Part shown: positions 1 through 64,000 of the stretch, piece after piece
Layout of the letters: each line of letters opens with the position of its first letter
Position numbering within the stretch: the first letter of the stretch is position 1
IMG/VR virus record: IMGVR_UViG_3300024344_003209
Span: 1 to 64,000 of that record
Reading direction: 5' to 3' (one strand)
Source of the DNA: a virus
Length of the DNA stretch: 64,000 nt
The notes under the pieces: model-generated
Seen by the model: only the letters and a program-made list of their open reading frames with translations
Database searches by the model: none
What the model was told of the DNA's origin: nothing
Made by a program: the position numbers and the translations under genes

Positions 1-14
1 ATTCTACAAACATA

Positions 15-263
15 TTAAAAAAGTTTTGAGTCTTCGTCTTTAGTCTTTAATATAATTTTCTGTACAGAAAATTTAAAAGCAAAAAATGAAATCACTGGCC
101 AAATAAATAGAATCAAAAGGTTAAACCAAGCGGCTTGCTCAAGGCCCTCTACGTTTCTTTCTCCGCCGATGGCCATTACTACTCCTACTGTAAACCCTAA
201 GCAGAAAAGTCCTGCGAAGTTTAAGCCTACGAATGCTAAAAATGCTAATATATATTTCTTCAT
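15..263 (-). CDS. small membrane protein (2 predicted TM helices)
   Basis: 82 aa with two hydrophobic stretches; ATGA overlap with the upstream cupin gene. Confidence 0.6.
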   Translation of the reverse strand: MKKYILAFLAFVGLNFAGLFCLGFTVGVVMAIGGERNVEGLEQAAWFNLLILFIWPVISFFAFKFSVQKIILKTKDEDSKLF

Positions 264-649
264 GTTATTGAAAGTTGTTTTGGTAGTTCTCGGTATAGTC
301 TATAGCTATCGCTATCTTCATGGAAGGTGCTTATCTCTACAAATTTTACACCTCCGCTTTTATTGGCTATTAGTCTATGAGGAATGAGTCTGTCTAATAC
401 AAATACTTCTCCCTCATTTACAGTTTTTGTATATTTCTCTGTAGTAATAGTGCAGATGATTTCTATATCTAAGCTTCCCTCTAAGATATAAAACGTTTCG
501 TGTTTATTCTTATGGAGATGCATTGATGTGGAATGAGGGAAGTTGATCTGAAGAATCTTACCGCAGTAATTTTCTTTCTCATTATTGGCCATCCATATCT
601 CATAGCCCCAATCTTTATGTACTTTTTTTGCTTTTGCTAATGCACTCAT
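260..649 (-). CDS. cupin-domain protein (sugar isomerase/epimerase-like)
   Basis: KDWGYEIW, SMHLHKNKHETFYILEG, PHRL and EIST cupin motifs. Confidence 0.8.
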   Translation of the reverse strand: MSALAKAKKVHKDWGYEIWMANNEKENYCGKILQINFPHSTSMHLHKNKHETFYILEGSLDIEIICTITTEKYTKTVNEGEVFVLDRLIPHRLIANKSGGVKFVEISTFHEDSDSYRLYRELPKQLSIT

Positions 650-737
650 TGCAGTATAGTTTTATCTTACCTTTAACTTGTATCCAAGTCAAGTCAATTT
701 CTTTGAAATCTTTCTTGCATTTACTACAAGGATTCAC
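615..737 (-). CDS. 40-aa zinc-ribbon microprotein (not in ORF track)
   Basis: Hand translation MNPCSKCKKDFKEIDLTWIQVKGKIKLYCNECISKSKKST has two CxxC pairs; GTG start overlaps the upstream TGA (GTGA). Confidence 0.55.
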   Translation of the reverse strand: MNPCSKCKKDFKEIDLTWIQVKGKIKLYCNECISKSKKST

Positions 738-946
738 AAATCCGCCTCTCCTATATCAATAAAATATAAAAGTCTGTAAATCTTTTCTCTACCGACTCCA
801 GTTTCTAGTAGGTCTATCGGCATTTCCATGTTTAAGTCTCTATTTGGTGTTAATAACCAATCTGCAACATTGTCATGATCCATGACGGCGCAGCACTCAT
901 TAACAATATTAACAAATTCAATTAAATTATCTTTTCTTACTCTCAC
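734..946 (-). CDS. stand-alone Xre/MbcA/ParS antitoxin C-terminal-like domain (DUF2384-like)
   Basis: VADWLLTPNRDLNMEMPIDLLETGVGREKIYRLL matches the WL..PN..L.G..P..LL.T..G...V..LL pattern; no HTH and no toxin adjacent. Confidence 0.7.
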   Translation of the reverse strand: MRVRKDNLIEFVNIVNECCAVMDHDNVADWLLTPNRDLNMEMPIDLLETGVGREKIYRLLYFIDIGEADL

Positions 947-1629
947 TTGTCTCTCCTACGTTCGTCATACTGTCGTCGTCTTTCATTACTGTCAATTTTT
1001 CTGTTCAAACTGCTTTGGCCACTCTGAAGTCCTTCTAGTCTTTTAAGAATATATTCTCTTTTTTCTTTATCGTCTATCCTGTCTATATACTCTAGTCCTT
1101 TTTGAATAATTCTAGGATCAATTTTAGGCGTCCTTGAAGGAACTTTGATTATATTTGGTTGTGCTGGTTTTGGTGAAACTTTGACAGATTTAGAACCTTC
1201 TCTTCTGGAGCTTTCTTTTTTATCTTTTTTTATAACTGTTGGTTTAGAAAGCGGAGCGATAGTAGTGGTGGATGGCAACTTATGAGTATCAAAAGATAGA
1301 AGCTCTACTACTCCGTTATTATTAACCTCTACTAAGCCTCTGCTGACACTCAACAAAGTCACGCCCGAGTCTGTCCTCCGTTTGCTATTCAGAGTCAAAA
1401 ATCTTTTAGGTATGTCGTTAGAAAAAAGATATACATTCGTTTCGTTTTTATATTTCATTATTCCAGTTAGGTTTAGTTTAACTGGTGCTTGTTTTAATAT
1501 CTCGGTAACTGGGGGTAGTTTTGGTACATCATTTAACAAAGAAAACGCATTTCTTTTATTAATCGAGTCGTATGGGTTTTCTTCTGCAAATACAGAAGCC
1601 GCTAACAATAATGGTAATAATTTTTTCAT
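943..1629 (-). CDS. exported protein resembling Verrucomicrobia T2SS/T4P accessory (GspC/PilP-like) proteins
   Basis: Signal peptide [15 protein letters not shown]; NPY..I..RNAF, Pro-rich linker, LNLTGI and a beta-rich domain; start moved to ATG 1629 (ATGA overlap). Confidence 0.5.
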   Translation of the reverse strand: MKKLLPLLLAASVFAEENPYDSINKRNAFSLLNDVPKLPPVTEILKQAPVKLNLTGIMKYKNETNVYLFSNDIPKRFLTLNSKRRTDSGVTLLSVSRGLVEVNNNGVVELLSFDTHKLPSTTTIAPLSKPTVIKKDKKESSRREGSKSVKVSPKPAQPNIIKVPSRTPKIDPRIIQKGLEYIDRIDDKEKREYILKRLEGLQSGQSSLNRKIDSNERRRQYDERRRDK

Positions 1630-1907
1630 GGTGATGATGCGTGACACTTGTAACATTTAGTTTGAATAAGCCATTCGTCGAGATTAATCAATTCATCTTT
1701 AAAAGAAGAATCTCTAGGCCCAGAAAATCCGTTTTCGTCGTAGCCTTCCGAATAATAAAAAATAGTCAGTTGCCTTCTATAATTGTGACATTCAGCAATT
1801 TGAGCTGCATCTTTAGCTTTAGAAAGCGCAGATAATAGCATTCCTACTAAAATAGTAATTATAGACAATGTGATTAAGAGTTCCAAAATTGTATAGCTTT
1901 TATTCAT
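1626..1907 (-). CDS. short prepilin/pseudopilin-like protein
   Basis: Class III signal MNKS|[28 protein letters not shown] with Glu+5, then C.N.RQL; start moved to ATG 1907. Confidence 0.8.
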
Positions 1908-2880
1908 GGTAGGGCTTCCATGTTGGATGATGCCCCCAGCTATCGTTCCAATACCAGCCCCAAGAATCATAAACTTTCCCATTTACCTCTCTTGTATTCC
2001 AATCCCTATCATATCTAGCTATCCCTCCGATAACCGATCTCCAATTATGATTATTGTAATCAGTCTCTGTGGATCTTTCTCCTAGCCATTTCAAATCACG
2101 ATTATCAGGACTAACATACATATCTCTTGTGGTAGTTGGATTTTGAAGATGCTTAGGTATGTTTTTAGTATCTTCCTCTAGCCATCTTTTAAATTCAACG
2201 TGAGCATCAACAAAAGAAATAACTGAACCATTATTATGATAGACACCGGGCCAGTCCATGGAGAACGCATGCTCTTTTCCTTTTAATACTGGGGGAACTC
2301 TGAAATTCCCAGCGTTAATTGAGTTTGGAGGCATCTCAATAAAAGTAAAAGTTTTGCTAGTGTCTTTTACTTCTTCGTAGCGATGATGTATCTTGTATTG
2401 CGTGTCTTCCATAAATGGCCAGCCAGACCATCCTCCCACAAAAATATTGACACTATACGAGCGCGGCCTCGATACTCTCTTTGTCTTCCAATCTTCATTT
2501 GGGGATTTCGACTCGTATACTACAGTAGATCTATCGCCGGGGCAATGAAAGATGTTCATCCCTGCATAAGGCTTTAGAGGGGAGTAGAATAAGGGTCTAT
2601 CAGTTTGGCCCCAAGCTCCGTTACCGCTCATGCTGTCAGCTACCCAAGCCCACATTCCTGTCGGTTCATTTCTCCAAGCAGAAGCATAGGGGAATCTATC
2701 TTCGTGATCTCCAGCAAATTGGGTATAAGCTAGATTCAGTTGACGTTGATTATTTAAACAACTGGCTTGCCATCCTGTTTGTTTTGCGGAGCCGAGAGCT
2801 GGGAGTAATAAAGCAGCTAATATTGCAATAATTGCAATAACAACTAATAACTCTATTAAACTAAAAGCCCTTTCATTCAT
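1900..2880 (-). CDS. prepilin-type N-terminal cleavage/methylation protein with H-X9-DG-like C-terminal motif (PVC-type pseudopilin)
   Basis: RA|[59 protein letters not shown]. Confidence 0.9.
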
Positions 2881-3109
2881 TTTCTAACCTATTTACGTAC
2901 TTATTAAGTTTACACAATTCTTCGAGTAAATGTATAGATGTTGTTCTCCAATATTTTCCAACATCCCTTAATGCTTCGTTTTGGTCTCTTAGTTCTTCTA
3001 GATATTGTTGAGCTTTATCAATATGAGGGCAAGTATTACCCGGTATTTCGGGGCAATCGTCATAAAGATCTTTATAGCCTCTAGTTGGGAAGCTCACGAA
3101 TGCCTCCAA
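2873..3109 (-). CDS. hypothetical phage protein
   Basis: ORF packed in operon; TCPHID followed by a coiled-coil segment. Confidence 0.55.
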
Positions 3110-3636
3110 AAGCTAAGTTTTTCTTTTTCTTCCTCTCTCTTTTCTACTGGCATTGAAATATAGTTTACATAAGTCTTTTGCTCCGACCAACTTAAAAGTT
3201 TTCTTAAGAATCTGGTAAGCTTAGAAAAGAATCTATATCTAAAAGTTCTTTGGAATAATTTCCTTTTAGCGTTAGCTACTTCGTAATCTTTCTCTCGTTC
3301 TTCTGCTTCTTCAGCAGTCTCTTCTATTTCAAATTTTATTAATTCTTTTTTATCAACGACTCCATTAACAAAAGTGAATTCAAATTCTCTCCACCATATG
3401 TTTTCATCTTTATCACGAAAAGATGTGTAGAAATTAATTTTTCCGCTGCGGGTATCTTTAATCCATTCTTTACCCTCTTTTACAAAGAGCTTTTGTCTAT
3501 AAACTTTATATTGACCTAAAAAGTTTTCAAGACTTTTAGTTTGGTAGTTGTTACTTTTAACTAACTTCTCCTGCTCTTTTGTTAACAAGCCTTTTAAGTA
3601 AGACTTCGGTACGATTATATCATCAAACATTCCCAT
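3094..3636 (-). CDS. hypothetical phage protein (MGMFD...QTK type)
   Basis: MGMFDDI, YQTKSL, INFY and EFEFTFVNG motifs; resembles 39164..39730. Confidence 0.6.
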   Translation of the reverse strand: MGMFDDIIVPKSYLKGLLTKEQEKLVKSNNYQTKSLENFLGQYKVYRQKLFVKEGKEWIKDTRSGKINFYTSFRDKDENIWWREFEFTFVNGVVDKKELIKFEIEETAEEAEEREKDYEVANAKRKLFQRTFRYRFFSKLTRFLRKLLSWSEQKTYVNYISMPVEKREEEKEKLSFWRHS

Positions 3637-4159
3637 AAGGCATTCTCTCCTTCCATCTATCGTGTGCGTGTTTTACAACTGACATAGCTTTCTTTCCATT
3701 TTTCCATTCTCCTACTTTGGTAGAGGAACTTCGATCTATTTTGTAGATCCTAAAAAACTGTTTAAATATCTTTAAGTGGCTGTCTTCTATGCCTTCCAAG
3801 GTGCTATACCTGTCCAGAGGTGACCAATGCGGGGCTACAATTAGCTTGTAATCAATTTCTTCGTCATCTACGAAGTCAAGTACCCCAAGAGGTCTACACT
3901 TCACTAGACTGCCTCTGTCGATAGGATCATGATTGAATATCAGAACATCGAGAGGATCGTTATCTAGCGCATAGGTCTGAGTCACAAATCCATAATTTAT
4001 TGGATATTGTAGTGACGAAACAAGACATCTCTCTAATTCAAAAATATTATACTTTTCGTTGTATTCATACTTTGTATTAGTTCCTTTTGGTATTTCTACA
4101 ACGCAGGATATGTGTTGGAAATCATCACTTGTTATTGGTATATCGTTAACTAAATTCAC
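3623..4159 (-). CDS. ppa: family I inorganic pyrophosphatase
   Basis: VEIPKGT.TKYE, YPINYGF, DNDPLDVL and DYKLI motifs. Confidence 0.93.
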   Translation of the reverse strand: MNLVNDIPITSDDFQHISCVVEIPKGTNTKYEYNEKYNIFELERCLVSSLQYPINYGFVTQTYALDNDPLDVLIFNHDPIDRGSLVKCRPLGVLDFVDDEEIDYKLIVAPHWSPLDRYSTLEGIEDSHLKIFKQFFRIYKIDRSSSTKVGEWKNGKKAMSVVKHAHDRWKERMPYGNV

Positions 4160-4500
4160 GGCTTGTTATATCTATTGGGTTTCTTTTCTTTTAACCACTT
4201 TATAGATTTTAACTCGTAGCCAGCGTCTTTAACAATTTTTTTCATCTGTGATGGATGAATTTCTATACTAATGAATTCAATTTGGCATATTTGGTTTTTA
4301 GTGTCAAATTTTATTAGTTTAGTTAACTTAGTTTTTTTGAATCCGTTTCTGATACCAATACCACAAGAGGAACATACAAGTCCCGGTATCTTTAGTTCTA
4401 CATCTGGATCAAAATTAGCTTGGTCTCCTGAGAGGGTGGTAGTTAAAACCCATCCAGCTAGAAAGCAAGCTATGATAATTATAATAGTTTTTTTATTCAT
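4156..4500 (-). CDS. exported heavy-metal-associated (HMA, MerP/CopZ-like) protein
   Basis: N-terminal hydrophobic signal; IPGLVCSSC and KDAGY motifs. Confidence 0.75.
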   Translation of the reverse strand: MNKKTIIIIIACFLAGWVLTTTLSGDQANFDPDVELKIPGLVCSSCGIGIRNGFKKTKLTKLIKFDTKNQICQIEFISIEIHPSQMKKIVKDAGYELKSIKWLKEKKPNRYNKP

Positions 4501-4753
4501 ACATAACCTCGTAATCTTCTATAATCTCATTGTATAAGAGTTTGTCTATTGCCTCTTGCACATTCTTCTTTACTTCTTCCTTTGGCCCTTCTTCTAGTTG
4601 TATCTCTATGTAGCGACCAATACTTACTTTTTTTAAAAATTTTATTCCTAAGCTTCTCTCAAGGTTGCTTTTCACTACAACTCCTTGTGGGTCAAGGGTG
4701 TTAGACTTTGGTCGAGTCATGACTCGCGCCTTTTTTAGTTTTCTGGCTTCCAT
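4493..4753 (-). CDS. purS: phosphoribosylformylglycinamidine synthase subunit PurS
   Basis: LDPQG, V.IGRYIEI and KLLYNEIIEDY motifs; 86 aa. Confidence 0.85.
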   Translation of the reverse strand: MEARKLKKARVMTRPKSNTLDPQGVVVKSNLERSLGIKFLKKVSIGRYIEIQLEEGPKEEVKKNVQEAIDKLLYNEIIEDYEVMYE

Positions 4754-5418
4754 CTGTAATCAGTGTGTTTGTCTCCCCATAGGGCTTCTGAGACGTTAGG
4801 TAGCTCTTTTATAAATATATCTTTACACTTATTAGCTATATCTCTGTGTTCTTTTTGGGTATTTTCCTCTGTACGAAGATCAATATAATGAACCCAACTC
4901 CTAACGCTACCTTTCATATACATAGTAGTCTCGGTTGTTAGTGGTAGTATCATTCGAGCAGACTCTTTAGCTACCCCAGCTCTAATCAACTCATTGTAAA
5001 GAGACACTCCTCTTGCGGTATGTTCTCTGACTTTCGCTAAAAGTTGACCATCTTTAAACGGTTCACTGCTGCTCTGTCTATTTTTATCAGCTTGAACTCT
5101 GAGTTCTAACTCTTCTAAGACCTGAGCTTTTGAGTATCTCTGGCTAAACTCTTGAAAGCTAAAACTTCTATGCCTAAGTATCTGCGCTGCGATAGCTCTG
5201 CTAGTTTTTATCTCCACAGTCATGTCCACCATTTCAAAAGGAGACCAGTGCTTGTGTTTGATTAGAAACTTTAAAAGTCGCGGCGCTGTCTTTGTGTTGC
5301 TTTGATTTTCTGGATTACTGACTCTAGCGCAATAAGCTATTAAATCCTCTGGCTTGGTCTCTGGCTGATTTAAATGATAATAATACGGCTGAGTAATAGA
5401 TATTAATTTTACTTGCAT
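4735..5418 (-). CDS. thyX: flavin-dependent thymidylate synthase
   Basis: HWSPFEM, RHRSFSFQEFSQRY, ESARMILP and TQKEHR. Confidence 0.97.
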   Translation of the reverse strand: MQVKLISITQPYYYHLNQPETKPEDLIAYCARVSNPENQSNTKTAPRLLKFLIKHKHWSPFEMVDMTVEIKTSRAIAAQILRHRSFSFQEFSQRYSKAQVLEELELRVQADKNRQSSSEPFKDGQLLAKVREHTARGVSLYNELIRAGVAKESARMILPLTTETTMYMKGSVRSWVHYIDLRTEENTQKEHRDIANKCKDIFIKELPNVSEALWGDKHTDYRWKPEN

Positions 5419-5612
5419 TATTTTCCAGACTTAAATAATTCCTTCAGTTCTTGTAATTCTTTTTCGAAATCGTGAGCCATTTCTACTTTGGTAGCGTCAT
5501 CGTCATCCATCATTTCATGGTTACGCCAAATTTTTTTATATTTATTTATAAGCTTGTTGATAAAAGCCATAGTCTTTTTTGGTTTATTTCTTTCAAACTC
5601 TGAGATATTCAT
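5418..5612 (-). CDS. hypothetical protein
   Basis: 64-aa ORF coupled between neighbours. Confidence 0.55.
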   Translation of the reverse strand: MNISEFERNKPKKTMAFINKLINKYKKIWRNHEMMDDDDATKVEMAHDFEKELQELKELFKSGK

Positions 5613-6066
5613 TGAGGTGTTCCTTTTTAAGTCCTTCGTTTCTTTTTAAGTTGATAGCAAAAGCAGTTTTAATTTCATGATTGTTTTTAACTGCACCCTT
5701 TGGTTTGATATCATTTACTAGGATTCTAGCTCCTGCAGCAATATCAAAAATAATTTGGTTATATTTAATACCCACGTATTCCAATACTTTAATTGTGTGA
5801 TCTTTGTGGCGCTTCGCTCTAGCTGTAGTAAGGACTACTTGGTCGGACTTAGGTATGTTTTTTAAAAATTGCTTGCTAGATGTCAGAACTTCTTCTTGTC
5901 TATGGGAAGATTTGCCATATTTAGACATTAACTGATCTAGCTTTTCATTGGATGTGCTTTTTAGTAATGTTCCATCTAGATCAAAAAACCATGTTTTTCC
6001 AAGCTTATTATGAATTTGTTTATTTTCTTGGACTCTCTCGTCTTCGGTAAATGTATTTTCTATCAT
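5593..6066 (-). CDS. HAD-superfamily phosphatase (PNK 3'-phosphatase-like)
   Basis: FFDLDGTL motif I, LTTAR motif II, ILVND. Confidence 0.75.
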   Translation of the reverse strand: MIENTFTEDERVQENKQIHNKLGKTWFFDLDGTLLKSTSNEKLDQLMSKYGKSSHRQEEVLTSSKQFLKNIPKSDQVVLTTARAKRHKDHTIKVLEYVGIKYNQIIFDIAAGARILVNDIKPKGAVKNNHEIKTAFAINLKRNEGLKKEHLNEYLRV

Positions 6067-6081
6067 TTAACTTATGTGTTT

Positions 6082-6110
6082 ATTATATCGTATACTTACA
6101 CTTAGGTCAA
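6082..6110 (-). promoter_or_regulatory. sigma70-type promoter
   Basis: TTGACC-17-TATAAT. Confidence 0.8.
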
Positions 6111-6112
6111 GC

Positions 6113-6142
6113 AAAAAAGAAAGAGGGAGCCGAAGCTCCCTC
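6113..6142 (-). terminator. Rho-independent terminator
   Basis: GAGGGAGC-TTCG-GCTCCCTC followed by TTTCTTTTTT on the minus strand. Confidence 0.9.
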
Positions 6143-6165
6143 CTAGTTAGTTGACTCTTATTCAA

Positions 6166-6573
6166 TCACTTGCGAGACCTGCGCTTCTTGCCTTTGCCTC
6201 TTTTTTTATTATCTCCTCTTTTCTTTCTCGCCTCCATAGCTTTCTTCATAGCTGCCTTCTCGTTGTCGCAAAGCTTGCCATCTTTGTTTTTATCAAACCT
6301 TTTAAGTAGGCCTTGTCTGTTAGGAGCCATCTTGCTTCTTAGCGCGGCGTATTTCTTTTTAGCTTCGGCTTCGCTGAGCTTTCCTGCTTTTACAGCCTCT
6401 CTGATCTTCTTAGCAGCAGCAGCGTACTTTTTCCTAGCTTCTGCTGATGCCTTGTTAGGGGCTGTTTTGCTTTTAGCTTGAGCTACCTTATTTGTTTTCG
6501 AATGATGATCAGCTTGTGCTACGCTTCCGCCTAGCATAAAAACTGCCGCGATAATGAATGTGATGTATTTCAT
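6166..6573 (-). CDS. exported Lys/Ala-rich protein with EF-hand-like loop
   Basis: Signal peptide (..SVAQA), IREAVKAGKLSEAEA segment, RFDKNKDGKLCDNE EF-hand loop, basic tail. Confidence 0.7.
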   Translation of the reverse strand: MKYITFIIAAVFMLGGSVAQADHHSKTNKVAQAKSKTAPNKASAEARKKYAAAAKKIREAVKAGKLSEAEAKKKYAALRSKMAPNRQGLLKRFDKNKDGKLCDNEKAAMKKAMEARKKRGDNKKRGKGKKRRSRK

Positions 6574-6604
6574 AATTAAAATTTATTCTATCTCTCTATA
6601 TCTG

Positions 6605-6613
6605 ATTACACTA
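6605..6613 (-). promoter_or_regulatory. TAGTGTAAT motif (candidate phage late promoter)
   Basis: Identical 9-mer lies upstream of five gene starts (6605, 6909, 20645, 33368, 63658). Confidence 0.6.
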
Positions 6614-6634
6614 TTTAAGAATGTTTTTTGTATT

Positions 6635-6829
6635 TTACCATTTGTGAATTATATTAGCTACTATAAAGAAACATGTCACTATATTGACAAGTATTATAAA
6701 GCTACGTAAAAATAAACTAAACTGAGCTTCTTTTAGTGAGAGGATCGGTATATTTGGTTCGTCATCATTAGTCTTCCCGATCCGATGATCTACTGTCCTG
6801 CACCAAATTAACCAAAGCTTTTTAAGCAT
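6635..6829 (-). CDS. small membrane protein of a type common in marine phages
   Basis: MLKKLWLIWCRT...CFFIVANIIHKW; start re-assigned to ATG 6829. Confidence 0.6.
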   Translation of the reverse strand: MLKKLWLIWCRTVDHRIGKTNDDEPNIPILSLKEAQFSLFLRSFIILVNIVTCFFIVANIIHKW

Positions 6830-6900
6830 TACCAAAACCAAACCGTATAGTCTTCTCCTCCAAAATCCTCTGGTAATATATCGTAATTTTTTCTTTTCAT
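6829..6900 (-). CDS. possible 23-aa micropeptide MKRKNYDILPEDFGGEDYTVWFW
   Basis: ATG 8 nt downstream of a TAGTGTAAT motif; TAATG coupling to the next gene. Confidence 0.35.
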   Translation of the reverse strand: MKRKNYDILPEDFGGEDYTVWFW

Positions 6901-6908
6901 CTATATTA

Positions 6909-6917
6909 ATTACACTA
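6909..6917 (-). promoter_or_regulatory. TAGTGTAAT motif (candidate phage late promoter)
   Basis: CTAGTGTAATTAATATAGATG. Confidence 0.55.
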
Positions 6918-6999
6918 GACACGAGAAGACAGAAGCCTTTTAACCCTTTCAAGCAAAAAGAACATCTGTTGAATTAGCACTACGCGAACCTTAAGAACC

Positions 7000-7242
7000 C
7001 TAAGCTCCGTTTGAACCCGAAGACCCACTCGAGCTTGAACTGCTTCTACGGCCTTTGCTTGGCGCTGGGGAAGGAGTTGGAGCTGGTTTGCTTGAGCCTA
7101 CGTTGCCAGAGCTGCCGGAGCCTACGTTGCCAGAGCTGCCGGAGCCTACGTTACCAGAGCCCACATTACCTCTTGATTTAATTGGCTTATTGTAGCGCCC
7201 TGAGTTATGGCTGTCATCTCTTCTAGCTGTTGATATTTTCAT
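7000..7242 (-). CDS. small Gly/Ser-rich basic low-complexity protein
   Basis: 80 aa with GNVGSGSS repeats and a PAPTPSPAP segment. Confidence 0.55.
   Translation of the reverse strand: MKISTARRDDSHNSGRYNKPIKSRGNVGSGNVGSGSSGNVGSGSSGNVGSSKPAPTPSPAPSKGRRSSSSSSGSSGSNGA
7094..7170. repeat. 24-bp coding tandem repeat (2 exact copies plus degenerate copies)
   Basis: gagcctacgttgccagagctgccg twice, then gagcctacgttaccagagcccacattacc. Confidence 0.9.
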
Positions 7243-7298
7243 GGTCTTTAATTTATAGTTACTTTTCTTGGAAAGAGCAAATATTTTTTTCGTAACAC

Positions 7299-8318
7299 CT
7301 AGAAGTCATCTTCAAGTGACCCCGCTTGTTGGTATTCTCTAACCCGTCTCTCGAAAAAGTTGCCCATTGCTTGCACGTCAACGACTTCCCCGAGCCACGG
7401 GAATGGGTTTTTGTCCGATGGGAATCTATATTCGAGCCCAATTCCTTCAAGTCTCCTATTACCGATATAATGCATGTAATCAACAAACATATCGGCATTA
7501 AGACCAAGAATACCTCTAGGTAGTACGTCATTAGCATAAGAAATTTCAAGCTCTACAGCTTTTTTAATGTGGCTGGTTATCTCCTCTTGGAAGCTTTTCG
7601 TCCAAATTTTTGGATTCTGATCGATGATTTGATTGATTACGTAAGTACCGAACTGAATATGGGAGCTTTCATCCCTTAAAGTATACTTTATCTGGTCTGC
7701 AACACCTTGCATCTTGTTTTGTCTGCCAAGAGCCAGAAGCATAGCGAACCCACTAAAGAAAAATATACCCTCGCATACAATCCAGTAACTGATAAAGTTC
7801 CTCAAAATTTCTTTCTTCCCTTCTTGTGTGTTTGGGTTAAAATCTGCTCTACTAAGATCAGTAGTGATTTCCATCAAGAAATCATCCTTAGCTTTAATTG
7901 TTGGTATATTGATGTACGCTTGATATACTTCATCTATTTTAAGATCCAAAGAATCACAAACGTAAACAATAGTAAGATTATGAAGGCTCTCCTCAAACGC
8001 TTGTCGTAAAATATACTGCCTACACTCAGCATCAGTAATGTAACGAAAGCCACTGATAAGAAGATTATTACCAACAAGAGATTCACTACCAGCAAAAAAC
8101 CCAAGTGAACGTTTGACCAAAAGCTTTTCATCATCTGTTATTTCTCCATTTTTCCATTGTTTTATGTCCTCTGCCATTGATATTTCTGTTGGCATCCAGT
8201 TGTTCGCGCAGCCTTTTAAAAATAAATCCCATGCTGTCTTGTGTTTGTGTGGAAGTATGCAGTTTACGCCAGCAATATCTTTCCCCAATATTTGTCCAGT
8301 TTTACTCTCCTTTTTCAT
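7299..8318 (-). CDS. nrdB: ribonucleotide reductase beta subunit with class Ic (Mn/Fe, R2c) signatures
   Basis: NNWMPTEI, FFAGSESLVGNN, RQAFEESLHNLTIVY, EGIFFFSGF, RDESSH, NFFERRVREY. Confidence 0.95.
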   Translation of the reverse strand: MKKESKTGQILGKDIAGVNCILPHKHKTAWDLFLKGCANNWMPTEISMAEDIKQWKNGEITDDEKLLVKRSLGFFAGSESLVGNNLLISGFRYITDAECRQYILRQAFEESLHNLTIVYVCDSLDLKIDEVYQAYINIPTIKAKDDFLMEITTDLSRADFNPNTQEGKKEILRNFISYWIVCEGIFFFSGFAMLLALGRQNKMQGVADQIKYTLRDESSHIQFGTYVINQIIDQNPKIWTKSFQEEITSHIKKAVELEISYANDVLPRGILGLNADMFVDYMHYIGNRRLEGIGLEYRFPSDKNPFPWLGEVVDVQAMGNFFERRVREYQQAGSLEDDF

Positions 8319-9079
8319 TTGTAAAAAATTTTTCTTTGTTTGTTAAAATCTCCTTCGAATTCTATACTACCTCTATGTTTTAATTTAATATCTGTTAGCG
8401 CGTGGATTTTTCCTCCGAGCTCTTGCCAGACTTTACAGAAGCCATAATCTTCACTTTCATATTTTTTGCTTTCTGGATTAACCCAGCACCTAAAAAAATC
8501 ATAAAAATTGTCACCATAACTCATATATCCGTCAATGTCATTGTTGTATTTCAAATCTGGCTTGCTTTTTGCTATGCTATTAAATACACTTGTCTTGATG
8601 AGCATGAACCCAGTTGCTGCATAATTCACTTCTATTAAGTTTTCATTATTTTTAAAAACTTTATTATCAAACTCAGAAGAGAAATCTCCTACAAGCTCCC
8701 TCCAGAAAGCTGGCATTTGACTGTACTTCCTTGATAAAAACTGAACCTTTTGGTCGCTTATATACTTCTTTGGGTAAAGACCAACTGCGACATCTTTATC
8801 TGCGTTTATTAGTTTAACTACGTCATTGGCATCGAAGATAACATCTGTGTCGATGAACATCAAATAGTCATCTTCATTAGACAGTGCGGCGGCTGCACTT
8901 GCGTTTCTAGCTCTGCTAATCAAGCTTTCAAACCAAATAGAGGGGCAGCTAACATTCATGCCAAGCGCGGCTAACTTATTAACAAGGTTAATCATGCCCA
9001 TCATATAGCTGCTATGAACCATTCCTCCATAGGCTATAACTGGCAGACTTATTTTTTTATCTTTATAACTTACTGACAT
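8315..9079 (-). CDS. GT-A fold glycosyltransferase-like protein
   Basis: SLISRARN, MFIDTD (DxD), ATGFMLIK and SEDYGFC motifs. Confidence 0.7.
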   Translation of the reverse strand: MSVSYKDKKISLPVIAYGGMVHSSYMMGMINLVNKLAALGMNVSCPSIWFESLISRARNASAAAALSNEDDYLMFIDTDVIFDANDVVKLINADKDVAVGLYPKKYISDQKVQFLSRKYSQMPAFWRELVGDFSSEFDNKVFKNNENLIEVNYAATGFMLIKTSVFNSIAKSKPDLKYNNDIDGYMSYGDNFYDFFRCWVNPESKKYESEDYGFCKVWQELGGKIHALTDIKLKHRGSIEFEGDFNKQRKIFYK

Positions 9080-11505
9080 GCTTCACAAGATTCTGGATTA
9101 GCGATTGAACAAGCTATTTGCTCTTCTTCAGTATATTCTTTTTTAGTTGATTTCTCAACTTTAGAAGCACCTCTGTTTCTTAAATAGTATGTAGTTTTTA
9201 ATCCTGCTTCCCACGCAGCCATATAAATATCATTTAAATACTTTAAACTTGTTTCTTTATTATATAGATTAAATGATATTCCTTGGTCAATCCATTTCTG
9301 CCTTGCTGCATTACATTTAATAAGTTTGAATATGTCTCTATCAAAAGCTGTTTTATACTTTTCAATATATTTTTCTGGTATATCTAAAAGAGCAACGTCT
9401 CCGTCTACATCTTTTACTGCTTCTGCTAATTGAGGGCTCCAAAGACCTTCTTTCTTCATATCGTTTACAAACTGTTCGTTGGTAACATAAAAATTACCGC
9501 TCTTGCATTCGTAAACAAACATTACCGAGAAGTTCGGTTCGATGCTCTGCTCCACGCCGTTAATATAGCCAATAGTGGCAGTAGGAGCAATTGCCATAGT
9601 GTTACTATTTCGCATTCCATATTTTGTAATGTGTTCTCTGAGGCTGTCCCAGTTGATATTTGAACTACTCAACGCTGGTTTTTTAACGCCGCGTCCACTC
9701 ATTAGTGTGTTGTAGGTGTCTATTGGTAGCATTCCTTGATCCCATAATGAACCGGAATAAGTTTTATAACTGCCTTTTTCTTTAGCTAGCTCACTCGAAG
9801 CTAAGATAGCATTATAAGAAAAGAACTCTGTGAGCTCACCAACAAATTTTACTGCTTCATCTGAGTCATACTGTATATCTAAAACCTGCAATACGTCATG
9901 AGTGGCCATCATACCTAAACCAATGGGACGATGCTGCATATTAGAATTTCTAGCTTCCTCGGTAGGGTAGAAGTTTAGATCAATAACGTTATCAAGGATT
10001 CTGATAGCTGTGCTTACAGTAGAGGCCAAAAGCTTCCTGTCGATCCTTGGCTGTTCTGCTTCGCTAGGGATTCTAAGATGATTCTTAAGATTGACAGAGC
10101 CAAGATTACATACAGCAGTTTCGCCAATCTCCGTTTTAGTTCCGTTCTCATAAGTAGATGGTTTTGTATGAAGCAAAATCTCCGTACAAAGGTTGGAACT
10201 ATGTACTACACCCAAATGCTGGTTGCTATAACGAATATTTGACGGATCTTTGAAGGTAATCCAAGGATGAGAGGTCTCGAAAAGAACCTTCAACATCTTT
10301 TTCCATAGATCTTTAGCGTTAACGGTGCGATAATTTGATAACTCTCCGTTGTCTGCTTTTTTACACATCTCATTGTAAACTTTTTTGAATTCCTCACCGA
10401 AAGTTTCATGTAGATCACGACAGTCAGAGGGACAAAACATATACCAACTCTCGTTATCCTTAACTTTCTGCATGAATAGGTCAGGAACCCAAGAAGCTGT
10501 ATTCATATCGTGACAACGCAAACGGTCGTCACCTGTGTTTCGGCGCAAATTGAGAAAATCTTCAAAATCAAGATGCCAAGGTTCTAGATATGCACATCCA
10601 GCACCCGGTCTTTTCCCGCCTTGGTTTACTGCGACAAGTGTGTCGTTGAGGATTTTGAGCCATGGCACAAGACCTCCAGAAATCCCGTTTGTGCCTTTGA
10701 TGTAAGCGCCAGAAGCGCGAAAATTAGAAACATCAAAACCAAGACCTCCAGCGTATTTACTCTTACGCGCCTCTTGCCAGACTCCCTCGAAGATTCCATC
10801 AATGCTATCATCAAATGTATTTAAGTAACAAGAGCTTAATTGTGAATGAGTGGTTCCACTATTGAATAATGTTGGAGTGGAAGGTGTATACAACATATTA
10901 CTGAATAAATTGTAAAACTCAATTGCTCTTTCTTCTTTATTTTTTTCATTAATTGCTAATCCCATGGCAACCCTCATCCAAAAGGCTTGAGGAGTTTCCA
11001 TTATCTTGTTATTATGTCTTATAAAGTATCTATCAATTAAAATTTGCAGGCCTAAATATTTGAATAGAGAATCGCGTTCTGGCTGCATAGCTGCTGAAAG
11101 CTTTTTTAAATCAAATTCCAGCAATTTTGCAGATAGAATGTCTTCTTTAACTAATTTTTTTATATTTAATACAAATGATTTTTTATATTGTAGCTCAAAA
11201 GTATCGCTGTCGACGCTCTCCCTAAATACTTCTTTATATAGAGCGTTGGCAGCTAGCGCGCTAGCGACTTTACTATAATTAGGCTCTTTTTCTATTTTTG
11301 CTCTGGCAGATAAAATTAAAGCTTCATCTATTTCCTTAGTTGTTATCTTATCAAATAATTGTAACTGAGCATCTAAGATTATCTCGCTTGCTGAGACGTT
11401 GTTTCCACCAATCCCTTCGCAAGCTCTATAGACGCACTTATTTATCTTCTCTACATCGAACTCTTCTAATTTTCCGTTTCTTTTCTTTACTTTAAGATTC
11501 TGCAT
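9070..11505 (-). CDS. nrdA: class I ribonucleotide reductase alpha subunit with ATP cone
   Basis: VKKRNG ATP cone, TPTLFN, LSSCY, SNLCTEI, CNLGS, APTAT, KTTYYLR and C-terminal CxxC. Confidence 0.97.
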   Translation of the reverse strand: MQNLKVKKRNGKLEEFDVEKINKCVYRACEGIGGNNVSASEIILDAQLQLFDKITTKEIDEALILSARAKIEKEPNYSKVASALAANALYKEVFRESVDSDTFELQYKKSFVLNIKKLVKEDILSAKLLEFDLKKLSAAMQPERDSLFKYLGLQILIDRYFIRHNNKIMETPQAFWMRVAMGLAINEKNKEERAIEFYNLFSNMLYTPSTPTLFNSGTTHSQLSSCYLNTFDDSIDGIFEGVWQEARKSKYAGGLGFDVSNFRASGAYIKGTNGISGGLVPWLKILNDTLVAVNQGGKRPGAGCAYLEPWHLDFEDFLNLRRNTGDDRLRCHDMNTASWVPDLFMQKVKDNESWYMFCPSDCRDLHETFGEEFKKVYNEMCKKADNGELSNYRTVNAKDLWKKMLKVLFETSHPWITFKDPSNIRYSNQHLGVVHSSNLCTEILLHTKPSTYENGTKTEIGETAVCNLGSVNLKNHLRIPSEAEQPRIDRKLLASTVSTAIRILDNVIDLNFYPTEEARNSNMQHRPIGLGMMATHDVLQVLDIQYDSDEAVKFVGELTEFFSYNAILASSELAKEKGSYKTYSGSLWDQGMLPIDTYNTLMSGRGVKKPALSSSNINWDSLREHITKYGMRNSNTMAIAPTATIGYINGVEQSIEPNFSVMFVYECKSGNFYVTNEQFVNDMKKEGLWSPQLAEAVKDVDGDVALLDIPEKYIEKYKTAFDRDIFKLIKCNAARQKWIDQGISFNLYNKETSLKYLNDIYMAAWEAGLKTTYYLRNRGASKVEKSTKKEYTEEEQIACSIANPESCEACQ

Positions 11506-11556
11506 GTGTGTGGTATAATAATTACAGTTAAATTGGCTAACTGACCCAGAAATACT

Positions 11557-11585
11557 ATTCTAACCTAAACTTTTTTCTAGGTCAA
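11557..11585 (-). promoter_or_regulatory. sigma70-type promoter for nrdA
   Basis: TTGACC-17-TAGAAT. Confidence 0.7.
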
Positions 11586-14149
11586 GCAATATCCTTTAAT
11601 TCTGACAACTTTGTGAATATTTTTTGACTTTGAATCCCAATATCATCAATAAAAACACAATCGTCTCGCTTTGATCCTCTGATTATAACAACGTCGTCTT
11701 TAACTGGTGCTCTGCCGTTAACGAGTTTACTCTCATCGATCTTCTGATTAAACTGAAGACAAGTTATGTTTCCTGTCTCATCAGAGCAAAGTAGACGCAT
11801 ATACTCAGAGCCTTTTTTAGACTTACCTTTAAAATAGTCAGCAACGCTAGATATAAAAACAACTCTCTCTCCGACTCTGCTATTGTTTACATTGTAAATG
11901 CTCATTAGATTTGGAACCTGCTTTGAATAAACTTGCTTTAGTGAGTTAGCATGAGAATAACCCAAAAGTTTCTTTTCGTAATACCAGTTAGCTAAGCTCT
12001 CAGATTTACTGTTCTGCATATAGATGTCTTTATAGGGTTGGTACTTTTTCTTAACTGTTCCGAACCTAGACTCTTTAATATGAACTTTTCCGTTCTCATC
12101 CTTTCTCTCTGTTAAGTCTTTTATAACTTTAACTAGATCAAAGTCAAATTTTTCTCCAAGAGAATATGCTATCCTTTTCTCTCTTTGTGTTAATAGGTTC
12201 CAAAGCTGAGCCTCTAAGACAATCTTACTTCTGGACTGAGAAAACCCTTCGAATGCTCCTGCTTGTATTAAAGCTGAGAGGACTCCTATTCCTACCTTAG
12301 CTTCACTTGCGGCTTGGAATACCTCAAACTTATTAGCGAAATCAGACCTAAAGTTATTTAACTTTTCTATAGTCTTATCAGATATCCCTTTGATTGATGT
12401 AAGTCCGTACCTAATATTTTCACCTTCAATAGAGAAATCCATTTTAGATTTAGTTATATGGGGTGGGAGTAGTTTAATATCGAATAACCTAAGCTCAACT
12501 TGAATCTTGTTAATTTCTGCAAGAGGATCTGGTTCATGCTTTGTCATTTTAAGTAATGAAAGAAAGAACTCTTTAGGATACTTGAACTTCAAGTAAGTTG
12601 TTATTGCGGCTAAAGCAGCGTAACAAATAGAGTGAGACTTATTGAAAGAGTAATTAGCTGAATCCTCTAATACTTTCCATAAGACATCTCCTACATCAGA
12701 GCTAAGTTTATTCTCTTTAACTTTTTCTGAGATCTTCTTCTTCCACTCTCTTACCTCTTTAACTTTCTTCTTACCTACGATTCGTCTTAGAATCTCTGCT
12801 TCATCAAGAGTAAAACCAATTTTGTGAGCCATTTGCATCAACTGCTCTTGGTATAACGCAACTCCACCAGACTTCTTTAGGATATCGTCAAACAAAGGGT
12901 GAATAGGTTCATATACATCGTTATTAGAATAACTAGCGTACTGATCTACGAAGCCTAAAGCACCCGGTCTTCCTAAGGCTAAAACAGCACTAAGCTCCTC
13001 TAAGCTCTTAGGCTTTACTTTCTGGCACACGCGATAGTTAGTGTCAGCTTCAATCTGAAAAAGACCATGAGGGGTCTCTAGATCCTGAAGATTTCTATAT
13101 ATAAAGGGATCACTGAGGTCAATGTCGGTAATATTAAGTCCAACTTGTTTGCATACGTCATCAACTACAGAGACACTACGTAAACCAAGGATATCAAGTT
13201 TGACATTAAATAAAGATACCCAATTCATATCATAAGATGATACTATAGCTTTATCTGACGTTAATTCTACTGGGCAGCTATCCTGTAACTGGTCATAAGA
13301 AAGAAGAATACCAGAAGCATGGACACTCTTATTTTTAATTAAACCTCTTAACTTAAGAGATATATCGTAAGCCTCTTTGTTTTCTGGGTCATCCGCCCAA
13401 TCTCTGAAATCTGGAACTTCTTCGTATGTTTCCTCGAGGTCTTTTACTTGCCCGAAAATTTTAGGTATGTATCCAGAAACAGTGTTCATCTCTGTTTCGC
13501 TTTTGCTGGCTATAATCTTGCCGCATTCTTTTATTAAAAGCTTTCCGCTTAGGGTGTTGAGTGTTAGTATTTTAGCCGTCTTGCCTTTGAATTTATTATC
13601 TATATATTCTAAGACTTGTTGTCTTTTATAATAGCATACATCATTGTCAATATCAACCATTAGATTTCCATCTAGGTAAGTTATGTCATCAACGACTTTC
13701 TTCTTAGCTCTAATCTTTGATATAAATCTTTCAAAGAATAAATCGTATTTTATCGGATCTAAGTTGGTGACTCCCAAAAGAAACAGAACAAGACTACCGG
13801 CAGCGGAACCACGGCCTAACCCAATTGGGATATCGCTCTTTTTACAAAAATCAATAACATCCCAAGTTAGCAGCATGTAATCTACAAAGCCTAGCTCTAT
13901 CATTGTATCAAGCTCATGCTTAGCTCTGTCAGCGTATTTTTTAGCTTTGGAGGGGTCTATATCCTTAGCTTTGACTTTGGTCTTGTAGCCTTCGTTACAG
14001 AGCTTCTTTAGGATTGAGGTGTTGTCTTCGTCTTTGTCCGCTCCAAGCCTGTCCCTAAGAGATTCGCTTGGCTCGAAAGATGGTAGCCTTACTCCGTGGA
14101 GAGGCAAATCAATTTTTTTAAATTTTTTAATAAAAGTCTCTGTTTTCAT
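11582..14149 (-). CDS. dnaE: family C DNA polymerase (DnaE-like) catalytic core lacking PHP domain
   Basis: GRGSAAGSLV, FFERF, DIDND, KLDILGL, YQEQLMQ, YSFNKSHS and a C-terminal OB fold. Confidence 0.95.
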   Translation of the reverse strand: MKTETFIKKFKKIDLPLHGVRLPSFEPSESLRDRLGADKDEDNTSILKKLCNEGYKTKVKAKDIDPSKAKKYADRAKHELDTMIELGFVDYMLLTWDVIDFCKKSDIPIGLGRGSAAGSLVLFLLGVTNLDPIKYDLFFERFISKIRAKKKVVDDITYLDGNLMVDIDNDVCYYKRQQVLEYIDNKFKGKTAKILTLNTLSGKLLIKECGKIIASKSETEMNTVSGYIPKIFGQVKDLEETYEEVPDFRDWADDPENKEAYDISLKLRGLIKNKSVHASGILLSYDQLQDSCPVELTSDKAIVSSYDMNWVSLFNVKLDILGLRSVSVVDDVCKQVGLNITDIDLSDPFIYRNLQDLETPHGLFQIEADTNYRVCQKVKPKSLEELSAVLALGRPGALGFVDQYASYSNNDVYEPIHPLFDDILKKSGGVALYQEQLMQMAHKIGFTLDEAEILRRIVGKKKVKEVREWKKKISEKVKENKLSSDVGDVLWKVLEDSANYSFNKSHSICYAALAAITTYLKFKYPKEFFLSLLKMTKHEPDPLAEINKIQVELRLFDIKLLPPHITKSKMDFSIEGENIRYGLTSIKGISDKTIEKLNNFRSDFANKFEVFQAASEAKVGIGVLSALIQAGAFEGFSQSRSKIVLEAQLWNLLTQREKRIAYSLGEKFDFDLVKVIKDLTERKDENGKVHIKESRFGTVKKKYQPYKDIYMQNSKSESLANWYYEKKLLGYSHANSLKQVYSKQVPNLMSIYNVNNSRVGERVVFISSVADYFKGKSKKGSEYMRLLCSDETGNITCLQFNQKIDESKLVNGRAPVKDDVVIIRGSKRDDCVFIDDIGIQSQKIFTKLSELKDIA

Positions 14150-14784
14150 AGTTCTAATGCGTACTTTAGTTTATTCCATACTTTAAGGTTTAATTCTAAA
14201 TCTACTATTGCATTATGTAATTTGTCATAATCATGCTCAATATTAAATTCTTTTCCTAAAAGCGTTAAGCTGCTTCTAATTCCTTTTCTTCTTGTGTTGA
14301 CGATCCTGTATTGATACTCAGTAAAATCTTCTTCTGGCTTGTATGGTATCTCCATCTTGACTCCTCTTGCTATGCAGTTAGTGTCTATTAATTTAGGGAT
14401 AAGGGGTTTGTAATCTTCCCCAAACATTTTATACATCTCTTTAATTAAATATATATCAAAACCTATAATATTATGCCCGACAATATAATCAGCACCGTCT
14501 AACCATTTTTTTATAGTAGGGAAAACGTCTTTAGGCTCTCTTCCGTTCTTTCGAACAAACTTGTCGTCATATCTAGTTATCCTTTTAGCGTCATCACTTA
14601 TCTTAAAAGGAGTATCCCATTTTATATAAAAGTCCTTCTCGTCTTTCTTATACGTACCGTCTGTGCTAATCATCGATATCTGCCAAGCTACGTTATGGCA
14701 AAAGTTAAGGCAAAGGTTATATGTCTCGCAGTCTATAAAGACTACTTTTTTGTCTTTTCTGAATCTGAGTAAATGTTCGTCCAT
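14146..14784 (-). CDS. DEDDh 3'-5' exonuclease (DnaQ/epsilon-like)
   Basis: FIDCET, VGHNIIGFD and LHNAIVD motifs. Confidence 0.9.
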   Translation of the reverse strand: MDEHLLRFRKDKKVVFIDCETYNLCLNFCHNVAWQISMISTDGTYKKDEKDFYIKWDTPFKISDDAKRITRYDDKFVRKNGREPKDVFPTIKKWLDGADYIVGHNIIGFDIYLIKEMYKMFGEDYKPLIPKLIDTNCIARGVKMEIPYKPEEDFTEYQYRIVNTRRKGIRSSLTLLGKEFNIEHDYDKLHNAIVDLELNLKVWNKLKYALEL

Positions 14785-14788
14785 CTTA

Positions 14789-15370
14789 TTAAATGCTTTT
14801 AAAATTTGTTCTGAAAACTAAATCTAATAAATCTATCTTGCTTTCTTTTTTTCTTTGCGGGTTCTTTCTGTTGTCTGATTCATTTGACCATCTTAGGTTT
14901 GCAGGCCTCCAGTCTAAATACTGCCAACCAGCGCTTATATCAAGGGGGTTCCAATTGAAAGCTTCGTAGATCTTGTATATAGTCTGTTCGTTGTCTTCGT
15001 TGATATGATCTACTATAATTTGCGATCCCGGTTTTGAGTTTTTATGAAAGCAAAGACTCACTAATTTATGAATAGCTATTGTAACACCACCGGGGCTAAC
15101 AGCAGGGTATTGATTCCTATTTGGACTTACAGAATAAACCTCTTTACTTTTAACATTTTTAACGTACGGCATACAAGACAACTTAGGGTGACCTTCTGGA
15201 TAAATAAAGTAAGTGTTACTATTTAAACTTTTTAACTTTTTTATCAATCTATTTCCTTCTTGAGAATTTATATCTCCTCCTTTGTATTCAATATTTATTT
15301 TAGATATGTCGAAGGCATCTTCGTATACTTTTGGTTCGTTGCAATCAGCAAAAAGCTCTAACTGTTCCAT
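14789..15370 (-). CDS. free-standing HNH endonuclease
   Basis: IHKLV...F, VDHINED and RPANLRW...DN motifs. Confidence 0.8.
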   Translation of the reverse strand: MEQLELFADCNEPKVYEDAFDISKINIEYKGGDINSQEGNRLIKKLKSLNSNTYFIYPEGHPKLSCMPYVKNVKSKEVYSVSPNRNQYPAVSPGGVTIAIHKLVSLCFHKNSKPGSQIIVDHINEDNEQTIYKIYEAFNWNPLDISAGWQYLDWRPANLRWSNESDNRKNPQRKKESKIDLLDLVFRTNFKSI

Positions 15371-15375
15371 TCTAT

Positions 15376-16137
15376 TTAAGCTTGGGATTCTTTCCAGCTC
15401 TCAAAGCTGAATTCATTAGAGCAAAGGTGGTCAAACCTTGGGTTCTCTAGAGTTGTTCTGTTGTTAATACATTTAAATGTTAAGTAAGCTTTGAAGTCTT
15501 CTTTCTTTTCGTAGTAAACCGATTTGACGTCAAGGGTATTAAATTTATTATCTTTGCAGTAATTTAAAACTTTTTTCCTTATTAAGTAATCAAATGGTAT
15601 ATCGTTATCTTCTATAAAGAACATGGGTTTAGTAAAAGAAAAGTCAGGGAAACATAAACCGAAAGTTAAAGTATTATTAAATAAAAACGAATCATAAAAT
15701 GGAACACAAAGCTGTAAGTCGTTATCTGACCAGAGGGACTTAATTTTTTTTAGGTCTGTTCTCGGTTGATAATAAAAACCATCACACGCAGCATCGCTGG
15801 ATATTTTAATGAGCCTTTTGTAGCCTTCTTGGTTTTTAGCAAGGATAACATACTTAGATTCTTTACTTACGGAATCCTTATCTTTTACGGAGGAATCTTC
15901 GCATACGCTGACTCTAAGACCAAAGACTAGTTTTATGTTGTTATTGTCGCAGTTTTGAAAAGCCTCAAGAAAACCATTCATGCTATCCTCAACCAAGAAA
16001 ACAGAACTTAAATTATTCCTTTTAGCTATTTCTATGATAGAGGACGGCTTCTTTGGGTTAGCTTCGTCATTATCTTCCAAGGTAAGTATGGACTTACCTA
16101 TGCTGTAGTGAGATTTAAATAAAGGTACAGATTGCAT
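15376..16137 (-). CDS. PHP domain of DNA polymerase III alpha, encoded separately
   Basis: FKSHYSIGKS, LVFGLRV, ILAKNQEGYKRLIKISS and FYYQPR match the DnaE N-terminal PHP domain. Confidence 0.88.
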   Translation of the reverse strand: MQSVPLFKSHYSIGKSILTLEDNDEANPKKPSSIIEIAKRNNLSSVFLVEDSMNGFLEAFQNCDNNNIKLVFGLRVSVCEDSSVKDKDSVSKESKYVILAKNQEGYKRLIKISSDAACDGFYYQPRTDLKKIKSLWSDNDLQLCVPFYDSFLFNNTLTFGLCFPDFSFTKPMFFIEDNDIPFDYLIRKKVLNYCKDNKFNTLDVKSVYYEKKEDFKAYLTFKCINNRTTLENPRFDHLCSNEFSFESWKESQA

Positions 16138-16149
16138 CTTCCTTCAATT

Positions 16150-16178
16150 AGGATAACGCAAACTTTAAATTATGTCAA
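16150..16178 (-). promoter_or_regulatory. sigma70-type promoter
   Basis: TTGACA-17-TATCCT. Confidence 0.65.
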
Positions 16179-16179
16179 G

Positions 16180-17160
16180 TTAAAAATCAGAGAAGTCGAA
16201 AGCTTGAGTTGAGGAAACAGATTTTGGTATATTAGACCAAGCGGGACATCCTTCATAGTCTTTTTTTGTTATTTCATATTTTCCACCTTTGTCGTCCAGC
16301 TCCTCTTTAGAAAAAGCGCTTTTAATTATTTTGCCCGTCTCTTTATTCTCTAGGGCATAAAACTGGAAAGGCTTTCTTACTGGGCAAATCCATTTTCCCG
16401 GTTTATCACTACCACAAAGCCATCTGTACTTCCTTCCTTCTTTGGCTAGATTTTCTTTAGCTTTGTTTTCATCGAAAGTAGCTATCTGATCAGCGAGTGA
16501 TTCAAGGAATAATTCGAAACCTTCTAGTTCTTCTTTAGTTAGTTGCGGAGCCGCTTGCTCTGGGGAGTCTGGGAACCTTAAGAAAAGGAATTTCACAGTA
16601 GGTATTACTCCATCTTTTTTTAAAGTTGCTAAAGAGTACATTAAAGCTTGGTAGTTAGAATTTATTTCTTCTTTATTAAATTTAGCTTTACTACTTTTGT
16701 AATCCCAAATATCTATTTTATTTTTATAAAAAGCTTTTTTATCAATGAAGCCGTTAATAACAAAATTTGAGCCCTCTATTTCAAAGTGTTCCTCTGGCTT
16801 TAAATCTTTAGAGCCTTTGCAGTAAAAGTTATAATTTAGTCCCACGTAAATCATCTTATAGATTAGGGATAAATTTTCTTCATCGTCTACTCCTAGTAAC
16901 TTAGCGTGACTCAATACGTGTCTGTGAACTGCTTTGCATTTGAATATTGACTCTGGGCTTTTTTTAAGCTTATTAAAGTATTTAGCTTTATGCTTAGGGT
17001 TCAGTAATAGCTCGAAAACTAAATGTACGATGGTGCCTCTATAGGCACCGTCGTTGCCGGTATCCGGCGTTTTTAAATTGTATTTAGAATAAAAAAGCCA
17101 ACTACACGTATCTAAAGTTTTGATTTTACTGGCGCTAAGCCGTACTTTGGGGTTGTTCAT
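16180..17160 (-). CDS. PD-(D/E)XK exonuclease, Cas4/RecB-like
   Basis: LSASKI..LDTC, GTIVH, GFID..., DYKSS, QALMY and C-terminal Cys cluster. Confidence 0.85.
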   Translation of the reverse strand: MNNPKVRLSASKIKTLDTCSWLFYSKYNLKTPDTGNDGAYRGTIVHLVFELLLNPKHKAKYFNKLKKSPESIFKCKAVHRHVLSHAKLLGVDDEENLSLIYKMIYVGLNYNFYCKGSKDLKPEEHFEIEGSNFVINGFIDKKAFYKNKIDIWDYKSSKAKFNKEEINSNYQALMYSLATLKKDGVIPTVKFLFLRFPDSPEQAAPQLTKEELEGFELFLESLADQIATFDENKAKENLAKEGRKYRWLCGSDKPGKWICPVRKPFQFYALENKETGKIIKSAFSKEELDDKGGKYEITKKDYEGCPAWSNIPKSVSSTQAFDFSDF

Positions 17161-18094
17161 AGAAAAAATTTCTTAAAAGAGTGGGCTCTTGCTGATGCAT
17201 TTCGTTAAAGTCGTTATGCCCTCTCGGTAACTTGATAGTTATCTGATCATAATCAAAAAAGTCCAACATTTTCTTTCTAGCTATGTAGGCAGCTTTGTTT
17301 CCTGCTCCGCTGTTAGCGGAATCATCGTTAAAGGATATGAAAATTTTATCTGGGTCGAGCCTTGTCAATACGCTGAGCATATCTGGTGATATAATTACAC
17401 CAAAAGAAACTATAACATTTTTAATATTGTTTTCCCATAATGAAAGCATATCTCCAATACTTTCAACTATTATTATAGACTTTTGTTTTCTGATTATTTG
17501 AAGATTGTTGAGTAGCGGATACCTCCATTTAGATTTGTCGCCAATGTGCTTCCATTTGGGCCTAAAGAACTTAGGGTTTTCGTTGCTGCTAGGTTTCAAG
17601 TCTCTACCTGAAAAACCAACTATCTTCTCTTGCTTATTGAATATAGGGAAGACGTATCTATTTGCCATCTTTCCATTCTCTGTTACTCCACCTTTAAAAT
17701 GAGAGAGAGTGTCATTGCTGATTCCTCTGTTATTCCAGTATGAATGCTCTGGTATTAATTTACTTAATAATTCATTTTTAAAAATCTTAGTTTGTTGAAC
17801 TTGAGGTGGTCTTTTCTCAAAGCTGTCTTCGCTTGGGTTTATTCCTTTATCAAAAAGCCACTTGGTAGCTTCTCCATGCGACTTAAGCTTTAATGTAAGT
17901 CTTATTAAATCTTCAAAAGACCCTCCTATATCTGCTCTGAAATCCTTCCATCTGCCATTAGACTTATCAATACTTAATACAGTATGGCTACTTGAGTCGC
18001 GGTAGAGAGGTTTAGTTCTATAATACTTGCCTTGGTCGCTTAGTGAGTAACCTATTTCTGTTAGTATATCTCTTATTTGGTCTGGGTCAGTCAT
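17135..18094 (-). CDS. DnaG-like DNA primase (TOPRIM)
   Basis: RYVFPIFN...VGFSGR, KWKH, IVESIGD, FNDD and DFNEM. Confidence 0.88.
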   Translation of the reverse strand: MTDPDQIRDILTEIGYSLSDQGKYYRTKPLYRDSSSHTVLSIDKSNGRWKDFRADIGGSFEDLIRLTLKLKSHGEATKWLFDKGINPSEDSFEKRPPQVQQTKIFKNELLSKLIPEHSYWNNRGISNDTLSHFKGGVTENGKMANRYVFPIFNKQEKIVGFSGRDLKPSSNENPKFFRPKWKHIGDKSKWRYPLLNNLQIIRKQKSIIIVESIGDMLSLWENNIKNVIVSFGVIISPDMLSVLTRLDPDKIFISFNDDSANSGAGNKAAYIARKKMLDFFDYDQITIKLPRGHNDFNEMHQQEPTLLRNFFYEQPQSTA

Positions 18095-18846
18095 GCTTTA
18101 AATATTCCATTCTTTTCGTATCGAAGGCAGAAATTTTTTAATTTTTCTTCTTCTTGGTAAGAAACTTTAAACCATTCGTTTCTCCAATTAAGGTTTCTAT
18201 GGTGTAGTCTGTTATGAATCAAATTCTCAGGTGTACTGGCAATAAACCTAAACTCAACACATGGGTTAGAGGTCGAGATGCTTTGGTATCTCTTTATGCA
18301 GTTTGTGCTCTTGCCTACCTTGCAAAAGTCAGAGCCCCCCTGCCTAAGAAAGTACGAAAACTCTTTAAACTTCACAATACTTTTACTACTCTCCATGAAT
18401 TCCCATTTTATGTCTCCTTCCTTAAAGGGTCCTTTTTCATCACCCCATATACCATGTATCGAATAACACTCTCCTTTACAGAGAGACGTCATGTCTTCTT
18501 TAGAGACCACCAGTCCACTTATGTCACCTTTTTGAACAAATTGCGGAATAGAAGATCCTGTGCTTATTGCTCTTTTTCCAGCTGCACTTGGACTTATGCT
18601 TTCAATTACATGATCTATGCCATGCTTTTTTATGAGCAAAGTATACAGCTCCTTTATTCTTTGTGTTTGTTCGTATTGAAACTTATATCCATCACCTAAA
18701 AAAGTACATTTATATATCTGTTTTAATGTAAGATAGTACAGATCAGAGCGATGACGATTGACATAAGGGGGTCTTAAATCATAGATTTCAGTCTGAGATC
18801 CATCTTTAGAGAATAAATCACTATATAGCCTATGCGTGCTTATCAT
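18091..18846 (-). CDS. T5orf172/MUG113-type GIY-YIG endonuclease-domain protein
   Basis: C-terminal YFLR...KVGKS....KR...I.TSNP...E..IH......NEWF. Confidence 0.7.
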   Translation of the reverse strand: MISTHRLYSDLFSKDGSQTEIYDLRPPYVNRHRSDLYYLTLKQIYKCTFLGDGYKFQYEQTQRIKELYTLLIKKHGIDHVIESISPSAAGKRAISTGSSIPQFVQKGDISGLVVSKEDMTSLCKGECYSIHGIWGDEKGPFKEGDIKWEFMESSKSIVKFKEFSYFLRQGGSDFCKVGKSTNCIKRYQSISTSNPCVEFRFIASTPENLIHNRLHHRNLNWRNEWFKVSYQEEEKLKNFCLRYEKNGIFKA

Positions 18847-20306
18847 AAAAGCTCTCCCCTTCCTTGTTCTTGGTCATCTAGCGTTGCTTGCATGGCTCTA
18901 TTCTCTGTGATGGTCTGTAGTGTTCCATGTTCTGACACGCTAAAGTTTTCTATATTGTAATTGATGAAGTTAGGTACGTACTTGTATCTATTACCTTCTG
19001 CTACCCTAACTAGGTCAGTATGCCCTTGAGCTTCTCTCCCTTGAAACCTAGTTGCTAAAGGTATTAGTTTGTGAGTGCCGAATTCCCTACCCTCTTCCGA
19101 TATCTCTTCTGGGCTCTTCCTTCTAAAGATAGCAACAAAAGAGGCAAACCACTGCAATCTGTCAGACTGCGCAATAGCGCTACTATCATCCACTCCGCTC
19201 TCAGCAGATCTGTTCAACTGACATGCAGTAAGTAATGGTATCTCTAGCTCAAGTGTTAATTCTTTTAACGTGTTTACTTTTTCTCCTATGAGCTCATACT
19301 CTTTTTTATTGTTGTCTTTCTCTCCTGTCAGCTTAATGTAATCGTATACTACAACACAGTTGTTTCCTCTCCCTACGTGTGTGTAATACCATCTCCTAAC
19401 TATAGAACAAATCTCTTGTATAGGTTTCCCTGCTACTGTCATGTGCATGACATTACGCTTAGCTTGATAAAATCTTTCTTTATTGTCTTCAAATCTTTTT
19501 ACCATATCTTCGTTCTTCCTCCATTGCCCGGTTTCTAGATACCATACAGGTATCCCGGTGACTGCTGAGGCTATTCTGAATTGAACATCTACAGTTGACA
19601 TTTCTGTATCAAGAATTAAAGCAGGGCATTCGTTTATAACAGACATTTCTGTAGCTAAGTGAGATAATATAGTGGACTTTCCATGCTTAGGCCTACTCAC
19701 CCAAGCATATATATTGCCTTTCCTTATCCCGCCGAACATAGTATTAAAATTATCATACGGAGTTTTCAGGCCCATCTCGTCTTGGGGATCTAAACCTCTT
19801 TCGTTAATAAGATCCTCTATACCGTCAAATAAAGCCTCTGGTTCATTAAGTTTAGAGTATTCTTGTATTTTATTATTGTATATTTGATCCGCTTCTGTTA
19901 CTATAGAGTCTGCGTCTTTGTGGCCGTTTGTCTTTACAAAATCTTTTAATTTGTCTGCTGTCTCGTCTAGTTCTCTTCTTATTCTAATTTTACATAACTC
20001 TTTACATGCTTCAATTAGTGCTTCTTTTTTGATTTGAGTAAAAGATATATCCTCAATATAATTAAAGATGTCTACCTCGCTTTTAAAAGATACTCCTAAA
20101 TTTTTAATTTGATGAGCTAAAAGTGTCTTATCTAGCTTTCTACCTGACGAAAGAATATCCTTTATTGTGGAGTATATTACATAATGCTCCTTAGATACGA
20201 AATCTGAAGTCGTTACAAACTTATCTACATCAAAGAATACCTCTGGGTACTTAAGTAAGCCGCCTAGAACGTGTCTTTCTATTTTGAGAGAGGATATGTT
20301 GGGCAT
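18843..20306 (-). CDS. dnaB: replicative DNA helicase DnaB
   Basis: ERHVLGGLL N-terminus, SRPKHGKST Walker A, DTEMS, YDYIK, CQLNR. Confidence 0.93.
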   Translation of the reverse strand: MPNISSLKIERHVLGGLLKYPEVFFDVDKFVTTSDFVSKEHYVIYSTIKDILSSGRKLDKTLLAHQIKNLGVSFKSEVDIFNYIEDISFTQIKKEALIEACKELCKIRIRRELDETADKLKDFVKTNGHKDADSIVTEADQIYNNKIQEYSKLNEPEALFDGIEDLINERGLDPQDEMGLKTPYDNFNTMFGGIRKGNIYAWVSRPKHGKSTILSHLATEMSVINECPALILDTEMSTVDVQFRIASAVTGIPVWYLETGQWRKNEDMVKRFEDNKERFYQAKRNVMHMTVAGKPIQEICSIVRRWYYTHVGRGNNCVVVYDYIKLTGEKDNNKKEYELIGEKVNTLKELTLELEIPLLTACQLNRSAESGVDDSSAIAQSDRLQWFASFVAIFRRKSPEEISEEGREFGTHKLIPLATRFQGREAQGHTDLVRVAEGNRYKYVPNFINYNIENFSVSEHGTLQTITENRAMQATLDDQEQGRGELL

Positions 20307-20340
20307 CCTAAACCAAGCTTAACACAAACTTTGGTAAACA

Positions 20341-20637
20341 TCAAGAAGAAAAATCTGAATCGTCGTCAGGGTCGAAATCATCCAACCATTCCTCGTTGTC
20401 GTCAAAACCGTCTGAGTTGTCTATTTCTGTTTTCATTTGCTCTAGATTTGCCGCTTCCATGCCTTCAATCCAATACTCCGCTGTCTTTTGTAGGGCAAGT
20501 AAGTGCATTTCAGAATCAAATCTTACATAAGATCTAGCTGTTCCTATTTCATCAAAGGCGAAAAGAAGAAAGCCCCCACTAGAGCATTCGTTTAGTTGCG
20601 ATAAAATGGCTTTAGGTATAACGAAGCTCTTTTTCAT
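20341..20637 (-). CDS. hypothetical protein with acidic tail
   Basis: 98-aa ORF preceded by a TAGTGTAAT motif. Confidence 0.65.
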   Translation of the reverse strand: MKKSFVIPKAILSQLNECSSGGFLLFAFDEIGTARSYVRFDSEMHLLALQKTAEYWIEGMEAANLEQMKTEIDNSDGFDDNEEWLDDFDPDDDSDFSS

Positions 20638-20644
20638 ATTATTA

Positions 20645-20653
20645 ATTACACTA
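20645..20653 (-). promoter_or_regulatory. TAGTGTAAT motif (candidate phage late promoter)
   Basis: TAGTGTAATTAATAATATG directly before the start codon. Confidence 0.6.
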
Positions 20654-21067
20654 TAAATCCACTTTAAATTTATTTTTAAAAAAGTCTTTACTCAAAAGGT
20701 CGACTTCATCATAGTTGATTTCTATTAAGTTATAGTCGTTTTGCTCTAACCATTCTAACTTTTTAAAATCTCTGTTAATAGACTTTAGGTAATTTACCCT
20801 AGAATTTGCATGAAAAAACTTATTGAAATTGCCATGTTGAGCACCATTTACTTCAATAGCAATCTTTTTTGTGGCGTTTAGGATATCTACTTTCATTCGA
20901 CTCCCATAAACAGGGAACTCTTCGTAGACAATGCAAGGCTTCCAGTACCTTTTTAAGAATTGTTTTACATCAAATTGAAGCTTTGATCTGCTTTTCCCGT
21001 CCCATTTTATTAAATATTTATTAACACCTTTGTTTTCAAGGCGTCCATATATATTATAGAGTCTCAC
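20651..21067 (-). CDS. Vsr/DUF559-like PD-(D/E)XK endonuclease
   Basis: EEFPV...VDI......IAIEVNGAQH...RDFKK.EW. Confidence 0.75.
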   Translation of the reverse strand: MRLYNIYGRLENKGVNKYLIKWDGKSRSKLQFDVKQFLKRYWKPCIVYEEFPVYGSRMKVDILNATKKIAIEVNGAQHGNFNKFFHANSRVNYLKSINRDFKKLEWLEQNDYNLIEINYDEVDLLSKDFFKNKFKVDL

Positions 21068-21330
21068 GACATGACTTGATTTATTTGAGATTCTAGTTTT
21101 TTAATATGAGAGATAAGCTCTGAGTTGCCAGCGTGGTTTCTTTTAGTTCTAAGGAAGCCTCGTTTAATCTCTTGCTTTAATCCTCGGACAATCATGTCTC
21201 GGTTGTCAATGATACCAAGCTTAACGCTTCTAGTCTTTTTAAGCTTTTTTTTCTCAGCCTTCTTTTGTGCGTGTTTTGTTTTCATCTTCTCTTCTCGTTC
21301 GAATGCTCTTAAAAGCTCTATATAATCCAT
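21064..21330 (-). CDS. basic hypothetical protein
   Basis: 88-aa Lys/Arg-rich ORF; overlap with next gene. Confidence 0.55.
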   Translation of the reverse strand: MDYIELLRAFEREEKMKTKHAQKKAEKKKLKKTRSVKLGIIDNRDMIVRGLKQEIKRGFLRTKRNHAGNSELISHIKKLESQINQVMS

Positions 21331-21342
21331 ATTAAAAAAAAT

Positions 21343-21527
21343 GGTGGTTGGATTATTTGTTTACCAACACCTTTTCGGTTCCCGAGAAACAAAGTTTCTT
21401 ATCAACCTACTTCGGACTCGCTCACGTTTTTCATCTGCCACTTGGCCGTCTGTACTTCCGCAAGCGCTACGTTACCCCCTTGGGAGGAATTATTCCGTCA
21501 CACCGCCTCACTCCGTCGAGGGAGGAA
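21343..21527 (-). ncRNA. structured ncRNA resembling the manA RNA motif
   Basis: GC-rich non-coding island. Its ends (TCGACGG...GTGACGGAATAAT and TGTTGGTA...AATCCAACCACC) resemble my recollection of cyanophage manA RNAs. It has its own promoter and a 3' T-run. Confidence 0.7.
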
Positions 21528-21548
21528 ATTGTTTGCTAATGTTTTAAT

Positions 21549-21577
21549 AATATAACATGAGCTTAACTATATGTCAA
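21549..21577 (-). promoter_or_regulatory. sigma70-type promoter of the ncRNA
   Basis: TTGACA-17-TATATT. Confidence 0.75.
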
Positions 21578-22707
21578 GCTAAAGTTTCCTTAAATTTATT
21601 ATAAAAGTAATTAGTCGCTTCTGAATTTTCTTCTAAATAATTAAATAAACCATTCTTTCCTTGGAACTTATCTGGAATATCTATCTTATTTTCTTCTAAC
21701 TCTTTTACTACTTCTTCTGACACTTTAATCCAAGCTCCTGACTTTGTAACAAATTCATACTGAATTAAAAGATCAACAATTTCTAATTCTTTCCAAATAC
21801 TAGTGCCTCCTACTCTGCCTCTTTTAATCGGGTAAGGGATAACAACATTAGTCTTTTCATTTGGAGACTTTTTTACGGTAACTTTAGACCATTGACCAAG
21901 AATCTTATTTGAGACTCTATCTGGAGCCTTCTTATCGTCTTCTAAAATATAATCTTTTTTGTAGCGAGGCTCAAATTCCAATATCCAATTAGCAAAGTGA
22001 AGCAAAGCATTTCCTCCTGTTGCTGAGGTTTGCCTAATAGGGGCTTTAGAATAAGGGTCAAGTTGGATATCTGCTCTAACTTGACTAATGAATATAGCCA
22101 TATGACCTCTTTTAGTAAGGGCAGTGGCGACTTTTTTCATGAAGACAGAGCTTATAGTAGCCCCTCCTGCGACCTTAGTGGCATCGTGAAGGGCTTTTTC
22201 GCTATCACCCTTGGTCTGGAGGCCATCAACTGAATCAAGTATAAAAAGATACTTTTTTCCTTCTTCATTAAACTGTATAAGCATCTTCATCATATCGAAG
22301 ACAGACTCGTAGATATTGCTTTCATAAATAAAGCAGGTTCCGTCCTTCCAGCTTTCTGGCTCCCTAGTGTCAACAAAATTAACCCCGCACCTATCTCTCA
22401 TCTCTGGGCTTAGTCTTCCTTCGCATTTAAAGTATACAGCCCTAGAATTAGGCATCTGGAGAAAATGTTTAGCAACTTCGAAGGCCTCAGAAGTTTTACC
22501 TCCTTCGTTGATGCCGCAAAAACGATGCAAACCGGGACCTAATCCTCCGCCTGTCTCAATATCTAAAGTAAGAGAGCCTGTCGAAACTTTATACTCAATA
22601 GTTTCCTCATAATTATAGTGGTCCTCTTTATGTGTCTTCAGGAACGAAGACAATTGTTCCGCTGAAGTTACTATTCCCTCTTTATTTACTTTCTTCTTTA
22701 CTGCCAT
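21574..22707 (-). CDS. recA: RecA/UvsX-family recombinase
   Basis: VSTGSLTLD...GGG, GINEGGKTS, ILDSV, IFISQVR, TGGNALLHFA. Confidence 0.92.
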   Translation of the reverse strand: MAVKKKVNKEGIVTSAEQLSSFLKTHKEDHYNYEETIEYKVSTGSLTLDIETGGGLGPGLHRFCGINEGGKTSEAFEVAKHFLQMPNSRAVYFKCEGRLSPEMRDRCGVNFVDTREPESWKDGTCFIYESNIYESVFDMMKMLIQFNEEGKKYLFILDSVDGLQTKGDSEKALHDATKVAGGATISSVFMKKVATALTKRGHMAIFISQVRADIQLDPYSKAPIRQTSATGGNALLHFANWILEFEPRYKKDYILEDDKKAPDRVSNKILGQWSKVTVKKSPNEKTNVVIPYPIKRGRVGGTSIWKELEIVDLLIQYEFVTKSGAWIKVSEEVVKELEENKIDIPDKFQGKNGLFNYLEENSEATNYFYNKFKETLA

Positions 22708-23050
22708 CTCTTAAAAATTCTAATAATGTTTTAGGTTTTGCCTTATTTATTTTAGGGTCTTCTCCTATCTTCTCTTTATCTAGTATAGCATGTTCTTTTC
22801 TGAAGTCAAGCTTAGAAAGCTCTTTCTGTTTATTTAGATAATTTTTAAATTTTTCAGTGCGAAACTGAGCGAGGCTCTCTATTTTGATGCTATCAAAGGA
22901 AAGATCTTTGAATATTTGCTCTCCGTGATCTTTTATTAAAGACTTAGCAATTACTATTTCTTTTGGCCAGTTTACTTTTTCTGGTTCTTGGCAAAACTTC
23001 CAAACCAGATATTGGTAGATATTATTGATCTTCTTGCGCTTGCTTTGCAT
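22682..23050 (-). CDS. hypothetical protein
   Basis: 122-aa ORF coupled between gmd and recA. Confidence 0.6.
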   Translation of the reverse strand: MQSKRKKINNIYQYLVWKFCQEPEKVNWPKEIVIAKSLIKDHGEQIFKDLSFDSIKIESLAQFRTEKFKNYLNKQKELSKLDFRKEHAILDKEKIGEDPKINKAKPKTLLEFLRDGSKEESK

Positions 23051-24077
23051 AAATAGCTAAGTCACATTTTACCATGTCCTCGATCATTTTGTCAAACGAA
23101 ATCTCTCGTTTCCAGCCAAGTTCTTCTTCTGCGTTTGAAGCGTCTCCGTGAAGTAGGTCAACTTCTGCAGGCCTAAACCATTTCTCGCTAATTTCTGCAA
23201 GAACAGTGTTTTCTTGAAATAACCTAAACTTTGCGTCTAGACCTTCTCCGCTCCAAAGACCGGGAATGCCTGCTGAGCCAAAAGCTTTAGTTACAAAGTC
23301 TTTTACAGAATTAGTCTCTCCGCTTGCTAAAACGTAGTCTTTAGGCTTGTCTTGATTGAGCATAAGCCATATGCCTCTCATAAAATCTCGGCTATCGCTC
23401 CAATCTCTTCTTGAATCTATATTGCCTAGTTTTAGTGTTTCAAAGGTTTGTTTATTTTTAACTTTGTGGTAAATCTCGGCAACCTTTTTAGTTATTTTTC
23501 TAGTGACAAACTCAGAACCTCTTCTTGGCCCTTCGTGGTTAAATAAGATTGAATGGACAGCGTAAAGATCATAAGATTCTCGGTATACTTTTACTAAATG
23601 CCTAGCCGCAGCTTTGGAAGCTCCGTATGGACTCCTAGGTTTGATTGGATGTTTAATATCTTGAGGGCTATAATCAACATCTCCTAGTTCTTCAGATGAA
23701 CCTGCGCTGTAAAACCTACAGTCTGGTTTATGTTTTCTGATTGCTTCTAAGCACCTAATGACACCAGAGGCATTAATATCAAAAACACTCAGGGGAGTGT
23801 CCCAACTAACGCCAACGTAAGAATTAGCTCCAAAGTTAATAAAATAGTCGGGTTGTATTTTGATGACTAGATCATTTATGCTTGAAGAATCTGTAAGTTC
23901 TCCGTCAACTAAAGTAAACCTATCGTGAGCAATAAATGATTTAATGTTAGTAAGGTTAGGTGTTCCTGAGCGGCGCTGCATTCCATACACTTTATTATCT
24001 GTGTTATTTAAAAGGTACTCAGCCATATTAGAGCCATCTTGACCTAAAACGCCAGTTATTAAAACTTTCTTACTCAT
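23022..24077 (-). CDS. gmd: GDP-mannose 4,6-dehydratase
   Basis: ITGVLGQDGS, PRSPYGASK, LFNHEGPRRG.EFVTRKIT, LGNIDSRRDW, FRPAEVDLL.GD. Confidence 0.95.
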   Translation of the reverse strand: MSKKVLITGVLGQDGSNMAEYLLNNTDNKVYGMQRRSGTPNLTNIKSFIAHDRFTLVDGELTDSSSINDLVIKIQPDYFINFGANSYVGVSWDTPLSVFDINASGVIRCLEAIRKHKPDCRFYSAGSSEELGDVDYSPQDIKHPIKPRSPYGASKAAARHLVKVYRESYDLYAVHSILFNHEGPRRGSEFVTRKITKKVAEIYHKVKNKQTFETLKLGNIDSRRDWSDSRDFMRGIWLMLNQDKPKDYVLASGETNSVKDFVTKAFGSAGIPGLWSGEGLDAKFRLFQENTVLAEISEKWFRPAEVDLLHGDASNAEEELGWKREISFDKMIEDMVKCDLAIYAKQAQEDQ

Positions 24078-24085
24078 GTCAATAC

Positions 24086-24114
24086 ATTATACGCTAAACC
24101 GAAAAATAAGTCAA
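24086..24114 (-). promoter_or_regulatory. sigma70-type promoter (near-leaderless)
   Basis: TTGACT-17-TATAAT, 8 nt before ATG. Confidence 0.8.
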
Positions 24115-24116
24115 CA

Positions 24117-24797
24117 CTAATTAAATATTGGGTAAAGTTTTTCTGCTACTTTAAACTGCCATTCGTAATCAATATCGAAGGCCTCTAGCTCTTCCATTAC
24201 AAAAAGCTCAGGCTCTGGCGGTGAATTAGAGTCCATCCAATAGCCTTGCGAAATGAAATCCATTCTGCTAGCATAAAGACAATGAGCTGCTTCGAAAACT
24301 GGCTCGGCAATCTTAGTATTCATTATTGTGTGGCTTTTCCAGTCTGTAATAGACTTGCCTTCTTTATTCCAATAATAAGTTTTCTTCTCAAATACGGCAA
24401 ATCCTCCATCTTTCTCTGAATTTAAAAAACTTTTAATAAAAGAGTCTATAGTTTCTATCTTTAGAAGAGGGTTGCACGCACTAACTAGCACAACATATTT
24501 AAAAGGTAAATCTTTATGCCATTCATAAATTTCTGATAAAGGGTCTCCCTCTGACTTTGCTGAAGTCTCACTTCTGTTGTATACATTTATGCCATGTTCA
24601 TTCGCTATGTTTTTAAGTTCTGGCTCGTAAGCAGATAAAAAGATATTGTCGATCGAGATCGCCTTTGACTTTTTTAACTTATTAAATAATATGCTGACTA
24701 AAGAAGAGCCACAAAAGGGCTTTATCATTTTTTTTGGCAACCTTTGTGAGCCAAGCCTAGCTTGTACTACTAAGCAAACTTCATTTATATTTTTCAT
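24117..24797 (-). CDS. CMP-nonulosonic acid synthetase (NeuA/PseF-like cytidylyltransferase)
   Basis: QARLGSQRLPKK, CNPLL and FDIDYEWQF motifs. Confidence 0.88.
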   Translation of the reverse strand: MKNINEVCLVVQARLGSQRLPKKMIKPFCGSSLVSILFNKLKKSKAISIDNIFLSAYEPELKNIANEHGINVYNRSETSAKSEGDPLSEIYEWHKDLPFKYVVLVSACNPLLKIETIDSFIKSFLNSEKDGGFAVFEKKTYYWNKEGKSITDWKSHTIMNTKIAEPVFEAAHCLYASRMDFISQGYWMDSNSPPEPELFVMEELEAFDIDYEWQFKVAEKLYPIFN

Positions 24798-24970
24798 TTT
24801 AATTTTCCTAAGAGCTCAGATATTTCGTTATCTGATTTATTTATTCTCTTGATAAGGTTTTTTGTTTCTTCTGGAGCATGTTTTAGCGCAAGACGGAGTA
24901 TGTCCATCCAGTTTACATTATTTTTGCTCCTTACTTCCTGTATTGCATCTATGACTTCTAAATCTTTCAT
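24794..24970 (-). CDS. 58-aa helical protein (not in ORF track)
   Basis: MKDLEVIDAIQEVRSKNNVNWMDILRLALKHAPEETKNLIKRINKSDNEISELLGKLK; ATGA overlaps at both ends fill the gap exactly. Confidence 0.8.
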   Translation of the reverse strand: MKDLEVIDAIQEVRSKNNVNWMDILRLALKHAPEETKNLIKRINKSDNEISELLGKLK

Positions 24971-25407
24971 TTTTTTAAAATATAATACAAAAGGTCTTCG
25001 CTTTTTTTAGTGCGTAATTCAAAGCCGCTTCTTTCTGCTGCTTTTATTGAGGCTATATTGTCTTTTTTTATAGCACATAGAAACTCACCTTCCTTATTGT
25101 GAATAAAAAGCCTTATCATTAACTCTCCTAGTTTTTTACCTTGCTCGTTAGGACTGATGATGTAAGACAACTCGTAGCTATTTTTGCCTATAATATCTTG
25201 TCTTATTGTCCCTGCTGGATTGTTATGTACTAAAAATAAATATTGTTTTTTATTTTCGTCTTTAATTAAATTTTTTATGTACTGTTTGTGATTGTCTTCT
25301 TTTATTTCTTCTGTACTTATAGAGCGTTGTCTGACTGCGGGATCGTTCCTCCATTTTAAAAGTATTTCCCAGTCTTCAAAAACTATTGGTTTAAAGGCAA
25401 AATTCAT
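24967..25407 (-). CDS. GNAT N-acetyltransferase, PseH-like
   Basis: LKWRNDP.VR, GTIR.D, QGKKLG and NIASIKA.E..GF. Confidence 0.8.
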   Translation of the reverse strand: MNFAFKPIVFEDWEILLKWRNDPAVRQRSISTEEIKEDNHKQYIKNLIKDENKKQYLFLVHNNPAGTIRQDIIGKNSYELSYIISPNEQGKKLGELMIRLFIHNKEGEFLCAIKKDNIASIKAAERSGFELRTKKSEDLLYYILKK

Positions 25408-25421
25408 CTTACTTTTCGTTA

Positions 25422-26429
25422 TTAAAATCTTTCTGTGTAGATTTCCAAGCCAGATATTGCTTGGTCTACATCAAAGTCCGCTGAAACTTTTTGTCCTATT
25501 GCAAATTCGTAGTTTATAGCGGGTATGTCATATTCAAAACAGGGTCTTTTTGTTGTTATGTTATCTTCTGACAAAATATCTCCTTTTTTTATTTGTTTTT
25601 TAGCTACGATAGATCTCATAGCAAACCTAAATTTCTCTTCAGATTTAGTAAAATGAGAATCCTTGACGCCGCATGCTTCTTCCGTAAACCTAATATACTC
25701 AACCATTTTTTGTAACTCGTCTGCCTCTAATGCAAATTTATGATCTGGCCCGATTAGGTTTCTATCTAAAGTAAAATGTTTCTCTATTACTTGAGCGCCA
25801 AGAGCAACAGCTAGTGATGGAGTTAGTATGGAGGTTGAATGATCAGATAAGCCGACCTTGCAATCGAACCTTAAACTTTTACTTGAAAACATAGACTTCA
25901 AATTTAAATCTGAAGTAGGAGTTGGGTAAGCGTTGTTGCAGTGTAGGAGAGTAAGCTCATTAGAGTGCTTCTCGCATATATCAAATATCTTACCTAAATA
26001 GTTAGCCGGAAAACCTATCCCTAGTGATATAACTAAGGGTAATTTAGAAGAAGCTACCATCTCGACGAATCTAAAATCTGTTGATTCAAAACCGGAAATT
26101 TTCAATCTATTAACACCTATGCCGACTAACTCTTCTACAGCCTTCTCGTCAAAAGGGGTAGACATAAATTCTATACCTTTGCCATCACAATATGACTTAA
26201 GCTGAGGTTGCCACTCTCTTGGCATTTCTATTCCTTTAATGAGGTTGTTTATGTCTTTGTAACCAGCAAAATCTGGTGTGTTTTTTCTGTATAGAGTGTC
26301 AGAAGAATAAGTCTGGAACTTTACAGCGTCACAACCAGAGACCACAGCTAAATCAACTAGCTCTAAGGCTTGTTTAAACTTTCTGTCGTGGTTGGCTCCT
26401 GCCTCAGCTATGATAAAAGTCTTATTCAT
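25422..26429 (-). CDS. nonulosonic acid synthase (NeuB/PseI/LegI family) with C-terminal SAF domain
   Basis: IIAEAGANH, AVKFQTY, STPFD, LLHC...YP, GLSDH, IEKHFTLDR...GPDH, RSIVA. Confidence 0.92.
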   Translation of the reverse strand: MNKTFIIAEAGANHDRKFKQALELVDLAVVSGCDAVKFQTYSSDTLYRKNTPDFAGYKDINNLIKGIEMPREWQPQLKSYCDGKGIEFMSTPFDEKAVEELVGIGVNRLKISGFESTDFRFVEMVASSKLPLVISLGIGFPANYLGKIFDICEKHSNELTLLHCNNAYPTPTSDLNLKSMFSSKSLRFDCKVGLSDHSTSILTPSLAVALGAQVIEKHFTLDRNLIGPDHKFALEADELQKMVEYIRFTEEACGVKDSHFTKSEEKFRFAMRSIVAKKQIKKGDILSEDNITTKRPCFEYDIPAINYEFAIGQKVSADFDVDQAISGLEIYTERF

Positions 26430-27504
26430 TTATTATCTTTATTATTTTATCTAAATCTTGTTTAGTTAAATTTTGATGAATGGGTAGATTGATTACTCTG
26501 TCTTCTAGGGACTCTGAGTTTTCAAGACTAACATTAAGGCATTTATCTTTGTAGTATTTAGTTTTGTGCAAAAGCGGATAATGAAAAGATGCTGCTGCCC
26601 CTTTATTAATAAGCTTACGTCTTAGCTCGGTTGAAGATAACTGCGATTTTAAAATGAGAGTGCATAGGTAGTAAGATGAATTTTTGTCATGCTTGGTAAA
26701 GTAGCCTATGTTTTTTAATTCAGATTTTAAATATTCATAGTTACTTTTCCTTATATTAATATTTTTTTGAACGCTTTCCATCTGCCCTAAGCCTATAACA
26801 GCATTTATATTATTCATATAAAAATTAAAACCATCTCCTACTATATCGTAAGAAAGATCCGTATTTTTTCTACCAAAATTTCTGTAGTCTCTTACGTAAG
26901 AGTCTGCTTCGCTGTCATTTGTAGCTATCAAGCCTCCATTAGCCATTGTAAGTGGTTTTATTGGGTGGAAAGAAAAGAATGCATAGTCATAATCTATTCT
27001 AGGATTCAAGCAATGAGCAGAGTCTATAACTATAATATCATTCCAATTAGTATCTTTGACTCTTTCTATTAAGCCGGATATATCTGAAATACCTCCGTAT
27101 AAAACAGGCATAAAAACAGATTTATTAAAAGTTGCGTTATGTTGCCTCTCTAAATGAAATCGTCTTATATCCCAATAAGAATCAAAATTTACTGACAGAT
27201 TTTCATCTACATCTAAAAAATAAACATTATGACCATTAGCCATTGCTGCCCAAGCTGGAGAAGTAAATCCTATAGATGGAGTGTACACATCGCAAGACCC
27301 ATGCTTGCTGTAAAGATAAGAGAATAAGCAAAAGGCGGCGGAAGAAGCAGAATTTATACCTATATTATAGTCTTTTTTGGAAAAAGATTTGAACGATTGC
27401 TCGAACTTCGACACTTCTGAGCCAAAACCTAAAGATCCACCTCTAAGTAAATCAGAGACAGACTTTATTGTGCTTTCTTCTATTGTGGCTTCGAAGCAGT
27501 TCAT
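26422..27504 (-). CDS. PLP-dependent sugar aminotransferase (DegT/PseC-like)
   Basis: IDSAH, FSFHPIKPLT..NGG, GFNFYM and LPIH motifs. Confidence 0.88.
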   Translation of the reverse strand: MNCFEATIEESTIKSVSDLLRGGSLGFGSEVSKFEQSFKSFSKKDYNIGINSASSAAFCLFSYLYSKHGSCDVYTPSIGFTSPAWAAMANGHNVYFLDVDENLSVNFDSYWDIRRFHLERQHNATFNKSVFMPVLYGGISDISGLIERVKDTNWNDIIVIDSAHCLNPRIDYDYAFFSFHPIKPLTMANGGLIATNDSEADSYVRDYRNFGRKNTDLSYDIVGDGFNFYMNNINAVIGLGQMESVQKNINIRKSNYEYLKSELKNIGYFTKHDKNSSYYLCTLILKSQLSSTELRRKLINKGAAASFHYPLLHKTKYYKDKCLNVSLENSESLEDRVINLPIHQNLTKQDLDKIIKIINE

Positions 27505-28838
27505 GAGTGAAAGAAGTTCATTGAGTAATAAAGTTTTCTCTCGTATACTTCTGGTTTCCTGAAAAATTCTATATGAGAGCCAATTTCTGCGTTATTCCAA
27601 TGAGCATATTTAGGCCCTCTTAAAATCCTATATAAGAGCTTGAAATTTAATTTATAAGATACAAATCTTTCGTCGCTAAAGTCTGCCTTATTTATGACAT
27701 TATATCCGCTTCCGTCGGCAGAAATCTTTAACATCTTTTCTTCTGGTAAATAAATGTAGATATTAGTATTAGTGGAAAAAGCTAGCTCTTCTCTTTTCTT
27801 GTTATATCTATTATAGGCTTCTGGTATTAATGATATTATAGAACTTAAACTAGGCTCTTCATCTTTGTCAAATATATATTTTTTATTTATTAAAACCTCT
27901 TCGCAGTGTTTTATTTGAGCCTCTCTATCTAAGGGTTTGTATTCTGGAATTGATTCGTTGTTAAGATTAAAAGAGGAAAAAGAGTTTAAGAGTAAGCCTT
28001 TACTTGAGTTGTTCTTTTCTTTGTAGAAATATAAAGCTTCGTCTAGAGTTGGCACTACCCTAAATCTCTCTAATTTAGCATTTCTACCAGATAGAACGTA
28101 AGTTCCAGCGAAGGGCATGTAGTATTTTGGTTGGACTTGATTTATGTAATCCAAACCCATATTAAGAAAATGATTTTTCTTTTTTACGCCATATCTATTA
28201 AGTTTATCTTTGTCAGAGTAACATGACCAACATTGAGGGTAAGACCCTGCTCCTGCATAACCAACTAAAAGCAAGTCAACAGGCTTGTGATTTTTTAAGG
28301 CTCTACTTAATGCGGTCTTGGAAAGCTCGTAAGGGCAATCATTTACATTAAGTATGCAATAACTAGAACTCTCAAATACAGACATTGTGTCTATACCTGT
28401 AGAGCCGCCGTCTACGCTTTTTGATTTACCGCACCCAAAGAATTTAAAACATATTTCTGGGTTGCAATCGTCAGAGGCATATATATGAATGTTAAGATCC
28501 GCTCCACATTTAAACTTTTCTCCGTGTTTTAACTCTATGACGTTTCTTCCTAATCTAGTTAAATTTCTTTTTAGGAATGGCTCATCGTACTTATGTATAA
28601 GCACAGGTATATCTTTTCTTATTCTCTTTAATGTCTCTTCACTAAGGTGGTCAGGATGTATGTGGCTAATATAAATATAATCTACGTCGTCGAACATAGA
28701 AAAATCCACCTCATCTAAAGAAGGGTGAATAGTCCAAGAGCCATAATATTCATCCCCAACTAACCAAGGATCACATAAGACTTTAGTGCCTTTGTTCTCT
28801 ATTAAAACTGCTGCCGAAGAAATATGAGTTATCTTCAT
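27501..28838 (-). CDS. metallo-beta-lactamase-fold protein resembling CMP-Neu5Ac hydroxylase (no Rieske domain)
   Basis: CDPWL.G..YYGSW, YIYISHIHPDHL, ILNVND, YAGAGSYP and PFAG resemble the CMAH catalytic domain. Confidence 0.7.
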   Translation of the reverse strand: MKITHISSAAVLIENKGTKVLCDPWLVGDEYYGSWTIHPSLDEVDFSMFDDVDYIYISHIHPDHLSEETLKRIRKDIPVLIHKYDEPFLKRNLTRLGRNVIELKHGEKFKCGADLNIHIYASDDCNPEICFKFFGCGKSKSVDGGSTGIDTMSVFESSSYCILNVNDCPYELSKTALSRALKNHKPVDLLLVGYAGAGSYPQCWSCYSDKDKLNRYGVKKKNHFLNMGLDYINQVQPKYYMPFAGTYVLSGRNAKLERFRVVPTLDEALYFYKEKNNSSKGLLLNSFSSFNLNNESIPEYKPLDREAQIKHCEEVLINKKYIFDKDEEPSLSSIISLIPEAYNRYNKKREELAFSTNTNIYIYLPEEKMLKISADGSGYNVINKADFSDERFVSYKLNFKLLYRILRGPKYAHWNNAEIGSHIEFFRKPEVYERKLYYSMNFFHS

Positions 28839-28839
28839 T

Positions 28840-29829
28840 TTATTCTAATCCTGACTTTATTAGTGAGATAAGATGGCTTATATCATCATTTATATGTAGC
28901 GAAGAATTCAACTCTCGACCTTCGTACTTAGGCCAGTCTGACTGATAATTTATCTTGCTGTACTGAGGTCTCACTTGGATTAGATCATGAGTCGGAGCTA
29001 AGAAAGAAAAAGGCAATTCTGTGATAGAGAGCATATCCTCATGTATCTTTTCTCCGGGCCTCATTCCTGTAATTTTAGTTGGTATATCTTCTCCGTTTTT
29101 ACCGGAAATATTTTTTACTGCCTCTATAATAGACCCCATCTTAAAAGAATTTATTTGAGGTATAAAAACCTCACCACCTAAAGAATGGATAATAGCGTTT
29201 AACACTGTATCAACTGCGTCGTCTAGGGTAAACAAAAACCTAGAACATTCTAAAGAAGTGATGTTTATGCGTTTGTTTTCTTTGATGAGATCCATCCATA
29301 GTGGAATAAAGGATCCTCTGCTGGCTATAACATTCCCGTACCTTACTGATAGGAACTTAGTAGAGTTGGAGTTATAGTTATAGTTAGTAAAAATTCTTTC
29401 TGCTATGAACTTGGTGGAACCATAAACATTAACAGGCATACAAGCTTTATCTGTTGATATTAAAGCGCACTTGGAGACATCTGACTCTAAGCTAGCTCTA
29501 GCAACGTTATCAGAGCCTTCTATATTTGTCTTTACGCATTCGTCTGGATGACGCTCCATATCGTCCACCCTCTTCATGGCAGCGGTATGTATAACCAGAT
29601 CGGGTCTTTCTAAAAGCAAGGAGGTCTTAAGCTTTCTGTAGTCTCTGACATCGCCAATAATTGTTTTTACGTCTTTATCTTGTCCGAAATAAAGAGCCTG
29701 TTTTCCTTCATCCCTGCTGTAAACAACTAGTGAAGAATTGCTAGATTTAAGTCTTTTTATAAGACTTCTACCGAGCGATCCGGTACCGCCTGTTATGAAT
29801 ATTTTTTTATCTGAAAAGAAATCTGACAT
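28840..29829 (-). CDS. UDP-GlcNAc 4,6-dehydratase (PseB/FlaA1-like)
   Basis: TGGTGSLG, YSRDE.KQ, STDKA..PVNVYG.TK, RYGNV..SRGS, RPGEKIHE. Confidence 0.9.
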   Translation of the reverse strand: MSDFFSDKKIFITGGTGSLGRSLIKRLKSSNSSLVVYSRDEGKQALYFGQDKDVKTIIGDVRDYRKLKTSLLLERPDLVIHTAAMKRVDDMERHPDECVKTNIEGSDNVARASLESDVSKCALISTDKACMPVNVYGSTKFIAERIFTNYNYNSNSTKFLSVRYGNVIASRGSFIPLWMDLIKENKRINITSLECSRFLFTLDDAVDTVLNAIIHSLGGEVFIPQINSFKMGSIIEAVKNISGKNGEDIPTKITGMRPGEKIHEDMLSITELPFSFLAPTHDLIQVRPQYSKINYQSDWPKYEGRELNSSLHINDDISHLISLIKSGLE

Positions 29830-29838
29830 TCAACATTA

Positions 29839-29867
29839 ATTATAATATTAACTTAGTAATAAGTCAA
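29839..29867 (-). promoter_or_regulatory. sigma70-type promoter
   Basis: TTGACT-17-TATAAT, 9 nt before ATG. Confidence 0.8.
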
Positions 29868-29869
29868 CA

Positions 29870-30661
29870 TTAAAAATTTCCTATTTTAGACAAAACATTG
29901 CAATCATGTCCTGCTCCTAAATTATTAAATACCACATCTTGACCTATCTCTTTTTGTAAATACGTTTTTAAGGTTAGATAGTGGTAGTAAAGTAATTTAT
30001 AAGGGTAGCCAGCTTTGCAGGGTTTGTTTTTTTCAAAAGAATGATTGTTTAAGTCTCCGACTTTGTAATCTTTAGAAGGTGGGCCATCTATGCCAGCAAA
30101 ATCAACTTGGCTAGCCCCTAGTAAAACTGCTAAAATAATTAGCTTAGGAGCAACTCCTATTTTGCCTTGAAATCTTAAAACACAATCAAAAACATTATTG
30201 GGTATTGTGTCATTTAATACTTTTACATTATCTGAACTTTTATTGTAGTCTTCAAAGCCTACTAATGTGTTGTTTTTAGTTACATAATCAATAAACTTAT
30301 CTCCTTTCAAATCTACCTCGTCGCATAATAAAATTAAATCTACTTTGCATTTAGATAGTTTTTCATTTAAAAAGAAATGATTGCAAGAAAATATATGGTC
30401 ATATTCATCTGGATTCCAATCGTACCAATTTGTTGTAGGGCCAGCGCCTAAAACTAGGATCTTTTTATTTTTAAACTTTTTTAATTCTGGGTTGTCTCTA
30501 TATATTATCTGAGAAGTTTTTATTAAATCTTTTTGTAAGAAATCGTATCTATTTAAATAATTAGCCCCTCTAGTTTTATTATTAGCGAAGTTTTCGGAGT
30601 TAGCTATAAAACAAGATAAAGGATCACTGTTTTCCCAAGTTAAATCGTAAAAATTCACCAT
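29870..30661 (-). CDS. Maf/DUF115-like (sialyltransferase-like Rossmann fold) protein
   Basis: KILVLGAGPT, FSCNHFF and LGASQVDFAGID motifs. Confidence 0.6.
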   Translation of the reverse strand: MVNFYDLTWENSDPLSCFIANSENFANNKTRGANYLNRYDFLQKDLIKTSQIIYRDNPELKKFKNKKILVLGAGPTTNWYDWNPDEYDHIFSCNHFFLNEKLSKCKVDLILLCDEVDLKGDKFIDYVTKNNTLVGFEDYNKSSDNVKVLNDTIPNNVFDCVLRFQGKIGVAPKLIILAVLLGASQVDFAGIDGPPSKDYKVGDLNNHSFEKNKPCKAGYPYKLLYYHYLTLKTYLQKEIGQDVVFNNLGAGHDCNVLSKIGNF

Positions 30662-31491
30662 TAGCCTCTTAGTTTTCTTCTAACTGGAAACTCAGAAGCT
30701 GATATGTATATTTCTCCATCTCCGTGAGCTTTTTCTAGTTCTCTTACACCACTAACTAACTTAAATAATCCTTGAGGCTCAACTGAGCTCATATGATCAG
30801 ACCCCCACATAGTTCTATCTAAGGTAACATGCCTTTCAATTATACTGGCCCCAAGGTAAACAGAAGCGACAGAGGTTCCTAGCCTGAACTCATGCCCGCT
30901 GTAACCAACTTCGCAATCGTATTTTTCTTTAAGTGTTTTTATGCAAGAAAGATTTAATTCATCTATAGGTGCTGGGTAGGTAGAGTTACAATGGAGAACG
31001 GCTAAATTCTTAGTGTATCGCCTTATAAGGGCAACGCAATCATCTATTTCTTGCTCAGAACTCATACCTGTTGAAATAATTATCTTTTTACCTGTTTTTG
31101 ATGCCTCTGCGACTAAGTTTATATTTGTAATCATAGCCGAAGGTATTTTAATAAACGGTATGTCGTACTGCTGTAAAAACTTCAAACTATCTAAATCCCA
31201 AGGAGAGGCGCTCCAAGATACGTTTTGTTGCTTGCAGTAGTTATCTATCTCGTTATATTCTTCTTGATTAAATTCTACTTTATATTTATATTCTAAGTAG
31301 GTCATCTCGCCCCAAGGAGTTTTCCGTTTTATATTTTTTTGATGTTCTGGAACGCAAACGTCAGGGTTTCTTTTCTGGAATTTAACAGCATCACATCCTG
31401 CTGCAGCAGAAATATCAATAAGTCTTTTGGCTGTATCAAGGCAACCATTGTGATTAATGCCGATTTCCGCTATAATGTAAGTCTTTTTCAT
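30661..31491 (-). CDS. second nonulosonic acid synthase (short NeuB type, no SAF domain)
   Basis: IIAEIGINHNG, VKFQKR, LHCNSTYP, GYSGHE, IERHVTLDR.MWGSD. Confidence 0.92.
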   Translation of the reverse strand: MKKTYIIAEIGINHNGCLDTAKRLIDISAAAGCDAVKFQKRNPDVCVPEHQKNIKRKTPWGEMTYLEYKYKVEFNQEEYNEIDNYCKQQNVSWSASPWDLDSLKFLQQYDIPFIKIPSAMITNINLVAEASKTGKKIIISTGMSSEQEIDDCVALIRRYTKNLAVLHCNSTYPAPIDELNLSCIKTLKEKYDCEVGYSGHEFRLGTSVASVYLGASIIERHVTLDRTMWGSDHMSSVEPQGLFKLVSGVRELEKAHGDGEIYISASEFPVRRKLRG

Positions 31492-32144
31492 GACAATATG
31501 TTTAAACTAACTCCTTTAGAGGATAGCCAATCTTTTATGCTGGGTACAGCTTTTGAATTTAGTACTATGTCCCAAGGTATTTCGCAACCTTTATTGGAAA
31601 CAGAGCCTTCTTTATAGAAATGACTTCCGTGTCTATCTAGATCCCAACCTATTGTAGTTATGGAGGATACTCCAATATGTAAAGCCATGTAGAGAACAGT
31701 CTCCAGCATTATGCCGGGACCTGTGCATCTTTCTGTGCAGGTTTTACTTATCAGAAAATCATCATAATTTTTCTTAAAAGCTAATACATTTTCTTTACCT
31801 CCTATTTCTTCTATTAAAGGTATTCTAAAAAATATATCATGATGTTGTTGTGGGTTCCATCTGGCTCCTAATTCATAGTTGCTGCTAGCGACAACAATTT
31901 CAGGCTTATGATCAACATACCTGTAGGGTATATTCATATAATCTATAGGAAGATTTGAGCAATTCCAGAAATGAAAGTCAGTTTCTTCTGGAAACCTATC
32001 GTAAGCTTGCTTGATAGAAAATACTAGATTATTTTTTAATTTATTTCTAGTATCTTTATTATCGTGTTTGTTTAAAGATGGGCCGCAAGCTAATATGTAG
32101 CAATCTTGCCCGTTTTTGCAATTTTCTAAATCTTTAAGATCCAC
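31488..32144 (-). CDS. Maf/DUF115-like protein
   Basis: CYILACGPSL, ALHIGVSSITTIGWD and HFY motifs. Confidence 0.6.
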   Translation of the reverse strand: MDLKDLENCKNGQDCYILACGPSLNKHDNKDTRNKLKNNLVFSIKQAYDRFPEETDFHFWNCSNLPIDYMNIPYRYVDHKPEIVVASSNYELGARWNPQQHHDIFFRIPLIEEIGGKENVLAFKKNYDDFLISKTCTERCTGPGIMLETVLYMALHIGVSSITTIGWDLDRHGSHFYKEGSVSNKGCEIPWDIVLNSKAVPSIKDWLSSKGVSLNILS

Positions 32145-32154
32145 TATACTTGGT

Positions 32155-32183
32155 ATTATAGCATCAACTTAAAAATTTGTCAA
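32155..32183 (-). promoter_or_regulatory. consensus sigma70 promoter
   Basis: TTGACA-17-TATAAT with extended -10 TG. Confidence 0.85.
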
Positions 32184-32185
32184 CA

Positions 32186-32701
32186 TTAAGTTGGAAGTAT
32201 TTTTATGAGCTGATCGTTAACTCTAGCAAGACCCTCTGGTGTGTCTTTGCCTTTCATTTTAATTTTAATTTTTGTTAAATTTTCTTGACCTCTGGTCCCT
32301 GTTATTTGAGCGGATAGCTTATTATTGTTGTTGTTTATCTCGTCTTCGAAGTGGCTAAGATTTACAGATAGCTCCATCTCGAGCTCGTCAATAGCTAAGT
32401 GAGCATTATTAGTCAGGGTTATTAAGGGTATATGTGTCTCTGTTACTTCTCCGTTATTTCCGGGAAGTTTTACCTTAAAAGTTTTTGCGTTCCCATCGCT
32501 GTCAAAATATGTAGACATTACCCTGCCTAAATGCTCGGTCTCTACTTTTCTTTGAGCAAAAGCGACAGAATTATATATAGACTGAACTAACTTATCTAAT
32601 GAATTAGAATCCTCCTGACCACCTTGCCCCTCGCTTGAAAGCGAGGGTTGGGGTGGTTCGGTGGGAGGTGAAATTCCTAAAGAATAATTAGTTAATCCCA
32701 T
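32186..32701 (-). CDS. DUF2589-like protein (short paralog)
   Basis: IPLITL....L.IDELE.EL and PEGLARV motifs shared with the neighbour. Confidence 0.75.
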   Translation of the reverse strand: MGLTNYSLGISPPTEPPQPSLSSEGQGGQEDSNSLDKLVQSIYNSVAFAQRKVETEHLGRVMSTYFDSDGNAKTFKVKLPGNNGEVTETHIPLITLTNNAHLAIDELEMELSVNLSHFEDEINNNNNKLSAQITGTRGQENLTKIKIKMKGKDTPEGLARVNDQLIKILPT

Positions 32702-32714
32702 TTATTGTCTTGAT

Positions 32715-33344
32715 TTACGGGCCTGCGGGGGCGGGTGCTGGGGCTGAAGCTCCACCTTGAGGCGCGGGTTTGATAGCGTCTCCTAATATATCCAGCACTT
32801 TCATTAGACCTTCTGGGGCTCCATCATCTCTTGCTTCACAGTGAACCGTGTACCTAGCTGAGTTATCACTCTTTCTTGTGTTTTCGCTCTTACTACCTAC
32901 AGAAGCTGTAACTGAAGCGCTAACAGGAGACCACCAAGCTTTATAATTCGCTTTAGTCGTAACGTTCGCTGTCGTTGAACTTTTGCTTTCGCTAGTAGAT
33001 TGAACCTTCATATCAAAGTCAATCTTAACATCTTTAACAGATAAATTTGGGGTATTTACGATAGCTAAAAGAGGAACCTTCATGGTTCTAGGTTCGGCTA
33101 CAGTAGTAGTGGTTTCTACTCCATTACCATCAGTACTTTTGTGCTCCACAACAGCATCGTAGTCGAACTCAACAGTTCTGGCACTAAGTTTTCCTGTGTT
33201 AGAATCTTTTTCTAGCCCTACTTCTTCGATAAATTGCTCGGTAATTCCGGCTAATTTACCTTGGGCTTGAGCAGCCGCGATAAGTGGGTTTGCGATGAGC
33301 TCGCCAATTGGGAGCCCTTTAAATTGATCTGATATACTAGACAT
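32715..33344 (-). CDS. DUF2589-like protein (long paralog with Ser/Thr-rich insert)
   Basis: F.GLPI.ELIA.PL.AAA.AQ..LA, VPLLAIV..PNL.V..V.IDFDM.V, SARY.V...A, PEGL.KVLD.L. Confidence 0.8.
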   Translation of the reverse strand: MSSISDQFKGLPIGELIANPLIAAAQAQGKLAGITEQFIEEVGLEKDSNTGKLSARTVEFDYDAVVEHKSTDGNGVETTTTVAEPRTMKVPLLAIVNTPNLSVKDVKIDFDMKVQSTSESKSSTTANVTTKANYKAWWSPVSASVTASVGSKSENTRKSDNSARYTVHCEARDDGAPEGLMKVLDILGDAIKPAPQGGASAPAPAPAGP

Positions 33345-33367
33345 AATATTTATATGTTATACATTAA

Positions 33368-33376
33368 ATTACACTA
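33368..33376 (-). promoter_or_regulatory. TAGTGTAAT motif (candidate phage late promoter)
   Basis: AATAGTGTAATTTAA upstream of the DUF2589-like pair. Confidence 0.6.
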
Positions 33377-33378
33377 TT

Positions 33379-34170
33379 TCACAACATATGTAGCTTTTGT
33401 TTGGCTTGAGCTATCATCCATCTGTCCTTCTTGTCTAAGTGTGAACGAAGGTGGTCATCAATCTGCCTAAGCATCTCTGGTTTCTCTCCCATATGATGAT
33501 CTCTAACTTTCTGAATTCCTTGTACTACTTTAAGAAGCGTACCTGTCGCTCCTGAGGCTGGCATAGCAAAGGGGGCTACCATTGTTACTATCTTAAATCC
33601 TATGGCTAAAACAACTAGGAATACGACAACACCAACAATCCAATATACTTTGCTCATTAGGCTTGAGTATTTAGTAGCTTGTAGTGCATTTTCTTGGTTT
33701 ATTGCTTTTAATTTGGTTTGTGCGTTTTGTAATTGACCAGACAAAATTCTATTTTGGTTTTGAATAGCTATTAGATCTTTATCCATAGTAGCTAAAATTT
33801 CTTTCCCTTTCTTTACTTCTGATGGGTCGGTTGAAAGTAGACCGTTTACCATTTGATCAGACTTCATAGCGTTCTCCATCTGAGGAGGTCCAAGTGCTGT
33901 AACCCCTCTAGTGGTCATTTGTTTAGCTACTTGAGACTGAGGTGAGGGGTCTGGGTCTTTTTGTAGGGCTTGGTCTGCTGCGTATACAAACGTCCTTCCG
34001 CTTTCTACTTTTTTTGTATCGTTATTAGCTTTCTCTTGTTGTATGTTCTCTACAACTTTCTCTTGTTTGTTAAACTTTCCTAATGGAGTAGCGCAGCCAC
34101 CTAGAACGACCAAAGCTAGAGCCATAATATAAAAAACATCTTTAAAATAGTTATTTTCTTTTTCTCTCAT
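33379..34170 (-). CDS. lipoprotein with coiled coil and C-proximal TM helix (unimolecular-spanin-like architecture)
   Basis: Lipobox LALVVLGG|C, heptad-rich middle region, TM segment VYWIVGVVVFLVVLAIGF. Confidence 0.55.
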   Translation of the reverse strand: MREKENNYFKDVFYIMALALVVLGGCATPLGKFNKQEKVVENIQQEKANNDTKKVESGRTFVYAADQALQKDPDPSPQSQVAKQMTTRGVTALGPPQMENAMKSDQMVNGLLSTDPSEVKKGKEILATMDKDLIAIQNQNRILSGQLQNAQTKLKAINQENALQATKYSSLMSKVYWIVGVVVFLVVLAIGFKIVTMVAPFAMPASGATGTLLKVVQGIQKVRDHHMGEKPEMLRQIDDHLRSHLDKKDRWMIAQAKQKLHML

Positions 34171-34706
34171 AGATACTTATCCTTTATTACTTCTAATACC
34201 TCTTTACAGTTATGTACGTTTACATCCTTTTTGCAATTTTTTAAACTCTCTTTTATATGATTATCGTATGCTTTTATAGTTTGTTCAAAACTCTCTTCTA
34301 TTTCGTTTTTTTCGCAGTAATTTCTCAAAGCTCCAGAGAATAAAACAGTTACGATTAAGCAAACAGCAGCAGATTTTTCATTCTTCTCTTCATTTTTTTT
34401 TCTTGTTATATCTAAGTTTGGTTTTAAGTCTTTTTGGGATAGGCAAAAGAAGTAATTGTTTAGAGAGTTAGAGAGAAATATACAGTCATCTTCTGATAAT
34501 CCCTTTTTGGCCCCCTCTTTAAAAACCATCAACTGAGACGAGATTTTAGAGTCAATATTTTTTAAAATTTTTTTATTAAGCCTCTTTTTAGATGCATGTT
34601 TAACTAACTCAAGCCTATCTGATTCTTCCTCTGTTAGTTTCCTTACTACTTTCTCGTCGGAATTTAAAAGCTTAGCTATATAGGATACTGTTGAGCTGTT
34701 GAGCAT
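34167..34706 (-). CDS. hypothetical protein
   Basis: 179-aa ORF in operon. Confidence 0.6.
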   Translation of the reverse strand: MLNSSTVSYIAKLLNSDEKVVRKLTEEESDRLELVKHASKKRLNKKILKNIDSKISSQLMVFKEGAKKGLSEDDCIFLSNSLNNYFFCLSQKDLKPNLDITRKKNEEKNEKSAAVCLIVTVLFSGALRNYCEKNEIEESFEQTIKAYDNHIKESLKNCKKDVNVHNCKEVLEVIKDKYL

Positions 34707-34707
34707 G

Positions 34708-35049
34708 TCATTGCTTTTCTTTGTATTTCATGCCTTTTCTTTTTTCAGAATACTCTTTTTTGGCTTTATTTCTTATGGGGTCTGATCCTCCTGTTACTTC
34801 TTTTCGTTTATCGCTAAGCTCTTTTGAGTAATCCCACATATCTCCCATAGTCCCTTTCATATTTTTAGTTTTTTCTGAAAACTGCTGAGAAGAAAATGGA
34901 TCAACGTCGCTATCAATAGCAGCGTTAGGCACTGTAAAGATCCTATTGAAGGTCTTGCCTTCTTCTTTATAGGAATGTTCTTCATTTATTCCTTGGGTGA
35001 CGGATATTATTTCGCCTGTATCTGGATTTTCGTAAAGATATTCTGGCAT
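34708..35049 (-). CDS. FmdB-like (degenerate zinc ribbon) phage protein
   Basis: MPEYLYE...GE...V.Q...E.H......RIF pattern without the Cys residues. Confidence 0.55.
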   Translation of the reverse strand: MPEYLYENPDTGEIISVTQGINEEHSYKEEGKTFNRIFTVPNAAIDSDVDPFSSQQFSEKTKNMKGTMGDMWDYSKELSDKRKEVTGGSDPIRNKAKKEYSEKRKGMKYKEKQ

Positions 35050-35050
35050 T

Positions 35051-36139
35051 TTACAAATCGTAAAGAAGATTCAAAATATCATTAGTAGTTCTTTTGTAAG
35101 TGAACTCTTTCTGAAGTTTAAGCCCTTCTTCGTTAACTCTATTAGATTCTACTCTTTTTATTGCTTTTTCGCAACTCTCAATGAAAGCGTCTTCATTAAA
35201 ATCAAATATCTTACCTTGATTAAACTCTGATCCTTTATGGAAAAACACCCCATCAGCTGAATCTATTTTAGAATCTGGCTCAAGTAAAACGCTGTTTGCC
35301 TCGTTAGCCCATTCCTTATACCCTGTAGCATTTGTTATAACTGCATGCTTACCTATAGCTACAGAGTGAAACTCAGGCAAACCCCATCCTTCGCCGCCAG
35401 AGCAACCTAGGATTATGTCAGCGGAGTTTAAGTAATCATTGTATACATCATTCTTAGACATGAAATCAAGAAATTGTATATTAAAATATTTCTTTCCGCC
35501 TAACATTCTATTGATCAATACTGGCATTTCTTTTTTTAGAAAATGATTGTGTATCGAACATTGCAGGTGGTACTTTTTATCTCCTCCAAATCTTTTAGCC
35601 CAAGACTGAATTACTTTCTGATGTCTTTTTCTTTTTTCTAGCTTTCCGCAAAGATTGAACACTATTCTTTCGTCATCGTAATACTGCTTGTCTAGCTTAG
35701 AAAAATGTAACGAATCAAAACCTAAAGGTATTACGGTGGTGTGACGAACGTCTTCTTTAAGAAAGACATCTTTTGAGTGTTGGCAGGTGAAGGCTAGCTT
35801 ATCAATATTATTAGCTATGTTAATTTCTGACTCAGTTGGGGAATCTAACTCATAAAATGAAAGCATAACATTCCTTCTTGAAGGATTGTCTAATGCAGTA
35901 GCGTTCAAATGCCATAATTGAAAAACTGGATTTTCTTTACTATGTTTCGAAGATGATTTTCTTATGCAGTCCTTAAGCCATTGAATAAATTTAGGATCCA
36001 AACTGTAAGCGGAAATATCTTCGTTTATAGGGAATAAGCAAGGCTCAAGCCCCTGTTTGTATAGCTCATTTAAGATACAAATAGAGACTTGGCCAAAGCT
36101 TAGACCGTTAACAGGTAGTTTTAAAGCGAAATCGCTCAC
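35051..36139 (-). CDS. GT-B (family 4-like) glycosyltransferase
   Basis: GKLEKRK and SGGEGWGLPEF...A.GK motifs. Confidence 0.85.
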   Translation of the reverse strand: MSDFALKLPVNGLSFGQVSICILNELYKQGLEPCLFPINEDISAYSLDPKFIQWLKDCIRKSSSKHSKENPVFQLWHLNATALDNPSRRNVMLSFYELDSPTESEINIANNIDKLAFTCQHSKDVFLKEDVRHTTVIPLGFDSLHFSKLDKQYYDDERIVFNLCGKLEKRKRHQKVIQSWAKRFGGDKKYHLQCSIHNHFLKKEMPVLINRMLGGKKYFNIQFLDFMSKNDVYNDYLNSADIILGCSGGEGWGLPEFHSVAIGKHAVITNATGYKEWANEANSVLLEPDSKIDSADGVFFHKGSEFNQGKIFDFNEDAFIESCEKAIKRVESNRVNEEGLKLQKEFTYKRTTNDILNLLYDL

Positions 36140-36432
36140 AGCAATGCTTCGCTTGTCTCCTCCTGAGTTTGTGTTTCCGCAGTGGCGGTTGTTGCCTCTC
36201 CTGTTGAACTAGCGGGCCTAGAAAGATAAATCCTAAAGTCAGGAGAATTCTCAGACTTCTTATCTTTATTATGGAAGGCCACTACGTTAATCTTTTTCTC
36301 CTCACCAAAATCTGTTTGGATTTTAATGTGCCCTGAGAAGTATTTACGGCCAGAACCTTGTGCTTCTTTTGTCCACAAGGCTCCTAGCTCTCTCTTCTCC
36401 CAATCGTTATTAGACTTACTTGTATCAGCCAT
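36136..36432 (-). CDS. DUF736-like putative ssDNA-binding protein
   Basis: LGALW.K.....KYFSG.I...K.ENSPDFRIY plus an acidic tail. Confidence 0.6.
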   Translation of the reverse strand: MADTSKSNNDWEKRELGALWTKEAQGSGRKYFSGHIKIQTDFGEEKKINVVAFHNKDKKSENSPDFRIYLSRPASSTGEATTATAETQTQEETSEALL

Positions 36433-36441
36433 ACTCCAATC

Positions 36442-36470
36442 AGTATATTACAAACCTAAACAGTTGTCAA
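36442..36470 (-). promoter_or_regulatory. sigma70-type promoter
   Basis: TTGACA-17-TATACT. Confidence 0.8.
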
Positions 36471-37034
36471 GTTTTTTATTTTAATTTTTAGTATATCTGC
36501 TCCTCTCCTATGTAGATTTATCGCTGTCTGAGAACTAAAACCCAATTTTTTTCCTATCTCAGACCAAGTCATCTTTTTTTCAGAGAAATACCTAAGTGAG
36601 TATACTTCTGAAACCCTTTTATCTTTTATAGATGATAAAGCCTTGTTTAGCTCTTGCATTAGGCTTATTCTTTCCATAGGGTTTATTACGAATAAATTAT
36701 CATCAGTATGTATTTTATTTTTATACCTCTCCTTTAAAGCACATTGCTTTCTAGACTTATTCATTAAATGCAAACATTTATATTTAGTTATATTGCTTAA
36801 CCAAGTACAAAAACTAACACCTTTATCTTTTTTAAAGCTTTTTACGGCTTCATAAATAATCATGTCTTTATCGTCTAAAATATCCGAAGGGTCAGCTCCG
36901 GACTGCTTTATTGAAGATATAAACCTTGAATACATAGAGAGGAAAACTGGAGAGTATCTCTCTATCACAGAAGATAGAGAATCTTCGCATTCTTCATCTT
37001 GTACTTTTTTTATTTGGATATAATAATTTTTCAT
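36456..37034 (-). CDS. phage-encoded sigma70-family RNA polymerase sigma factor
   Basis: Region 2-like YEAVKSFKKDKGVSFCTWL; region 4 HTH LRYF...MTWSEIGKKLGFSSQT. Confidence 0.85.
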   Translation of the reverse strand: MKNYYIQIKKVQDEECEDSLSSVIERYSPVFLSMYSRFISSIKQSGADPSDILDDKDMIIYEAVKSFKKDKGVSFCTWLSNITKYKCLHLMNKSRKQCALKERYKNKIHTDDNLFVINPMERISLMQELNKALSSIKDKRVSEVYSLRYFSEKKMTWSEIGKKLGFSSQTAINLHRRGADILKIKIKNLTTV

Positions 37035-37039
37035 AATTT

Positions 37040-37441
37040 AAAAATAAATAAAAAGGAGGATTCCGCAAGCGGAATCGGCGTATTTTTTTAGTGTTTCGCT
37101 TGCGAGACGAAAGAAAGCTTTTTGGTAATAGGCACACCTCACCCAACTTACATAAGTAACAAAAACAATTACAAAAGAACGCCTTAGCTTCCATATTAGT
37201 TCTATTCGCAGGGGCTTATACCCTTTTCGACCCTTTTATTAAGAGCCTAGCTAATGACTTTCGTAATCTATTTTACTATATGATCTTGTAACAGTAGAAC
37301 TTTCTTAGATGTTACTCCTCTCTAACGCCGCCTGCACCCGCTTGTAGCGTGCTACTATTCAGTAGCTTGAGAAGCCCCTTCGGGGTTGTTGGTCTCTTAA
37401 GAGTTTCCAGACTTGCTTACGCTTAAACTGTTAATCATACT
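37040..37441 (-). ncRNA. candidate ~400-nt structured RNA/leader upstream of the sigma factor
   Basis: Largest intergenic gap in the window; driven by a perfect promoter; several hairpins; ends in hairpin 37059-37076 plus a U-rich run. Confidence 0.45.
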
Positions 37442-37447
37442 TTGAGT

Positions 37448-37490
37448 ATTATAAAATTAGCTTGACTTTTTGTCAAGTCTTTTTTAAAAT
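37448..37490. promoter_or_regulatory. overlapping divergent sigma70 promoters
   Basis: Minus strand TTGACA-17-TATAAT (37476->37448); plus strand TTGACT-17-TAAAAT (37462->37490); inverted repeat CTTGAC-N5-GTCAAG. Confidence 0.85.
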
Positions 37491-37496
37491 TTAAAA

Positions 37497-37901
37497 ATGA
37501 GCAGATTGAATTGGTTTCAGTATGGCATGCAGCTAGCTAGGACAGCTTCTTTAAGAAGTGAAGATCCATACATACAAGTTGGCTGTTGTATTCTTAGGCC
37601 TGATAACAGTATAGCATCTTTAGGATACAACGGAGCTCCTCCCGGAGTAGATATCGATTGGTCAGACAGAAACGATAGAAGAAAACGAGTTATCCATGCT
37701 GAAACAAATGCTTTAAGGTTTATAAGACCGGGAGAAGGAGATAGAATGTTTGTCACATTAATGCCTTGTTCTGAGTGCCTTAAGAATGCAGTGTCATACG
37801 GCATTAAGCGAATATTTTATGAAAAAATTTACGATTTTGATACATCTTCAGAAGAGCTAGCGGTAGAGTTTAAAGTAACACTACAACAAATAAATCCATG
37901 A
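37497..37901 (+). CDS. dCMP deaminase
   Basis: RSED...QVG, GYNG, HAETNA and PCSEC zinc motifs. Confidence 0.93.
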   Translation: MSRLNWFQYGMQLARTASLRSEDPYIQVGCCILRPDNSIASLGYNGAPPGVDIDWSDRNDRRKRVIHAETNALRFIRPGEGDRMFVTLMPCSECLKNAVSYGIKRIFYEKIYDFDTSSEELAVEFKVTLQQINP

Positions 37902-38323
37902 TACTAGTAAAAATAAAGAAATTAAATAGCGAAGCTCAAATACCATCTAGAGCTACTTTGTCGGACGCAGGTTACGACCTTTACTCAAACGAATCGGGCT
38001 GTATACCACCTAACAGTAGATCAATAGTAAAAACAGGTATCTCTATAGCTATACCTACGGGTTATTACGGCAGAGTCGCTCCTAGATCGGGTTTAGCAGT
38101 AAAGTTTGGCATAGACGTACTAGCGGGAGTAATAGATTCAGGGTATAGAGGAGAAATAGGAGTTGTTCTACAAAATCTTTCTAAGGATTCTTTTAACTTC
38201 AGAGAAGGAGATAGGATAGCTCAATTGATCCTAGAACAGTGTAATAGTGTGGAGTGGGTTGAGCTAGACCAACTAGAGGACTCACAAAGATCAGATGGAG
38301 GCTTTGGCAGCACAGGTAATTAA
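37898..38323 (+). CDS. dut: trimeric dUTPase
   Basis: AGYDL, APRSGLA, GVIDSGYRGE, GDRIAQL, R..GGFGSTG. Confidence 0.97.
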   Translation: MILVKIKKLNSEAQIPSRATLSDAGYDLYSNESGCIPPNSRSIVKTGISIAIPTGYYGRVAPRSGLAVKFGIDVLAGVIDSGYRGEIGVVLQNLSKDSFNFREGDRIAQLILEQCNSVEWVELDQLEDSQRSDGGFGSTGN

Positions 38324-38669
38324 GACAGTAGCGGCTTCTTTTGCTGCTTCTGGAATTTTATTAATATGGTTTAATACTGATTCTTTTGTTCAGTATATTA
38401 AGTTGTTTAGGCTATCTAAGTTTACTTATATAAAAGAGTATGAACAAGAGCTTTTCGAAAACCCTGATTTAAAATATTTAGATTTTGCTTATTTTAAAGA
38501 GCCATCTTTTTTTAATAAATTAATTAGCTGTCCTTATTGTTTATCTTTTTGGATATCTTTAGTGTCTGCTTTTATAGCTACTGATAACTTTTTATTAGGT
38601 TTTGTTGTCTACCCAATATCTCTAATAATCTACTTTAGTTTTATTAAAATTTTTTTAAAAGATGCCTAA
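38295..38669 (+). CDS. membrane protein with CPYC motif (DUF1360-like)
   Basis: LISCPYCLSFW followed by hydrophobic helices. Confidence 0.6.
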   Translation: MEALAAQVIKTVAASFAASGILLIWFNTDSFVQYIKLFRLSKFTYIKEYEQELFENPDLKYLDFAYFKEPSFFNKLISCPYCLSFWISLVSAFIATDNFLLGFVVYPISLIIYFSFIKIFLKDA

Positions 38670-38964
38670 AGGACTACTAGTTTTAAACGGTTGCGGTAAA
38701 TTTTGTTCTTTACTTTTGTCTAAGCCTATGGTAATATTAAAAATACCGGCGCTAAAGCGTTTAATTGATCAATGTTCAGTTTCTTTAACAGGCTGTAATT
38801 GCAGCAGGAAAGACAGAAACAGACTAGCTCAGAAAGGTGCATTTGAAATACTTTCTAAACTAGATAACGAAGACAAAGATCATTTAAAGCAGCTCTACGA
38901 CGAAAAAGAATACAAAGGCATAAATGTTCAATTCGAAAGTATAAATAAAAATATCGTAATATGA
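38662..38964 (+). CDS. hypothetical protein
   Basis: 100-aa coupled ORF with a GCNC motif. Confidence 0.55.
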   Translation: MPKGLLVLNGCGKFCSLLLSKPMVILKIPALKRLIDQCSVSLTGCNCSRKDRNRLAQKGAFEILSKLDNEDKDHLKQLYDEKEYKGINVQFESINKNIVI

Positions 38965-39164
38965 TAAGATCAGACGAAGAAAAAAAGAAGATGGTAGACA
39001 TCAACAGGAAGATGGTAGACAAAGTAGTTAAAATCGTCGACTTGAATGACTCCTATTGGGTGGGCAAAATCATGGACGTAATAGATCATGAAACATTCTC
39101 TATACGAAAAAATAAAAATAGCGACCCGAAAGACGTAAACATATTTAACGTACGGTCAATGTAA
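38961..39164 (+). CDS. small hypothetical protein (SH3-like beta pattern)
   Basis: 67-aa coupled ORF. Confidence 0.55.
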   Translation: MIRSDEEKKKMVDINRKMVDKVVKIVDLNDSYWVGKIMDVIDHETFSIRKNKNSDPKDVNIFNVRSM

Positions 39165-39730
39165 TGAACTTGTCTGAATTAAACATGTTCGATAGAGTAT
39201 ACTTCGAGGCAGACTTACCCTTAGATAAGCTGCCAGAAGAAATCCGAGGCCAAGATTTTTCTGAGTTAGAATTCCAAACTTCTGACCTAGGAAACGGTAT
39301 GGACACTTGGTCTGTGTCTTCAGCAGGAGAATTATTTTTTCATGAAGTGGATCAGGAAATAGTTAAAGACTGCGATGAAGGCTTTGAGATTAAATCGAAC
39401 CATAAAGGAATACGCAAGGCAGAAGAAACAACTTCTATTAATTTTTATAGAATTTTCGAAGGCGAAGAGAAAGACTACTGGGTTTCTTTTGATACCCTTT
39501 TTCACAAAGGAAAACTTGTATTGGTGGAGCTGAACGAATTAAATGAAGTAGATAAAGAAGAAAGGCAAAAAGCTAAGTCTCACGCAGAACAATTCATGAA
39601 TGACATGAAAGCTAAGATGAATAAAAAGACTAATGTATTTTTCTCTCCTTTTAAATTTATTATAGGGCTGTCTTTAGTTGCTTTGAATTGGCTTGGCAGA
39701 AACTTATCTAAAATCCATTCTAAAATATGA
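39164..39730 (+). CDS. hypothetical phage protein, likely paralog of 3094..3636
   Basis: MFD, FQTSDL, INFY and F..LFHKGKL motifs. Confidence 0.6.
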   Translation: MNLSELNMFDRVYFEADLPLDKLPEEIRGQDFSELEFQTSDLGNGMDTWSVSSAGELFFHEVDQEIVKDCDEGFEIKSNHKGIRKAEETTSINFYRIFEGEEKDYWVSFDTLFHKGKLVLVELNELNEVDKEERQKAKSHAEQFMNDMKAKMNKKTNVFFSPFKFIIGLSLVALNWLGRNLSKIHSKI

Positions 39731-40317
39731 TCGGAATTAGTGGAATAGCAGCGTCTGGTAAGGATTTATTTTGCCGTCTCTTATTAAGAGAGGTTAAAGG
39801 GCACAGGATAGCTTTAGCAGACCAACTCAAGGAAGAGGTAAGACCTTACATCGTTTCTAAGTTCGGTATTGATGTAATAAATTGCTCAACTGAATCTAAA
39901 AACAAAGTGAGAGACCTCTTGGTTTTTTATGGAGGCTTAAAAAGATTCCAAACAGGAGGCAAATATTGGACTGATATAGCTCAGAAAAAAGTACAAGGGT
40001 GCAAAGGGACACCAATTGTAACAGACATTAGGTATGACGATCATAAAAATGACGAAGTCGACTGGGTAAAAGGAAAAAATAAAGGGGTTTTAGTTCATAT
40101 AAGAAAATATTGGGAGACTGAAGGTTTATTCGAGATGAAAAGGCATTACTTTGACCCCCCAAATGAAGACGAAAAAAGAAATGATCCAAAACTTAGGTCT
40201 AAAGCAGATTATCATATTGAATGGCCTCATTTAGAAAACCAAACAACCAAACAAATCGAAGATACTTTAGAGCCATTTGCAAAAGAGTTTGCTGAATGGT
40301 ATAAAAACAAGAGCTAA
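39727..40317 (+). CDS. deoxynucleoside monophosphate kinase
   Basis: IGISGIAASGKD P-loop, ALAD.LK, R.LL..YG, IVTDIRY...NE. Confidence 0.8.
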   Translation: MIGISGIAASGKDLFCRLLLREVKGHRIALADQLKEEVRPYIVSKFGIDVINCSTESKNKVRDLLVFYGGLKRFQTGGKYWTDIAQKKVQGCKGTPIVTDIRYDDHKNDEVDWVKGKNKGVLVHIRKYWETEGLFEMKRHYFDPPNEDEKRNDPKLRSKADYHIEWPHLENQTTKQIEDTLEPFAKEFAEWYKNKS

Positions 40318-40319
40318 TT

Positions 40320-40577
40320 ATGTTTTATAAAGCATTAAAAAAGAAATACGAAGCGGAGATCGAAGAGTCTTTAGTTACCCTTGGGATCTATATGAATAAA
40401 AGCGTTGGCATCGGGGAACATTCTGATCTAATCACAGAATTAGACAAATATGTGAATAAGCTTGCAGCGGCAGAAGATAGCTTAGAGACACTAGAGAGAC
40501 ATAAAGTCTCTATTTGTGCGACAGCCACCGGGACAGAAAGTACCGAAGCACTTCAAACCCACACCCTAAACACCTAA
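40320..40577 (+). CDS. conserved small phage protein
   Basis: Y....VGIGEH.D...ELD helical-hairpin pattern. Confidence 0.65.
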   Translation: MFYKALKKKYEAEIEESLVTLGIYMNKSVGIGEHSDLITELDKYVNKLAAAEDSLETLERHKVSICATATGTESTEALQTHTLNT

Positions 40578-40605
40578 AACCTTAGGAAATAATAGTTTTT
40601 TAGTT

Positions 40606-40621
40606 TGGCACGGAAATTGCA
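40606..40621 (+). promoter_or_regulatory. sigma54 (-24/-12) promoter
   Basis: TGGCACG-GAAA-TTGCA with exact GG-N10-GC spacing, 12 nt before the hsp20 ATG. Confidence 0.8.
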
Positions 40622-40633
40622 TATATAAATACC

Positions 40634-41059
40634 ATGAGTAATACATTATCATTTAACAATATGGGCCTAAGTAACATATCAGACATGTTCAGATGGGCAG
40701 ACGAAGCGCTTAGTCATACTTATGACGATGACTGGATTAGTGCTTGGAGGACAGGAGCACCTAATAGAGCTACAGGAAAAGGTAACTCTATTTTTGAAGA
40801 ATCAGAAGACTCCTATTCACTTTACGTACCTTTAACTGGGCTCGGCAAAGAAGACGTTAATGTCTCCGTTTTAGATGGAGTCACTAAGCTAACAGCGAAA
40901 GGAAAAGTCGCAGGGCAGGAACTAGACATTTCTAAAACCTTTCCTCTTCCCGCAAAAGCCGACCCAGAAACTTTGGAAGCTAAAATGGAAAAAGGATTGC
41001 TGAGTATCTCAGTGCAAAAAAGGCAAAAGGATAAGCAAAAAGTAATAACAGTATCGTAA
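40634..41059 (+). CDS. small heat shock protein (Hsp20/alpha-crystallin)
   Basis: L.GLGKEDVNV, F.LP..AD...LEAKMEKGLLSI and C-terminal VITV (IxI). Confidence 0.88.
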   Translation: MSNTLSFNNMGLSNISDMFRWADEALSHTYDDDWISAWRTGAPNRATGKGNSIFEESEDSYSLYVPLTGLGKEDVNVSVLDGVTKLTAKGKVAGQELDISKTFPLPAKADPETLEAKMEKGLLSISVQKRQKDKQKVITVS

Positions 41060-41089
41060 GAGACAAATAGCAACCTTAAGCTTCTATTA

Positions 41090-41120
41090 AATCGCCCCCC
41101 GAGAGGGGGTGATTTTTTTT
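41090..41120 (+). terminator. Rho-independent terminator
   Basis: AATCGCCCCCC-GAGA-GGGGGTGATT followed by a T-run. Confidence 0.85.
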
Positions 41121-41121
41121 A

Positions 41122-41150
41122 TTGACATTTAGTTAAGTTCATCTTATAAT
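41122..41150 (+). promoter_or_regulatory. consensus sigma70 promoter
   Basis: TTGACA-17-TATAAT, 8 nt before ATG. Confidence 0.88.
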
Positions 41151-41158
41151 CATAGGAC

Positions 41159-41701
41159 ATGATACAGTTTTACAAAGCAAACCCAAAGGTAACAGGAACA
41201 GCTTGTTCGTTCTCAGTAAACCCTAAAGACAAGTCTGTCTACGCCAGTTTAATTAAGCAAAAAAGCTGGGACGACAAAACTAAGACAGGAAGATTCGATG
41301 CGGACAGTAAGTGCATTACCAAACTCAGCACGATGGAGCTTGGAGCTTTAATTCATGCTATAGAAAGCAAAACAGATTGGTCTGCATATCACGGAACGCA
41401 AACCAGAGCTACTAAAATGAACTTTTCTCCATATTCTCAAGGAGGTAATGAGGGTTTTAACTTTAGAGTTACGGCAGACTCAAAAGAAGATTCAGAAAAT
41501 AAATCCACTTACTCAATGGGTTTCAGGTACGGAGAAGCAGAAGTTTTAAAGCAATACTTTGGTTTTTCTATGCAAGCTATATTCCAACAATCACACGAAG
41601 ATATGCTAGCGTCAATGTCAGGAAATAAAAAGACTCCTTATTCTAACAAGTCTCAAACTCAAAAGAAAGAAGAGAGTGTAGACGAAGATGTCGTCTGGTA
41701 G
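41159..41701 (+). CDS. putative ssDNA-binding protein (Whirly/PC4-like pattern, acidic tail)
   Basis: Two beta-beta-beta-alpha-like units; acidic-aromatic end EESVDEDVVW. Confidence 0.45.
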   Translation: MIQFYKANPKVTGTACSFSVNPKDKSVYASLIKQKSWDDKTKTGRFDADSKCITKLSTMELGALIHAIESKTDWSAYHGTQTRATKMNFSPYSQGGNEGFNFRVTADSKEDSENKSTYSMGFRYGEAEVLKQYFGFSMQAIFQQSHEDMLASMSGNKKTPYSNKSQTQKKEESVDEDVVW

Positions 41702-43607
41702 AAAAAAAAGAGTTTTATTCCATAGTGATTCAGCCTTAGCAAAAACAGGCTTTGGAAGAAACTCTAAGGAGATCCTCTCGTACTTATACAAGACAGGTAA
41801 GTATGAGATATTTCATTATTGCTGCGGCACATCTAAGAAAGACAAGAATTTAAATAAAACCCCATGGAAAAGTATGGGGACTATGCCGAATAACAAACAA
41901 GAACTGGCAAGATTAAACCAAGACCCCGAGCAAGGAAGAGATTTAAGCTATGGTGGGTACTTTATAAATGAAGCGATTAAAGAATCAAAACCAGATGTTT
42001 ATATAGGTGCTCAAGACATATGGGGTTTGGAGTCTTGTACGAAAAAAGACTGGTTTGATAAAGTAACTTCCGTTGTATGGACAACACTAGACTCCTTGCC
42101 GCTTTACCCAAACGCTATAAAAGTAGCCAAAAAAATAAAAAACTTTTGGGTATGGAGCTCTTTTGCTGAAAAAGAATTTAATAGGTTAGAAATTAAAGGA
42201 GTAAAAACTGTTCATGGAGCTTTAAATCCTGAAAATTTTTGCAAGTTGCCAGATGAAGCCAGACTAACGCTAAGAAAAAGATTTAATATAGAAGAAGATG
42301 CTTTTATTATTGGTTTTGTTTTTAGAAATCAATTAAGGAAGTCTGTGCCTAATCTTATTGAAGGTTACGCATTATGGAAAGAAACTTATAAACCAGATAA
42401 AAAAACTTATTTATTATTTCATACTCACTGGGGGGAAGGCTGGAATATTCATAGATTATGTGAAGAATATAAAGTGCCAAAAGATGAAGTAATAACTACT
42501 CACATTTGCTCTAAATGTAAAAACTATTTTGTTAAGCCTTACAAAAAACAAGGAGACACTTGTGATATTTGCAAGTCAGAAAAAAGTCAAGTAACTTGTT
42601 CTGTTTCCTTAGGTATAGAAGAAAAAGAACTTAACGAAGTTTACAACTTAATGGATGTCTACTGTCACCCATTCACTAGTGGCGGTCAGGAAATACCAAT
42701 CCAAGAAGCAAAGTTTACGGAGTTAATGACTCTGGTAACTGATTACAGTTGCGGAGAAGAAAGTTGCGAAGAAGGATCTCAATCTATTCCTCTCGCTTGG
42801 TCAGAGTATAGAGAACACGGAACTCAATTTAGAAAAGCATCTACGTGCCCAACAGATATATGCGAAAAACTTCAAAAGGTATACGAAATGCCAGAGGGAG
42901 AAAAGAGAGAGAAAGGTAAACTAGCAAGAGAATGGGCAATTAAAAATTTTTCTATAGAGACAACTGGAGCTATACTCGAGAAATTTATTGACGACGCTCC
43001 TTATACAGATTTCGACTTTGACAGCCTAACGTGGAAACCTAGAGACCCAGAGGCTAAAATACCAAGTATAGCCAGTGACTCTGAATGGCTTACATATATG
43101 TATAAAAACATATTAAAAATGGAAGTATGCGATCAAAACGATGGACATAAATACTGGATGAACCAAATAGAAAATAAAGTTCCCAGAAATAATATAGAGA
43201 GCTTTTTTAGAAATAAAGCTAAAGAAGAAAATAAAGAAAATATTCCTTTTAAAATAGAGGACTTGTTAGATAAAGATGATGAGAGCAGAAGAATTTTAAT
43301 TGTAATGCCCGGAAGCATAGGGGATGTTTTCCTTTGCACTTCCGTCTTAAAGAGCCTGTCTGAGACTTATCCAGACTATAATATATATTTTGCCACTAAT
43401 CCGTCTTACTTTCAAATATTAGAAGGTAATGATTTCATACATAAGGTTATACCTTATAACTCTAAAATGGATGACCTATTGTGGCTTGAAGGAAGAGGGG
43501 ATCATCAAGGCTTTTTTGAAATAGCTTATTTACCTCACATAGGAACACAAAGAATGTTTAATTACCAACACAACGGTAAAGATAAAATAGCACTAAATCT
43601 TTCTTAA
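41688..43607 (+). CDS. multidomain glycosyltransferase (GT4-like plus Cys insert plus GT9-like N-lobe)
   Basis: TGFGR, FRNQLRK, CSKC..CDIC insert, HPFTSGGQEIPIQEA, PGSIGDVFL. Confidence 0.8.
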   Translation: MSSGRKKRVLFHSDSALAKTGFGRNSKEILSYLYKTGKYEIFHYCCGTSKKDKNLNKTPWKSMGTMPNNKQELARLNQDPEQGRDLSYGGYFINEAIKESKPDVYIGAQDIWGLESCTKKDWFDKVTSVVWTTLDSLPLYPNAIKVAKKIKNFWVWSSFAEKEFNRLEIKGVKTVHGALNPENFCKLPDEARLTLRKRFNIEEDAFIIGFVFRNQLRKSVPNLIEGYALWKETYKPDKKTYLLFHTHWGEGWNIHRLCEEYKVPKDEVITTHICSKCKNYFVKPYKKQGDTCDICKSEKSQVTCSVSLGIEEKELNEVYNLMDVYCHPFTSGGQEIPIQEAKFTELMTLVTDYSCGEESCEEGSQSIPLAWSEYREHGTQFRKASTCPTDICEKLQKVYEMPEGEKREKGKLAREWAIKNFSIETTGAILEKFIDDAPYTDFDFDSLTWKPRDPEAKIPSIASDSEWLTYMYKNILKMEVCDQNDGHKYWMNQIENKVPRNNIESFFRNKAKEENKENIPFKIEDLLDKDDESRRILIVMPGSIGDVFLCTSVLKSLSETYPDYNIYFATNPSYFQILEGNDFIHKVIPYNSKMDDLLWLEGRGDHQGFFEIAYLPHIGTQRMFNYQHNGKDKIALNLS

Positions 43608-44296
43608 TGACTAAAAAGAATTATATGATAGCGGTAAGAGAAGGTACTTCCGACGAACAAATCGTCCACGAAGTATTCGATCAAGACTGTTATAAGCTAT
43701 CAGAGTGGAATCCCAAAAGATATCCTAAATTTATAGTGGATGTAGGATGCCAAGTAGGATCCTTCTCCATACTAGCTAACCATCTTTACCCAAAATGTTC
43801 TATCCTTGCTTTTGAAATGATGCAAGAAAATCACGAGATTGCCTCAAAGAACTTAGAAGAATTAGAAAACACAACATGCTTTCACGGAGCAGTAGTCGGC
43901 AAAAATAAACCCATAGGCTTCATGAAGAACGAGAATAACACAGGAGGCCACAAAACAATATACGAAGGCAAAAGCTCTTATTTGAGTGAATCAAGATTCG
44001 ACGCGGACTATAAATTAAAACACGATTTTAAATCTTTTGATTTCTTAGAAATCTTTTCTAATAATAATATAGATAGAATAGACTTTCTTAAGATGGACTG
44101 TGAGGGCTCAGAATACGAAATAATACCTCATTTGATAGAAACAAATTTAATTAAAAAAATAGATAATATTTCAATAGAACTTCATGGAAGAGATCAAAAA
44201 GAATATAAAGAAACATTAGACTTTCTTTCTAAAAGTTATGAAAAAGTAACAATGGACGGAGACTACTTAGGTCATTTTAGAAACTTATGCATTTAG
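43607..44296 (+). CDS. FkbM-family methyltransferase
   Basis: IVDVGCQVGSFS and IDFLKMDCEGSEYEI. Confidence 0.88.
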   Translation: MTKKNYMIAVREGTSDEQIVHEVFDQDCYKLSEWNPKRYPKFIVDVGCQVGSFSILANHLYPKCSILAFEMMQENHEIASKNLEELENTTCFHGAVVGKNKPIGFMKNENNTGGHKTIYEGKSSYLSESRFDADYKLKHDFKSFDFLEIFSNNNIDRIDFLKMDCEGSEYEIIPHLIETNLIKKIDNISIELHGRDQKEYKETLDFLSKSYEKVTMDGDYLGHFRNLCI

Positions 44297-45471
44297 TAGA
44301 ACAGTACGCTTTAGCTTGCGGCGCAAAGATAAACAAACCTTATATTTATGAGAAGTTTGCTCCTTTGCCATTTAACAACTATGTAACTTTTTCTCCCTAC
44401 TCTAAACCAGCAAAAAACTACGACTATTGGCGCGAAGTTTTATTTATGCTTTTAAAAGATTTTCAAAAACTTGGTGTTAATATAATCCAACTAGGATTAA
44501 AAGACGAAAAACTCATAGAAGGCTGCTACGATATGAGAGGTAAGCTTGATATAAACCAAACAGCCTACCTAATAAAAAGGAGCCTGCTCCACCTAGGAAC
44601 AGACTCTTTCCCAACTCACATAGCTTCTTCTTTCGGTAAGAAAATAGTCTCTCTATATTCTAATTCTCCAACCCAAAACTGTGGACCTTTCTTTTCTGAC
44701 AAAAAAGACACCTTCCTTATCTCAAGCCCGAAAGAAGGAAACAAACACTCTTACGCACTCGAAGAGAGCCCTAAAACAATAAATAAAATTGGACCAGAAT
44801 TTATAGCACAAAAAGTTTTTGAGCTTATGGGCCTTGAGGCTAAGATAAAAAATAAAACAGTTAATATAGGCCCTAAGTGGATTCATGAATTCATAGAAGT
44901 TGTTCCTTCTGCTGTTACGAAGTTTAGTAAAGAGGTCCCAAAAGATAGGCATATTATCAGAATGGACTACCATTACGATGTCAACGTAATGAAAGAACAA
45001 CTAAAAACAAATAAGGGCGTAATAGTAACTGAAAAGCCTATACCCATAAAAGACTTAGCGGAAGTAAAAGAAAGAATAAACCAAGTCATCTTTCTTGTAA
45101 CAAGTAAGTCTTATGATAAAAACTTTCCCAGAGATCTGGAAAAAAATAATGTTCCTAATTGTATATTTTCTAAATTAGAAGGAGAAGACTTAGAGAAGCT
45201 TAAGTTTGATATATTAGACCTAGACAAAAACATTCAAATAATAGACAAAAAAAGCAAGGAACTTTTGCCTAACTATGATAATCTAGATCTAAACAAACTA
45301 ACGTTTAGAAGCAGAAAATTTATTATAGAAGGAGATACTATTTACCCCGGTAAAGCCGCTTACATTAACAAAGTTAGTATTCCAAACTTTTTCACTAAAC
45401 CTATCCCAATAATCGATAGTCCAGAATTCTGGGAAGAAATGGATTTTTTCTGGATAACAGAATCAGTATAG
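44287..45471 (+). CDS. GT9 (heptosyltransferase)-like protein
   Basis: KNYDYW.EV, IIQLG and QTAYLI....LHLGTDSFPTHIA motifs. Confidence 0.75.
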   Translation: MHLVEQYALACGAKINKPYIYEKFAPLPFNNYVTFSPYSKPAKNYDYWREVLFMLLKDFQKLGVNIIQLGLKDEKLIEGCYDMRGKLDINQTAYLIKRSLLHLGTDSFPTHIASSFGKKIVSLYSNSPTQNCGPFFSDKKDTFLISSPKEGNKHSYALEESPKTINKIGPEFIAQKVFELMGLEAKIKNKTVNIGPKWIHEFIEVVPSAVTKFSKEVPKDRHIIRMDYHYDVNVMKEQLKTNKGVIVTEKPIPIKDLAEVKERINQVIFLVTSKSYDKNFPRDLEKNNVPNCIFSKLEGEDLEKLKFDILDLDKNIQIIDKKSKELLPNYDNLDLNKLTFRSRKFIIEGDTIYPGKAAYINKVSIPNFFTKPIPIIDSPEFWEEMDFFWITESV

Positions 45472-45482
45472 GTATATTTTTC

Positions 45483-45511
45483 TTGACTTTAAGTTTAGTT
45501 TGTCTTATAAT
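45483..45511 (+). promoter_or_regulatory. sigma70-type promoter (leaderless)
   Basis: TTGACT-17-TATAAT, 6 nt before ATG 45518. Confidence 0.85.
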
Positions 45512-45517
45512 AGTCAA

Positions 45518-46231
45518 ATGTCTGAAGCACAAAAACTTTCAAGAGACGACAAAGGACTTTTAGTCAACCCAACAATAGATTATCTTTTTAACGAAGATGG
45601 TAGCGTTAACTGGCGCAAGATGGTCCGTAAAGAGTTTTTAGTTGCAAACAAACAAAGAACTAATGAGACTGACGTTTCCGTGCTAGAAGACAGAGACTTA
45701 CTTATTTTATTGGGCGGCATTAAAGAGTTAGCTCAAATCAGAGGGTATTCCAATGTTAACTATACTGTTCACGCTGCAACGCAAGATTATTTTTCTACAA
45801 CTTGCACGATTGAGTGGATACCAAATTACGAGACAGATAATAAGATTGTTTCGTTCTCAGCTATAGCAGACGCTCATCAAGAAAACACATACAGCTTTGC
45901 TTCTAACTTTTTAGCCGCAACAGCAGAAAATAGAGCTTTTGTTCGTTGCGTAAGAAACTTTTTAAAGATTAACGTTGTAGGCCAAGAAGAGATGGGGGGA
46001 GGTCAAAAAACAAACAGGGCTTTCTCTCAAGCATCTCCTAAAGCTGACTCTAACCCAGCAACGCTTCTTCAGTCAATTATGTCTAGTAAAGGCATACAGT
46101 TTGAAGCAGTCAAAAGCAAGCTAGTAGAAGAAGGATATTCAGGCGCAGAAAGCTTGACCTCTGTAAATGAGATTTCTAAAAGTAAAACGTTCGAACTTAT
46201 AGGCAGACTGAAAAAAGCAACCGCAAAATAA
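45518..46231 (+). CDS. conserved phage protein, possibly a single-strand annealing protein (Rad52/ERF-like)
   Basis: GIKELAQIRG and ATAENRAFVRCVRNFL.I.....EE resemble SSAP motifs; start moved to ATG 45518. Confidence 0.45.
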   Translation: MSEAQKLSRDDKGLLVNPTIDYLFNEDGSVNWRKMVRKEFLVANKQRTNETDVSVLEDRDLLILLGGIKELAQIRGYSNVNYTVHAATQDYFSTTCTIEWIPNYETDNKIVSFSAIADAHQENTYSFASNFLAATAENRAFVRCVRNFLKINVVGQEEMGGGQKTNRAFSQASPKADSNPATLLQSIMSSKGIQFEAVKSKLVEEGYSGAESLTSVNEISKSKTFELIGRLKKATAK

Positions 46232-46237
46232 AAAACT

Positions 46238-46576
46238 CTACCATTTGTCAATAGGACATTTCTCTTGAGTAAAGTACGCTTTAAGCGGCACTACGCATCC
46301 ACACTTTTGGCATCTTTCTCCTTTGTCTGAAAACCAAGGGCAGCTTCTGCATATGGAAGTTCTTTTTGAGTAAAGTTCCTGTTTAGCTACTATTTCTTTT
46401 CCTTGTAAAGCTGCCTTTGTAGTATTAGCGATACTTCTTGTTATATTTTTCGCCATTTTGAATCCGCTAGGCATCTTCACTACTTCTTTTTTTTCTAAAT
46501 TTTTTAAAGATCTAGTTCTAGATGTACTTCCGAAGGAAGGCTCTTCTCCCGCTTTTTCTTTATACTCGTTAGCCAT
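46238..46576 (-). CDS. Cys-rich small protein (DUF6171-like)
   Basis: R..IC.SC......RC.KCGC...LK......CP..KW. Confidence 0.65.
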   Translation of the reverse strand: MANEYKEKAGEEPSFGSTSRTRSLKNLEKKEVVKMPSGFKMAKNITRSIANTTKAALQGKEIVAKQELYSKRTSICRSCPWFSDKGERCQKCGCVVPLKAYFTQEKCPIDKW

Positions 46577-49500
46577 TTTTCATCAAGTCGAACCTTAGTT
46601 GCTCATCACTAATCATAAAGACTTTTCTACCAAAAGGCGAACATTTATGAACACAAGGGCCTGCTTGGAAGTTTTGGTTAAACAAACCATCGGATCTTCT
46701 AACTATCATTTCTGTTTTGTTCGTACCGTAAACAGCAAGAGCCTGAGTAAATTCTGGCTCTATTTTAAATGTTTGTTTTCCAGCAGACGGATCTATTCTT
46801 TCTCTTGATGAAAACTCAAATTCTTGCATAGATGGCCCTATGATATCATCTCCATCAGCTAAGCCAAAATATTCTTCGTAACTTTGTACGTTACCTGTTC
46901 CACCTCTAACATCTCCGTCGGTGCATAAGCTGTGATAGCCTTGTTCCTTGTCGACTGTTCCTATCTTTTCGTTTTTACATATACCTCTAGTTTGCAGAAT
47001 TGTTCCATTTATGTTTTCTATCTTACCTAATCCATCTTCTCCTACAGCGCTCTTAAGGAAGCTAGGCGAAGGCACTATCTCAAATTCTGTCCATTCTATA
47101 GTTGTCTTTAAAAACGTAGACCAAAAAGGTTTTCCGCTTATCTGACACCCAAATATTATTTCGTTCTCGTAAGAAGTGTCTATTATTTCAGATCCAGCTA
47201 TATTGACAATAGAAACATCAGTATCCATAGTTTCGCTTGTAATATCATATTCCTCACTTGTATAAACTAGTTCGCCCCCGAACGCAAAAGCTCTTCTTTT
47301 ATTTAAGTTTGGCAAATCTAATCCTTTCTCTTGCGTAAGAACTTTTCCAGCACTATCTCCAGATACATCTCCATACGAAGCAGGGAAACAAAATACCCCA
47401 TTCTCTTCTGGTATATTTACCTTATTAGGCAGGCCTATATCTTTGGGAATATAATTTGCATCAAACACTTGATCTGTTTTAAACTCTTCAATATCATAAG
47501 TAGCTTTAGTTATATTTGACTTTACTTGACCCTGCAGCCCTTTAAAGCCGGAGAACCAAGCTCTCTTATATTTCTTTTCTTTATGGTCGTAAAAATCTAT
47601 AAAATTTTGCTTAGATAAAGCTTCGTATGTTAATGCTTGATAACTTTCATTTATTCTAACAATCTCTTCTCCTGCATTGCTAGGATCTTCCGGAGAGAAT
47701 GTCATATTAGCCATATCCTCTACATACCTATATTCATATTTTCTATATTTTCTTACCTTTGCGAACACAGGAACATAAGCCCCCAAGAATCTCATGTTAT
47801 TAATAGTTCTAACATAATTATTAAAGACTTCTCCAGTAACAGGAGACGTAGGATTAATACCAAACCCTTTAGGTAGGCTAGGATTTTGCTCTCTTGAAAA
47901 AGAACTTAACCAAGGTTGAGATTTATTGGCTATCTCATTTTTTACAACTCTATATTCCGCTATAGAATTATTATTAACTATTGCTGTTAAGACAGGTTTA
48001 GTTGGTTCTGGGAAAACTTCCTTCTCGCAACTGCCGTCTTCTTTTATAGTTACAGATATCTCTTGAGTAGCTTCTCTTTCGTCTGCTTCATATAGCCCTA
48101 AATGCTTACTGCTTTCTGTGCCTTGTAAATCGCTATATTCATCTTCTGTTGAAATTGCGTAAGATTGAGTATCTTTTATTTCTATGTTACGTTCGTTTAA
48201 ACTATCTTCTCTTGCTTTAATTTTTCTTTCTATATCTTCTACAGTGTTCCAGTTATCGCTTTCTGATACAGCATTTAAAGTATTAACATATTTAGTTAAT
48301 GTAGTTTTAAAATCTGCTATGGCTTGAGCACTTTCTGAGTCATCTACCCCAAAAGACTCCTCGACATATTCTGCTAAAGCTTCTGCCTCATCAGCTAATA
48401 TACCAAAATTCTCTTGGCATTCTCCCGTATCTTCTGTAATATTATTAACTGTGACATCGGCCGTCTTTACCCCTTTATGCTCTGAAAGCGATATATAAGG
48501 CATCTGACGCTCTTTATAGTCTATTGAAATCGAAGAAGCCTGAGTGGCAGTAGCCTGTTTACTTAGTGTGAATTGAGTCAAGCTGTTTATCTTTTCTACT
48601 CTTGTGTCAGAGGGTACGCCAGTTCCCGAGACTCTAGCTCCTAATATTATATTCTTTTGTCCATCGTGATTAACTAGTTTACTATTGTTAGTTAAATTAA
48701 AAGTATGAGTAAAGCTAGAATCCTGTATAACCATACTATGAAAAACAAAAGGAATATCGCCCTTCGCCCTATCTATAACTTTTTGCTTGCCTGCTTCAGA
48801 ACTTACATCAGAATATCCAGCCCCCGAGTCAGAAACCTCTACATAAATAACTTTTCCTGACTCAATATGAGCTATAGCTTTCGAGGTTTTAGTTAGTAAT
48901 CCTTTTTTAGGCTCCGGATCTTCTATTACAATGTCAGGAGCGACCCTGTAGTCAGAACCACCGGACTCTATAACTACCTTAGATATTCCTCCTACTGCTA
49001 TTTTATCTACATAGGATGCTTTTAGTCTATGGGAGAGTCTATACTTATATAATCTCTCATGAGGTATATTAATGTCGTAATTATCAGCTACCCTAGAGTA
49101 TTCATGACAACCAAAAAGACTTACCCCTTCCTTAGGAATAGATATAGAATTCCCTATTAAATGGTTCTCAGCGAGATCAAGGCTAAATATCCCATCTACA
49201 GACTCGCCTATATCAGACTGCCTTATTACAGATCGCCAATCAAAGGGAAGCCTCATTAACTCATTGCGTCTAAAGTGTTTTAACACCCCTTCGTCGTAAT
49301 ACTGGAAAGTCTCATTTTTTATAGCCATCCTGTAAGTGCCAGTAAACGAACCCGCAGTACCAGAAGAACCAGAACTTCCCGAGCTCCCTGAAGGACTAGC
49401 CCCTAAGGAGACTCTAAAATTTTGTTTGTCGTCTATCTCTATGCTTAAATTTTCCTTTCCTGAAACCTGAACCCAGCTACCAGACTCTAATCTCTGTAAG

Positions 49501-52500
49501 TTAAATCTTATTGACTTAGGTTTATTTCTAAACGAAGAAGAGCCATCGTCTTTAGGAGGCTCGAAACCGTTAATAAACCCTTTGACATGGTCCTCCGTTA
49601 AGCTAAAAGACAACTCCATTCCGCCGTCAAGTAATACTGGGTATATGTATTTAACTGTTGCTGGTAAAGGCCCGTCATAAGCTAGCCCGTGATCAGTTGT
49701 AGTACTCCTTAATAATTCATATTTTTTATCAAGACTAAATAACCTATCTAAATTTTCGGTATAAGAAAATGAAGAAGGAGTAAATAGAACGTGCTCTGAA
49801 TCTGCATTGTAATTATTTAAATTAGGTACTTGATAGTCCATATAATCAGCAGCTATGGTATCATCGTTAGTTGTTTTCTTTATTTGGTCAACATAGTAAG
49901 CTGACTCAGTTATAAATATAGAAGTATATAGAGTTTCTAGTAAATCTTTCTTTGCGTCACTAAATAAAAACTCCTCTGTGTCTTGCGCATCAAAATGAAA
50001 AAATGTTTCAGTGTTAAAATCCTTATATTTATAAAGTATTTCTATTTCTCCATTTTCACAGATAAAATAATCTAACTTCTTGCCGCTAATAGAAACTTCA
50101 GCCCCATTAATTAAAATCTTAGCTTCGTCGCCTTCGCCCTCTATATTGCCTCCATTTAATATATATCTATATTCTTTTCCTTTCGTTAGCTTGACTACTA
50201 CTCTAACCTCTTTGTTAAAAATACTTACAAAATCTATAGTAGTATTATTTCGGAATAATATATTTTTAAAGCTTGCAAATATATCTAAGTCATGCCAATA
50301 AATATTCTCATCCAAATCTATTAAAGATGTTCTAGCTTTAGTTTTGTCTCGGTTATTTCCTGTTAAGTCACTTTCGTTAGAGACTAAACCCTCAGCGACA
50401 GCAGATAACTCTAAGTTCGCTCTAACAGAAAATACATTTCCTTCTTGGGTGTATATATTATCTGAAGTTGTAGCAAAAGCTTCGGCTGTATTCGGGCTTT
50501 CGTAACTATCCTCATTTTCCTCGTCAGAAACCCCGACTGAATAATCTTTATAAGAAGGTCTTTCTAGATAAAATCTCTTATTGTTCACTATAATAGGAAA
50601 GTTAAGAGACGTATATTGAGTATCGTCTATTCCGTGATCGTATATTTTATTAATTACCGGATTCTGTCCCCTGTAACCATCTACTCTTCGCCCTTTGTTA
50701 TCTAGTTGAGGCTGCAGGTTGAAGTAGTTTACTATTTTGTATTTATTACCAGAGAACCCTGCGCTGTCTATAATATTAACAGCATCGTAAGTTAAATCTG
50801 TATTTCGTTCGTCGTTATCAAATACATTTAGCACTTCATATAAATTAGAGCCCTTTTCTTCCCCATCTGCTGCTACAGCAAAAATTCTTAAAAAGTACAC
50901 TCTCCCTGCTTTTATTTTATTAGGCCCAGATGTTCCTGCATCATGTTTGAATACTATAGCATCTCCGTTATCTACATTATTTAATCTTATAAAAGTCTTT
51001 CCATTATCAGTAGTCGCTTCTATATCGTTCCATCCACCAAAAGTATTAAGTTTTGCTACTCCTCCGGGTCTTGCTATGTCTTGATAAGATATTGATTCTA
51101 ACTCAGAATCTAATATATATCTAAGTTTAGCTTTGCTTGTATTATTTGTTAGGTATGTTCCTATTTTAGCATCTTTAGTTAAATCATTAAATACTATTTT
51201 TTTGTTAGTTAATTTTTTTAATCTAAACCTAACGCTACTATAAGAAGCTTTATCTCTATTTAAATTAAATCTGAATCCAACCATTGGGTCAGGCCCAGAA
51301 TGCACCCCAAAAGGAACAAAAGAATATCCATGATTATTTTTTAAAGACAAATGAGCTTTATGATTTCTTTGGTTTATCTCTATTTGATTAGCCTTCATGT
51401 ACTCATCAAGAGGCAGGAGTCTTTCGTCTGCATCTCTAACCTCCTTGCTTTGTTGTTCATATCGAGCTTTTATTCTGTCCATAGCTTTTACGCTTTGCTC
51501 TTCTGATATGGCTGAAGAAAAATCTTCATTAAGGCTTCTTACAACCCCGTCGGGAGCAAAAGGCGCACTGTCTTTATCTTCTATAGATAACCTTATTAAG
51601 TCGTGAGGAGCAGAATTTAACTTTAAGGAAGATTTTATCTTGTACTCATAAGCAGGAGATTCTATGTTAGACTGATTTCTTTGATTCTTATATCCAACTA
51701 AATTAACTCTTACCCTTATAACTTTTTCAACTTTATCTTCTATTGTTATCTTTTCATCCCCTGATTGAATTATTGTATAATCTGAAGCTAAGGTGCCCTC
51801 TAGCAATGGTATAGTAAATTCAAAATTTCTCGTGTGGTGCCAATTACCTTTTTCATATTCGTTAATAACAAAAAGACCACCACCTTTTTTATCTACTTCA
51901 TTAATATATCGCCCCTCTATATTTTTTATTTTTCTTCCCTGTATGAGTTCATAAGCAGCGCCGCTTGACACTTTTTCTTCTACCACCGCATTTAGAAAAT
52001 TATTTCTATGTTCGTTAAGAGAAACCTTACTCCAAGCGGGAGATTTAACAGCACTAGTGGGGTCATCTATTTTACTTTGAAATATTTTAGCAAAATCTGT
52101 TTTTTCGTCAGATTTAATAGAGGCGTCTTCAGCTGAATCATCTATATCTTCTACTCCGTATTGAGAAAATTTTAGATCAAAATGATAAGGCATATTTAGC
52201 TTATATTCAGTTAATCCAACACCTTTTATTTTTTCTCCGGGTCCGTAAACTTCTCCATTATACGTTAAAGTAACCTCTTCTGAGTAATCTTTTTGTTCGT
52301 ATTCCTTTTTATTAAAGAGTCTACTGAAATTATCTATTTCAATATTATTTAAATCATAAACAAAATCATAATCAAAAACTTCTTCCGACTCAAAAGAATG
52401 GTATCTATCCGGCTTAAAGCCTGATAAAGTTATTTCGCCTGTTCTTTCGTTAAAGTGAGAGCATTTTGTTATTCTTTCGTGGCCAGTATTGAGACCGTAA

Positions 52501-55500
52501 GCAATTATATCTTGCTTCATATCCCAAGGTATTTTTAAATACATTGGGCTAGTCATAGACGATATATCTTTCTTAAAAAATACATCTCTTTTCACGCCCC
52601 TTTGATTACTAAAGAAAGTAACACCAAATTTATATGCATCATTGTAATCTTCTATAGTTTGAAACCCTGTCTGGCCTTCTTTAGGCTCGTTTTTATTAGT
52701 GTTGAATATATTTGAAAATTTATACCTAGCTCCCTCATATTGAACATTAATGCCTCTCTTCTCTAATGTCCTCTCCATTTGCCATTCTTTTTCGTCAAAG
52801 TATGTTGGGTCTTCTATTAGATGAGGTATATCTAAATCTGTAAGCTTAATAAACCAATCTTCTCTTCTTTGCTTTCTTATTTCTGAATATGTTATATCGG
52901 TAGATGAAGTGAAGTCGGCTCTTTCACACGAGTAAACAGGAGAACTATAATTAATCAATTCATCCTCCTCGTTACTTTCTGAGTATTTTACATTTATTTC
53001 TCCATTTGAAATATTTGCTATCTTTAAATTATCAACACTTGCTACTTCTACATCTGCATTATGAGTTAAAATAAATACCTTGCTTGCGTTTGGAGTTATA
53101 GAGTATTTAGGTCTTACTAATTTTGTTCCTGCTCCCCAACTTCCAACTACATAAGAATTTTTAGAAAGTTGTAAATCCAAGCCTTCCTTTAAACAATCAT
53201 TCCCTGATACGTTTAAAAACACAGTTCCAGACTGTATAGTTCCCTCTACCTCAAATGGATCTTTAAATACTATAGATTTATTCGCATAAAGAGACTTTCC
53301 GCAATAAAATCTACGAAGAAACGTTCTTTCCTCATCTAGGATGTCTTCATTATATAAGTACCTAATTAGGTCAACATAGGATTGCTTTTTAGTAATGTTG
53401 CCAACCGCAGCTTCTCCGGCTTGAGTTATGTTATATAAGTTCTTGCCTGATAAAGACGCAAACCTATATGTGTCCTCATCGGCATCATAATCCACTGTTC
53501 CTTCTAGATTGAATTTGTATACATTTGTATCTTTTAGATTTCCCTCTATATCAAACCTATTATACAAAGACAAAGATATATTAGCTGACTTATCCAAAAT
53601 ATAATCAAAGTTTTTCTTTGGCAATAATATTTTATCATTCGCCTGAGACAACCTAAACTCATCCAGCCTACAGCCTATATCCACTAAGTCAAAGCTCGTT
53701 GAACCATTATTAGCCACGCTAAAAGAAATTGGGCCTACTGCGGGTATATTTTTTACAGAGCTAGCGGCATCCATTATAGAAAATCCATTAAAAGACATAG
53801 AAATAACAGAAGGAATCCCGCTTTTTCGGTCTTGATCTACTGTATCGCTAGAAATAAAAGGAATAAAGTCAGCGCTAAAAAACTGCGGAACGCTGAAAGA
53901 TCTAATGACTTGATCATTAAATAAAATAGCCTGTTTCTCGTATAACCCTTTGTCTAAATTTACTGTACCGTCTTTAATCTGCTTTATTAATCTATGTACG
54001 TTGTCTTTGTTTTTTAATACTAGAGCAGCAGAGCTAACTAGCATGTGCTTATCTTTATCTACTTGCAAGGTTTGGCTACTACCTATCAGCTTAAGGCCAA
54101 GGTTTGCTCCTGAGTTATTTATTATGTTTGTTTGTGGTATTTCATTATTTATAATAAAACTTGAGCTCTGCCTAGTCACGGTGAAAGCCTTTAAATCTTT
54201 CCTATAAATGCCCCTCTCTACTACTGTGCAATCAGAAGGGCCAGAAGATGCGAAAGCGTTTGAAGCATAACTTATTTTTATAAACTTACCCGACGCTAAT
54301 GTTGTGTTAAAAACCGCAGACCCTTCAGGAGAGGTTATCTGTATTGAGTCTCTAGATCCATTTATTATTATAAAATCAAAATCTCTTGTTATTAACTTTC
54401 TTCTCGGTAAGGATATGTTAGTGTTATCTGCTACAGATATTATAGCTCTATTTTTTTGTTCGCCATCTACTGAGGAATCAGAGAACAAAGCTTTAGATTC
54501 TTTTATTTTTAATAACTTTGCATCTCTTAAATCTACATTAACTAAATTTGATTGATAAACTTCTACTTCCGATTTTTCTCCTATGTCTCCTAGATTAATA
54601 TCGCCATTTATATAAAAAGCAGAGAACCCAGTATCATTGTAAGCAGAAAAGTTTGGCGAAAGCAGCTCTGCTACAGAAAACTGCAAAGCTTTATTTTTTG
54701 GCAACAAAGCAGGAGTTAAATCCTGATCGTAATATTTATCAAACCTACCGCCACTGTGAGTAAAAGATCTGTAAGCCCCTCTAGACGGTATAATTTTTTC
54801 ATTGATAAACGACTGCAAATGAGAAGAGAGAACAGCCGATTCAGCTCCACCGTTACCATCATAACCCTTAGCTGTAACAGACACATCCTCATATACAGTA
54901 TTGACTAAATTAAGTTTAACCAAACCCTCTTCCCCCACTCCCATGATCTTATAAATTGATTCATCGGCATGAGAAAAGTCTGTTTCGTCAGGAAGGACTA
55001 AGTAATCATTTATTTTCTTTGAGTCCGCAACGCTTAGACCTTCGTAATAAAAACCAATAGTAATTGGGCATTGAATACCAAATATGTTATATTTTTTCTC
55101 AGAATTTAAGTCTGCAGAAGAATAAACAAAGTCATCAGAAGTGTTTGCTGGATCAGTATCTTGCTCTATCTCTATATAGGTAAAGTATTCTCCAGAGTCG
55201 TCATCAAAAGCAAATTGAGCCAGTTCAGCAGTATAAAATTTAGAGGAATGCAATTTACCTTCAGAAGTTAAGTTCTCTATACCGTAGCTATCTGCTGATT
55301 CATAATTTATATTAACATTAATTGGCTCTTTAGATATATTAGATATAAAGAATTTTGTGTTTTCATCATACGCAGCTTTACCATAGTCATCCCCTATATT
55401 ACTTGAGACGTATGGCCTTAAGAAATTAATATCTCCATCTACTAAAATCTTCTTATTGTGATGTATGCTATGGTCAATAATTATATCGCCGGGTTTCATT

Positions 55501-58500
55501 ATGAAAAACTCAGCCGTCGATCCTTTTGTGACTTTAGCTATTTTGCTATCTTCGTCTATATCAAAAGTATAACCATTAACTTCATTAACATTAAACAAAG
55601 TATGATTTGTTGGATCACCGTAATTATTTTTGTCATTTATGAATGCAACTGAATCTGAGTTTAAAGTAAACCCTGTAGTATTATTAAAATTTTCAACCCT
55701 AACAGGCCTATCATGAAGATTAACAACAGCTACCTTACCACCATTAGAGCCAACTAAATCTTCTAGGTTAGCCCAATTATTTGGTAAAACTATTTTTAAA
55801 TCATCGCTATGCTCATCTGGCTTAAAGAATATAAAATTATGTTCAAGTCCTGAATCATCAGCCTTACTCAAATATTTTCTGTCTAATACGTGAAGCTCAT
55901 TTTTTGGATAGTATATTATATCGCTAGCGTTAGCAACGGTAGAGTTTTGATCCTGCTCAACAAACGTGCCACCGCTAGTGTGTTTTGCAACTCTGTTCTT
56001 TTTAATTTCATACTTAGCGTTATTATTAGTGTTAGATATAGCGACTTTACTTAAGCCCGCATTTATATAATAATCACCATCAAAATTAGAATCAGACAAG
56101 TCTGCCTTAGCATGAAACTTACCACTTAAAAATACAGTATCCTTACCTTGAAGGCTCTCTACAGAGCAGGTATCAGTGCTGCCATCCTCTGTGTACCCTG
56201 TTACGTAATGAACGCCGGAAGGAGTACTACTGCCACTTGTGTATACGTTAGAGTAATGCTGTTGCAATGATGCAGTTTTATTTATTTCTAGAGACTCAAT
56301 TAGCTGAACATTGTCAGAGAAAGTCTTTATAGCTTCCGCAGGGGCGTTATTAACTATGTCTAAACTAGAAGTGTCAATATTGTTTACATAAAAGGTATCA
56401 GTCAACCTTGAGTCCTCTTTTTCCAACCTTTCGTTAGTACTTAGAGCAGAATCTAAGTAAAGCTCTATATTATTACCATCTAAAACTTTTACAAAATATG
56501 TTTGCTTTCTAGATTCAGAAGAATCATCATCTGCAGAAATAGTCAAGCTGAACTCAGTAGCGGTTTCTGTAGAAAGGCCTGTTTTATTTCCAAAGAAATC
56601 GTACATCTTAGTTGTACCTTTTATATAAGCAAAAAGCCTATTTACCTCTACGTCGCCAGCCACTAACTTCCTAGAGCTAGTGTTTAAACCTAAAACATCA
56701 GAAAAACTATAAGGATAATCAAAGTTGGTTTTAATTAATTTGTAATCCGCCCCTCTATAGTAAGTAAAGTAATATGCACCACTAAGATAACAAAGAACGC
56801 TATCACCATCAGAGAAGCCTTGTGGGTTCTGCGGGGAAGTCTGGTTATGGTAATCATCCGGATCTCCAGCATAATAATGATCTGCTACTATAACCTTTTC
56901 GCAATTAAAAGTCAACTTTTGATATGTAGTCAAACCATGGTTTTTAAAATTAAATTTATTAGTACTAAAAGACAGGTATTCAATAAATTCACCTTCAGCA
57001 TTAAACATTGTTTCCATGTTTTTCTGCGAGTACTTGTGCTCTTTTTTTGTATAAATGTCTTTTTTAATCGCCGACTCTAAATATACATTATCTACTGATC
57101 CATCTAAAACAACAAAGTCGCCATCAGATAAATCTTGTGAATGATTTTGCGTCTTATTAGTATATACAAAATTATTATAATCAGTTTCTTTTCTTTCCGA
57201 CTTATCGTACAAAAAGTTAGTAGAACTAAATTCTGCAACTTCTGATATATCAAGCAAAACATCACGAGAAGAAGATTCTGCAGGTAAGGAAGCTTTAGCT
57301 CTAGTTTTAGCTAGATTGCAAAACACTAAATCAAACGGGTGATCATAAGTGTTGTCATTGATCGTAGGTAACTCAAGACCTAGGTCTTCGCTTCTGTTCA
57401 CTATCACTTTTTCCCCAGTCGAAGAAGGTTGATCAAATTTATACCTATCTGACTGGTCTAGCTCTTCGATCACAAAAGTAAATTGATTTTTACTTCTTAT
57501 AGATATAACTCTTTCTTTTGACAGCGGGGTATTATAGTAAAATCCAATCTCATCACCATACTTATCCACAAACTTAACCGACTCATCATCGGAAGATAAA
57601 CCAATCAAAACATCCTCATCGACGTCTTTTTTAGAAGTAACAAAAATTTCAAAATTACTATCGTATCTATCAGAGGCGAACTTAAAGTCTATTGAGCCAC
57701 CTTGACCTGAGTAGGAATATACTCCCTGAAAGTCCTCATTGCTAACTGAGACCTCGTTAAAAACTATAGGTTTTATATCTTTAAACTCGAAGTCAGACCC
57801 ATTAAATTTAATTCTAGTGCCAAGACTATTGCTTGGGGCAGTGTACTTCAAGACTCCATTTATAAAAATTCTCATCACAGGAGTAATCCAGTCCTCCCTG
57901 CTACCCTCTATATTAAAATTTTCTATTTGATTTCTAACTACATTTACGTATCTACCACTAGCTATAGTCCCTGTTATTTTTATGTCTACGTCTTCGTTGT
58001 GAACTATAGTGTTACCTGCAGATGCGAAATGAGAACTAGTTAAATTTAATTGATTATAGCTTACTACTTCGATATCACTTGCCGCCCAGTTGTTATTATT
58101 ATAAGTAAATTTTCTAGCTGCTTTGGGTGGTATATAATCTGTCAGTTTAGAGTTAACTGTATGACTAGAATTTTCTGCTAAAACTTTAGTCTCGTAATTA
58201 GTTGCGTTAAGGAAAGTTATATGCTGGCTGTTAGATAAGTTGTTTGGTAATATTAAATCTGCACTGCAATCAATAACCCCTGTTATGTTAGCATCATCGT
58301 TTGTCAGCTTTATCTTGTCGTGCTCCATTATTATAGCATTGCTATCTACGCTACCATTAGTAACACTAAGAGAACTAGTCGAAAGATTGATCACTTTATT
58401 AGTGCTGCCGCCAGCTATCGTAACTTTAGAGCAATCTTCTACGACAACTGGGTCATTTGTATCTGTTATTGTGGCAACAGGAATAGGTGTTTCTACGCTT

Positions 58501-61500
58501 CCGTCATTAGCTGTTATATTTAATACATCAGCTGGAATCGAGCCAACAGGATTTGATGATGCGGTATTAGCTACACTAGCCCCGGAAACTATAAAAGTTT
58601 TACCTTTGTCATCTTCTGTGGCTATTAAGTTGCTAGTTATAATTGGGGGGTTGTAAAAGTTGTCTACAGGAGAAAAAGTGAGACTACTAACGCTTGTTAG
58701 GGTTGAGGTGCCTCCATCACCAGTAGTAGCTGAAGAGCAAGAAAAATTAATTATTTTGTCATTATTATCTTTTAGTTCGTCGAAATGACTTCCAGTTATA
58801 GATGGGGTTACAAAAGCTCTTGTCTCTTCAGCAGGAAGTCCAAAAAGCTCAGCGTCTCTTTGGGTTCCTAAATAGCTATCTTCTTTTCTTGTCAATAGTA
58901 AACCGCTAGGCTTAGGCCCTAATACGGTATTTATGTTAGATAGAGAACTAGAAAAGCCTCCATTTTTACGTATCCTGACACCAGTTAAGCCAGCTAAAGA
59001 TATAGGTTTAGATGTTAAAGACGACTCACTAGATACAACATCACCATCTACGTTAGTTTGCAAAGTTTCTATTTTTAACTCGCTAACCAAGTCTTTATAT
59101 ATATTTTCACTTGTATTTTTTATTAAATAATACTCCCTTGTAGGATCAAGAGTAACGACAGCATCTCCGGCTGAATCTATAACTGTATCGCTAGCCTGCT
59201 GTGTTATATTCACAAGAGTCTGGCTAGTTGGCATAGTCACATCTAAAGGTAAGAAATTAATCTTTTTGATTACTTTAGTTAAATCATTTTCTAATTCTAT
59301 ATTCTGTTTCTTTTTTATTCTAAACTCTATTTCTTCTGGTCTATACTTTCTAGTTATATCTGTCCTCATTAATATATAAGGTATGGAGTTTACTACTTGT
59401 ATATTATTGAAAGAGTCGGCTCTGTTTTCTGTATAATCATTATTATAAAAAATTCTCTGCTCAACAGAAGTTGATGTAGGCTCGACATCTGACCAAGTCG
59501 TACCGGAATTCAAAGAGTATTGCAATTCATAATCCCAACCCCTTTGAGAGCTATAAGAATCTTTAGTGCCAAGATCTCCTATTAGTACCGCATTTTTAGT
59601 ATATATTTTATATACGTATTTAGTTATTCTTAATCTAGATCCAGCGGAGAACGCTCTTCTGTCTATGTCGTCTCTACTTGTTATGTAGTTGCCTCCCTTA
59701 ATGTTGGATCTTATAAAACCTATATCTTCCCCCGCCACATCTTCATAAAGGTAAGGGGCAGCTAGGAAGTCTTTCTTTGCGTCTTTTGCTCCGTCTTTGT
59801 ATTTATAACTTTCAAATCTTATTCTGTCTATATCGCTTATTGATGTTATAGGAGAACCTTCATAATTTTTATTTATATGAGGGTTATTTGGTGCTTGATA
59901 TGCGTACCCCCTTATATAATTAATCATAGCCCTACTTGAGCTAACGCTTAAATTATCTGACTCTGAAGATGAAGCGAGCCACTCACCCATATGGTAGGTA
60001 TCTTCCTCGTTTGTATTTTCTTTGTACTCGTTAGGTGGAGCTACATTGTTAAAAGAATTTTTATTTGTTATCCAGTTTCCGGGAACAACTTCTCTTCTAG
60101 ATAAGAATCTTAAAAGCTTATACGACCTAGGGTTAGCTTCTTTCTCTAATACTGGCGGAGAAGGCTTAGCGAACGTCCCATTTATCTCATTCGATTTACC
60201 AACATAAAGCCTAATGTTATAAAGCCTACCAATAAAACCATCCCCAATAACTAAAGATTTATTATTTTTTGCCTCTAAGTCATTAAATTCAAAAGCATTA
60301 TTTGTTTTCTCTTTGCCATCGACAAATAATTTTAAATCTATTTGTTTAGTTGACTTATTAAAAGTTGCAGATATAGCAACATGATGCCAAGTATCATTAG
60401 TTAAAGCTGACCACGTTATCGCATCTTGTCCAGATATTTTAAATTCTAATACATGGTTAGGCTTCATTGAAACTTCTATAACACCAGATTTGGTAATTAT
60501 TTTTTTATCTTGAGATCCGTTAGGCTTTATCCAAAAGTCCAAAGAGAAATTACCTTTTAAGATATTAAAAGATCTATGGCTACCTAAATCAAGCTTATCT
60601 CCGGCATCAAAGACCATAGCTTGGACAGATGTGCCAGATACAGTATCTGAAGTTGTAGTTACATGAGGATTATTGCTATCATCTTCATTTACGTTGTCTA
60701 TCTTATGCTCAAACTTAGACCAATCATAAATAGAGTTGCTGGCTTTAGATTTTAATATTAGACTATCAGCGGATTCATTAACGGTCCTTATGTTGGTTTT
60801 ATTAGTAGTGATCCTTGACTTAGTCCACTCGAGAGCCCTTATTTTAAGGTTGCTTGAAGGATTATTAAACGTTGAATTTTTTAAATTCACAGTTAAGCTA
60901 GAAGAGTCTAAAGCTTCTAAAGCTGGGCATACTTGAGACCAATCGCTAGTTCCGTCCTTTGCTTGTATCTCATAATAAACTCCCGCAGTGGGATTCTTTA
61001 TTGTTATGCTCCTTTCTCCTGCAGTTGACCCAGCGAAAGTCAAAGGGTCGGATGCATTTCCCTCTCCAGTAACAGAAATACCATCGTAAGACAAAACCCC
61101 TATTGCTTCATTTGCCCTAGAGACCCTATTGTTAACCAAGCTACATCTAAAATTGTCAGGCTGGTAAGTGTATACGCTATCTGTGTTAACTAAATCTATG
61201 TCAGTTATTTCGTAGTTGCTATTATTAGAATAGTGAAACTCATCTCTAACTTCGTTATTCAACAAAAAGTAAGAAGGGTCTTTAAAAGGAAACACTTGTT
61301 GTGAAATATGAGGCTTTTGGTAGACCTGAGTCATATATAACTTCTCCTCACCTAAAGCTTCTGGGTTTCTGGTAGAGGGGTTAATAGAGAATGGACTTAG
61401 AGCCTGCCCTTGTTTAGAAGAAAAAACAGAAGGAGAATAGTTATTAGCCTGAGTAGAATTATCAGAATCAATATATATATCTCTTTCTAAATAGAAAACA

Positions 61501-63635
61501 GTAGAGTCACCTAATTCACTAGCTTTAGCTTCTCTAACTATATCTTTTAATAAATTTAAATCTTTTTCAGGATTTTGCCCTGTAGCTAATATAGTTAATT
61601 CTCCTACGTAATTCTTTTCAAAAAATAAATTTGTTTTTCTTTCAAAGTCTTCTTTAGTTGATTTTAAATTTGATATTTTTATAGAGCCATCGCTAGCATC
61701 TATACCAAATAAATTAGCGTTTCTTAATATATTTCTACTCTCGTAATCATAATCAAGTATTTTAGTTTTTCCAACATCTCTATCTCCTAGCTCAGAAGCT
61801 GATTGGCCCAAACATAAAGAGTCTTCACTTATTCTTATTTGTTTTGGCTTTTGGTAATAATATTGCTCATCAGTATTAGCGTTAGAGTCAAATGTCCTGT
61901 ATTCAGTCAAAGCGTAATGACTATCTTCAGAGCCGTAGTTCTGACCACCTTGGTAAAAAGTTACCCTTGTCTCCCCGGCAGAGTAAAGAGCGTTGCCTTG
62001 TTCGGAATCTATCGAGTTATATCCTCCTTTAGGAACAGTAAGATACATCTCTCCTGAAGTATGTTCAGAGTAACCTATTCCACTAGATTCAAAACTAACA
62101 ACTTCTTGAGGCTCTAAGGAATAAAAAATGCCAGAGTTAATAGTCGGGCCATAATACTCCTCTCTGACTTGATTAACAGAATCTTGTAAAGCCGGGATCA
62201 TTTCGTCAACCTCGGCTATGCTATTTCCATGAACGTCAATCTCTATTTCGTCGTAAGCTCCATCTTCCTTTATTCCAGTATTTAAAAATACCGAATCTCC
62301 AACAGAAACTGTACCAACCCCTATGCTTCCATTACTAACTTGAGGTTTGGCATAATAAAGTTTCTTAGAAGATCTATCTTCTGGAACAAATTGATATTCT
62401 AGCTCATAAAAATTTTTATAATTATTTTCCCCCGTAATAGATCCGCTTACACCAGTCGTACTAGGCGAAAACGCCATCTCTACAGTCCCCATTATGTCGT
62501 GCTGTTCGTTTAAGCCTTGGCTAAAAAAAGAAACCCCTTTTTGTGTTACCCTTAAGCTTTCTCCGCTTTTAAAAATTAAATCTTTAGTCTCTTGACCGAA
62601 GGTATAGTCTTTCTTTTCTGACTTGCCCCAGTCTTCTATAAGATCAACCTCAAAAAAATCTTTTTCAACAGTGTGAGTATCTTCAGCTGAGCCAGTCGGC
62701 ACCACATCATAAACACCTTCGATTTCAAAATCTATATTTTTAGTAACTGTATCAGAAAATATTTCAGAGTCTTTGTATGGAAACGTAGCAGCAGTATCTA
62801 TAATCTCCCAAGTTGCAGGATTGTCCTGTGTTAAGTTACTTTCTCTGGTGACTTTTCTCTCTATAGTATATGCCTTGCCCGGATCAGCCGGATGATTAAT
62901 TACTCTAGGTTCCTTAAGATGACTGTCATCTTTAGCGACTTCAACAAGACCACTATCTAAAATTTTGTACTCTGTGAAAAGCTCATTTGTCCAACCAGAA
63001 AAACCAGACTCTCCTATATCTATGAATCTTCTAGCTACATTTGCTTCCTCATCTATACCTACAGCGTGAATGTCTTCACTACTAAACTCATGAACCTTAT
63101 TCCAGCCCGACTGTATTTCTGTAAGTTTATCGTTCTGCTTTTGAACTGCTGATGTTTTCCTATAAACATACCAGCCTTTTTTATTAGAATCTCCTTGAGG
63201 CGGTATCTCACCAATAGGATAAACCACAGCAGGAGGATCTGCGGTAACAAAATCTTTGTCATTTAAATTCACCGGATAGACAGTGTAAGTCTTCTCGTCA
63301 TCCGATAATATGCATTTTTCTAAAAAAAGTAAAGTCTCAGGTATCTTTCCGTCTTTATACTCGCTATTAATAGAAAGCCCTGATACGTTAATATCTGAAT
63401 TAACTACATCATTTAAAAGTATTTCTTGCTCTTCATAAAATTTACCAGAAGTATTTACTCTTGCGTTATATTCACTATCTGTTTCTGAAGAGAGCTTAGA
63501 AGCTTCTGAAAAGTAAGGCTCAAAGGTTGTTAGACCAGCAAGACGCAGTCTGTAATTAGTTTTAGGATAGTTTTCCCCAATTGTTTCATTAGGAAAAAAC
63601 TTTTCTATAAATTTTTTATTAAATTCGTTGGCCAT
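46569..63635 (-). CDS. giant virion structural/adhesin-like protein with LamG domain
   Basis: ~5690-aa ORF; LamG (FSLDFWIKP...WHHVAIS...LFVDG...GFIGRLYNIRLY); phage structural repeat I...GSDY..AP.I.I..P...A.A.I..G.V..V...GAGY; start at ATG 63635. Confidence 0.8.
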   Translation of the reverse strand: MANEFNKKFIEKFFPNETIGENYPKTNYRLRLAGLTTFEPYFSEASKLSSETDSEYNARVNTSGKFYEEQEILLNDVVNSDINVSGLSINSEYKDGKIPETLLFLEKCILSDDEKTYTVYPVNLNDKDFVTADPPAVVYPIGEIPPQGDSNKKGWYVYRKTSAVQKQNDKLTEIQSGWNKVHEFSSEDIHAVGIDEEANVARRFIDIGESGFSGWTNELFTEYKILDSGLVEVAKDDSHLKEPRVINHPADPGKAYTIERKVTRESNLTQDNPATWEIIDTAATFPYKDSEIFSDTVTKNIDFEIEGVYDVVPTGSAEDTHTVEKDFFEVDLIEDWGKSEKKDYTFGQETKDLIFKSGESLRVTQKGVSFFSQGLNEQHDIMGTVEMAFSPSTTGVSGSITGENNYKNFYELEYQFVPEDRSSKKLYYAKPQVSNGSIGVGTVSVGDSVFLNTGIKEDGAYDEIEIDVHGNSIAEVDEMIPALQDSVNQVREEYYGPTINSGIFYSLEPQEVVSFESSGIGYSEHTSGEMYLTVPKGGYNSIDSEQGNALYSAGETRVTFYQGGQNYGSEDSHYALTEYRTFDSNANTDEQYYYQKPKQIRISEDSLCLGQSASELGDRDVGKTKILDYDYESRNILRNANLFGIDASDGSIKISNLKSTKEDFERKTNLFFEKNYVGELTILATGQNPEKDLNLLKDIVREAKASELGDSTVFYLERDIYIDSDNSTQANNYSPSVFSSKQGQALSPFSINPSTRNPEALGEEKLYMTQVYQKPHISQQVFPFKDPSYFLLNNEVRDEFHYSNNSNYEITDIDLVNTDSVYTYQPDNFRCSLVNNRVSRANEAIGVLSYDGISVTGEGNASDPLTFAGSTAGERSITIKNPTAGVYYEIQAKDGTSDWSQVCPALEALDSSSLTVNLKNSTFNNPSSNLKIRALEWTKSRITTNKTNIRTVNESADSLILKSKASNSIYDWSKFEHKIDNVNEDDSNNPHVTTTSDTVSGTSVQAMVFDAGDKLDLGSHRSFNILKGNFSLDFWIKPNGSQDKKIITKSGVIEVSMKPNHVLEFKISGQDAITWSALTNDTWHHVAISATFNKSTKQIDLKLFVDGKEKTNNAFEFNDLEAKNNKSLVIGDGFIGRLYNIRLYVGKSNEINGTFAKPSPPVLEKEANPRSYKLLRFLSRREVVPGNWITNKNSFNNVAPPNEYKENTNEEDTYHMGEWLASSSESDNLSVSSSRAMINYIRGYAYQAPNNPHINKNYEGSPITSISDIDRIRFESYKYKDGAKDAKKDFLAAPYLYEDVAGEDIGFIRSNIKGGNYITSRDDIDRRAFSAGSRLRITKYVYKIYTKNAVLIGDLGTKDSYSSQRGWDYELQYSLNSGTTWSDVEPTSTSVEQRIFYNNDYTENRADSFNNIQVVNSIPYILMRTDITRKYRPEEIEFRIKKKQNIELENDLTKVIKKINFLPLDVTMPTSQTLVNITQQASDTVIDSAGDAVVTLDPTREYYLIKNTSENIYKDLVSELKIETLQTNVDGDVVSSESSLTSKPISLAGLTGVRIRKNGGFSSSLSNINTVLGPKPSGLLLTRKEDSYLGTQRDAELFGLPAEETRAFVTPSITGSHFDELKDNNDKIINFSCSSATTGDGGTSTLTSVSSLTFSPVDNFYNPPIITSNLIATEDDKGKTFIVSGASVANTASSNPVGSIPADVLNITANDGSVETPIPVATITDTNDPVVVEDCSKVTIAGGSTNKVINLSTSSLSVTNGSVDSNAIIMEHDKIKLTNDDANITGVIDCSADLILPNNLSNSQHITFLNATNYETKVLAENSSHTVNSKLTDYIPPKAARKFTYNNNNWAASDIEVVSYNQLNLTSSHFASAGNTIVHNEDVDIKITGTIASGRYVNVVRNQIENFNIEGSREDWITPVMRIFINGVLKYTAPSNSLGTRIKFNGSDFEFKDIKPIVFNEVSVSNEDFQGVYSYSGQGGSIDFKFASDRYDSNFEIFVTSKKDVDEDVLIGLSSDDESVKFVDKYGDEIGFYYNTPLSKERVISIRSKNQFTFVIEELDQSDRYKFDQPSSTGEKVIVNRSEDLGLELPTINDNTYDHPFDLVFCNLAKTRAKASLPAESSSRDVLLDISEVAEFSSTNFLYDKSERKETDYNNFVYTNKTQNHSQDLSDGDFVVLDGSVDNVYLESAIKKDIYTKKEHKYSQKNMETMFNAEGEFIEYLSFSTNKFNFKNHGLTTYQKLTFNCEKVIVADHYYAGDPDDYHNQTSPQNPQGFSDGDSVLCYLSGAYYFTYYRGADYKLIKTNFDYPYSFSDVLGLNTSSRKLVAGDVEVNRLFAYIKGTTKMYDFFGNKTGLSTETATEFSLTISADDDSSESRKQTYFVKVLDGNNIELYLDSALSTNERLEKEDSRLTDTFYVNNIDTSSLDIVNNAPAEAIKTFSDNVQLIESLEINKTASLQQHYSNVYTSGSSTPSGVHYVTGYTEDGSTDTCSVESLQGKDTVFLSGKFHAKADLSDSNFDGDYYINAGLSKVAISNTNNNAKYEIKKNRVAKHTSGGTFVEQDQNSTVANASDIIYYPKNELHVLDRKYLSKADDSGLEHNFIFFKPDEHSDDLKIVLPNNWANLEDLVGSNGGKVAVVNLHDRPVRVENFNNTTGFTLNSDSVAFINDKNNYGDPTNHTLFNVNEVNGYTFDIDEDSKIAKVTKGSTAEFFIMKPGDIIIDHSIHHNKKILVDGDINFLRPYVSSNIGDDYGKAAYDENTKFFISNISKEPINVNINYESADSYGIENLTSEGKLHSSKFYTAELAQFAFDDDSGEYFTYIEIEQDTDPANTSDDFVYSSADLNSEKKYNIFGIQCPITIGFYYEGLSVADSKKINDYLVLPDETDFSHADESIYKIMGVGEEGLVKLNLVNTVYEDVSVTAKGYDGNGGAESAVLSSHLQSFINEKIIPSRGAYRSFTHSGGRFDKYYDQDLTPALLPKNKALQFSVAELLSPNFSAYNDTGFSAFYINGDINLGDIGEKSEVEVYQSNLVNVDLRDAKLLKIKESKALFSDSSVDGEQKNRAIISVADNTNISLPRRKLITRDFDFIIINGSRDSIQITSPEGSAVFNTTLASGKFIKISYASNAFASSGPSDCTVVERGIYRKDLKAFTVTRQSSSFIINNEIPQTNIINNSGANLGLKLIGSSQTLQVDKDKHMLVSSAALVLKNKDNVHRLIKQIKDGTVNLDKGLYEKQAILFNDQVIRSFSVPQFFSADFIPFISSDTVDQDRKSGIPSVISMSFNGFSIMDAASSVKNIPAVGPISFSVANNGSTSFDLVDIGCRLDEFRLSQANDKILLPKKNFDYILDKSANISLSLYNRFDIEGNLKDTNVYKFNLEGTVDYDADEDTYRFASLSGKNLYNITQAGEAAVGNITKKQSYVDLIRYLYNEDILDEERTFLRRFYCGKSLYANKSIVFKDPFEVEGTIQSGTVFLNVSGNDCLKEGLDLQLSKNSYVVGSWGAGTKLVRPKYSITPNASKVFILTHNADVEVASVDNLKIANISNGEINVKYSESNEEDELINYSSPVYSCERADFTSSTDITYSEIRKQRREDWFIKLTDLDIPHLIEDPTYFDEKEWQMERTLEKRGINVQYEGARYKFSNIFNTNKNEPKEGQTGFQTIEDYNDAYKFGVTFFSNQRGVKRDVFFKKDISSMTSPMYLKIPWDMKQDIIAYGLNTGHERITKCSHFNERTGEITLSGFKPDRYHSFESEEVFDYDFVYDLNNIEIDNFSRLFNKKEYEQKDYSEEVTLTYNGEVYGPGEKIKGVGLTEYKLNMPYHFDLKFSQYGVEDIDDSAEDASIKSDEKTDFAKIFQSKIDDPTSAVKSPAWSKVSLNEHRNNFLNAVVEEKVSSGAAYELIQGRKIKNIEGRYINEVDKKGGGLFVINEYEKGNWHHTRNFEFTIPLLEGTLASDYTIIQSGDEKITIEDKVEKVIRVRVNLVGYKNQRNQSNIESPAYEYKIKSSLKLNSAPHDLIRLSIEDKDSAPFAPDGVVRSLNEDFSSAISEEQSVKAMDRIKARYEQQSKEVRDADERLLPLDEYMKANQIEINQRNHKAHLSLKNNHGYSFVPFGVHSGPDPMVGFRFNLNRDKASYSSVRFRLKKLTNKKIVFNDLTKDAKIGTYLTNNTSKAKLRYILDSELESISYQDIARPGGVAKLNTFGGWNDIEATTDNGKTFIRLNNVDNGDAIVFKHDAGTSGPNKIKAGRVYFLRIFAVAADGEEKGSNLYEVLNVFDNDERNTDLTYDAVNIIDSAGFSGNKYKIVNYFNLQPQLDNKGRRVDGYRGQNPVINKIYDHGIDDTQYTSLNFPIIVNNKRFYLERPSYKDYSVGVSDEENEDSYESPNTAEAFATTSDNIYTQEGNVFSVRANLELSAVAEGLVSNESDLTGNNRDKTKARTSLIDLDENIYWHDLDIFASFKNILFRNNTTIDFVSIFNKEVRVVVKLTKGKEYRYILNGGNIEGEGDEAKILINGAEVSISGKKLDYFICENGEIEILYKYKDFNTETFFHFDAQDTEEFLFSDAKKDLLETLYTSIFITESAYYVDQIKKTTNDDTIAADYMDYQVPNLNNYNADSEHVLFTPSSFSYTENLDRLFSLDKKYELLRSTTTDHGLAYDGPLPATVKYIYPVLLDGGMELSFSLTEDHVKGFINGFEPPKDDGSSSFRNKPKSIRFNLQRLESGSWVQVSGKENLSIEIDDKQNFRVSLGASPSGSSGSSGSSGTAGSFTGTYRMAIKNETFQYYDEGVLKHFRRNELMRLPFDWRSVIRQSDIGESVDGIFSLDLAENHLIGNSISIPKEGVSLFGCHEYSRVADNYDINIPHERLYKYRLSHRLKASYVDKIAVGGISKVVIESGGSDYRVAPDIVIEDPEPKKGLLTKTSKAIAHIESGKVIYVEVSDSGAGYSDVSSEAGKQKVIDRAKGDIPFVFHSMVIQDSSFTHTFNLTNNSKLVNHDGQKNIILGARVSGTGVPSDTRVEKINSLTQFTLSKQATATQASSISIDYKERQMPYISLSEHKGVKTADVTVNNITEDTGECQENFGILADEAEALAEYVEESFGVDDSESAQAIADFKTTLTKYVNTLNAVSESDNWNTVEDIERKIKAREDSLNERNIEIKDTQSYAISTEDEYSDLQGTESSKHLGLYEADEREATQEISVTIKEDGSCEKEVFPEPTKPVLTAIVNNNSIAEYRVVKNEIANKSQPWLSSFSREQNPSLPKGFGINPTSPVTGEVFNNYVRTINNMRFLGAYVPVFAKVRKYRKYEYRYVEDMANMTFSPEDPSNAGEEIVRINESYQALTYEALSKQNFIDFYDHKEKKYKRAWFSGFKGLQGQVKSNITKATYDIEEFKTDQVFDANYIPKDIGLPNKVNIPEENGVFCFPASYGDVSGDSAGKVLTQEKGLDLPNLNKRRAFAFGGELVYTSEEYDITSETMDTDVSIVNIAGSEIIDTSYENEIIFGCQISGKPFWSTFLKTTIEWTEFEIVPSPSFLKSAVGEDGLGKIENINGTILQTRGICKNEKIGTVDKEQGYHSLCTDGDVRGGTGNVQSYEEYFGLADGDDIIGPSMQEFEFSSRERIDPSAGKQTFKIEPEFTQALAVYGTNKTEMIVRRSDGLFNQNFQAGPCVHKCSPFGRKVFMISDEQLRFDLMKNG

Positions 63636-63657
63636 CAAACCTTAAACCTTGCACTTA

Positions 63658-63666
63658 ATTACACTA
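63658..63666 (-). promoter_or_regulatory. TAGTGTAAT motif (candidate phage late promoter)
   Basis: AATAGTGTAATTAAG upstream of the giant structural gene. Confidence 0.6.
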
Positions 63667-63668
63667 TT

Positions 63669-64000
63669 CTAAGAGGTTATCTCCCTAGGATCTACATAAT
63701 CAAATAATGTTGGGTCCTCTTCTGAAGATCTTGATGCAATTTCGCTAAATTTCCAGTTAAGAGAGCTCGTCTGGTTGTATAAATCTAACTTTAGCGAATA
63801 AGGGTTAATGAACGCGCCACTCATAGCCCTAAAATAAAAGTCCATTTGAGCATAAGGCTCAGTATCCAAAATAGCCCCATTTGGAACTCTAGGAATTAGC
63901 TTAAGGAAGTAAAACCTCGGATAACAAGCTCCGAAAGGTCTATATCCGTCACCTTCGATAACCTCAGAATCAGAACCGTAATCGCCTACCATATTCCTCT
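63669..64000 (-). CDS. C-terminal part of an ORF entering from beyond the window
   Basis: Frame stays open to the window edge. Confidence 0.6.
   Translation of the reverse strand, partial: RNMVGDYGSDSEVIEGDGYRPFGACYPRFYFLKLIPRVPNGAILDTEPYAQMDFYFRAMSGAFINPYSLKLDLYNQTSSLNWKFSEIASRSSEEDPTLFDYVDPREITS

Follow-up and report, generated by a model that had tools for sequence, protein, structure and literature searches.

A putative tailoring oxygenase, predicted to be a Rieske-less sister of the NamH-type hydroxylases, in a Pse-like nonulosonate operon of a phage

N-glycolyl sugars are found in animals, in which Neu5Gc is formed by CMAH, and in the cell wall of mycobacteria, in which they are formed by NamH. 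NamH is Rv3818, with the UlaG/metallo-beta-lactamase (MBL) domain located at the N-terminus and the Rieske domain at the C-terminus (PMC10050696). For CMAH, it has been stated in the literature that prokaryotic homologs exist (PMC5767959). As regards the nonulosonic acids of bacteria, work on Tannerella forsythia has pointed out that their tailoring enzymes are largely unidentified (PMC5378307).

The window analysed here is a stretch of 64,000 nucleotides, namely positions 1 to 64,000 of the virus record IMGVR_UViG_3300024344_003209, which has 99,223 bases and an estimated completeness of only 67%. An ORF called at 27501..28838 on the minus strand encodes an MBL-fold protein of 445 aa, referred to as P0001, and the genes described around it are all on the minus strand as well. 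Upstream lies the gene of a PseB-like UDP-GlcNAc 4,6-dehydratase (28840..29829; Polysacc_synt_2; TIGR03589 at 256 bits, cut-off 408), and downstream follow those of a PseC-like DegT-family aminotransferase (26422..27504; TIGR03588 at 159 bits, cut-off 424), a long NeuB-family nonulosonate synthase with a SAF domain (25422..26429), a PseH-like GNAT N-acetyltransferase (24967..25407) and a CMP-nonulosonate synthetase-like protein (24117..24797; CTP_transf_3, weakly PseF-like). The stop codon of the PseB-like gene is separated from the start codon of the MBL gene by 1 nt, and the stop codon of the MBL gene overlaps the PseC-like start codon in the form of ATGA; that is to say, the MBL gene is translationally coupled between the two, at the place where the initial annotation had put it. 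Beyond the PseB-like gene are a Maf/DUF115 (MptE-like) protein, which is a candidate nonulosonate transferase (29870..30661), a short NeuB paralog of 276 aa without the SAF domain (30661..31491) and a second MptE-like (Maf-like) protein (31488..32144).

The PseH-like, PseI-like and PseF-like proteins likewise score below their equivalog cut-offs (52 against 93, 257 against 340 and 45 against 206 bits, respectively). A full pseudaminic acid pathway would comprise six enzymes above the cut-offs; in this cluster five are below and PseG is absent, and the cluster is Pse-like by its gene content, with the identity of its product being putative. The absence of PseG and NeuC from the cluster, also reported in the initial annotation, extends to the whole 99,223-base record, in which neither TIGR03590 (PseG) nor TIGR03568 (NeuC) found a match at E ≤ 1. 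The 263-aa protein at 29870..30661 was considered as a hidden PseG and was ruled out by the GxGPS...DG signature of its family, five of whose nine members weakly match MptE-like/DUF115.

P0001 has both the fold and the HxHxDH motif by which the metallo-beta-lactamase fold superfamily is recognised, as the initial annotation had described. It matches Lactamase_B_3 in Pfam (PF13483; E 1.1e-10, 42 bits against a 24-bit cut-off), and its sole NCBIfam match is a generic metal-dependent hydrolase model. In the AlphaFold2 model (mean pLDDT 89), residues 1–295 form the MBL domain, which reaches Z 20–23 to many MBL-fold structures. The HxHxDH motif reads SHIHPDH (H59–H64), and H59, H61, D63 and H64 are invariant in 40 of 40 diverse family members, together with D23, D150, N164, N166 and D167. 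A Cys-rich insert (residues 122–149) bears C125, C130 and C136, which are invariant in all 40 sequences, while C203 is kept in 39 of them. Residues from about 296 to 445 appear to form an SCP2-like domain: when this part was modelled alone (pLDDT 87), nine of the eleven closest structures had the SCP2 fold, at Z values of only 4.6–7.1, and PF25451 (SCP2_Rv3818) was unmatched by the family members searched. The reported lack of a Rieske domain is borne out: neither P0001 nor any of 16 family members matches PF00355, even at E ≤ 1, and the P0001 sequence has no CxH...CxxH motif. The family is large, with thousands of members; a tblastn search of 50,697 phage records with P0001 gave no match, and thus no cultured phage carrying the gene, the PHROGs search yielded a single weak hit, to a family without known function, and a literature search found no enzymology for any family member.

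The likeness to CMAH claimed in the initial annotation was examined through NamH-type proteins and the published statements on CMAH homologs (PMC5767959), not by direct comparison with the animal enzyme, and in this form it holds. The comparison set consisted of four proteins, each composed of an MBL domain, PF25451 SCP2_Rv3818 and a C-terminal Rieske domain, and all four match the Rieske family PF00355. P0001 aligns with NamH-type proteins by BLASTP at E 4e-26 with 29% identity over residues 1–245, and the two families align by hhalign with a probability of 99.8 and E 3.4e-30 over 311 columns. The nine residues invariant in the P0001 family, from D23 and the HxHxDH residues to D150, N164, N166 and D167, are invariant at the aligned positions of the four proteins too, and the insert carrying C125, C130 and C136 corresponds to a 17-residue gap in them. 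Thus, of the features of a NamH/CMAH-type enzyme, the NamH-homologous catalytic MBL-like domain is present in P0001, and the electron-supplying Rieske [2Fe-2S] domain is not. Some homologs carry the name 'UDP-MurNAc hydroxylase' at JGI. Judged by the homology to the NamH type and the SCP2-like fold indicated for the C-terminus, the layout of P0001 would be NamH minus the Rieske domain, plus a four-cysteine insert, and by sequence the P0001 family appears to be a sister of the NamH type (UDP-MurNAc hydroxylases) that has no Rieske domain.

On this basis, P0001 may be an optional tailoring oxygenase, most likely one that hydroxylates an N-acyl group, a reading to which we give roughly an even chance. 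The metal site, probably of two irons, would be held by H59, H61, D63, H64, D150 and D167, with D123 near; O2 would be activated at this site and a C-H bond hydroxylated, on a substrate that may be either a nucleotide-linked intermediate or the CMP-nonulosonate. If NamH and CMAH are taken as a guide, the group hydroxylated would most likely be the methyl of an N-acetyl group, so that an N-glycolyl-type sugar would be formed. The hosts named for MBL-gene homologs are almost all aerobes. C125, C130, C136 and C203 may bind an Fe-S or other metal centre, which would replace the Rieske electron relay. The best PDB sequence match of the family profile is the diiron monooxygenase FrsH (E 4.5e-8, residues 2–112). 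The HxHxDH motif is common to P0001 and the 3-His/4-carboxylate ligand set of CmlA and FrsH; in P0001, the invariant carboxylates D123, D150 and D167 are candidates for further ligands, the alignments ending at residue 112. The N-acyl hydroxylase offered as one alternative in the initial annotation is thus favoured by the NamH-type homology, the SCP2-like layout and the FrsH match, and the Rieske domain of NamH and CMAH is the part that is missing. Against an oxygenase stands also the electron source: ferredoxin or Rieske genes are not recurrent near the MBL gene, a regex scan having found a single plausible example among the 53 cellular loci and none among the viral ones. In addition, the C-terminal profile has no significant match to the SCP2 domain of NamH (hhalign E 0.16).

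The fold by itself would fit a hydrolase equally well. UlaG-like hydrolases, NAPE-PLD, SaxA and CmlA are tied at Z 21–23 in the structure search, and since the top matches are all tied, hydrolase and oxygenase are not parted by it. P0001 could accordingly be pictured as a hydrolytic tailoring enzyme of nonulosonates, for instance as an N-deacetylase exposing an amine that is then re-acylated, as an esterase or a lactonase, or as a proofreading nucleotide-sugar phosphodiesterase. Hydrolases make up most of the characterised MBL-fold proteins that tie with the model; MBL and SCP2 are also combined in the alkyl sulfatases, of which YjcS is one and which are hydrolases; and a partner reductase or Rieske domain was not found. 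Furthermore, the MBL gene never occurs together with the formyltransferase, which is present in 0 of 13 clusters with the MBL gene against 25 of 48, and this could mean an alternative N-acyl route. On the other hand, the homology to the NamH type stands at E 3e-30, while hydrolases of known structure give E 4e-6 at best and all rank behind FrsH with the family profile; by the reading of the alignment, the usual His residues of MBL motifs 3 and 5 are absent or replaced by carboxylates; and a simple hydrolase would not be expected to keep four invariant cysteines. Taken together, we regard hydrolytic tailoring as rather unlikely.

The other alternative of the initial annotation was that P0001 replaces PseG without being its ortholog, hydrolysing the UDP-linked 2,4-diacetamido-2,4,6-trideoxy sugar and freeing the sugar for NeuB. 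MBL-fold enzymes often cleave phosphodiesters, and the PseB-like, MBL, PseC-like, NeuB, GNAT and CMP-transferase genes add up to six, the size of the Pse pathway. PseG and NeuC are missing not only from the record of the window but from all 22 MBL-bearing viral records, one complete genome among them, and minimal viral sets that include the MBL gene exist, such as L068 with a short NeuB, an SDR, the MBL gene and a CMP-transferase. A functional analogue would be present only where PseG is absent, and vice versa, and the genomes show otherwise. At 6 of the 13 cellular loci with NeuB within 10 kb, the MBL gene shares its cluster with PseG (L010, L030, L032, L034, L036 and L039), while 70 of 79 related phage nonulosonate loci have neither gene, from which it follows that phage clusters exist without either. 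In more than 25 of the related phage clusters the PseB-like gene, 57–65% identical to that of the window, directly abuts the PseC-like aminotransferase gene. PseG was found in none of the 22 MBL-bearing and none of the 49 MBL-less viral records (0 of 71 in all), so its absence is general to phage clusters and not specific to those bearing the MBL gene. Among the NeuB-bearing genomes that carry the MBL gene, 25 of 44 have neither PseG nor NeuC, a proportion within MBL-bearing genomes that is not readable as anti-correlation. The anti-correlation with pseG that was looked for across genomes is not seen. Moreover, P0001 lacks the GT-B fold and the TIGR03590 match that define PseG, and among proteins of known function it is closest to an oxygenase. 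The role of PseG substitute is rejected on this comparative evidence, and we consider it very improbable. The MBL gene does not account for how phage pathways manage without PseG; GT-B proteins (35051..36139 of the window) and a 390-aa protein without assigned function (L065:8782–10020) may be candidates for that UDP-sugar hydrolase step. As to the cellular loci, L034 belongs to Aliiglaciecola and L032 to Halobacillus.

A role outside nonulosonates was also weighed, in which the family would act on another N-acetylated nucleotide sugar or on an SCP2-bound lipid and would lie in sugar clusters by chance. SCP2 domains usually bind lipids; about 60% of the cellular loci have no nonulosonate gene within 10 kb; and the immediate neighbours are very diverse, with 142 Pfam families among 141 neighbouring proteins. 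Against this, NeuB is found in 44 of 50 cellular genomes carrying the MBL gene but in only 6 of 14 control genomes, and 17 of 22 viral MBL loci lie inside a nonulosonate cluster, the copy in the window being translationally coupled there. Sugar-nucleotide SDRs, NeuB and a TylF-like methyltransferase occur most often as neighbours of the MBL gene, and in nine cellular loci a TylF-like O-methyltransferase is found some 1 kb upstream of it. A role elsewhere is judged improbable.

To return to the tailoring oxygenase, the MBL gene is an accessory one, being absent from most of the similar phage clusters and varying in its position within them, and in this phage it is an optional insertion in a pseudaminic-type nonulosonate operon, with about balanced chances that its task is tailoring. 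The same phage clusters hold further tailoring genes, including a PhyH dioxygenase, an FkbM methyltransferase and the formyltransferase. A more far-reaching and tentative proposal, which we hold somewhat doubtful, is that P0001 is a self-sufficient, Rieske-free N-acyl hydroxylase whose Cys4-bound metal centre relays electrons to the diiron MBL site. In marine bacteria, in archaea and in their phages it would form pseudaminic or legionaminic acids of the N-glycolyl type (Neu5Gc-like), and its gene would be one of several interchangeable phage cassettes (formyltransferase, PhyH dioxygenase, methyltransferases) by which the nonulosonate of the virion or of the host surface is varied. Because the family is large, follows the genomes that have NeuB and turns up repeatedly in nonulosonate operons of phages, it offers a concrete candidate for one tailoring step. 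If the oxygenase reading is true, P0001 would be an MBL-fold oxygenase working without the usual Rieske partner.

Compared with the known systems, P0001 has a fold unrelated to the GT-B fold of PseG. The MBL gene fills a slot in a pseB-pseC-pseI-pseH-pseF-like operon without pseG, but there are cellular clusters that contain it together with PseG, and most related phage clusters do without it. UlaG/COG2220-type hydrolases, SaxA and NAPE-PLD are nearest by fold, P0001 itself being a Lactamase_B_3 protein, whereas in sequence they resemble it weakly (E 1e-5 or worse), and P0001 has extra domains, cysteines, and carboxylates where these hydrolases have His. The diiron beta-hydroxylases CmlA (Z 21.0) and FrsH (Z 19.7) share with P0001 an MBL fold without a Rieske domain, but they act on amino acids tethered to NRPS carriers and have an extra N-terminal domain, and their sequence likeness to P0001 is confined to the first ~110 residues. 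With the mycobacterial UDP-N-acetylmuramate hydroxylase NamH, the N-terminal MBL domain is homologous at 24–29% identity, and the motifs CDPW, SHxHxDH, NxNDC and PxAG are common to both. The SCP2 domain that follows the MBL domain in NamH has a probable counterpart by fold in P0001, which is not detectably similar by sequence; the Rieske [2Fe-2S] domain belongs to NamH, whereas the Cys-rich insert of at least 17 residues, in or next to which the four invariant cysteines lie, belongs to the P0001 family. Both work in the setting of nucleotide-sugar biosynthesis, which for NamH is peptidoglycan metabolism and for the P0001 family is the nonulosonate clusters of phages, bacteria and archaea.

The window lies within a 99,223-base IMG/VR virus record (estimated completeness 67%), and its phage replication genes encode a DnaE-like polymerase, a ribonucleotide reductase, a UvsX-like recombinase and a DnaB-like helicase. 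Since the replicative polymerase (Pol III alpha type; 11582-14149, minus strand) has an identity of at most about 33% to any of 50,697 phage records, the lineage is without a close cultured relative. The nonulosonate genes form a tight operon, all on the minus strand, comprising an MptE-like (Maf/DUF115) gene (31488-32144), a short NeuB of 276 aa without SAF domain (30661-31491), a Maf-like (Maf/DUF115, MptE-like) gene (29870-30661), a PseB-like dehydratase (28840-29829), the metallo-beta-lactamase (MBL) gene P0001 (27501-28838), a PseC-like aminotransferase (26422-27504), a long NeuB (25422-26429), a PseH-like GNAT (24967-25407), a CMP-transferase (24117-24797) and a Gmd-like (GDP-mannose 4,6-dehydratase-like) gene (23022-24077; 336 bits, below the 415-bit cut-off). 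Every Pse-like gene scores below the curated equivalog cut-offs. The start codon of P0001 is 1 nt past the PseB-like stop, and its own stop overlaps the start of the next gene as ATGA.

P0001, of 445 aa, matches Pfam Lactamase_B_3 (E 1.1e-10), carries the motif SHIHPDH at residues 58-64 and has no Rieske domain in the domain search. The initial annotation had described a Rieske-less MBL protein between pseB-like and pseC-like genes, and the Pfam match, the fold and the operon order bear this out. In the AlphaFold2 model (16 homologs used; pLDDT 89), residues 1-295 align with MBL-fold structures at Z 20-23; the diiron hydroxylase CmlA (Z 21.0) scores level with UlaG-like hydrolases, NAPE-PLD and SaxA, so the fold alone assigns no chemistry. 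By sequence, the best solved structure is FrsH, a diiron MBL monooxygenase (E 4.5e-8, first 112 residues only), and hydrolases of solved structure rank after it (E 4e-6 and weaker). Moreover, as we read the alignments, the family appears to have carboxylates where many MBL hydrolases have His. We consider it rather unlikely that P0001 is a hydrolytic tailoring enzyme.

It had also been proposed that P0001 replaces the missing PseG, the UDP-sugar hydrolase of the pseudaminic acid pathway. This substitution was rejected on three comparative lines, namely co-clustering with PseG, clusters lacking both genes, and gene placement, and is now regarded as very improbable. First of all, PseG is above cut-off in 15 of the 50 cellular genomes bearing the MBL gene, and the two genes share one nonulosonate cluster in six cellular loci (L010, L030, L032, L034, L036 and L039), with PseG present as a PseG-GNAT fusion in L034 and L036 and slightly under cut-off in L010 (146.7 bits). 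Secondly, when viral contigs were searched for genes related to the long NeuB, 70 of the 79 loci recovered had neither gene, seven the MBL gene only and two PseG only. The curated PseG model (TIGR03590) had no hit in any of 71 viral records, 22 with the MBL gene and 49 without; these records are largely fragmentary, three of them being at least 90% complete. NeuC/Epimerase_2 was not found in the 22 records with the MBL gene. PseG is missing from phage clusters with or without the MBL gene, and its absence is therefore general to this cluster class. Thirdly, in more than 25 phage clusters a PseB-like gene (57-65% identity to that of the window) directly abuts or overlaps the aminotransferase gene, while in other MBL-bearing phage clusters the MBL gene follows the aminotransferase, NeuB or the GNAT. 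In this class of phage cluster the MBL gene is an insert that is both optional and movable, and about one cluster in ten carries it. Removal of the nucleotide before NeuB could be performed in phage clusters by a host enzyme, by a GT-B "glycosyltransferase" or by a 390-aa family (L065:8782-10020).

We put the proposal that P0001 is a tailoring oxygenase at about an even call. The enzyme would catalyze O2-dependent hydroxylation of a UDP- or CMP-linked intermediate, and the target would most probably be the N-acetyl methyl group, by analogy with the hydroxylases NamH and CMAH. NamH converts UDP-MurNAc to UDP-MurNGlyc, and CMAH converts CMP-Neu5Ac to CMP-Neu5Gc. That the product is specifically an N-glycolyl sugar is, on this analogy, a more tentative proposal. 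For Tannerella forsythia UB4, a paper that terms nonulosonate-tailoring enzymes scarce describes what may be an N-glycolyl legionaminic acid (PMC5378307). Of 50 cellular genomes with the MBL gene, 44 also have NeuB, versus 6 of 14 control genomes; at 13 of 53 cellular loci NeuB is no more than 10 kb from the MBL gene, and nonulosonate clusters contain 17 of the 22 viral MBL copies. In addition, local HMMs detect a TylF-like O-methyltransferase near the MBL gene, lying upstream by about 1 kb, at nine cellular loci in all, seven of which (L005, L009, L012, L028, L031, L034 and L046) have it directly upstream on the same strand; this looks like a two-gene module of hydroxylase and O-methyltransferase, and O-methylation of the newly introduced hydroxyl would then follow in some hosts. 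Class I methyltransferases adjoin the MBL gene at L068 and L071.

The phage clusters show a tailoring mosaic of PhyH dioxygenase, FkbM methyltransferase, formyltransferase, GFO/IDH/MocA-family oxidoreductase and class III aminotransferase. Among non-redundant viral clusters, formyltransferase (for example, L083:10972-11700 in a viral locus) occurs in none of 13 MBL-bearing versus 25 of 48 MBL-less ones (Fisher p 4e-4, ignoring relatedness, the two sets being sampled with different queries), and the two genes may serve as alternative cassettes for N-acyl tailoring. The MBL gene is associated with the short NeuB, the Maf-like gene and PhyH in such clusters, with the same limits of relatedness and sampling. 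The window has two NeuB paralogs, the short one traveling with Maf-like genes, and four viral loci (L068-L070 and L074) hold a minimal set of short NeuB, SDR, MBL gene and CMP-transferase without aminotransferase or GNAT; this pattern suggests two separate nonulosonate branches. The next gene downstream of the CMP-transferase is the Gmd-like one, a hint of a second deoxy-sugar branch. The two Maf/DUF115 proteins, with homologs only in related viral loci, are candidate phage-encoded nonulosonate transferases, and a giant phage protein of 5689 aa in a single open reading frame (46569-63638, minus strand) might be among the proteins that the Maf-like system glycosylates.

P0001 has 1687 homologs at E ≤ 0.001, mostly of 441-449 aa and many from marine metagenomes, some of which bear the JGI name "UDP-MurNAc hydroxylase"; a protein-language-model search places a cluster bearing PF25451 (SCP2_Rv3818) among its near neighbors. 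The NamH-type comparison set consists of four actinobacterial proteins, each made up of MBL, SCP2_Rv3818 and C-terminal Rieske domains, an arrangement also found in NamH (Rv3818) itself (PMC10050696). P0001 aligns with one of them over residues 1-245 (BLASTP E 4e-26, 29% identity), and the family profile matches the NamH-type profile over 311 columns (probability 99.8, E 3.4e-30). When the C-terminal 155 residues are modelled alone (pLDDT 87), 9 of the 11 top structural neighbors are SCP2-fold proteins (Z 4.6-7.1); the sequence profile of this part gave no match to the SCP2 domain of NamH. Over 40 family members from bacteria and archaea, D23, H59, H61, D63, H64, D123, C125, C130, C136, D150, N164, N166, D167, G196, A197, P201, H413 and R427 are invariant, and C203, Y194 and H422 are kept in 39. 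The counterparts of D23, HxHxDH, D150, N164, N166 and D167 are invariant in the NamH-type set, whereas the segment bearing C125, C130 and C136 falls in a 17-residue gap of those proteins. Because the four invariant or nearly invariant cysteines coincide with the loss of the Rieske domain, their pattern suggests a putative replacement metal or Fe-S centre. Like NamH, P0001 has an MBL domain, which a probable SCP2-like fold would follow, but it is without the Rieske domain of NamH; given the NamH-type homology, it is therefore best described as NamH minus its Rieske domain.

Follow-up and report, generated by a model that had tools for sequence, protein, structure and literature searches.

Two adjacent genes of a large uncultured marine phage encode diverged paralogs of the Pfam family DUF2589 (PF11655), which form a transcription unit of their own and are found together across phage and bacterial loci. 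The longer protein carries a Ser/Thr-rich alternating hairpin segment that the shorter one lacks, and in bacteria the pair is linked to cell wall hydrolases without export signal. On these grounds we tentatively propose that the two proteins may act as a hetero-oligomer which inserts into the membrane and forms a pore or lesion, a possibility we take seriously while holding it to fall somewhat short of probable.

The DUF2589 gene pair and its transcription unit

The analysed stretch of DNA (64,000 nt, here called the window) comprises positions 1 to 64,000 of an IMG/VR virus record of 99,223 bp with an estimated completeness of 67%. Its gene content includes ribonucleotide reductase (RNR), a DnaE-type polymerase, DnaB, a RecA-like protein, a sigma factor and genes for the synthesis of nonulosonic acid. 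The following features are discussed in this paper:

32155 to 32183, minus strand: perfect sigma70-type promoter (TTGACA-17-TATAAT with TG), directly after the B-type stop
32186 to 32701, minus strand: DUF2589 B-type protein, 171 aa (Pfam PF11655, E 9.1e-18)
32715 to 33344, minus strand: DUF2589 A-type protein, 209 aa (Pfam PF11655, E 2.7e-32)
33368 to 33376, minus strand: promoter-like element TAGTGTAAT, 24 nt upstream of the A-type ATG
33379 to 34170, minus strand: spanin-like neighbour, 263 aa, recognized by sequence and hydropathy; last gene of the upstream operon

The long form is named A and the short form B. Proteins were assigned to PF11655 when they scored above the curated gathering score of 23 bits over most of the model. 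The A protein reaches 112.7 bits over profile positions 1-152 of 154 and the B protein 65.5 bits over positions 2-153 of 154, and both matches were reproduced by a profile search at the DNA level. The two ORFs are separated by a gap of 13 nt. A pairwise BLASTP comparison of A and B gives 21% identity (E 0.06) and aligns the motifs (V/I)PL(L/I)x(I/L) and PEGL, and an hhalign comparison of the A profile with the B profile yields a probability of 99.1% (E 8.5e-19). This agrees with the preliminary description of this DNA, which had seen adjacent paralogs with common PL..(I/L) and PEGL motifs: judged by their sequences, A and B are genuine, though remote, paralogs.

Both proteins lack a signal peptide, and in neither does a 19-residue window reach the hydropathy threshold for a membrane helix. 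The B protein starts with a conserved MGLTNYSL N-terminus and continues with a Pro-rich disordered linker (residues 1-31). At the other end, B terminates at a conserved Pro, behind which A has a variable tail rich in Pro, Ala, Gly and Ser (median 14 aa) and from which the bacterial forms run on into coiled coils (extensions of 110-200 aa). PHROGs contains no family matching A or B and PADLOC gives no match for either of them; a sequence search of the PDB found no solved relative, and no usable neighbour was found in the ESM Atlas. DUF2589 has no assigned function and appears in the literature in passing mentions, for example for a cluster of DUF2589-related genes (AF0414-AF0417) in Archaeoglobus (PMC3949148).

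The preliminary description had also seen a recurrent motif ahead of the pair, and this motif is real. Five exact copies of TAGTGTAAT are present in the window compared to 1.04 expected, a number which was reached by none of 100 shuffles, and each of the five lies shortly before an ORF start, on the coding strand. The whole 99 kb record contains eight copies, seven of them on the coding strand 7-32 nt 5' of an ORF start. In related phages a GTGTAA core is kept about 14 nt upstream of the A-type gene. The sigma70-type promoter behind B delimits the two-gene unit and opens a Maf-like/NeuB operon. Therefore, with TAGTGTAAT before A and a sigma70-type promoter after the stop of B, the pair constitutes its own two-gene unit among sigma70-type operons.

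Genes of 5689 aa and 2134 aa as well as a block of unannotated genes at 64-99 kb are likewise found behind TAGTGTAAT. The giant genes sharing the motif are presumably virion genes, so that A and B could be virion or assembly proteins as well (decoration, tube-like or scaffolding proteins), co-regulated with giant structural genes. The high conservation of the A-type protein across marine contigs, up to 98%, would suit such a role, which we nevertheless regard as very improbable: no structural PHROG family matches the pair, and further points against it come from the neighbourhoods described below. Structural genes in the 64-99 kb region would have tied the motif to late expression, but none of 17 proteins from this region matched Pfam or PHROGs; the pair may be expressed late, as the common promoter-like motif suggests.

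Conservation and genetic neighbourhood of the pair

A word-index search with the A protein identified 518 homologs, many of them from Tara and other marine samples with 60-98% identity, and the family of the A protein comprises 1337 representative clusters at 50% identity. DUF2589 proteins reach across bacteria, archaea, phages and giant viruses. For the study of gene neighbourhoods, loci were found with a subfamily alignment as well as with the single protein, followed by ORF calling and clustering of the neighbours. The pair occurs on at least 169 uncultured phage contigs. A and B are adjacent in nearly all of 80 viral loci, the exceptions lying at or near the end of the locus. Exactly two copies are present in 77 out of 80 bacterial loci (from gut Lachnospiraceae and Oscillospiraceae, Treponema and Chitinispirillales), and also in each of the five whole genomes searched. 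The A+B pairing is thus the rule across phage and bacterial loci. It is kept even though the gene order is A before B in the clade of the window and B before A in other clades; in one phage group the stop of B overlaps the ribosome-binding site of A. Of the two proteins A is the better conserved one (e.g. 61-64% versus 45-49%, and 47-50% versus 28-32%). In an even sample from one phylum DUF2589 was present in four of 301 genomes, which makes it a patchy accessory cassette.

We defined the cassette operationally by two diverged paralogs side by side of which only one has the hairpin, and the pair of the window is of this kind. DUF2589 cassettes elsewhere share with it the N-terminal helix with the pattern F-GLP...PL-AA, the motifs VPLLAIVP, NTR-SD-SAKY and PEGL, and the hairpin of the A-type protein. 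Some bacterial loci harbour in addition a truncated third paralog of 139 aa (hhalign 80%, E 1.4e-5).

In bacteria a recurrent operon was found which consists of a lysin gene, B, a gene of about 97 aa, A, a gene of about 94 aa, a STAS gene, a 365-aa gene and a sensor with the domain organization Cache-HAMP-SpoIIE-HATPase; LytTR regulators or small tyrosine recombinases are often encoded upstream. The lysin cluster (Amidase_2 + Phage_lysozyme) is present in 41 of the 80 bacterial loci, on the strand of the pair, and an N-terminal hydrophobic segment is absent from all 46 operon lysins. Treponema loci contain the lysin in a different gene order, and the same-strand cluster of a deltaproteobacterial plasmid has as its last member a signal-less PF11860 muramidase, which is unrelated to the Amidase_2/Phage_lysozyme lysin. 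That the pair is linked to signal-less wall hydrolases from families unrelated to each other provides the strongest clue to its function and supports a membrane-breaching role in bacteria. None of the bacterial operons inspected encodes a protein with a membrane helix, and proteases are missing from these operons and from the neighbourhood of the pair in the window. The phage forms differ from those of gut bacteria in that they are without the coiled-coil C-terminal extensions, the third partner of about 94 aa and the adjacent lysin.

The same operons speak against virion proteins, as they hold the pair together with regulators and lysins, and among the annotated recurrent neighbour clusters of the bacterial loci there is no capsid, portal or tail gene. 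Other phages, moreover, place the pair beside RecE/RecT or RNR genes and outside of structural modules. In view of the bacterial operon context we rejected a virion protein as the main explanation.

In phages the neighbourhood offers weaker clues. A group of about 33 phage loci has the order RecE, RecT, a 219-aa gene and then the pair, which is faced by a convergent block encoding small membrane proteins and a protein that partially matches an endolysin-type PHROG. Another group has ribonucleotide reductase genes followed by the pair. Such neighbours point to an early or middle timing in those phage groups. The preliminary description had taken a spanin-like gene next to the pair as strengthening evidence for a role in lysis. 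Its predicted product has the topology of a unimolecular spanin (lipoprotein signal, periplasmic domain and C-terminal membrane helix), with a lipobox LGGC at residues 23-26, a periplasmic coiled coil, a membrane helix at residues 178-200 and a conserved cytoplasmic tail of 60 aa; the Cys and the membrane helix are conserved in six aligned orthologs. The additional cytoplasmic tail is atypical for a spanin, and so is the location in a sigma70-driven operon with a glycosyltransferase. Since only the window and five close relatives have the gene beside the pair, and since it belongs to another operon, this argument is weak and we dropped it as strong evidence.

A survey of lysis genes around the pair, proposed in the same description, gave a divided picture: bacteria have signal-less hydrolases in the operon, but neither in this phage nor in five larger relatives did an endolysin turn up near the pair. 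Seven common lysin families gave no match in the 99 kb record, whose completeness of 67% leaves their absence unproven. Three of these families were also looked for in the larger relatives, of which two are complete, and no lysin was found near the pair; the single match is a weak lysozyme-like one, some 25 kb away from the pair in a complete genome of 200 kb. A profile of the bacterial lysin had no match within 10 kb of any viral pair, and homologs of the bacterial partners of 94, 97 and 139 aa were found neither in the phage loci nor in the genome of the window itself. Candidates for ordinary holins, small proteins for which hydropathy indicates two or three membrane helices, are encoded elsewhere in the window at 15-263 and 38295-38669.

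Fold and Ser/Thr-rich hairpin

The AlphaFold2 model of A, based on an alignment of 95 sequences, has a mean pLDDT of 78. It comprises a helix (residues 13-43), three strands (57-71, 77-91 and 105-120), a further strand (157-172) and a second helix (178-190). The N-terminal helix is amphipathic and the C-terminal helix carries the PEGL motif. The core is modelled well, but residues 121-157, which lie between two strands of 16 residues, have a pLDDT below 50 in this monomer model. For B (mean pLDDT 61) the same order of elements is predicted after a disordered N-terminus of 31 residues, without the hairpin. A Foldseek search with the monomer model against the PDB returned nothing at E ≤ 0.001, the hairpin itself being of low confidence in the model, and VIA-align against 48,161 chains reached a best Z of 4.2 with coiled coils as matches. 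The aerolysin and gasdermin folds which the preliminary description had in mind were therefore not recovered, nor was that of any other pore-former. In BFVD two viral homologs without names were found and nothing else.

Across the 95 A-type sequences the hairpin segment (residues about 116-160) is 36-65 residues long (median 45), with Ser making up 22% and Thr 11%. Compared to shuffled sequences its period-2 hydrophobic moment is raised (mean z 2.16), and z is above 1.64 in 74% of the sequences. In the family columns 126-136 and 141-149 the residues A/V/L/F/Y/I alternate with S/T/K/E/D, the tip is formed by a turn of the type G/W - W/F/Y - G/S - P, and tracts of Ser, Thr and charged residues lie on both flanks. 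The equivalent segment of B has about 33 residues and is rich in K, N, E and D. The Ser/Thr-rich alternating segment that had first been noticed in the long protein and found lacking in the short one is thus conserved among A-type proteins, and the "WW turn" described along with it turned out to be the local form of a conserved aromatic and Gly/Pro turn. The alternating pattern is known from the insertion hairpins of aerolysin-type toxins. With about 13 alternating residues, each strand would be long enough to cross a bilayer.

The hairpin is, taken as a whole, polar (mean hydropathy -0.8), and hydrophobic and polar residues alternate in the core strands as well. The alternation could hence simply mark the face of a sheet which packs on protein. 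A and B might then build a filament, cage, scaffold or the like that is soluble and stays in the cytoplasm without ever entering the membrane, with the hairpin as an inter-subunit arm which becomes ordered only in the polymer. Both proteins are indeed acidic and hydrophilic (pI 5.1 and 5.2, GRAVY -0.33 and -0.59 for A and B, respectively), the coiled-coil extensions of bacterial A and B are typical of self-assembling proteins, and in many phages the pair is found among replication genes. However, such an assembly would leave unexplained why the pair is repeatedly linked in operons to unrelated signal-less wall hydrolases, and why an aromatic-tipped hairpin flanked by Ser and Thr is maintained across 95 diverse sequences. 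We consider it unlikely.

Possible mode of action and comparison with known systems

The membrane-inserting hetero-complex suggested in the preliminary description is thus upheld in part: the conserved hetero-pair, the hairpin present in A only and the bacterial lysin link speak for it, but the expected match to a pore-former fold was not obtained and the spanin-like neighbour adds little. In the mechanism we envisage, A and B would be made in the cytoplasm without signal peptide as subunits of a DUF2589 hetero-complex and would co-assemble via their common helix/sheet core. Upon a trigger the hairpin of A, roughly 2 x 13 alternating residues round an aromatic Gly/Pro tip, would extend and enter the inner membrane from inside, which may give a beta-type pore or lesion. 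B, being without hairpin, would be a co-assembling or regulating partner. In bacteria the lesion might give signal-less peptidoglycan hydrolases access to the wall, which would be the job of a holin carried out without membrane helices. In the phage the pair would be transcribed from the phage-specific promoter common to the giant genes, and the host membrane may be permeabilised or depolarised late in infection, leading to lysis or possibly to the exclusion of other phages.

A holin is a small protein that has between one and four membrane helices. In holin-endolysin(-spanin) cassettes and in holin/endolysin-dependent "type 10" secretion the holin stands beside the lytic enzyme, and the bacterial pair occupies just this place next to a signal-less enzyme of the endolysin type; in the phage clade of the window it adjoins a lipoprotein with a membrane helix and spanin-like topology. 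Unlike holins, however, the DUF2589 proteins have no membrane helix, and no endolysin was detected beside the pair in the phages examined. Toxins of the aerolysin/ETX-MTX2 type are secreted and attack from outside. With these DUF2589 shares an alternating amphipathic beta-hairpin with Ser/Thr-rich flanks which the monomer keeps disordered or packed away, but no similarity of the fold was found and the DUF2589 proteins are without signal peptide.

A further likeness concerns Pepco (Trypco1/Trypco2), a protein of 117 aa with an amphipathic helix which pre-assembles into SDS-resistant beta-barrels of 9-10 subunits and serves as a protease-activated pore of defence systems, becoming active once its C-terminal tail, rich in Pro and charged residues, has been removed (Evans et al., bioRxiv 10.1101/2025.11.14.688446). 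Like Pepco, the DUF2589 proteins are small and cytoplasmic; in both, beta-strands come after an amphipathic helix at the N-terminus, and an unstructured Pro-rich C-terminal tail comes after a hydrophobic residue. They differ from it in being larger, in the presence of two paralogs where Pepco acts as a homo-nonamer or -decamer, in the lack of a protease or sensor and in the linkage to wall hydrolases. The genetic context typical of Pepco (a trypsin- or caspase-like protease fused to a sensor, STAND/vWA-MoxR) is absent from the neighbourhood in the window and from the bacterial operons.

An hmmscan of the window proteins for Trypco2 (PF19631) gave no match. Weak Trypco2 matches occur in three of the 95 A-type relatives with a best E of 0.086, and unrelated families were matched equally often. 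In hhalign comparisons with Trypco2 the A and B profiles obtain E values of 0.013 and 0.018 at a probability of about 3%, with a thin Trypco2 alignment of five sequences; the aligned region is the equivalent element of strand, GSVS hairpin and strand. Searches for further Trypco2 relatives gave one weak match in 251 genomes of one phylum, five proteins in a homolog search, two loci in a metagenome scan and none on plasmids, and because the alignment could barely be enlarged in this way we regard the connection to Pepco as a lead only: it may hint at a possible mode of action and is no evidence of membership.

These matches, the alignment of both proteins with the strand-hairpin-strand region of Trypco2, and the role of Pepco in defence (bioRxiv 10.1101/2025.11.14.688446) would also fit a function of the pair in counter-defence or superinfection exclusion, either as a decoy or poison subunit for host beta-barrel effectors of the Pepco/Trypco2 type or as a membrane gate which blocks the entry of other phages' DNA. 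A patchy distribution like that of DUF2589 (four of 301 genomes sampled) is often seen for conflict genes. The similarity to Trypco2 is not significant, however, no protease or sensor accompanies the pair in phages or bacteria, and PADLOC does not recognize it, so that we rate such a function as improbable.

Returning to the membrane-inserting complex, one could go further and see in DUF2589 A/B a new and widespread class of inside-out beta-pore formers that do the work of holins without a membrane helix and are possibly distant sisters of Pepco. Bacteria would use them for the release of signal-less wall hydrolases under partner-switching or LytTR control. In large marine phages and giant viruses they would breach the membrane as a unit complete in itself, driven by a phage-specific promoter. 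We put this generalization forward as a doubtful one. To our knowledge, signal-less endolysins have a single established way across the inner membrane, namely through holins with membrane helices. If the proposal is true, a hetero-oligomeric beta-hairpin device would represent a second such route, and a compact two-gene permeabilisation module would become available for study. Further, a Pfam DUF of over 1,300 representative clusters (50% identity) would gain a function, and a highly conserved marine gene pair an annotation.

Genes accompanying the bacterial DUF2589 pair

Studying the bacterial loci reveals two further genes that accompany the adjacent DUF2589 paralogs (A type and B type).

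L087 7480-7899: 139-aa gene between B and A, also in similar loci (Treponema, Chitinispirillales)
L098 4054-4338: conserved soluble protein of ~94 aa, also in 56 other bacterial loci

By its sequence the 139-aa product is a truncated third DUF2589 paralog, as it aligns with the B profile (hhalign 80%, E 1.4e-5). The ~94-aa protein, which has no Pfam family, lies almost always alongside the bacterial pair, and no homolog of it was found in the phage loci.

The phage pair and other genes of the group

At their N-terminus (window 32600-32701) the B-type proteins of this clade start with an invariant peptide, MGLTNYSL, which looks like a short docking motif and is followed by a variable Pro-rich linker. 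The neighbouring spanin-like lipoprotein (window 33379-34170) has a membrane helix and then a near-invariant cytoplasmic tail of 60 aa; in the relatives L006-L008 a second lipoprotein of 83-91 aa is inserted between this gene and the pair. Near the pair of a 200 kb relative, beside small lipoproteins and membrane proteins, lies a gene for a 514-aa ankyrin-repeat protein (L031 12919-14463) with a weakly nucleotide-cyclase-like C-terminus.

Proteins with type IV pilin-like N-termini (e.g. MKHGFTLLELLLAI) also occur in this phage group:

window 1900-2880: N-terminus matches pilin-type PHROGs
L027 12330-12605: type IV pilin-like N-terminus

Promoters, TAGTGTAAT sites and giant ORFs

Two promoters match the sigma70 consensus perfectly (12/12, TTGACA-17-TATAAT):

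window 32155-32183, minus strand: directly after the DUF2589 pair, at the start of a Maf-like/NeuB operon
window 37448-37476, minus strand: before a non-coding stretch and then the phage sigma factor gene

The promoter-like motif TAGTGTAAT also precedes two giant ORFs. In the 64-99 kb region a further 17 genes were tested, and none of them matches a Pfam or PHROG family.

window 46569-63638: giant ORF, 5689 aa
genome 79246-85650: giant ORF, 2134 aa

Three TAGTGTAAT sites lie particularly close to the start codon:

window 6909-6917: 7-8 nt before ATG
window 20645-20653: 7-8 nt before ATG
genome 91803-91811: 7-8 nt before ATG

The mRNAs from these sites would be leaderless or near-leaderless, provided that TAGTGTAAT is a -10-like element.

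Follow-up and report, generated by a model that had tools for sequence, protein, structure and literature searches.

Comparative sequence analysis of a new structured noncoding RNA between a sigma70-type promoter and the sigma factor gene of an uncultured phage lineage

Genetic Organization of the Locus

The window analysed in the present study, a whole stretch of 64,000 nt, is part of a 99-kb IMG/VR virus record with an estimated completeness of 67%. The region at 37035-37496 is the gap between two divergent genes, encoding a phage sigma factor on the minus strand and a dCMP deaminase on the plus strand. The features at and around this gap are as follows:

36136-36432: gene of a DUF736-like protein (98 aa; acidic tail at the C terminus)
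36442-36470: promoter of the DUF736-like gene (score 11/12), within the 3' end of the sigma gene
36456..37034, minus strand: phage sigma-70-family gene, ECF-sized (192 aa)
37448..37476, minus strand: sigma70-type promoter of the RNA, TTGACA-17-TATAAT (score 12/12)
37461..37477, no strand: perfect palindrome CTTGAC-N5-GTCAAG, containing the -35 boxes of both divergent promoters
37497-37901, plus strand: leaderless dCMP deaminase gene, divergent to the RNA and sigma

The sigma gene product matched Pfam Sigma70_r2 with 26.3 bits (cut-off, 24), its match to Sigma70 r4 remained under the cut-off, and its homologues were named as sigma-70 family in their source annotation. The DUF736-like gene was found 3' of sigma in every relative and throughout a wider phage clade, and its mRNA would be nearly leaderless because just 9 nt separate the -10 box from the ATG. 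The leftward block contained genes for replication and nucleotide metabolism, including a DNA polymerase, a helicase, a UvsX-like recombinase and a ribonucleotide reductase. Seven minus-strand sigma70 promoters in 17600-37500 scored at least 11/12, and the block was organized as many promoter-driven units with essentially one good terminator. Elsewhere in the window, one ORF of 5689 aa on the minus strand (46569-63638) represented a giant protein gene; the phage is ~150 kb.

The original prediction had pointed to a perfect promoter about 400 nt ahead of the sigma gene, and this promoter was found 413 nt upstream of the sigma ATG (37034). From its position, the transcription start was predicted at ~37441. 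The promoter was kept in all 31 relatives that reached this point, with TTGACA, a 17-nt spacer, and either TATAAT (28) or TATACT (3). The sequence thus met the criteria for a sigma70-type promoter (-35 TTGACA, -10 TATAAT, 17-nt spacer); the activity is only predicted. The palindrome, which spans the -35 boxes of the RNA promoter (minus strand) and the dCMP deaminase promoter (plus strand), was invariant in 31/31 relatives, and the chance expectation for such palindrome sites in the window was 0.11. The palindrome could act as an operator for a dimeric regulator.

Relatives of the Locus and Their Conservation

A search with the sigma protein yielded eight IMG/VR contigs carrying the RNA unit. 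A 20-nt pattern from the RNA yielded 35 metagenome stretches, including a Tara Oceans scaffold, and 34 of these contained the homologous region. The same eight IMG/VR contigs were recovered with a second, independent RNA pattern. The RNA pattern was not found in 185,579 GTDB species genomes, and neither the DNA of the locus nor the sigma protein had a match in the cultured-phage database. We take the lineage to be marine, an assumption based on the Tara contig and on the other sample identifiers. After the removal of duplicates, ~30-34 distinct RNA sequences remained, and 26 near full-length sequences formed the alignment A5.

The gene order was constant wherever the contigs reached: the divergent dCMP deaminase, promoter, RNA, terminator and sigma. 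The nucleotide identity to the window was 75-96% in the RNA core, 62-91% in sigma and 66-88% in the dCMP deaminase, and the RNA core was the most conserved of the three in 14/14 comparisons. In 34 of the relatives, the invariance of the 20-nt segment was forced, because they were collected by that very pattern. In addition, the relatives belong to one fairly shallow clade (RNA identity, at least 74%), and shared ancestry accounts for some of the covariation counts. An origin of the region as a decayed copy of a neighbouring gene was rejected, as no tblastn similarity was found.

Conserved Fold of the RNA

To evaluate the fold, we scored a curated 79-pair model on A5 and compared it with controls in which the pairing partners were slid by 1-3 columns, as well as with 500 shuffles. 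The proportion of cells in standard pairs was 98.4% for the model and 40-46% for the slid controls. Changes on both sides of a pair (compensatory changes) were found in 30 pairs of the model and in 6-11 pairs of the controls, with covariation scores of 0.276 and 0.06-0.09, respectively. None of the 500 shuffles attained the values observed for the model. RNAalifold on A5 predicted 66 pairs, of which 21 showed compensatory changes. The model pairs contained 288 G·U cells and 8 A·C cells; because G·U far exceeds A·C, the RNA was assigned to the minus strand. Folded as a whole, the 407 nt did not reach a lower minimum free energy than shuffled sequences (z = -0.2). When each domain was folded alone, the helices of the model were returned (domain 1, z = -2.46; domain 2, z = -1.45).

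Overall, a 7-bp pseudoknot connects two domains, and these are followed by a 3' hairpin, a spacer that varies among the relatives and a terminator with covarying pairs. The conserved RNA core comprises ~315 nt, and the predicted whole transcript comprises ~390 nt. The structural elements of the core are as follows:

37279..37441, minus strand: domain 1, supported by covariation; P1 closes over P2, P3, P4, P5, P6 and P7
37435-37440 with 37279-37283, and 37428-37432 with 37290-37294, minus strand: closing helix P1, with compensatory changes
37350-37367, minus strand: optional hairpin P6
37295..37301, minus strand: 5' strand of pseudoknot T1 (AGUUCUA), joining domain 1 to domain 2
37167..37268, minus strand: domain 2; P8 closes over P9, P10, P11 and hairpin P12 (GC-GNRA-GC)
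37258-37268 with 37167-37177, minus strand: closing helix P8 (11 bp)
37254-37257 with 37191-37194, minus strand: helix P9
37198..37204, minus strand: 3' strand of pseudoknot T1 (UAGAACU), within domain 2
37129..37145, minus strand: 3' hairpin P13 with the invariant 5' arm AGUUGGGUG

Helix P1 opens 1-2 nt past the predicted RNA start. In the most divergent relatives (L041, L043 and L055), the sequence of P1 was wholly different and yet remained complementary. Domain 1 contained hairpin P2 with a GNRA loop, hairpins P3 and P4, helix P5, the optional P6, and P7, and compensatory changes were present in each of P1, P5, P6 and P7. P6 varied in both length and sequence, covaried fully and was absent in 6/26 sequences. 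In domain 2, compensatory changes were detected in 7/11 pairs of P8 and in 4/6 pairs of P10, and one pair of P9 (211/276) occurred as U-A in 10 sequences, C-G in 8 and U-G in 7. The covariance model R1, which covers domain 2, matched the genome once (120.7 bits), and the RNA is therefore single-copy there. The three inverted repeats described in the original prediction were all present: the repeat at 37375-37385 corresponded to hairpin CCCCGAAGGGG, that at 37351-37366 corresponded to hairpin GCTACTgaatAGTAGC, and that at 37093-37108 formed a hairpin that is real in the window but window-specific and located in the unconserved spacer. A long-range inverted repeat joining 37207-37217 with 37372-37382 was rejected, as it was specific to the group of the window and not conserved.

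For T1 (7 bp), 181 of 182 cells were paired, with one double change (C-G in L046) and 10 single changes that preserved a wobble pair. For P13, 98% of the cells were paired, and its changes were of the one-sided G-C/G-U kind only. The 3' arm of P13 was equally compatible with GGGUGCAG at 37332-37339 in domain 1. The two invariant GGGUG motifs (37332-37339 and 37129-37145) may therefore compete for CUGUGYCC, and the RNA could switch in conformation, forming either a local hairpin or a helix of domain 1 with the tail. Judging from its invariant unpaired segments, GNRA loops and pseudoknot, the RNA may adopt a compact tertiary fold with a role in partner binding or catalysis. In summary, the fold was conserved among the relatives, so that the absence of a conserved structure, which would have refuted the original prediction, did not hold.

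Terminator and Transcription of the Sigma Gene

The core is followed by two elements that precede the sigma gene:

37077..37128, minus strand: variable spacer
37038..37076, minus strand: intrinsic-terminator-like hairpin (37059-37076, 7 bp, CUUG loop) and U-rich run

The spacer ranged from very short to ~70 nt among the relatives, and neither its length nor its sequence was conserved (columns 344-397 of A5). The RNA unit ends in the terminator hairpin and the U-rich run, which were supported by the terminator scan and lie 24 nt ahead of the sigma ATG, in agreement with the predicted distance of about 25 nt. The sequence reads GATTCCGC-TT-GCGGAATC (37076-37059) followed by CTCCTTTTTATTT, with CTCCTTTTTA as the tail reported by the scan. 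Compensatory changes occurred in 4/8 model pairs of the stem, 99.5% of the cells were paired, and the stem variants included GAUUCCG/CGGAAUC, CACUCCG/CGGAGUG and CACUGCG/CGCAGUG. It was the strongest minus-strand terminator-like site in the 20 kb of 17600-37500 and the sole convincing one there. The requirements of an intrinsic terminator (G+C-rich hairpin and U-run) were met in sequence; the termination itself is only predicted. The terminator is probably leaky, because CUCC, a suboptimal 4-nt segment, separates the U-run from the stem. The hairpin was missing only in L042, which has the full RNA core without a terminator (L042:797-1132), and the RNA of this relative would thus be fused to the sigma message.

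In 28/30 relatives, the stretch from the RNA core to the sigma ATG contained no sigma70-like promoter. A strong promoter follows only at the end of the sigma gene (36470-36442), with no ORF other than sigma between it and the RNA terminator; hence sigma alone depends on the RNA promoter. Transcription of sigma is apparently possible only via read-through of the RNA terminator. One antiterminator candidate, in which GUGGAA of the core pairs with UUCCGC of the terminator, was rejected because the pairing was broken in L034 and L044 (arm changed, core unchanged), and no conserved pairing overlapping the terminator stem was found in the alignment. The evidence on the originally proposed attenuator was divided: the terminator was conserved and most relatives had no sigma promoter, but the spacer was variable and a conserved antiterminator was lacking.

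Comparison with Known RNA Families

The whole window was scanned with the 4227 models of Rfam 15 at gathering thresholds, and no match was obtained. Permissive scans (E up to 10) of 36900-37600 and of nine divergent relatives returned only chance-level matches with E values of at least 0.3, far under the gathering thresholds. ARAGORN detected no tRNA gene and no tmRNA gene in the whole window. The original impression that the RNA is unlike tRNA, tmRNA or RNase P RNA was thus borne out. The 5' end of the RNA pairs with position ~160 and not with the 3' end, which does not fit tmRNA or tRNA; for RNase P RNA, in which CR-I and CR-V make up the P4 pseudoknot and P1 connects the 5' and 3' ends, no model matched at E up to 10, and the sequence and position of T1 differ. 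The fold of two multi-helix domains with a pseudoknot does not fit 6S RNA, a mostly double-stranded rod of ~180-200 nt with a large bubble at its centre, and no 6S model matched. As to an attenuation leader, the position in a 5' leader with a terminator directly after it fits, and a conserved antiterminator pairing was not found. Processive antitermination elements (put, EAR or nut) are fitted by the arrangement alone, with no homology to EAR or to other models. In addition, GAAAGUUC shows a short resemblance to the RNase P motif GAAAGUCC, as does AAGUUGGGUGAAC to the T-box motif. The resemblances to RNase P, T-box and boxA/boxB were set aside, as they are short and backed by no model.

A survey of candidate structured RNAs in IMG/VR has described motifs of 29-151 nt (PMC10690425). 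No description of the present RNA was found in the literature searches; overlap of a fragment with the motifs of that survey is not excluded.

Taken together, the conservation above that of the neighbouring genes, the compensatory changes and the absence of Rfam matches uphold the earlier suggestion of a new ncRNA. It is strongly supported that the RNA represents a new family of structured ncRNA on the minus strand that is not protein-coding. Both the family and its link to the sigma gene are new.

Absence of the RNA from the Wider Phage Clade

Sigma homologues of 35-50% identity were found in at least 189 further IMG/VR loci with the same downstream genes. In this wider clade, a gene of a 196-aa P-loop protein lies immediately upstream of sigma, in the place of the RNA, as observed in at least 80 more distant phages (L064-L143, ~1900-2500). 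No copy of the RNA was detected in the wider sigma-bearing clade by nhmmer, by synteny, or by R1 on 46 loci and three genomes of 114-142 kb. In the window, the P-loop gene is located at 39727-40317 on the opposite strand, in the rightward block. It seems that the P-loop gene has moved away and that the RNA module has taken its place. Since the wider clade keeps the sigma operon without the RNA, the RNA and its terminator form a separable, lineage-specific module that is not needed by the sigma family. One member of the wider clade (L136, IMGVR_UViG_3300009104_002192, 142 kb) was classed as a provirus by IMG/VR and might help to identify the host.

Proposed Function and Alternative Explanations

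With modest confidence, we favor the explanation that the element encodes a discrete early ncRNA and that its leaky terminator serves as a gate for sigma. Host sigma70 RNA polymerase would initiate at ~37441 from the consensus early promoter immediately after infection, and the transcript would fold into two helical domains clasped by the 7-bp pseudoknot, with the small 3' hairpin after them. Most transcription would end at the hairpin and U-run (37076-37040), freeing a discrete RNA of ~390 nt, and the leaky terminator would let some polymerases read through to make the message of sigma, a gene without its own promoter. In this way, the element would be both an abundant early RNA and a gate that holds sigma low. 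In the absence of expression data, the read-through into sigma and the leakiness are inferred, and both the ends of the transcript and the efficiency of termination are predicted. Any function in trans, such as binding of a protein, RNA polymerase or ribosome, or catalysis, is likewise inferred, and no trans target or partner of the RNA was found. The variation of the spacer between core and terminator in length and sequence favors a discrete gene over an overlapping expression platform, as does the wider clade, where the sigma operon occurs without the RNA. Several points count against a discrete gene: in all relatives the terminator is immediately followed by sigma, an arrangement that would suit a dedicated cis-regulatory leader just as well; L042 keeps the RNA without the terminator; and the transcript as a whole folds no more stably than the shuffles.

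The main alternative is that the RNA acts in cis as a regulatory leader of sigma and the leftward operon, which we regard as possible but rather doubtful. In one version, the nascent RNA would make its own polymerase resistant to the terminator, as in HK022 put, Bacillus EAR or nut/boxA; in the other, the RNA would sense a ligand or protein, set the passage through the terminator and time the early-to-late switch. The invariant order of promoter, RNA, terminator and sigma in ~30 relatives and the lack of a promoter for sigma itself agree with such a leader. A put-like action on the polymerase would tolerate a variable distance to the terminator, and the two GGGUG motifs, which could compete for one strand, make a switch possible. 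The segment CUCUUAA-N12-CCCCGAAGGGG, which is loosely similar to a boxA followed by a boxB hairpin, was counted for such a leader as a weak lead only, but its boxA-like part varies exactly at the predicted loop positions of hairpin P3. Furthermore, no Rfam antitermination or riboswitch family matched, no conserved pairing overlaps the terminator, and the two-domain pseudoknotted core of 315 nt far exceeds put (~70 nt) and EAR (~120 nt). There is also little need for processive antitermination, because the downstream genes have strong promoters of their own and no good terminators lie among them.

The remaining explanations concern what kind of element occupies the region. A strongly diverged representative of one of the known classes (RNase P RNA, tmRNA, 6S RNA, a group I intron or ribozyme, T-box, or a GOLLD/ROOL-like RNA) would share the size, the pseudoknot and the GNRA tetraloop hairpins typical of such RNAs, and the short resemblances noted above point the same way. 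We consider this very unlikely, since none of the Rfam models matched in the window or the nine divergent relatives, ARAGORN found no tmRNA, and the fold fits none of the classes: the ends are unpaired with each other, a rod with a central bubble is lacking, and no flanking exons are present. The original prediction had also offered a replication origin at the strand switch, where the transcript would serve as a primer or R-loop RNA, as in ColE1 RNA II or T4 oriF/oriG. Its location at the divergence of two gene blocks, the strong promoter followed by a very AT-rich stretch, and the replication genes in the leftward block are consistent with an origin. However, no specific support was obtained: there were no iterons, initiator boxes or other repeated boxes, but only AT-rich chance pairs, and no skew switch independent of gene orientation. 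The GC skew flips again at 46 kb together with the gene orientation and thus tracks the coding strand rather than replication. An element acting at the DNA level would not need the selection on RNA pairing, including the 288 G·U pairs, and a protein gene occupies this position in the wider clade; an origin is therefore highly improbable. Finally, the region might encode a small protein, for which the 66-aa ORF (36994-37194) and other short ORFs are candidates. In all relatives, ~10 conserved codons (MEAKAFFCNC) came after an ATG or GTG, but these codons coincide with the 3' strands of P9, P12 and P8, which covary with their partners. The ORFs of the relatives that start from AUG/GUG-GAAGC span 8-66 aa with differing frames and stops, the frame being lost after ~10 codons; the ORF of the window crosses the terminator and 40 nt of sigma, and no Pfam family matches it. 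The conservation of this ORF as a protein, which would also have refuted the RNA, was thus not observed, and a coding function can practically be dismissed.

Beyond the discrete ncRNA with a leaky terminator, a more speculative and on present evidence unlikely proposal is that this large pseudoknotted RNA is a phage riboregulator of a new class, acting directly on the host expression machinery. Such a riboregulator could bind its own RNA polymerase or a small molecule reflecting the infection state, and so time the passage through the terminator into sigma; a new ribozyme or RNA-only assembly is equally unexcluded. To our knowledge, large conserved pseudoknotted RNAs are rare. Earlier examples of them proved to be ribozymes or riboswitches, or formed unusual RNA assemblies. 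If the riboregulator proposal is true, RNA would control the early-to-late switch in an abundant lineage of ocean phages, and if the RNA controls the read-through, it would provide the first known RNA-gated phage sigma switch. The RNA is predicted to be the first product of the early leftward unit in an uncultured ocean phage; if it acts in trans, it would be a new abundant early phage RNA that precedes any phage protein. The ~30 natural variants with clear covariation are sufficient to design probing, cryo-EM and binding experiments, and the sister phages that have the sigma operon but no RNA offer a natural comparison.

Relation to Known Systems

Several known systems share part of the features of the predicted RNA. 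The pRNA of phi29 (RF00044) is likewise a phage-encoded, promoter-driven, non-coding structural RNA made early, whereas the present RNA has no homology to it, is twice its size, belongs to another phage type and context, and shows no evidence of a role in packaging. Attenuation riboswitches and leaders are likewise located in the 5' leader of a controllable gene with a conserved terminator just ahead of the start codon; in contrast to them, the present RNA has no conserved antiterminator, a variable spacer, a much larger core and no match to an aptamer family. HK022 putL/putR, Bacillus EAR, lambda nut boxA-boxB and the rrn leader likewise place a promoter-proximal RNA ahead of a terminator and early genes, and their distance to the terminator is likewise unfixed. 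Compared with put, EAR and nut, the present RNA is four to five times larger and non-homologous, and the genes downstream of it are served by promoters of their own, with few terminators among them. The ssrS-ygfA unit of E. coli likewise begins with an ncRNA, 6S, and continues into a protein gene, and 6S, a decoy for the sigma70 holoenzyme, is likewise tied to the biology of sigma factors, a tie that rests here on position. Unlike 6S, the present RNA is not a rod with a central bubble and matches no 6S model, and any binding to RNA polymerase is conjecture.

The RNA differs from the large orphan structured RNAs GOLLD (RF01998), ROOL (RF03087), OLE and raiA in that it matches none of their Rfam models, is smaller (core of ~315 nt), has no adjacent tRNA genes, is fixed between an early promoter and the sigma gene, and occurs in one uncultured phage lineage only. 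By analogy, this RNA is nevertheless in kind most like these orphan RNAs, which are likewise long, intricate, supported by covariation and found by comparative genomics, and which likewise combine multiple GNRA-type hairpins, long-range pairings and carriage by phages with a function that is unknown.
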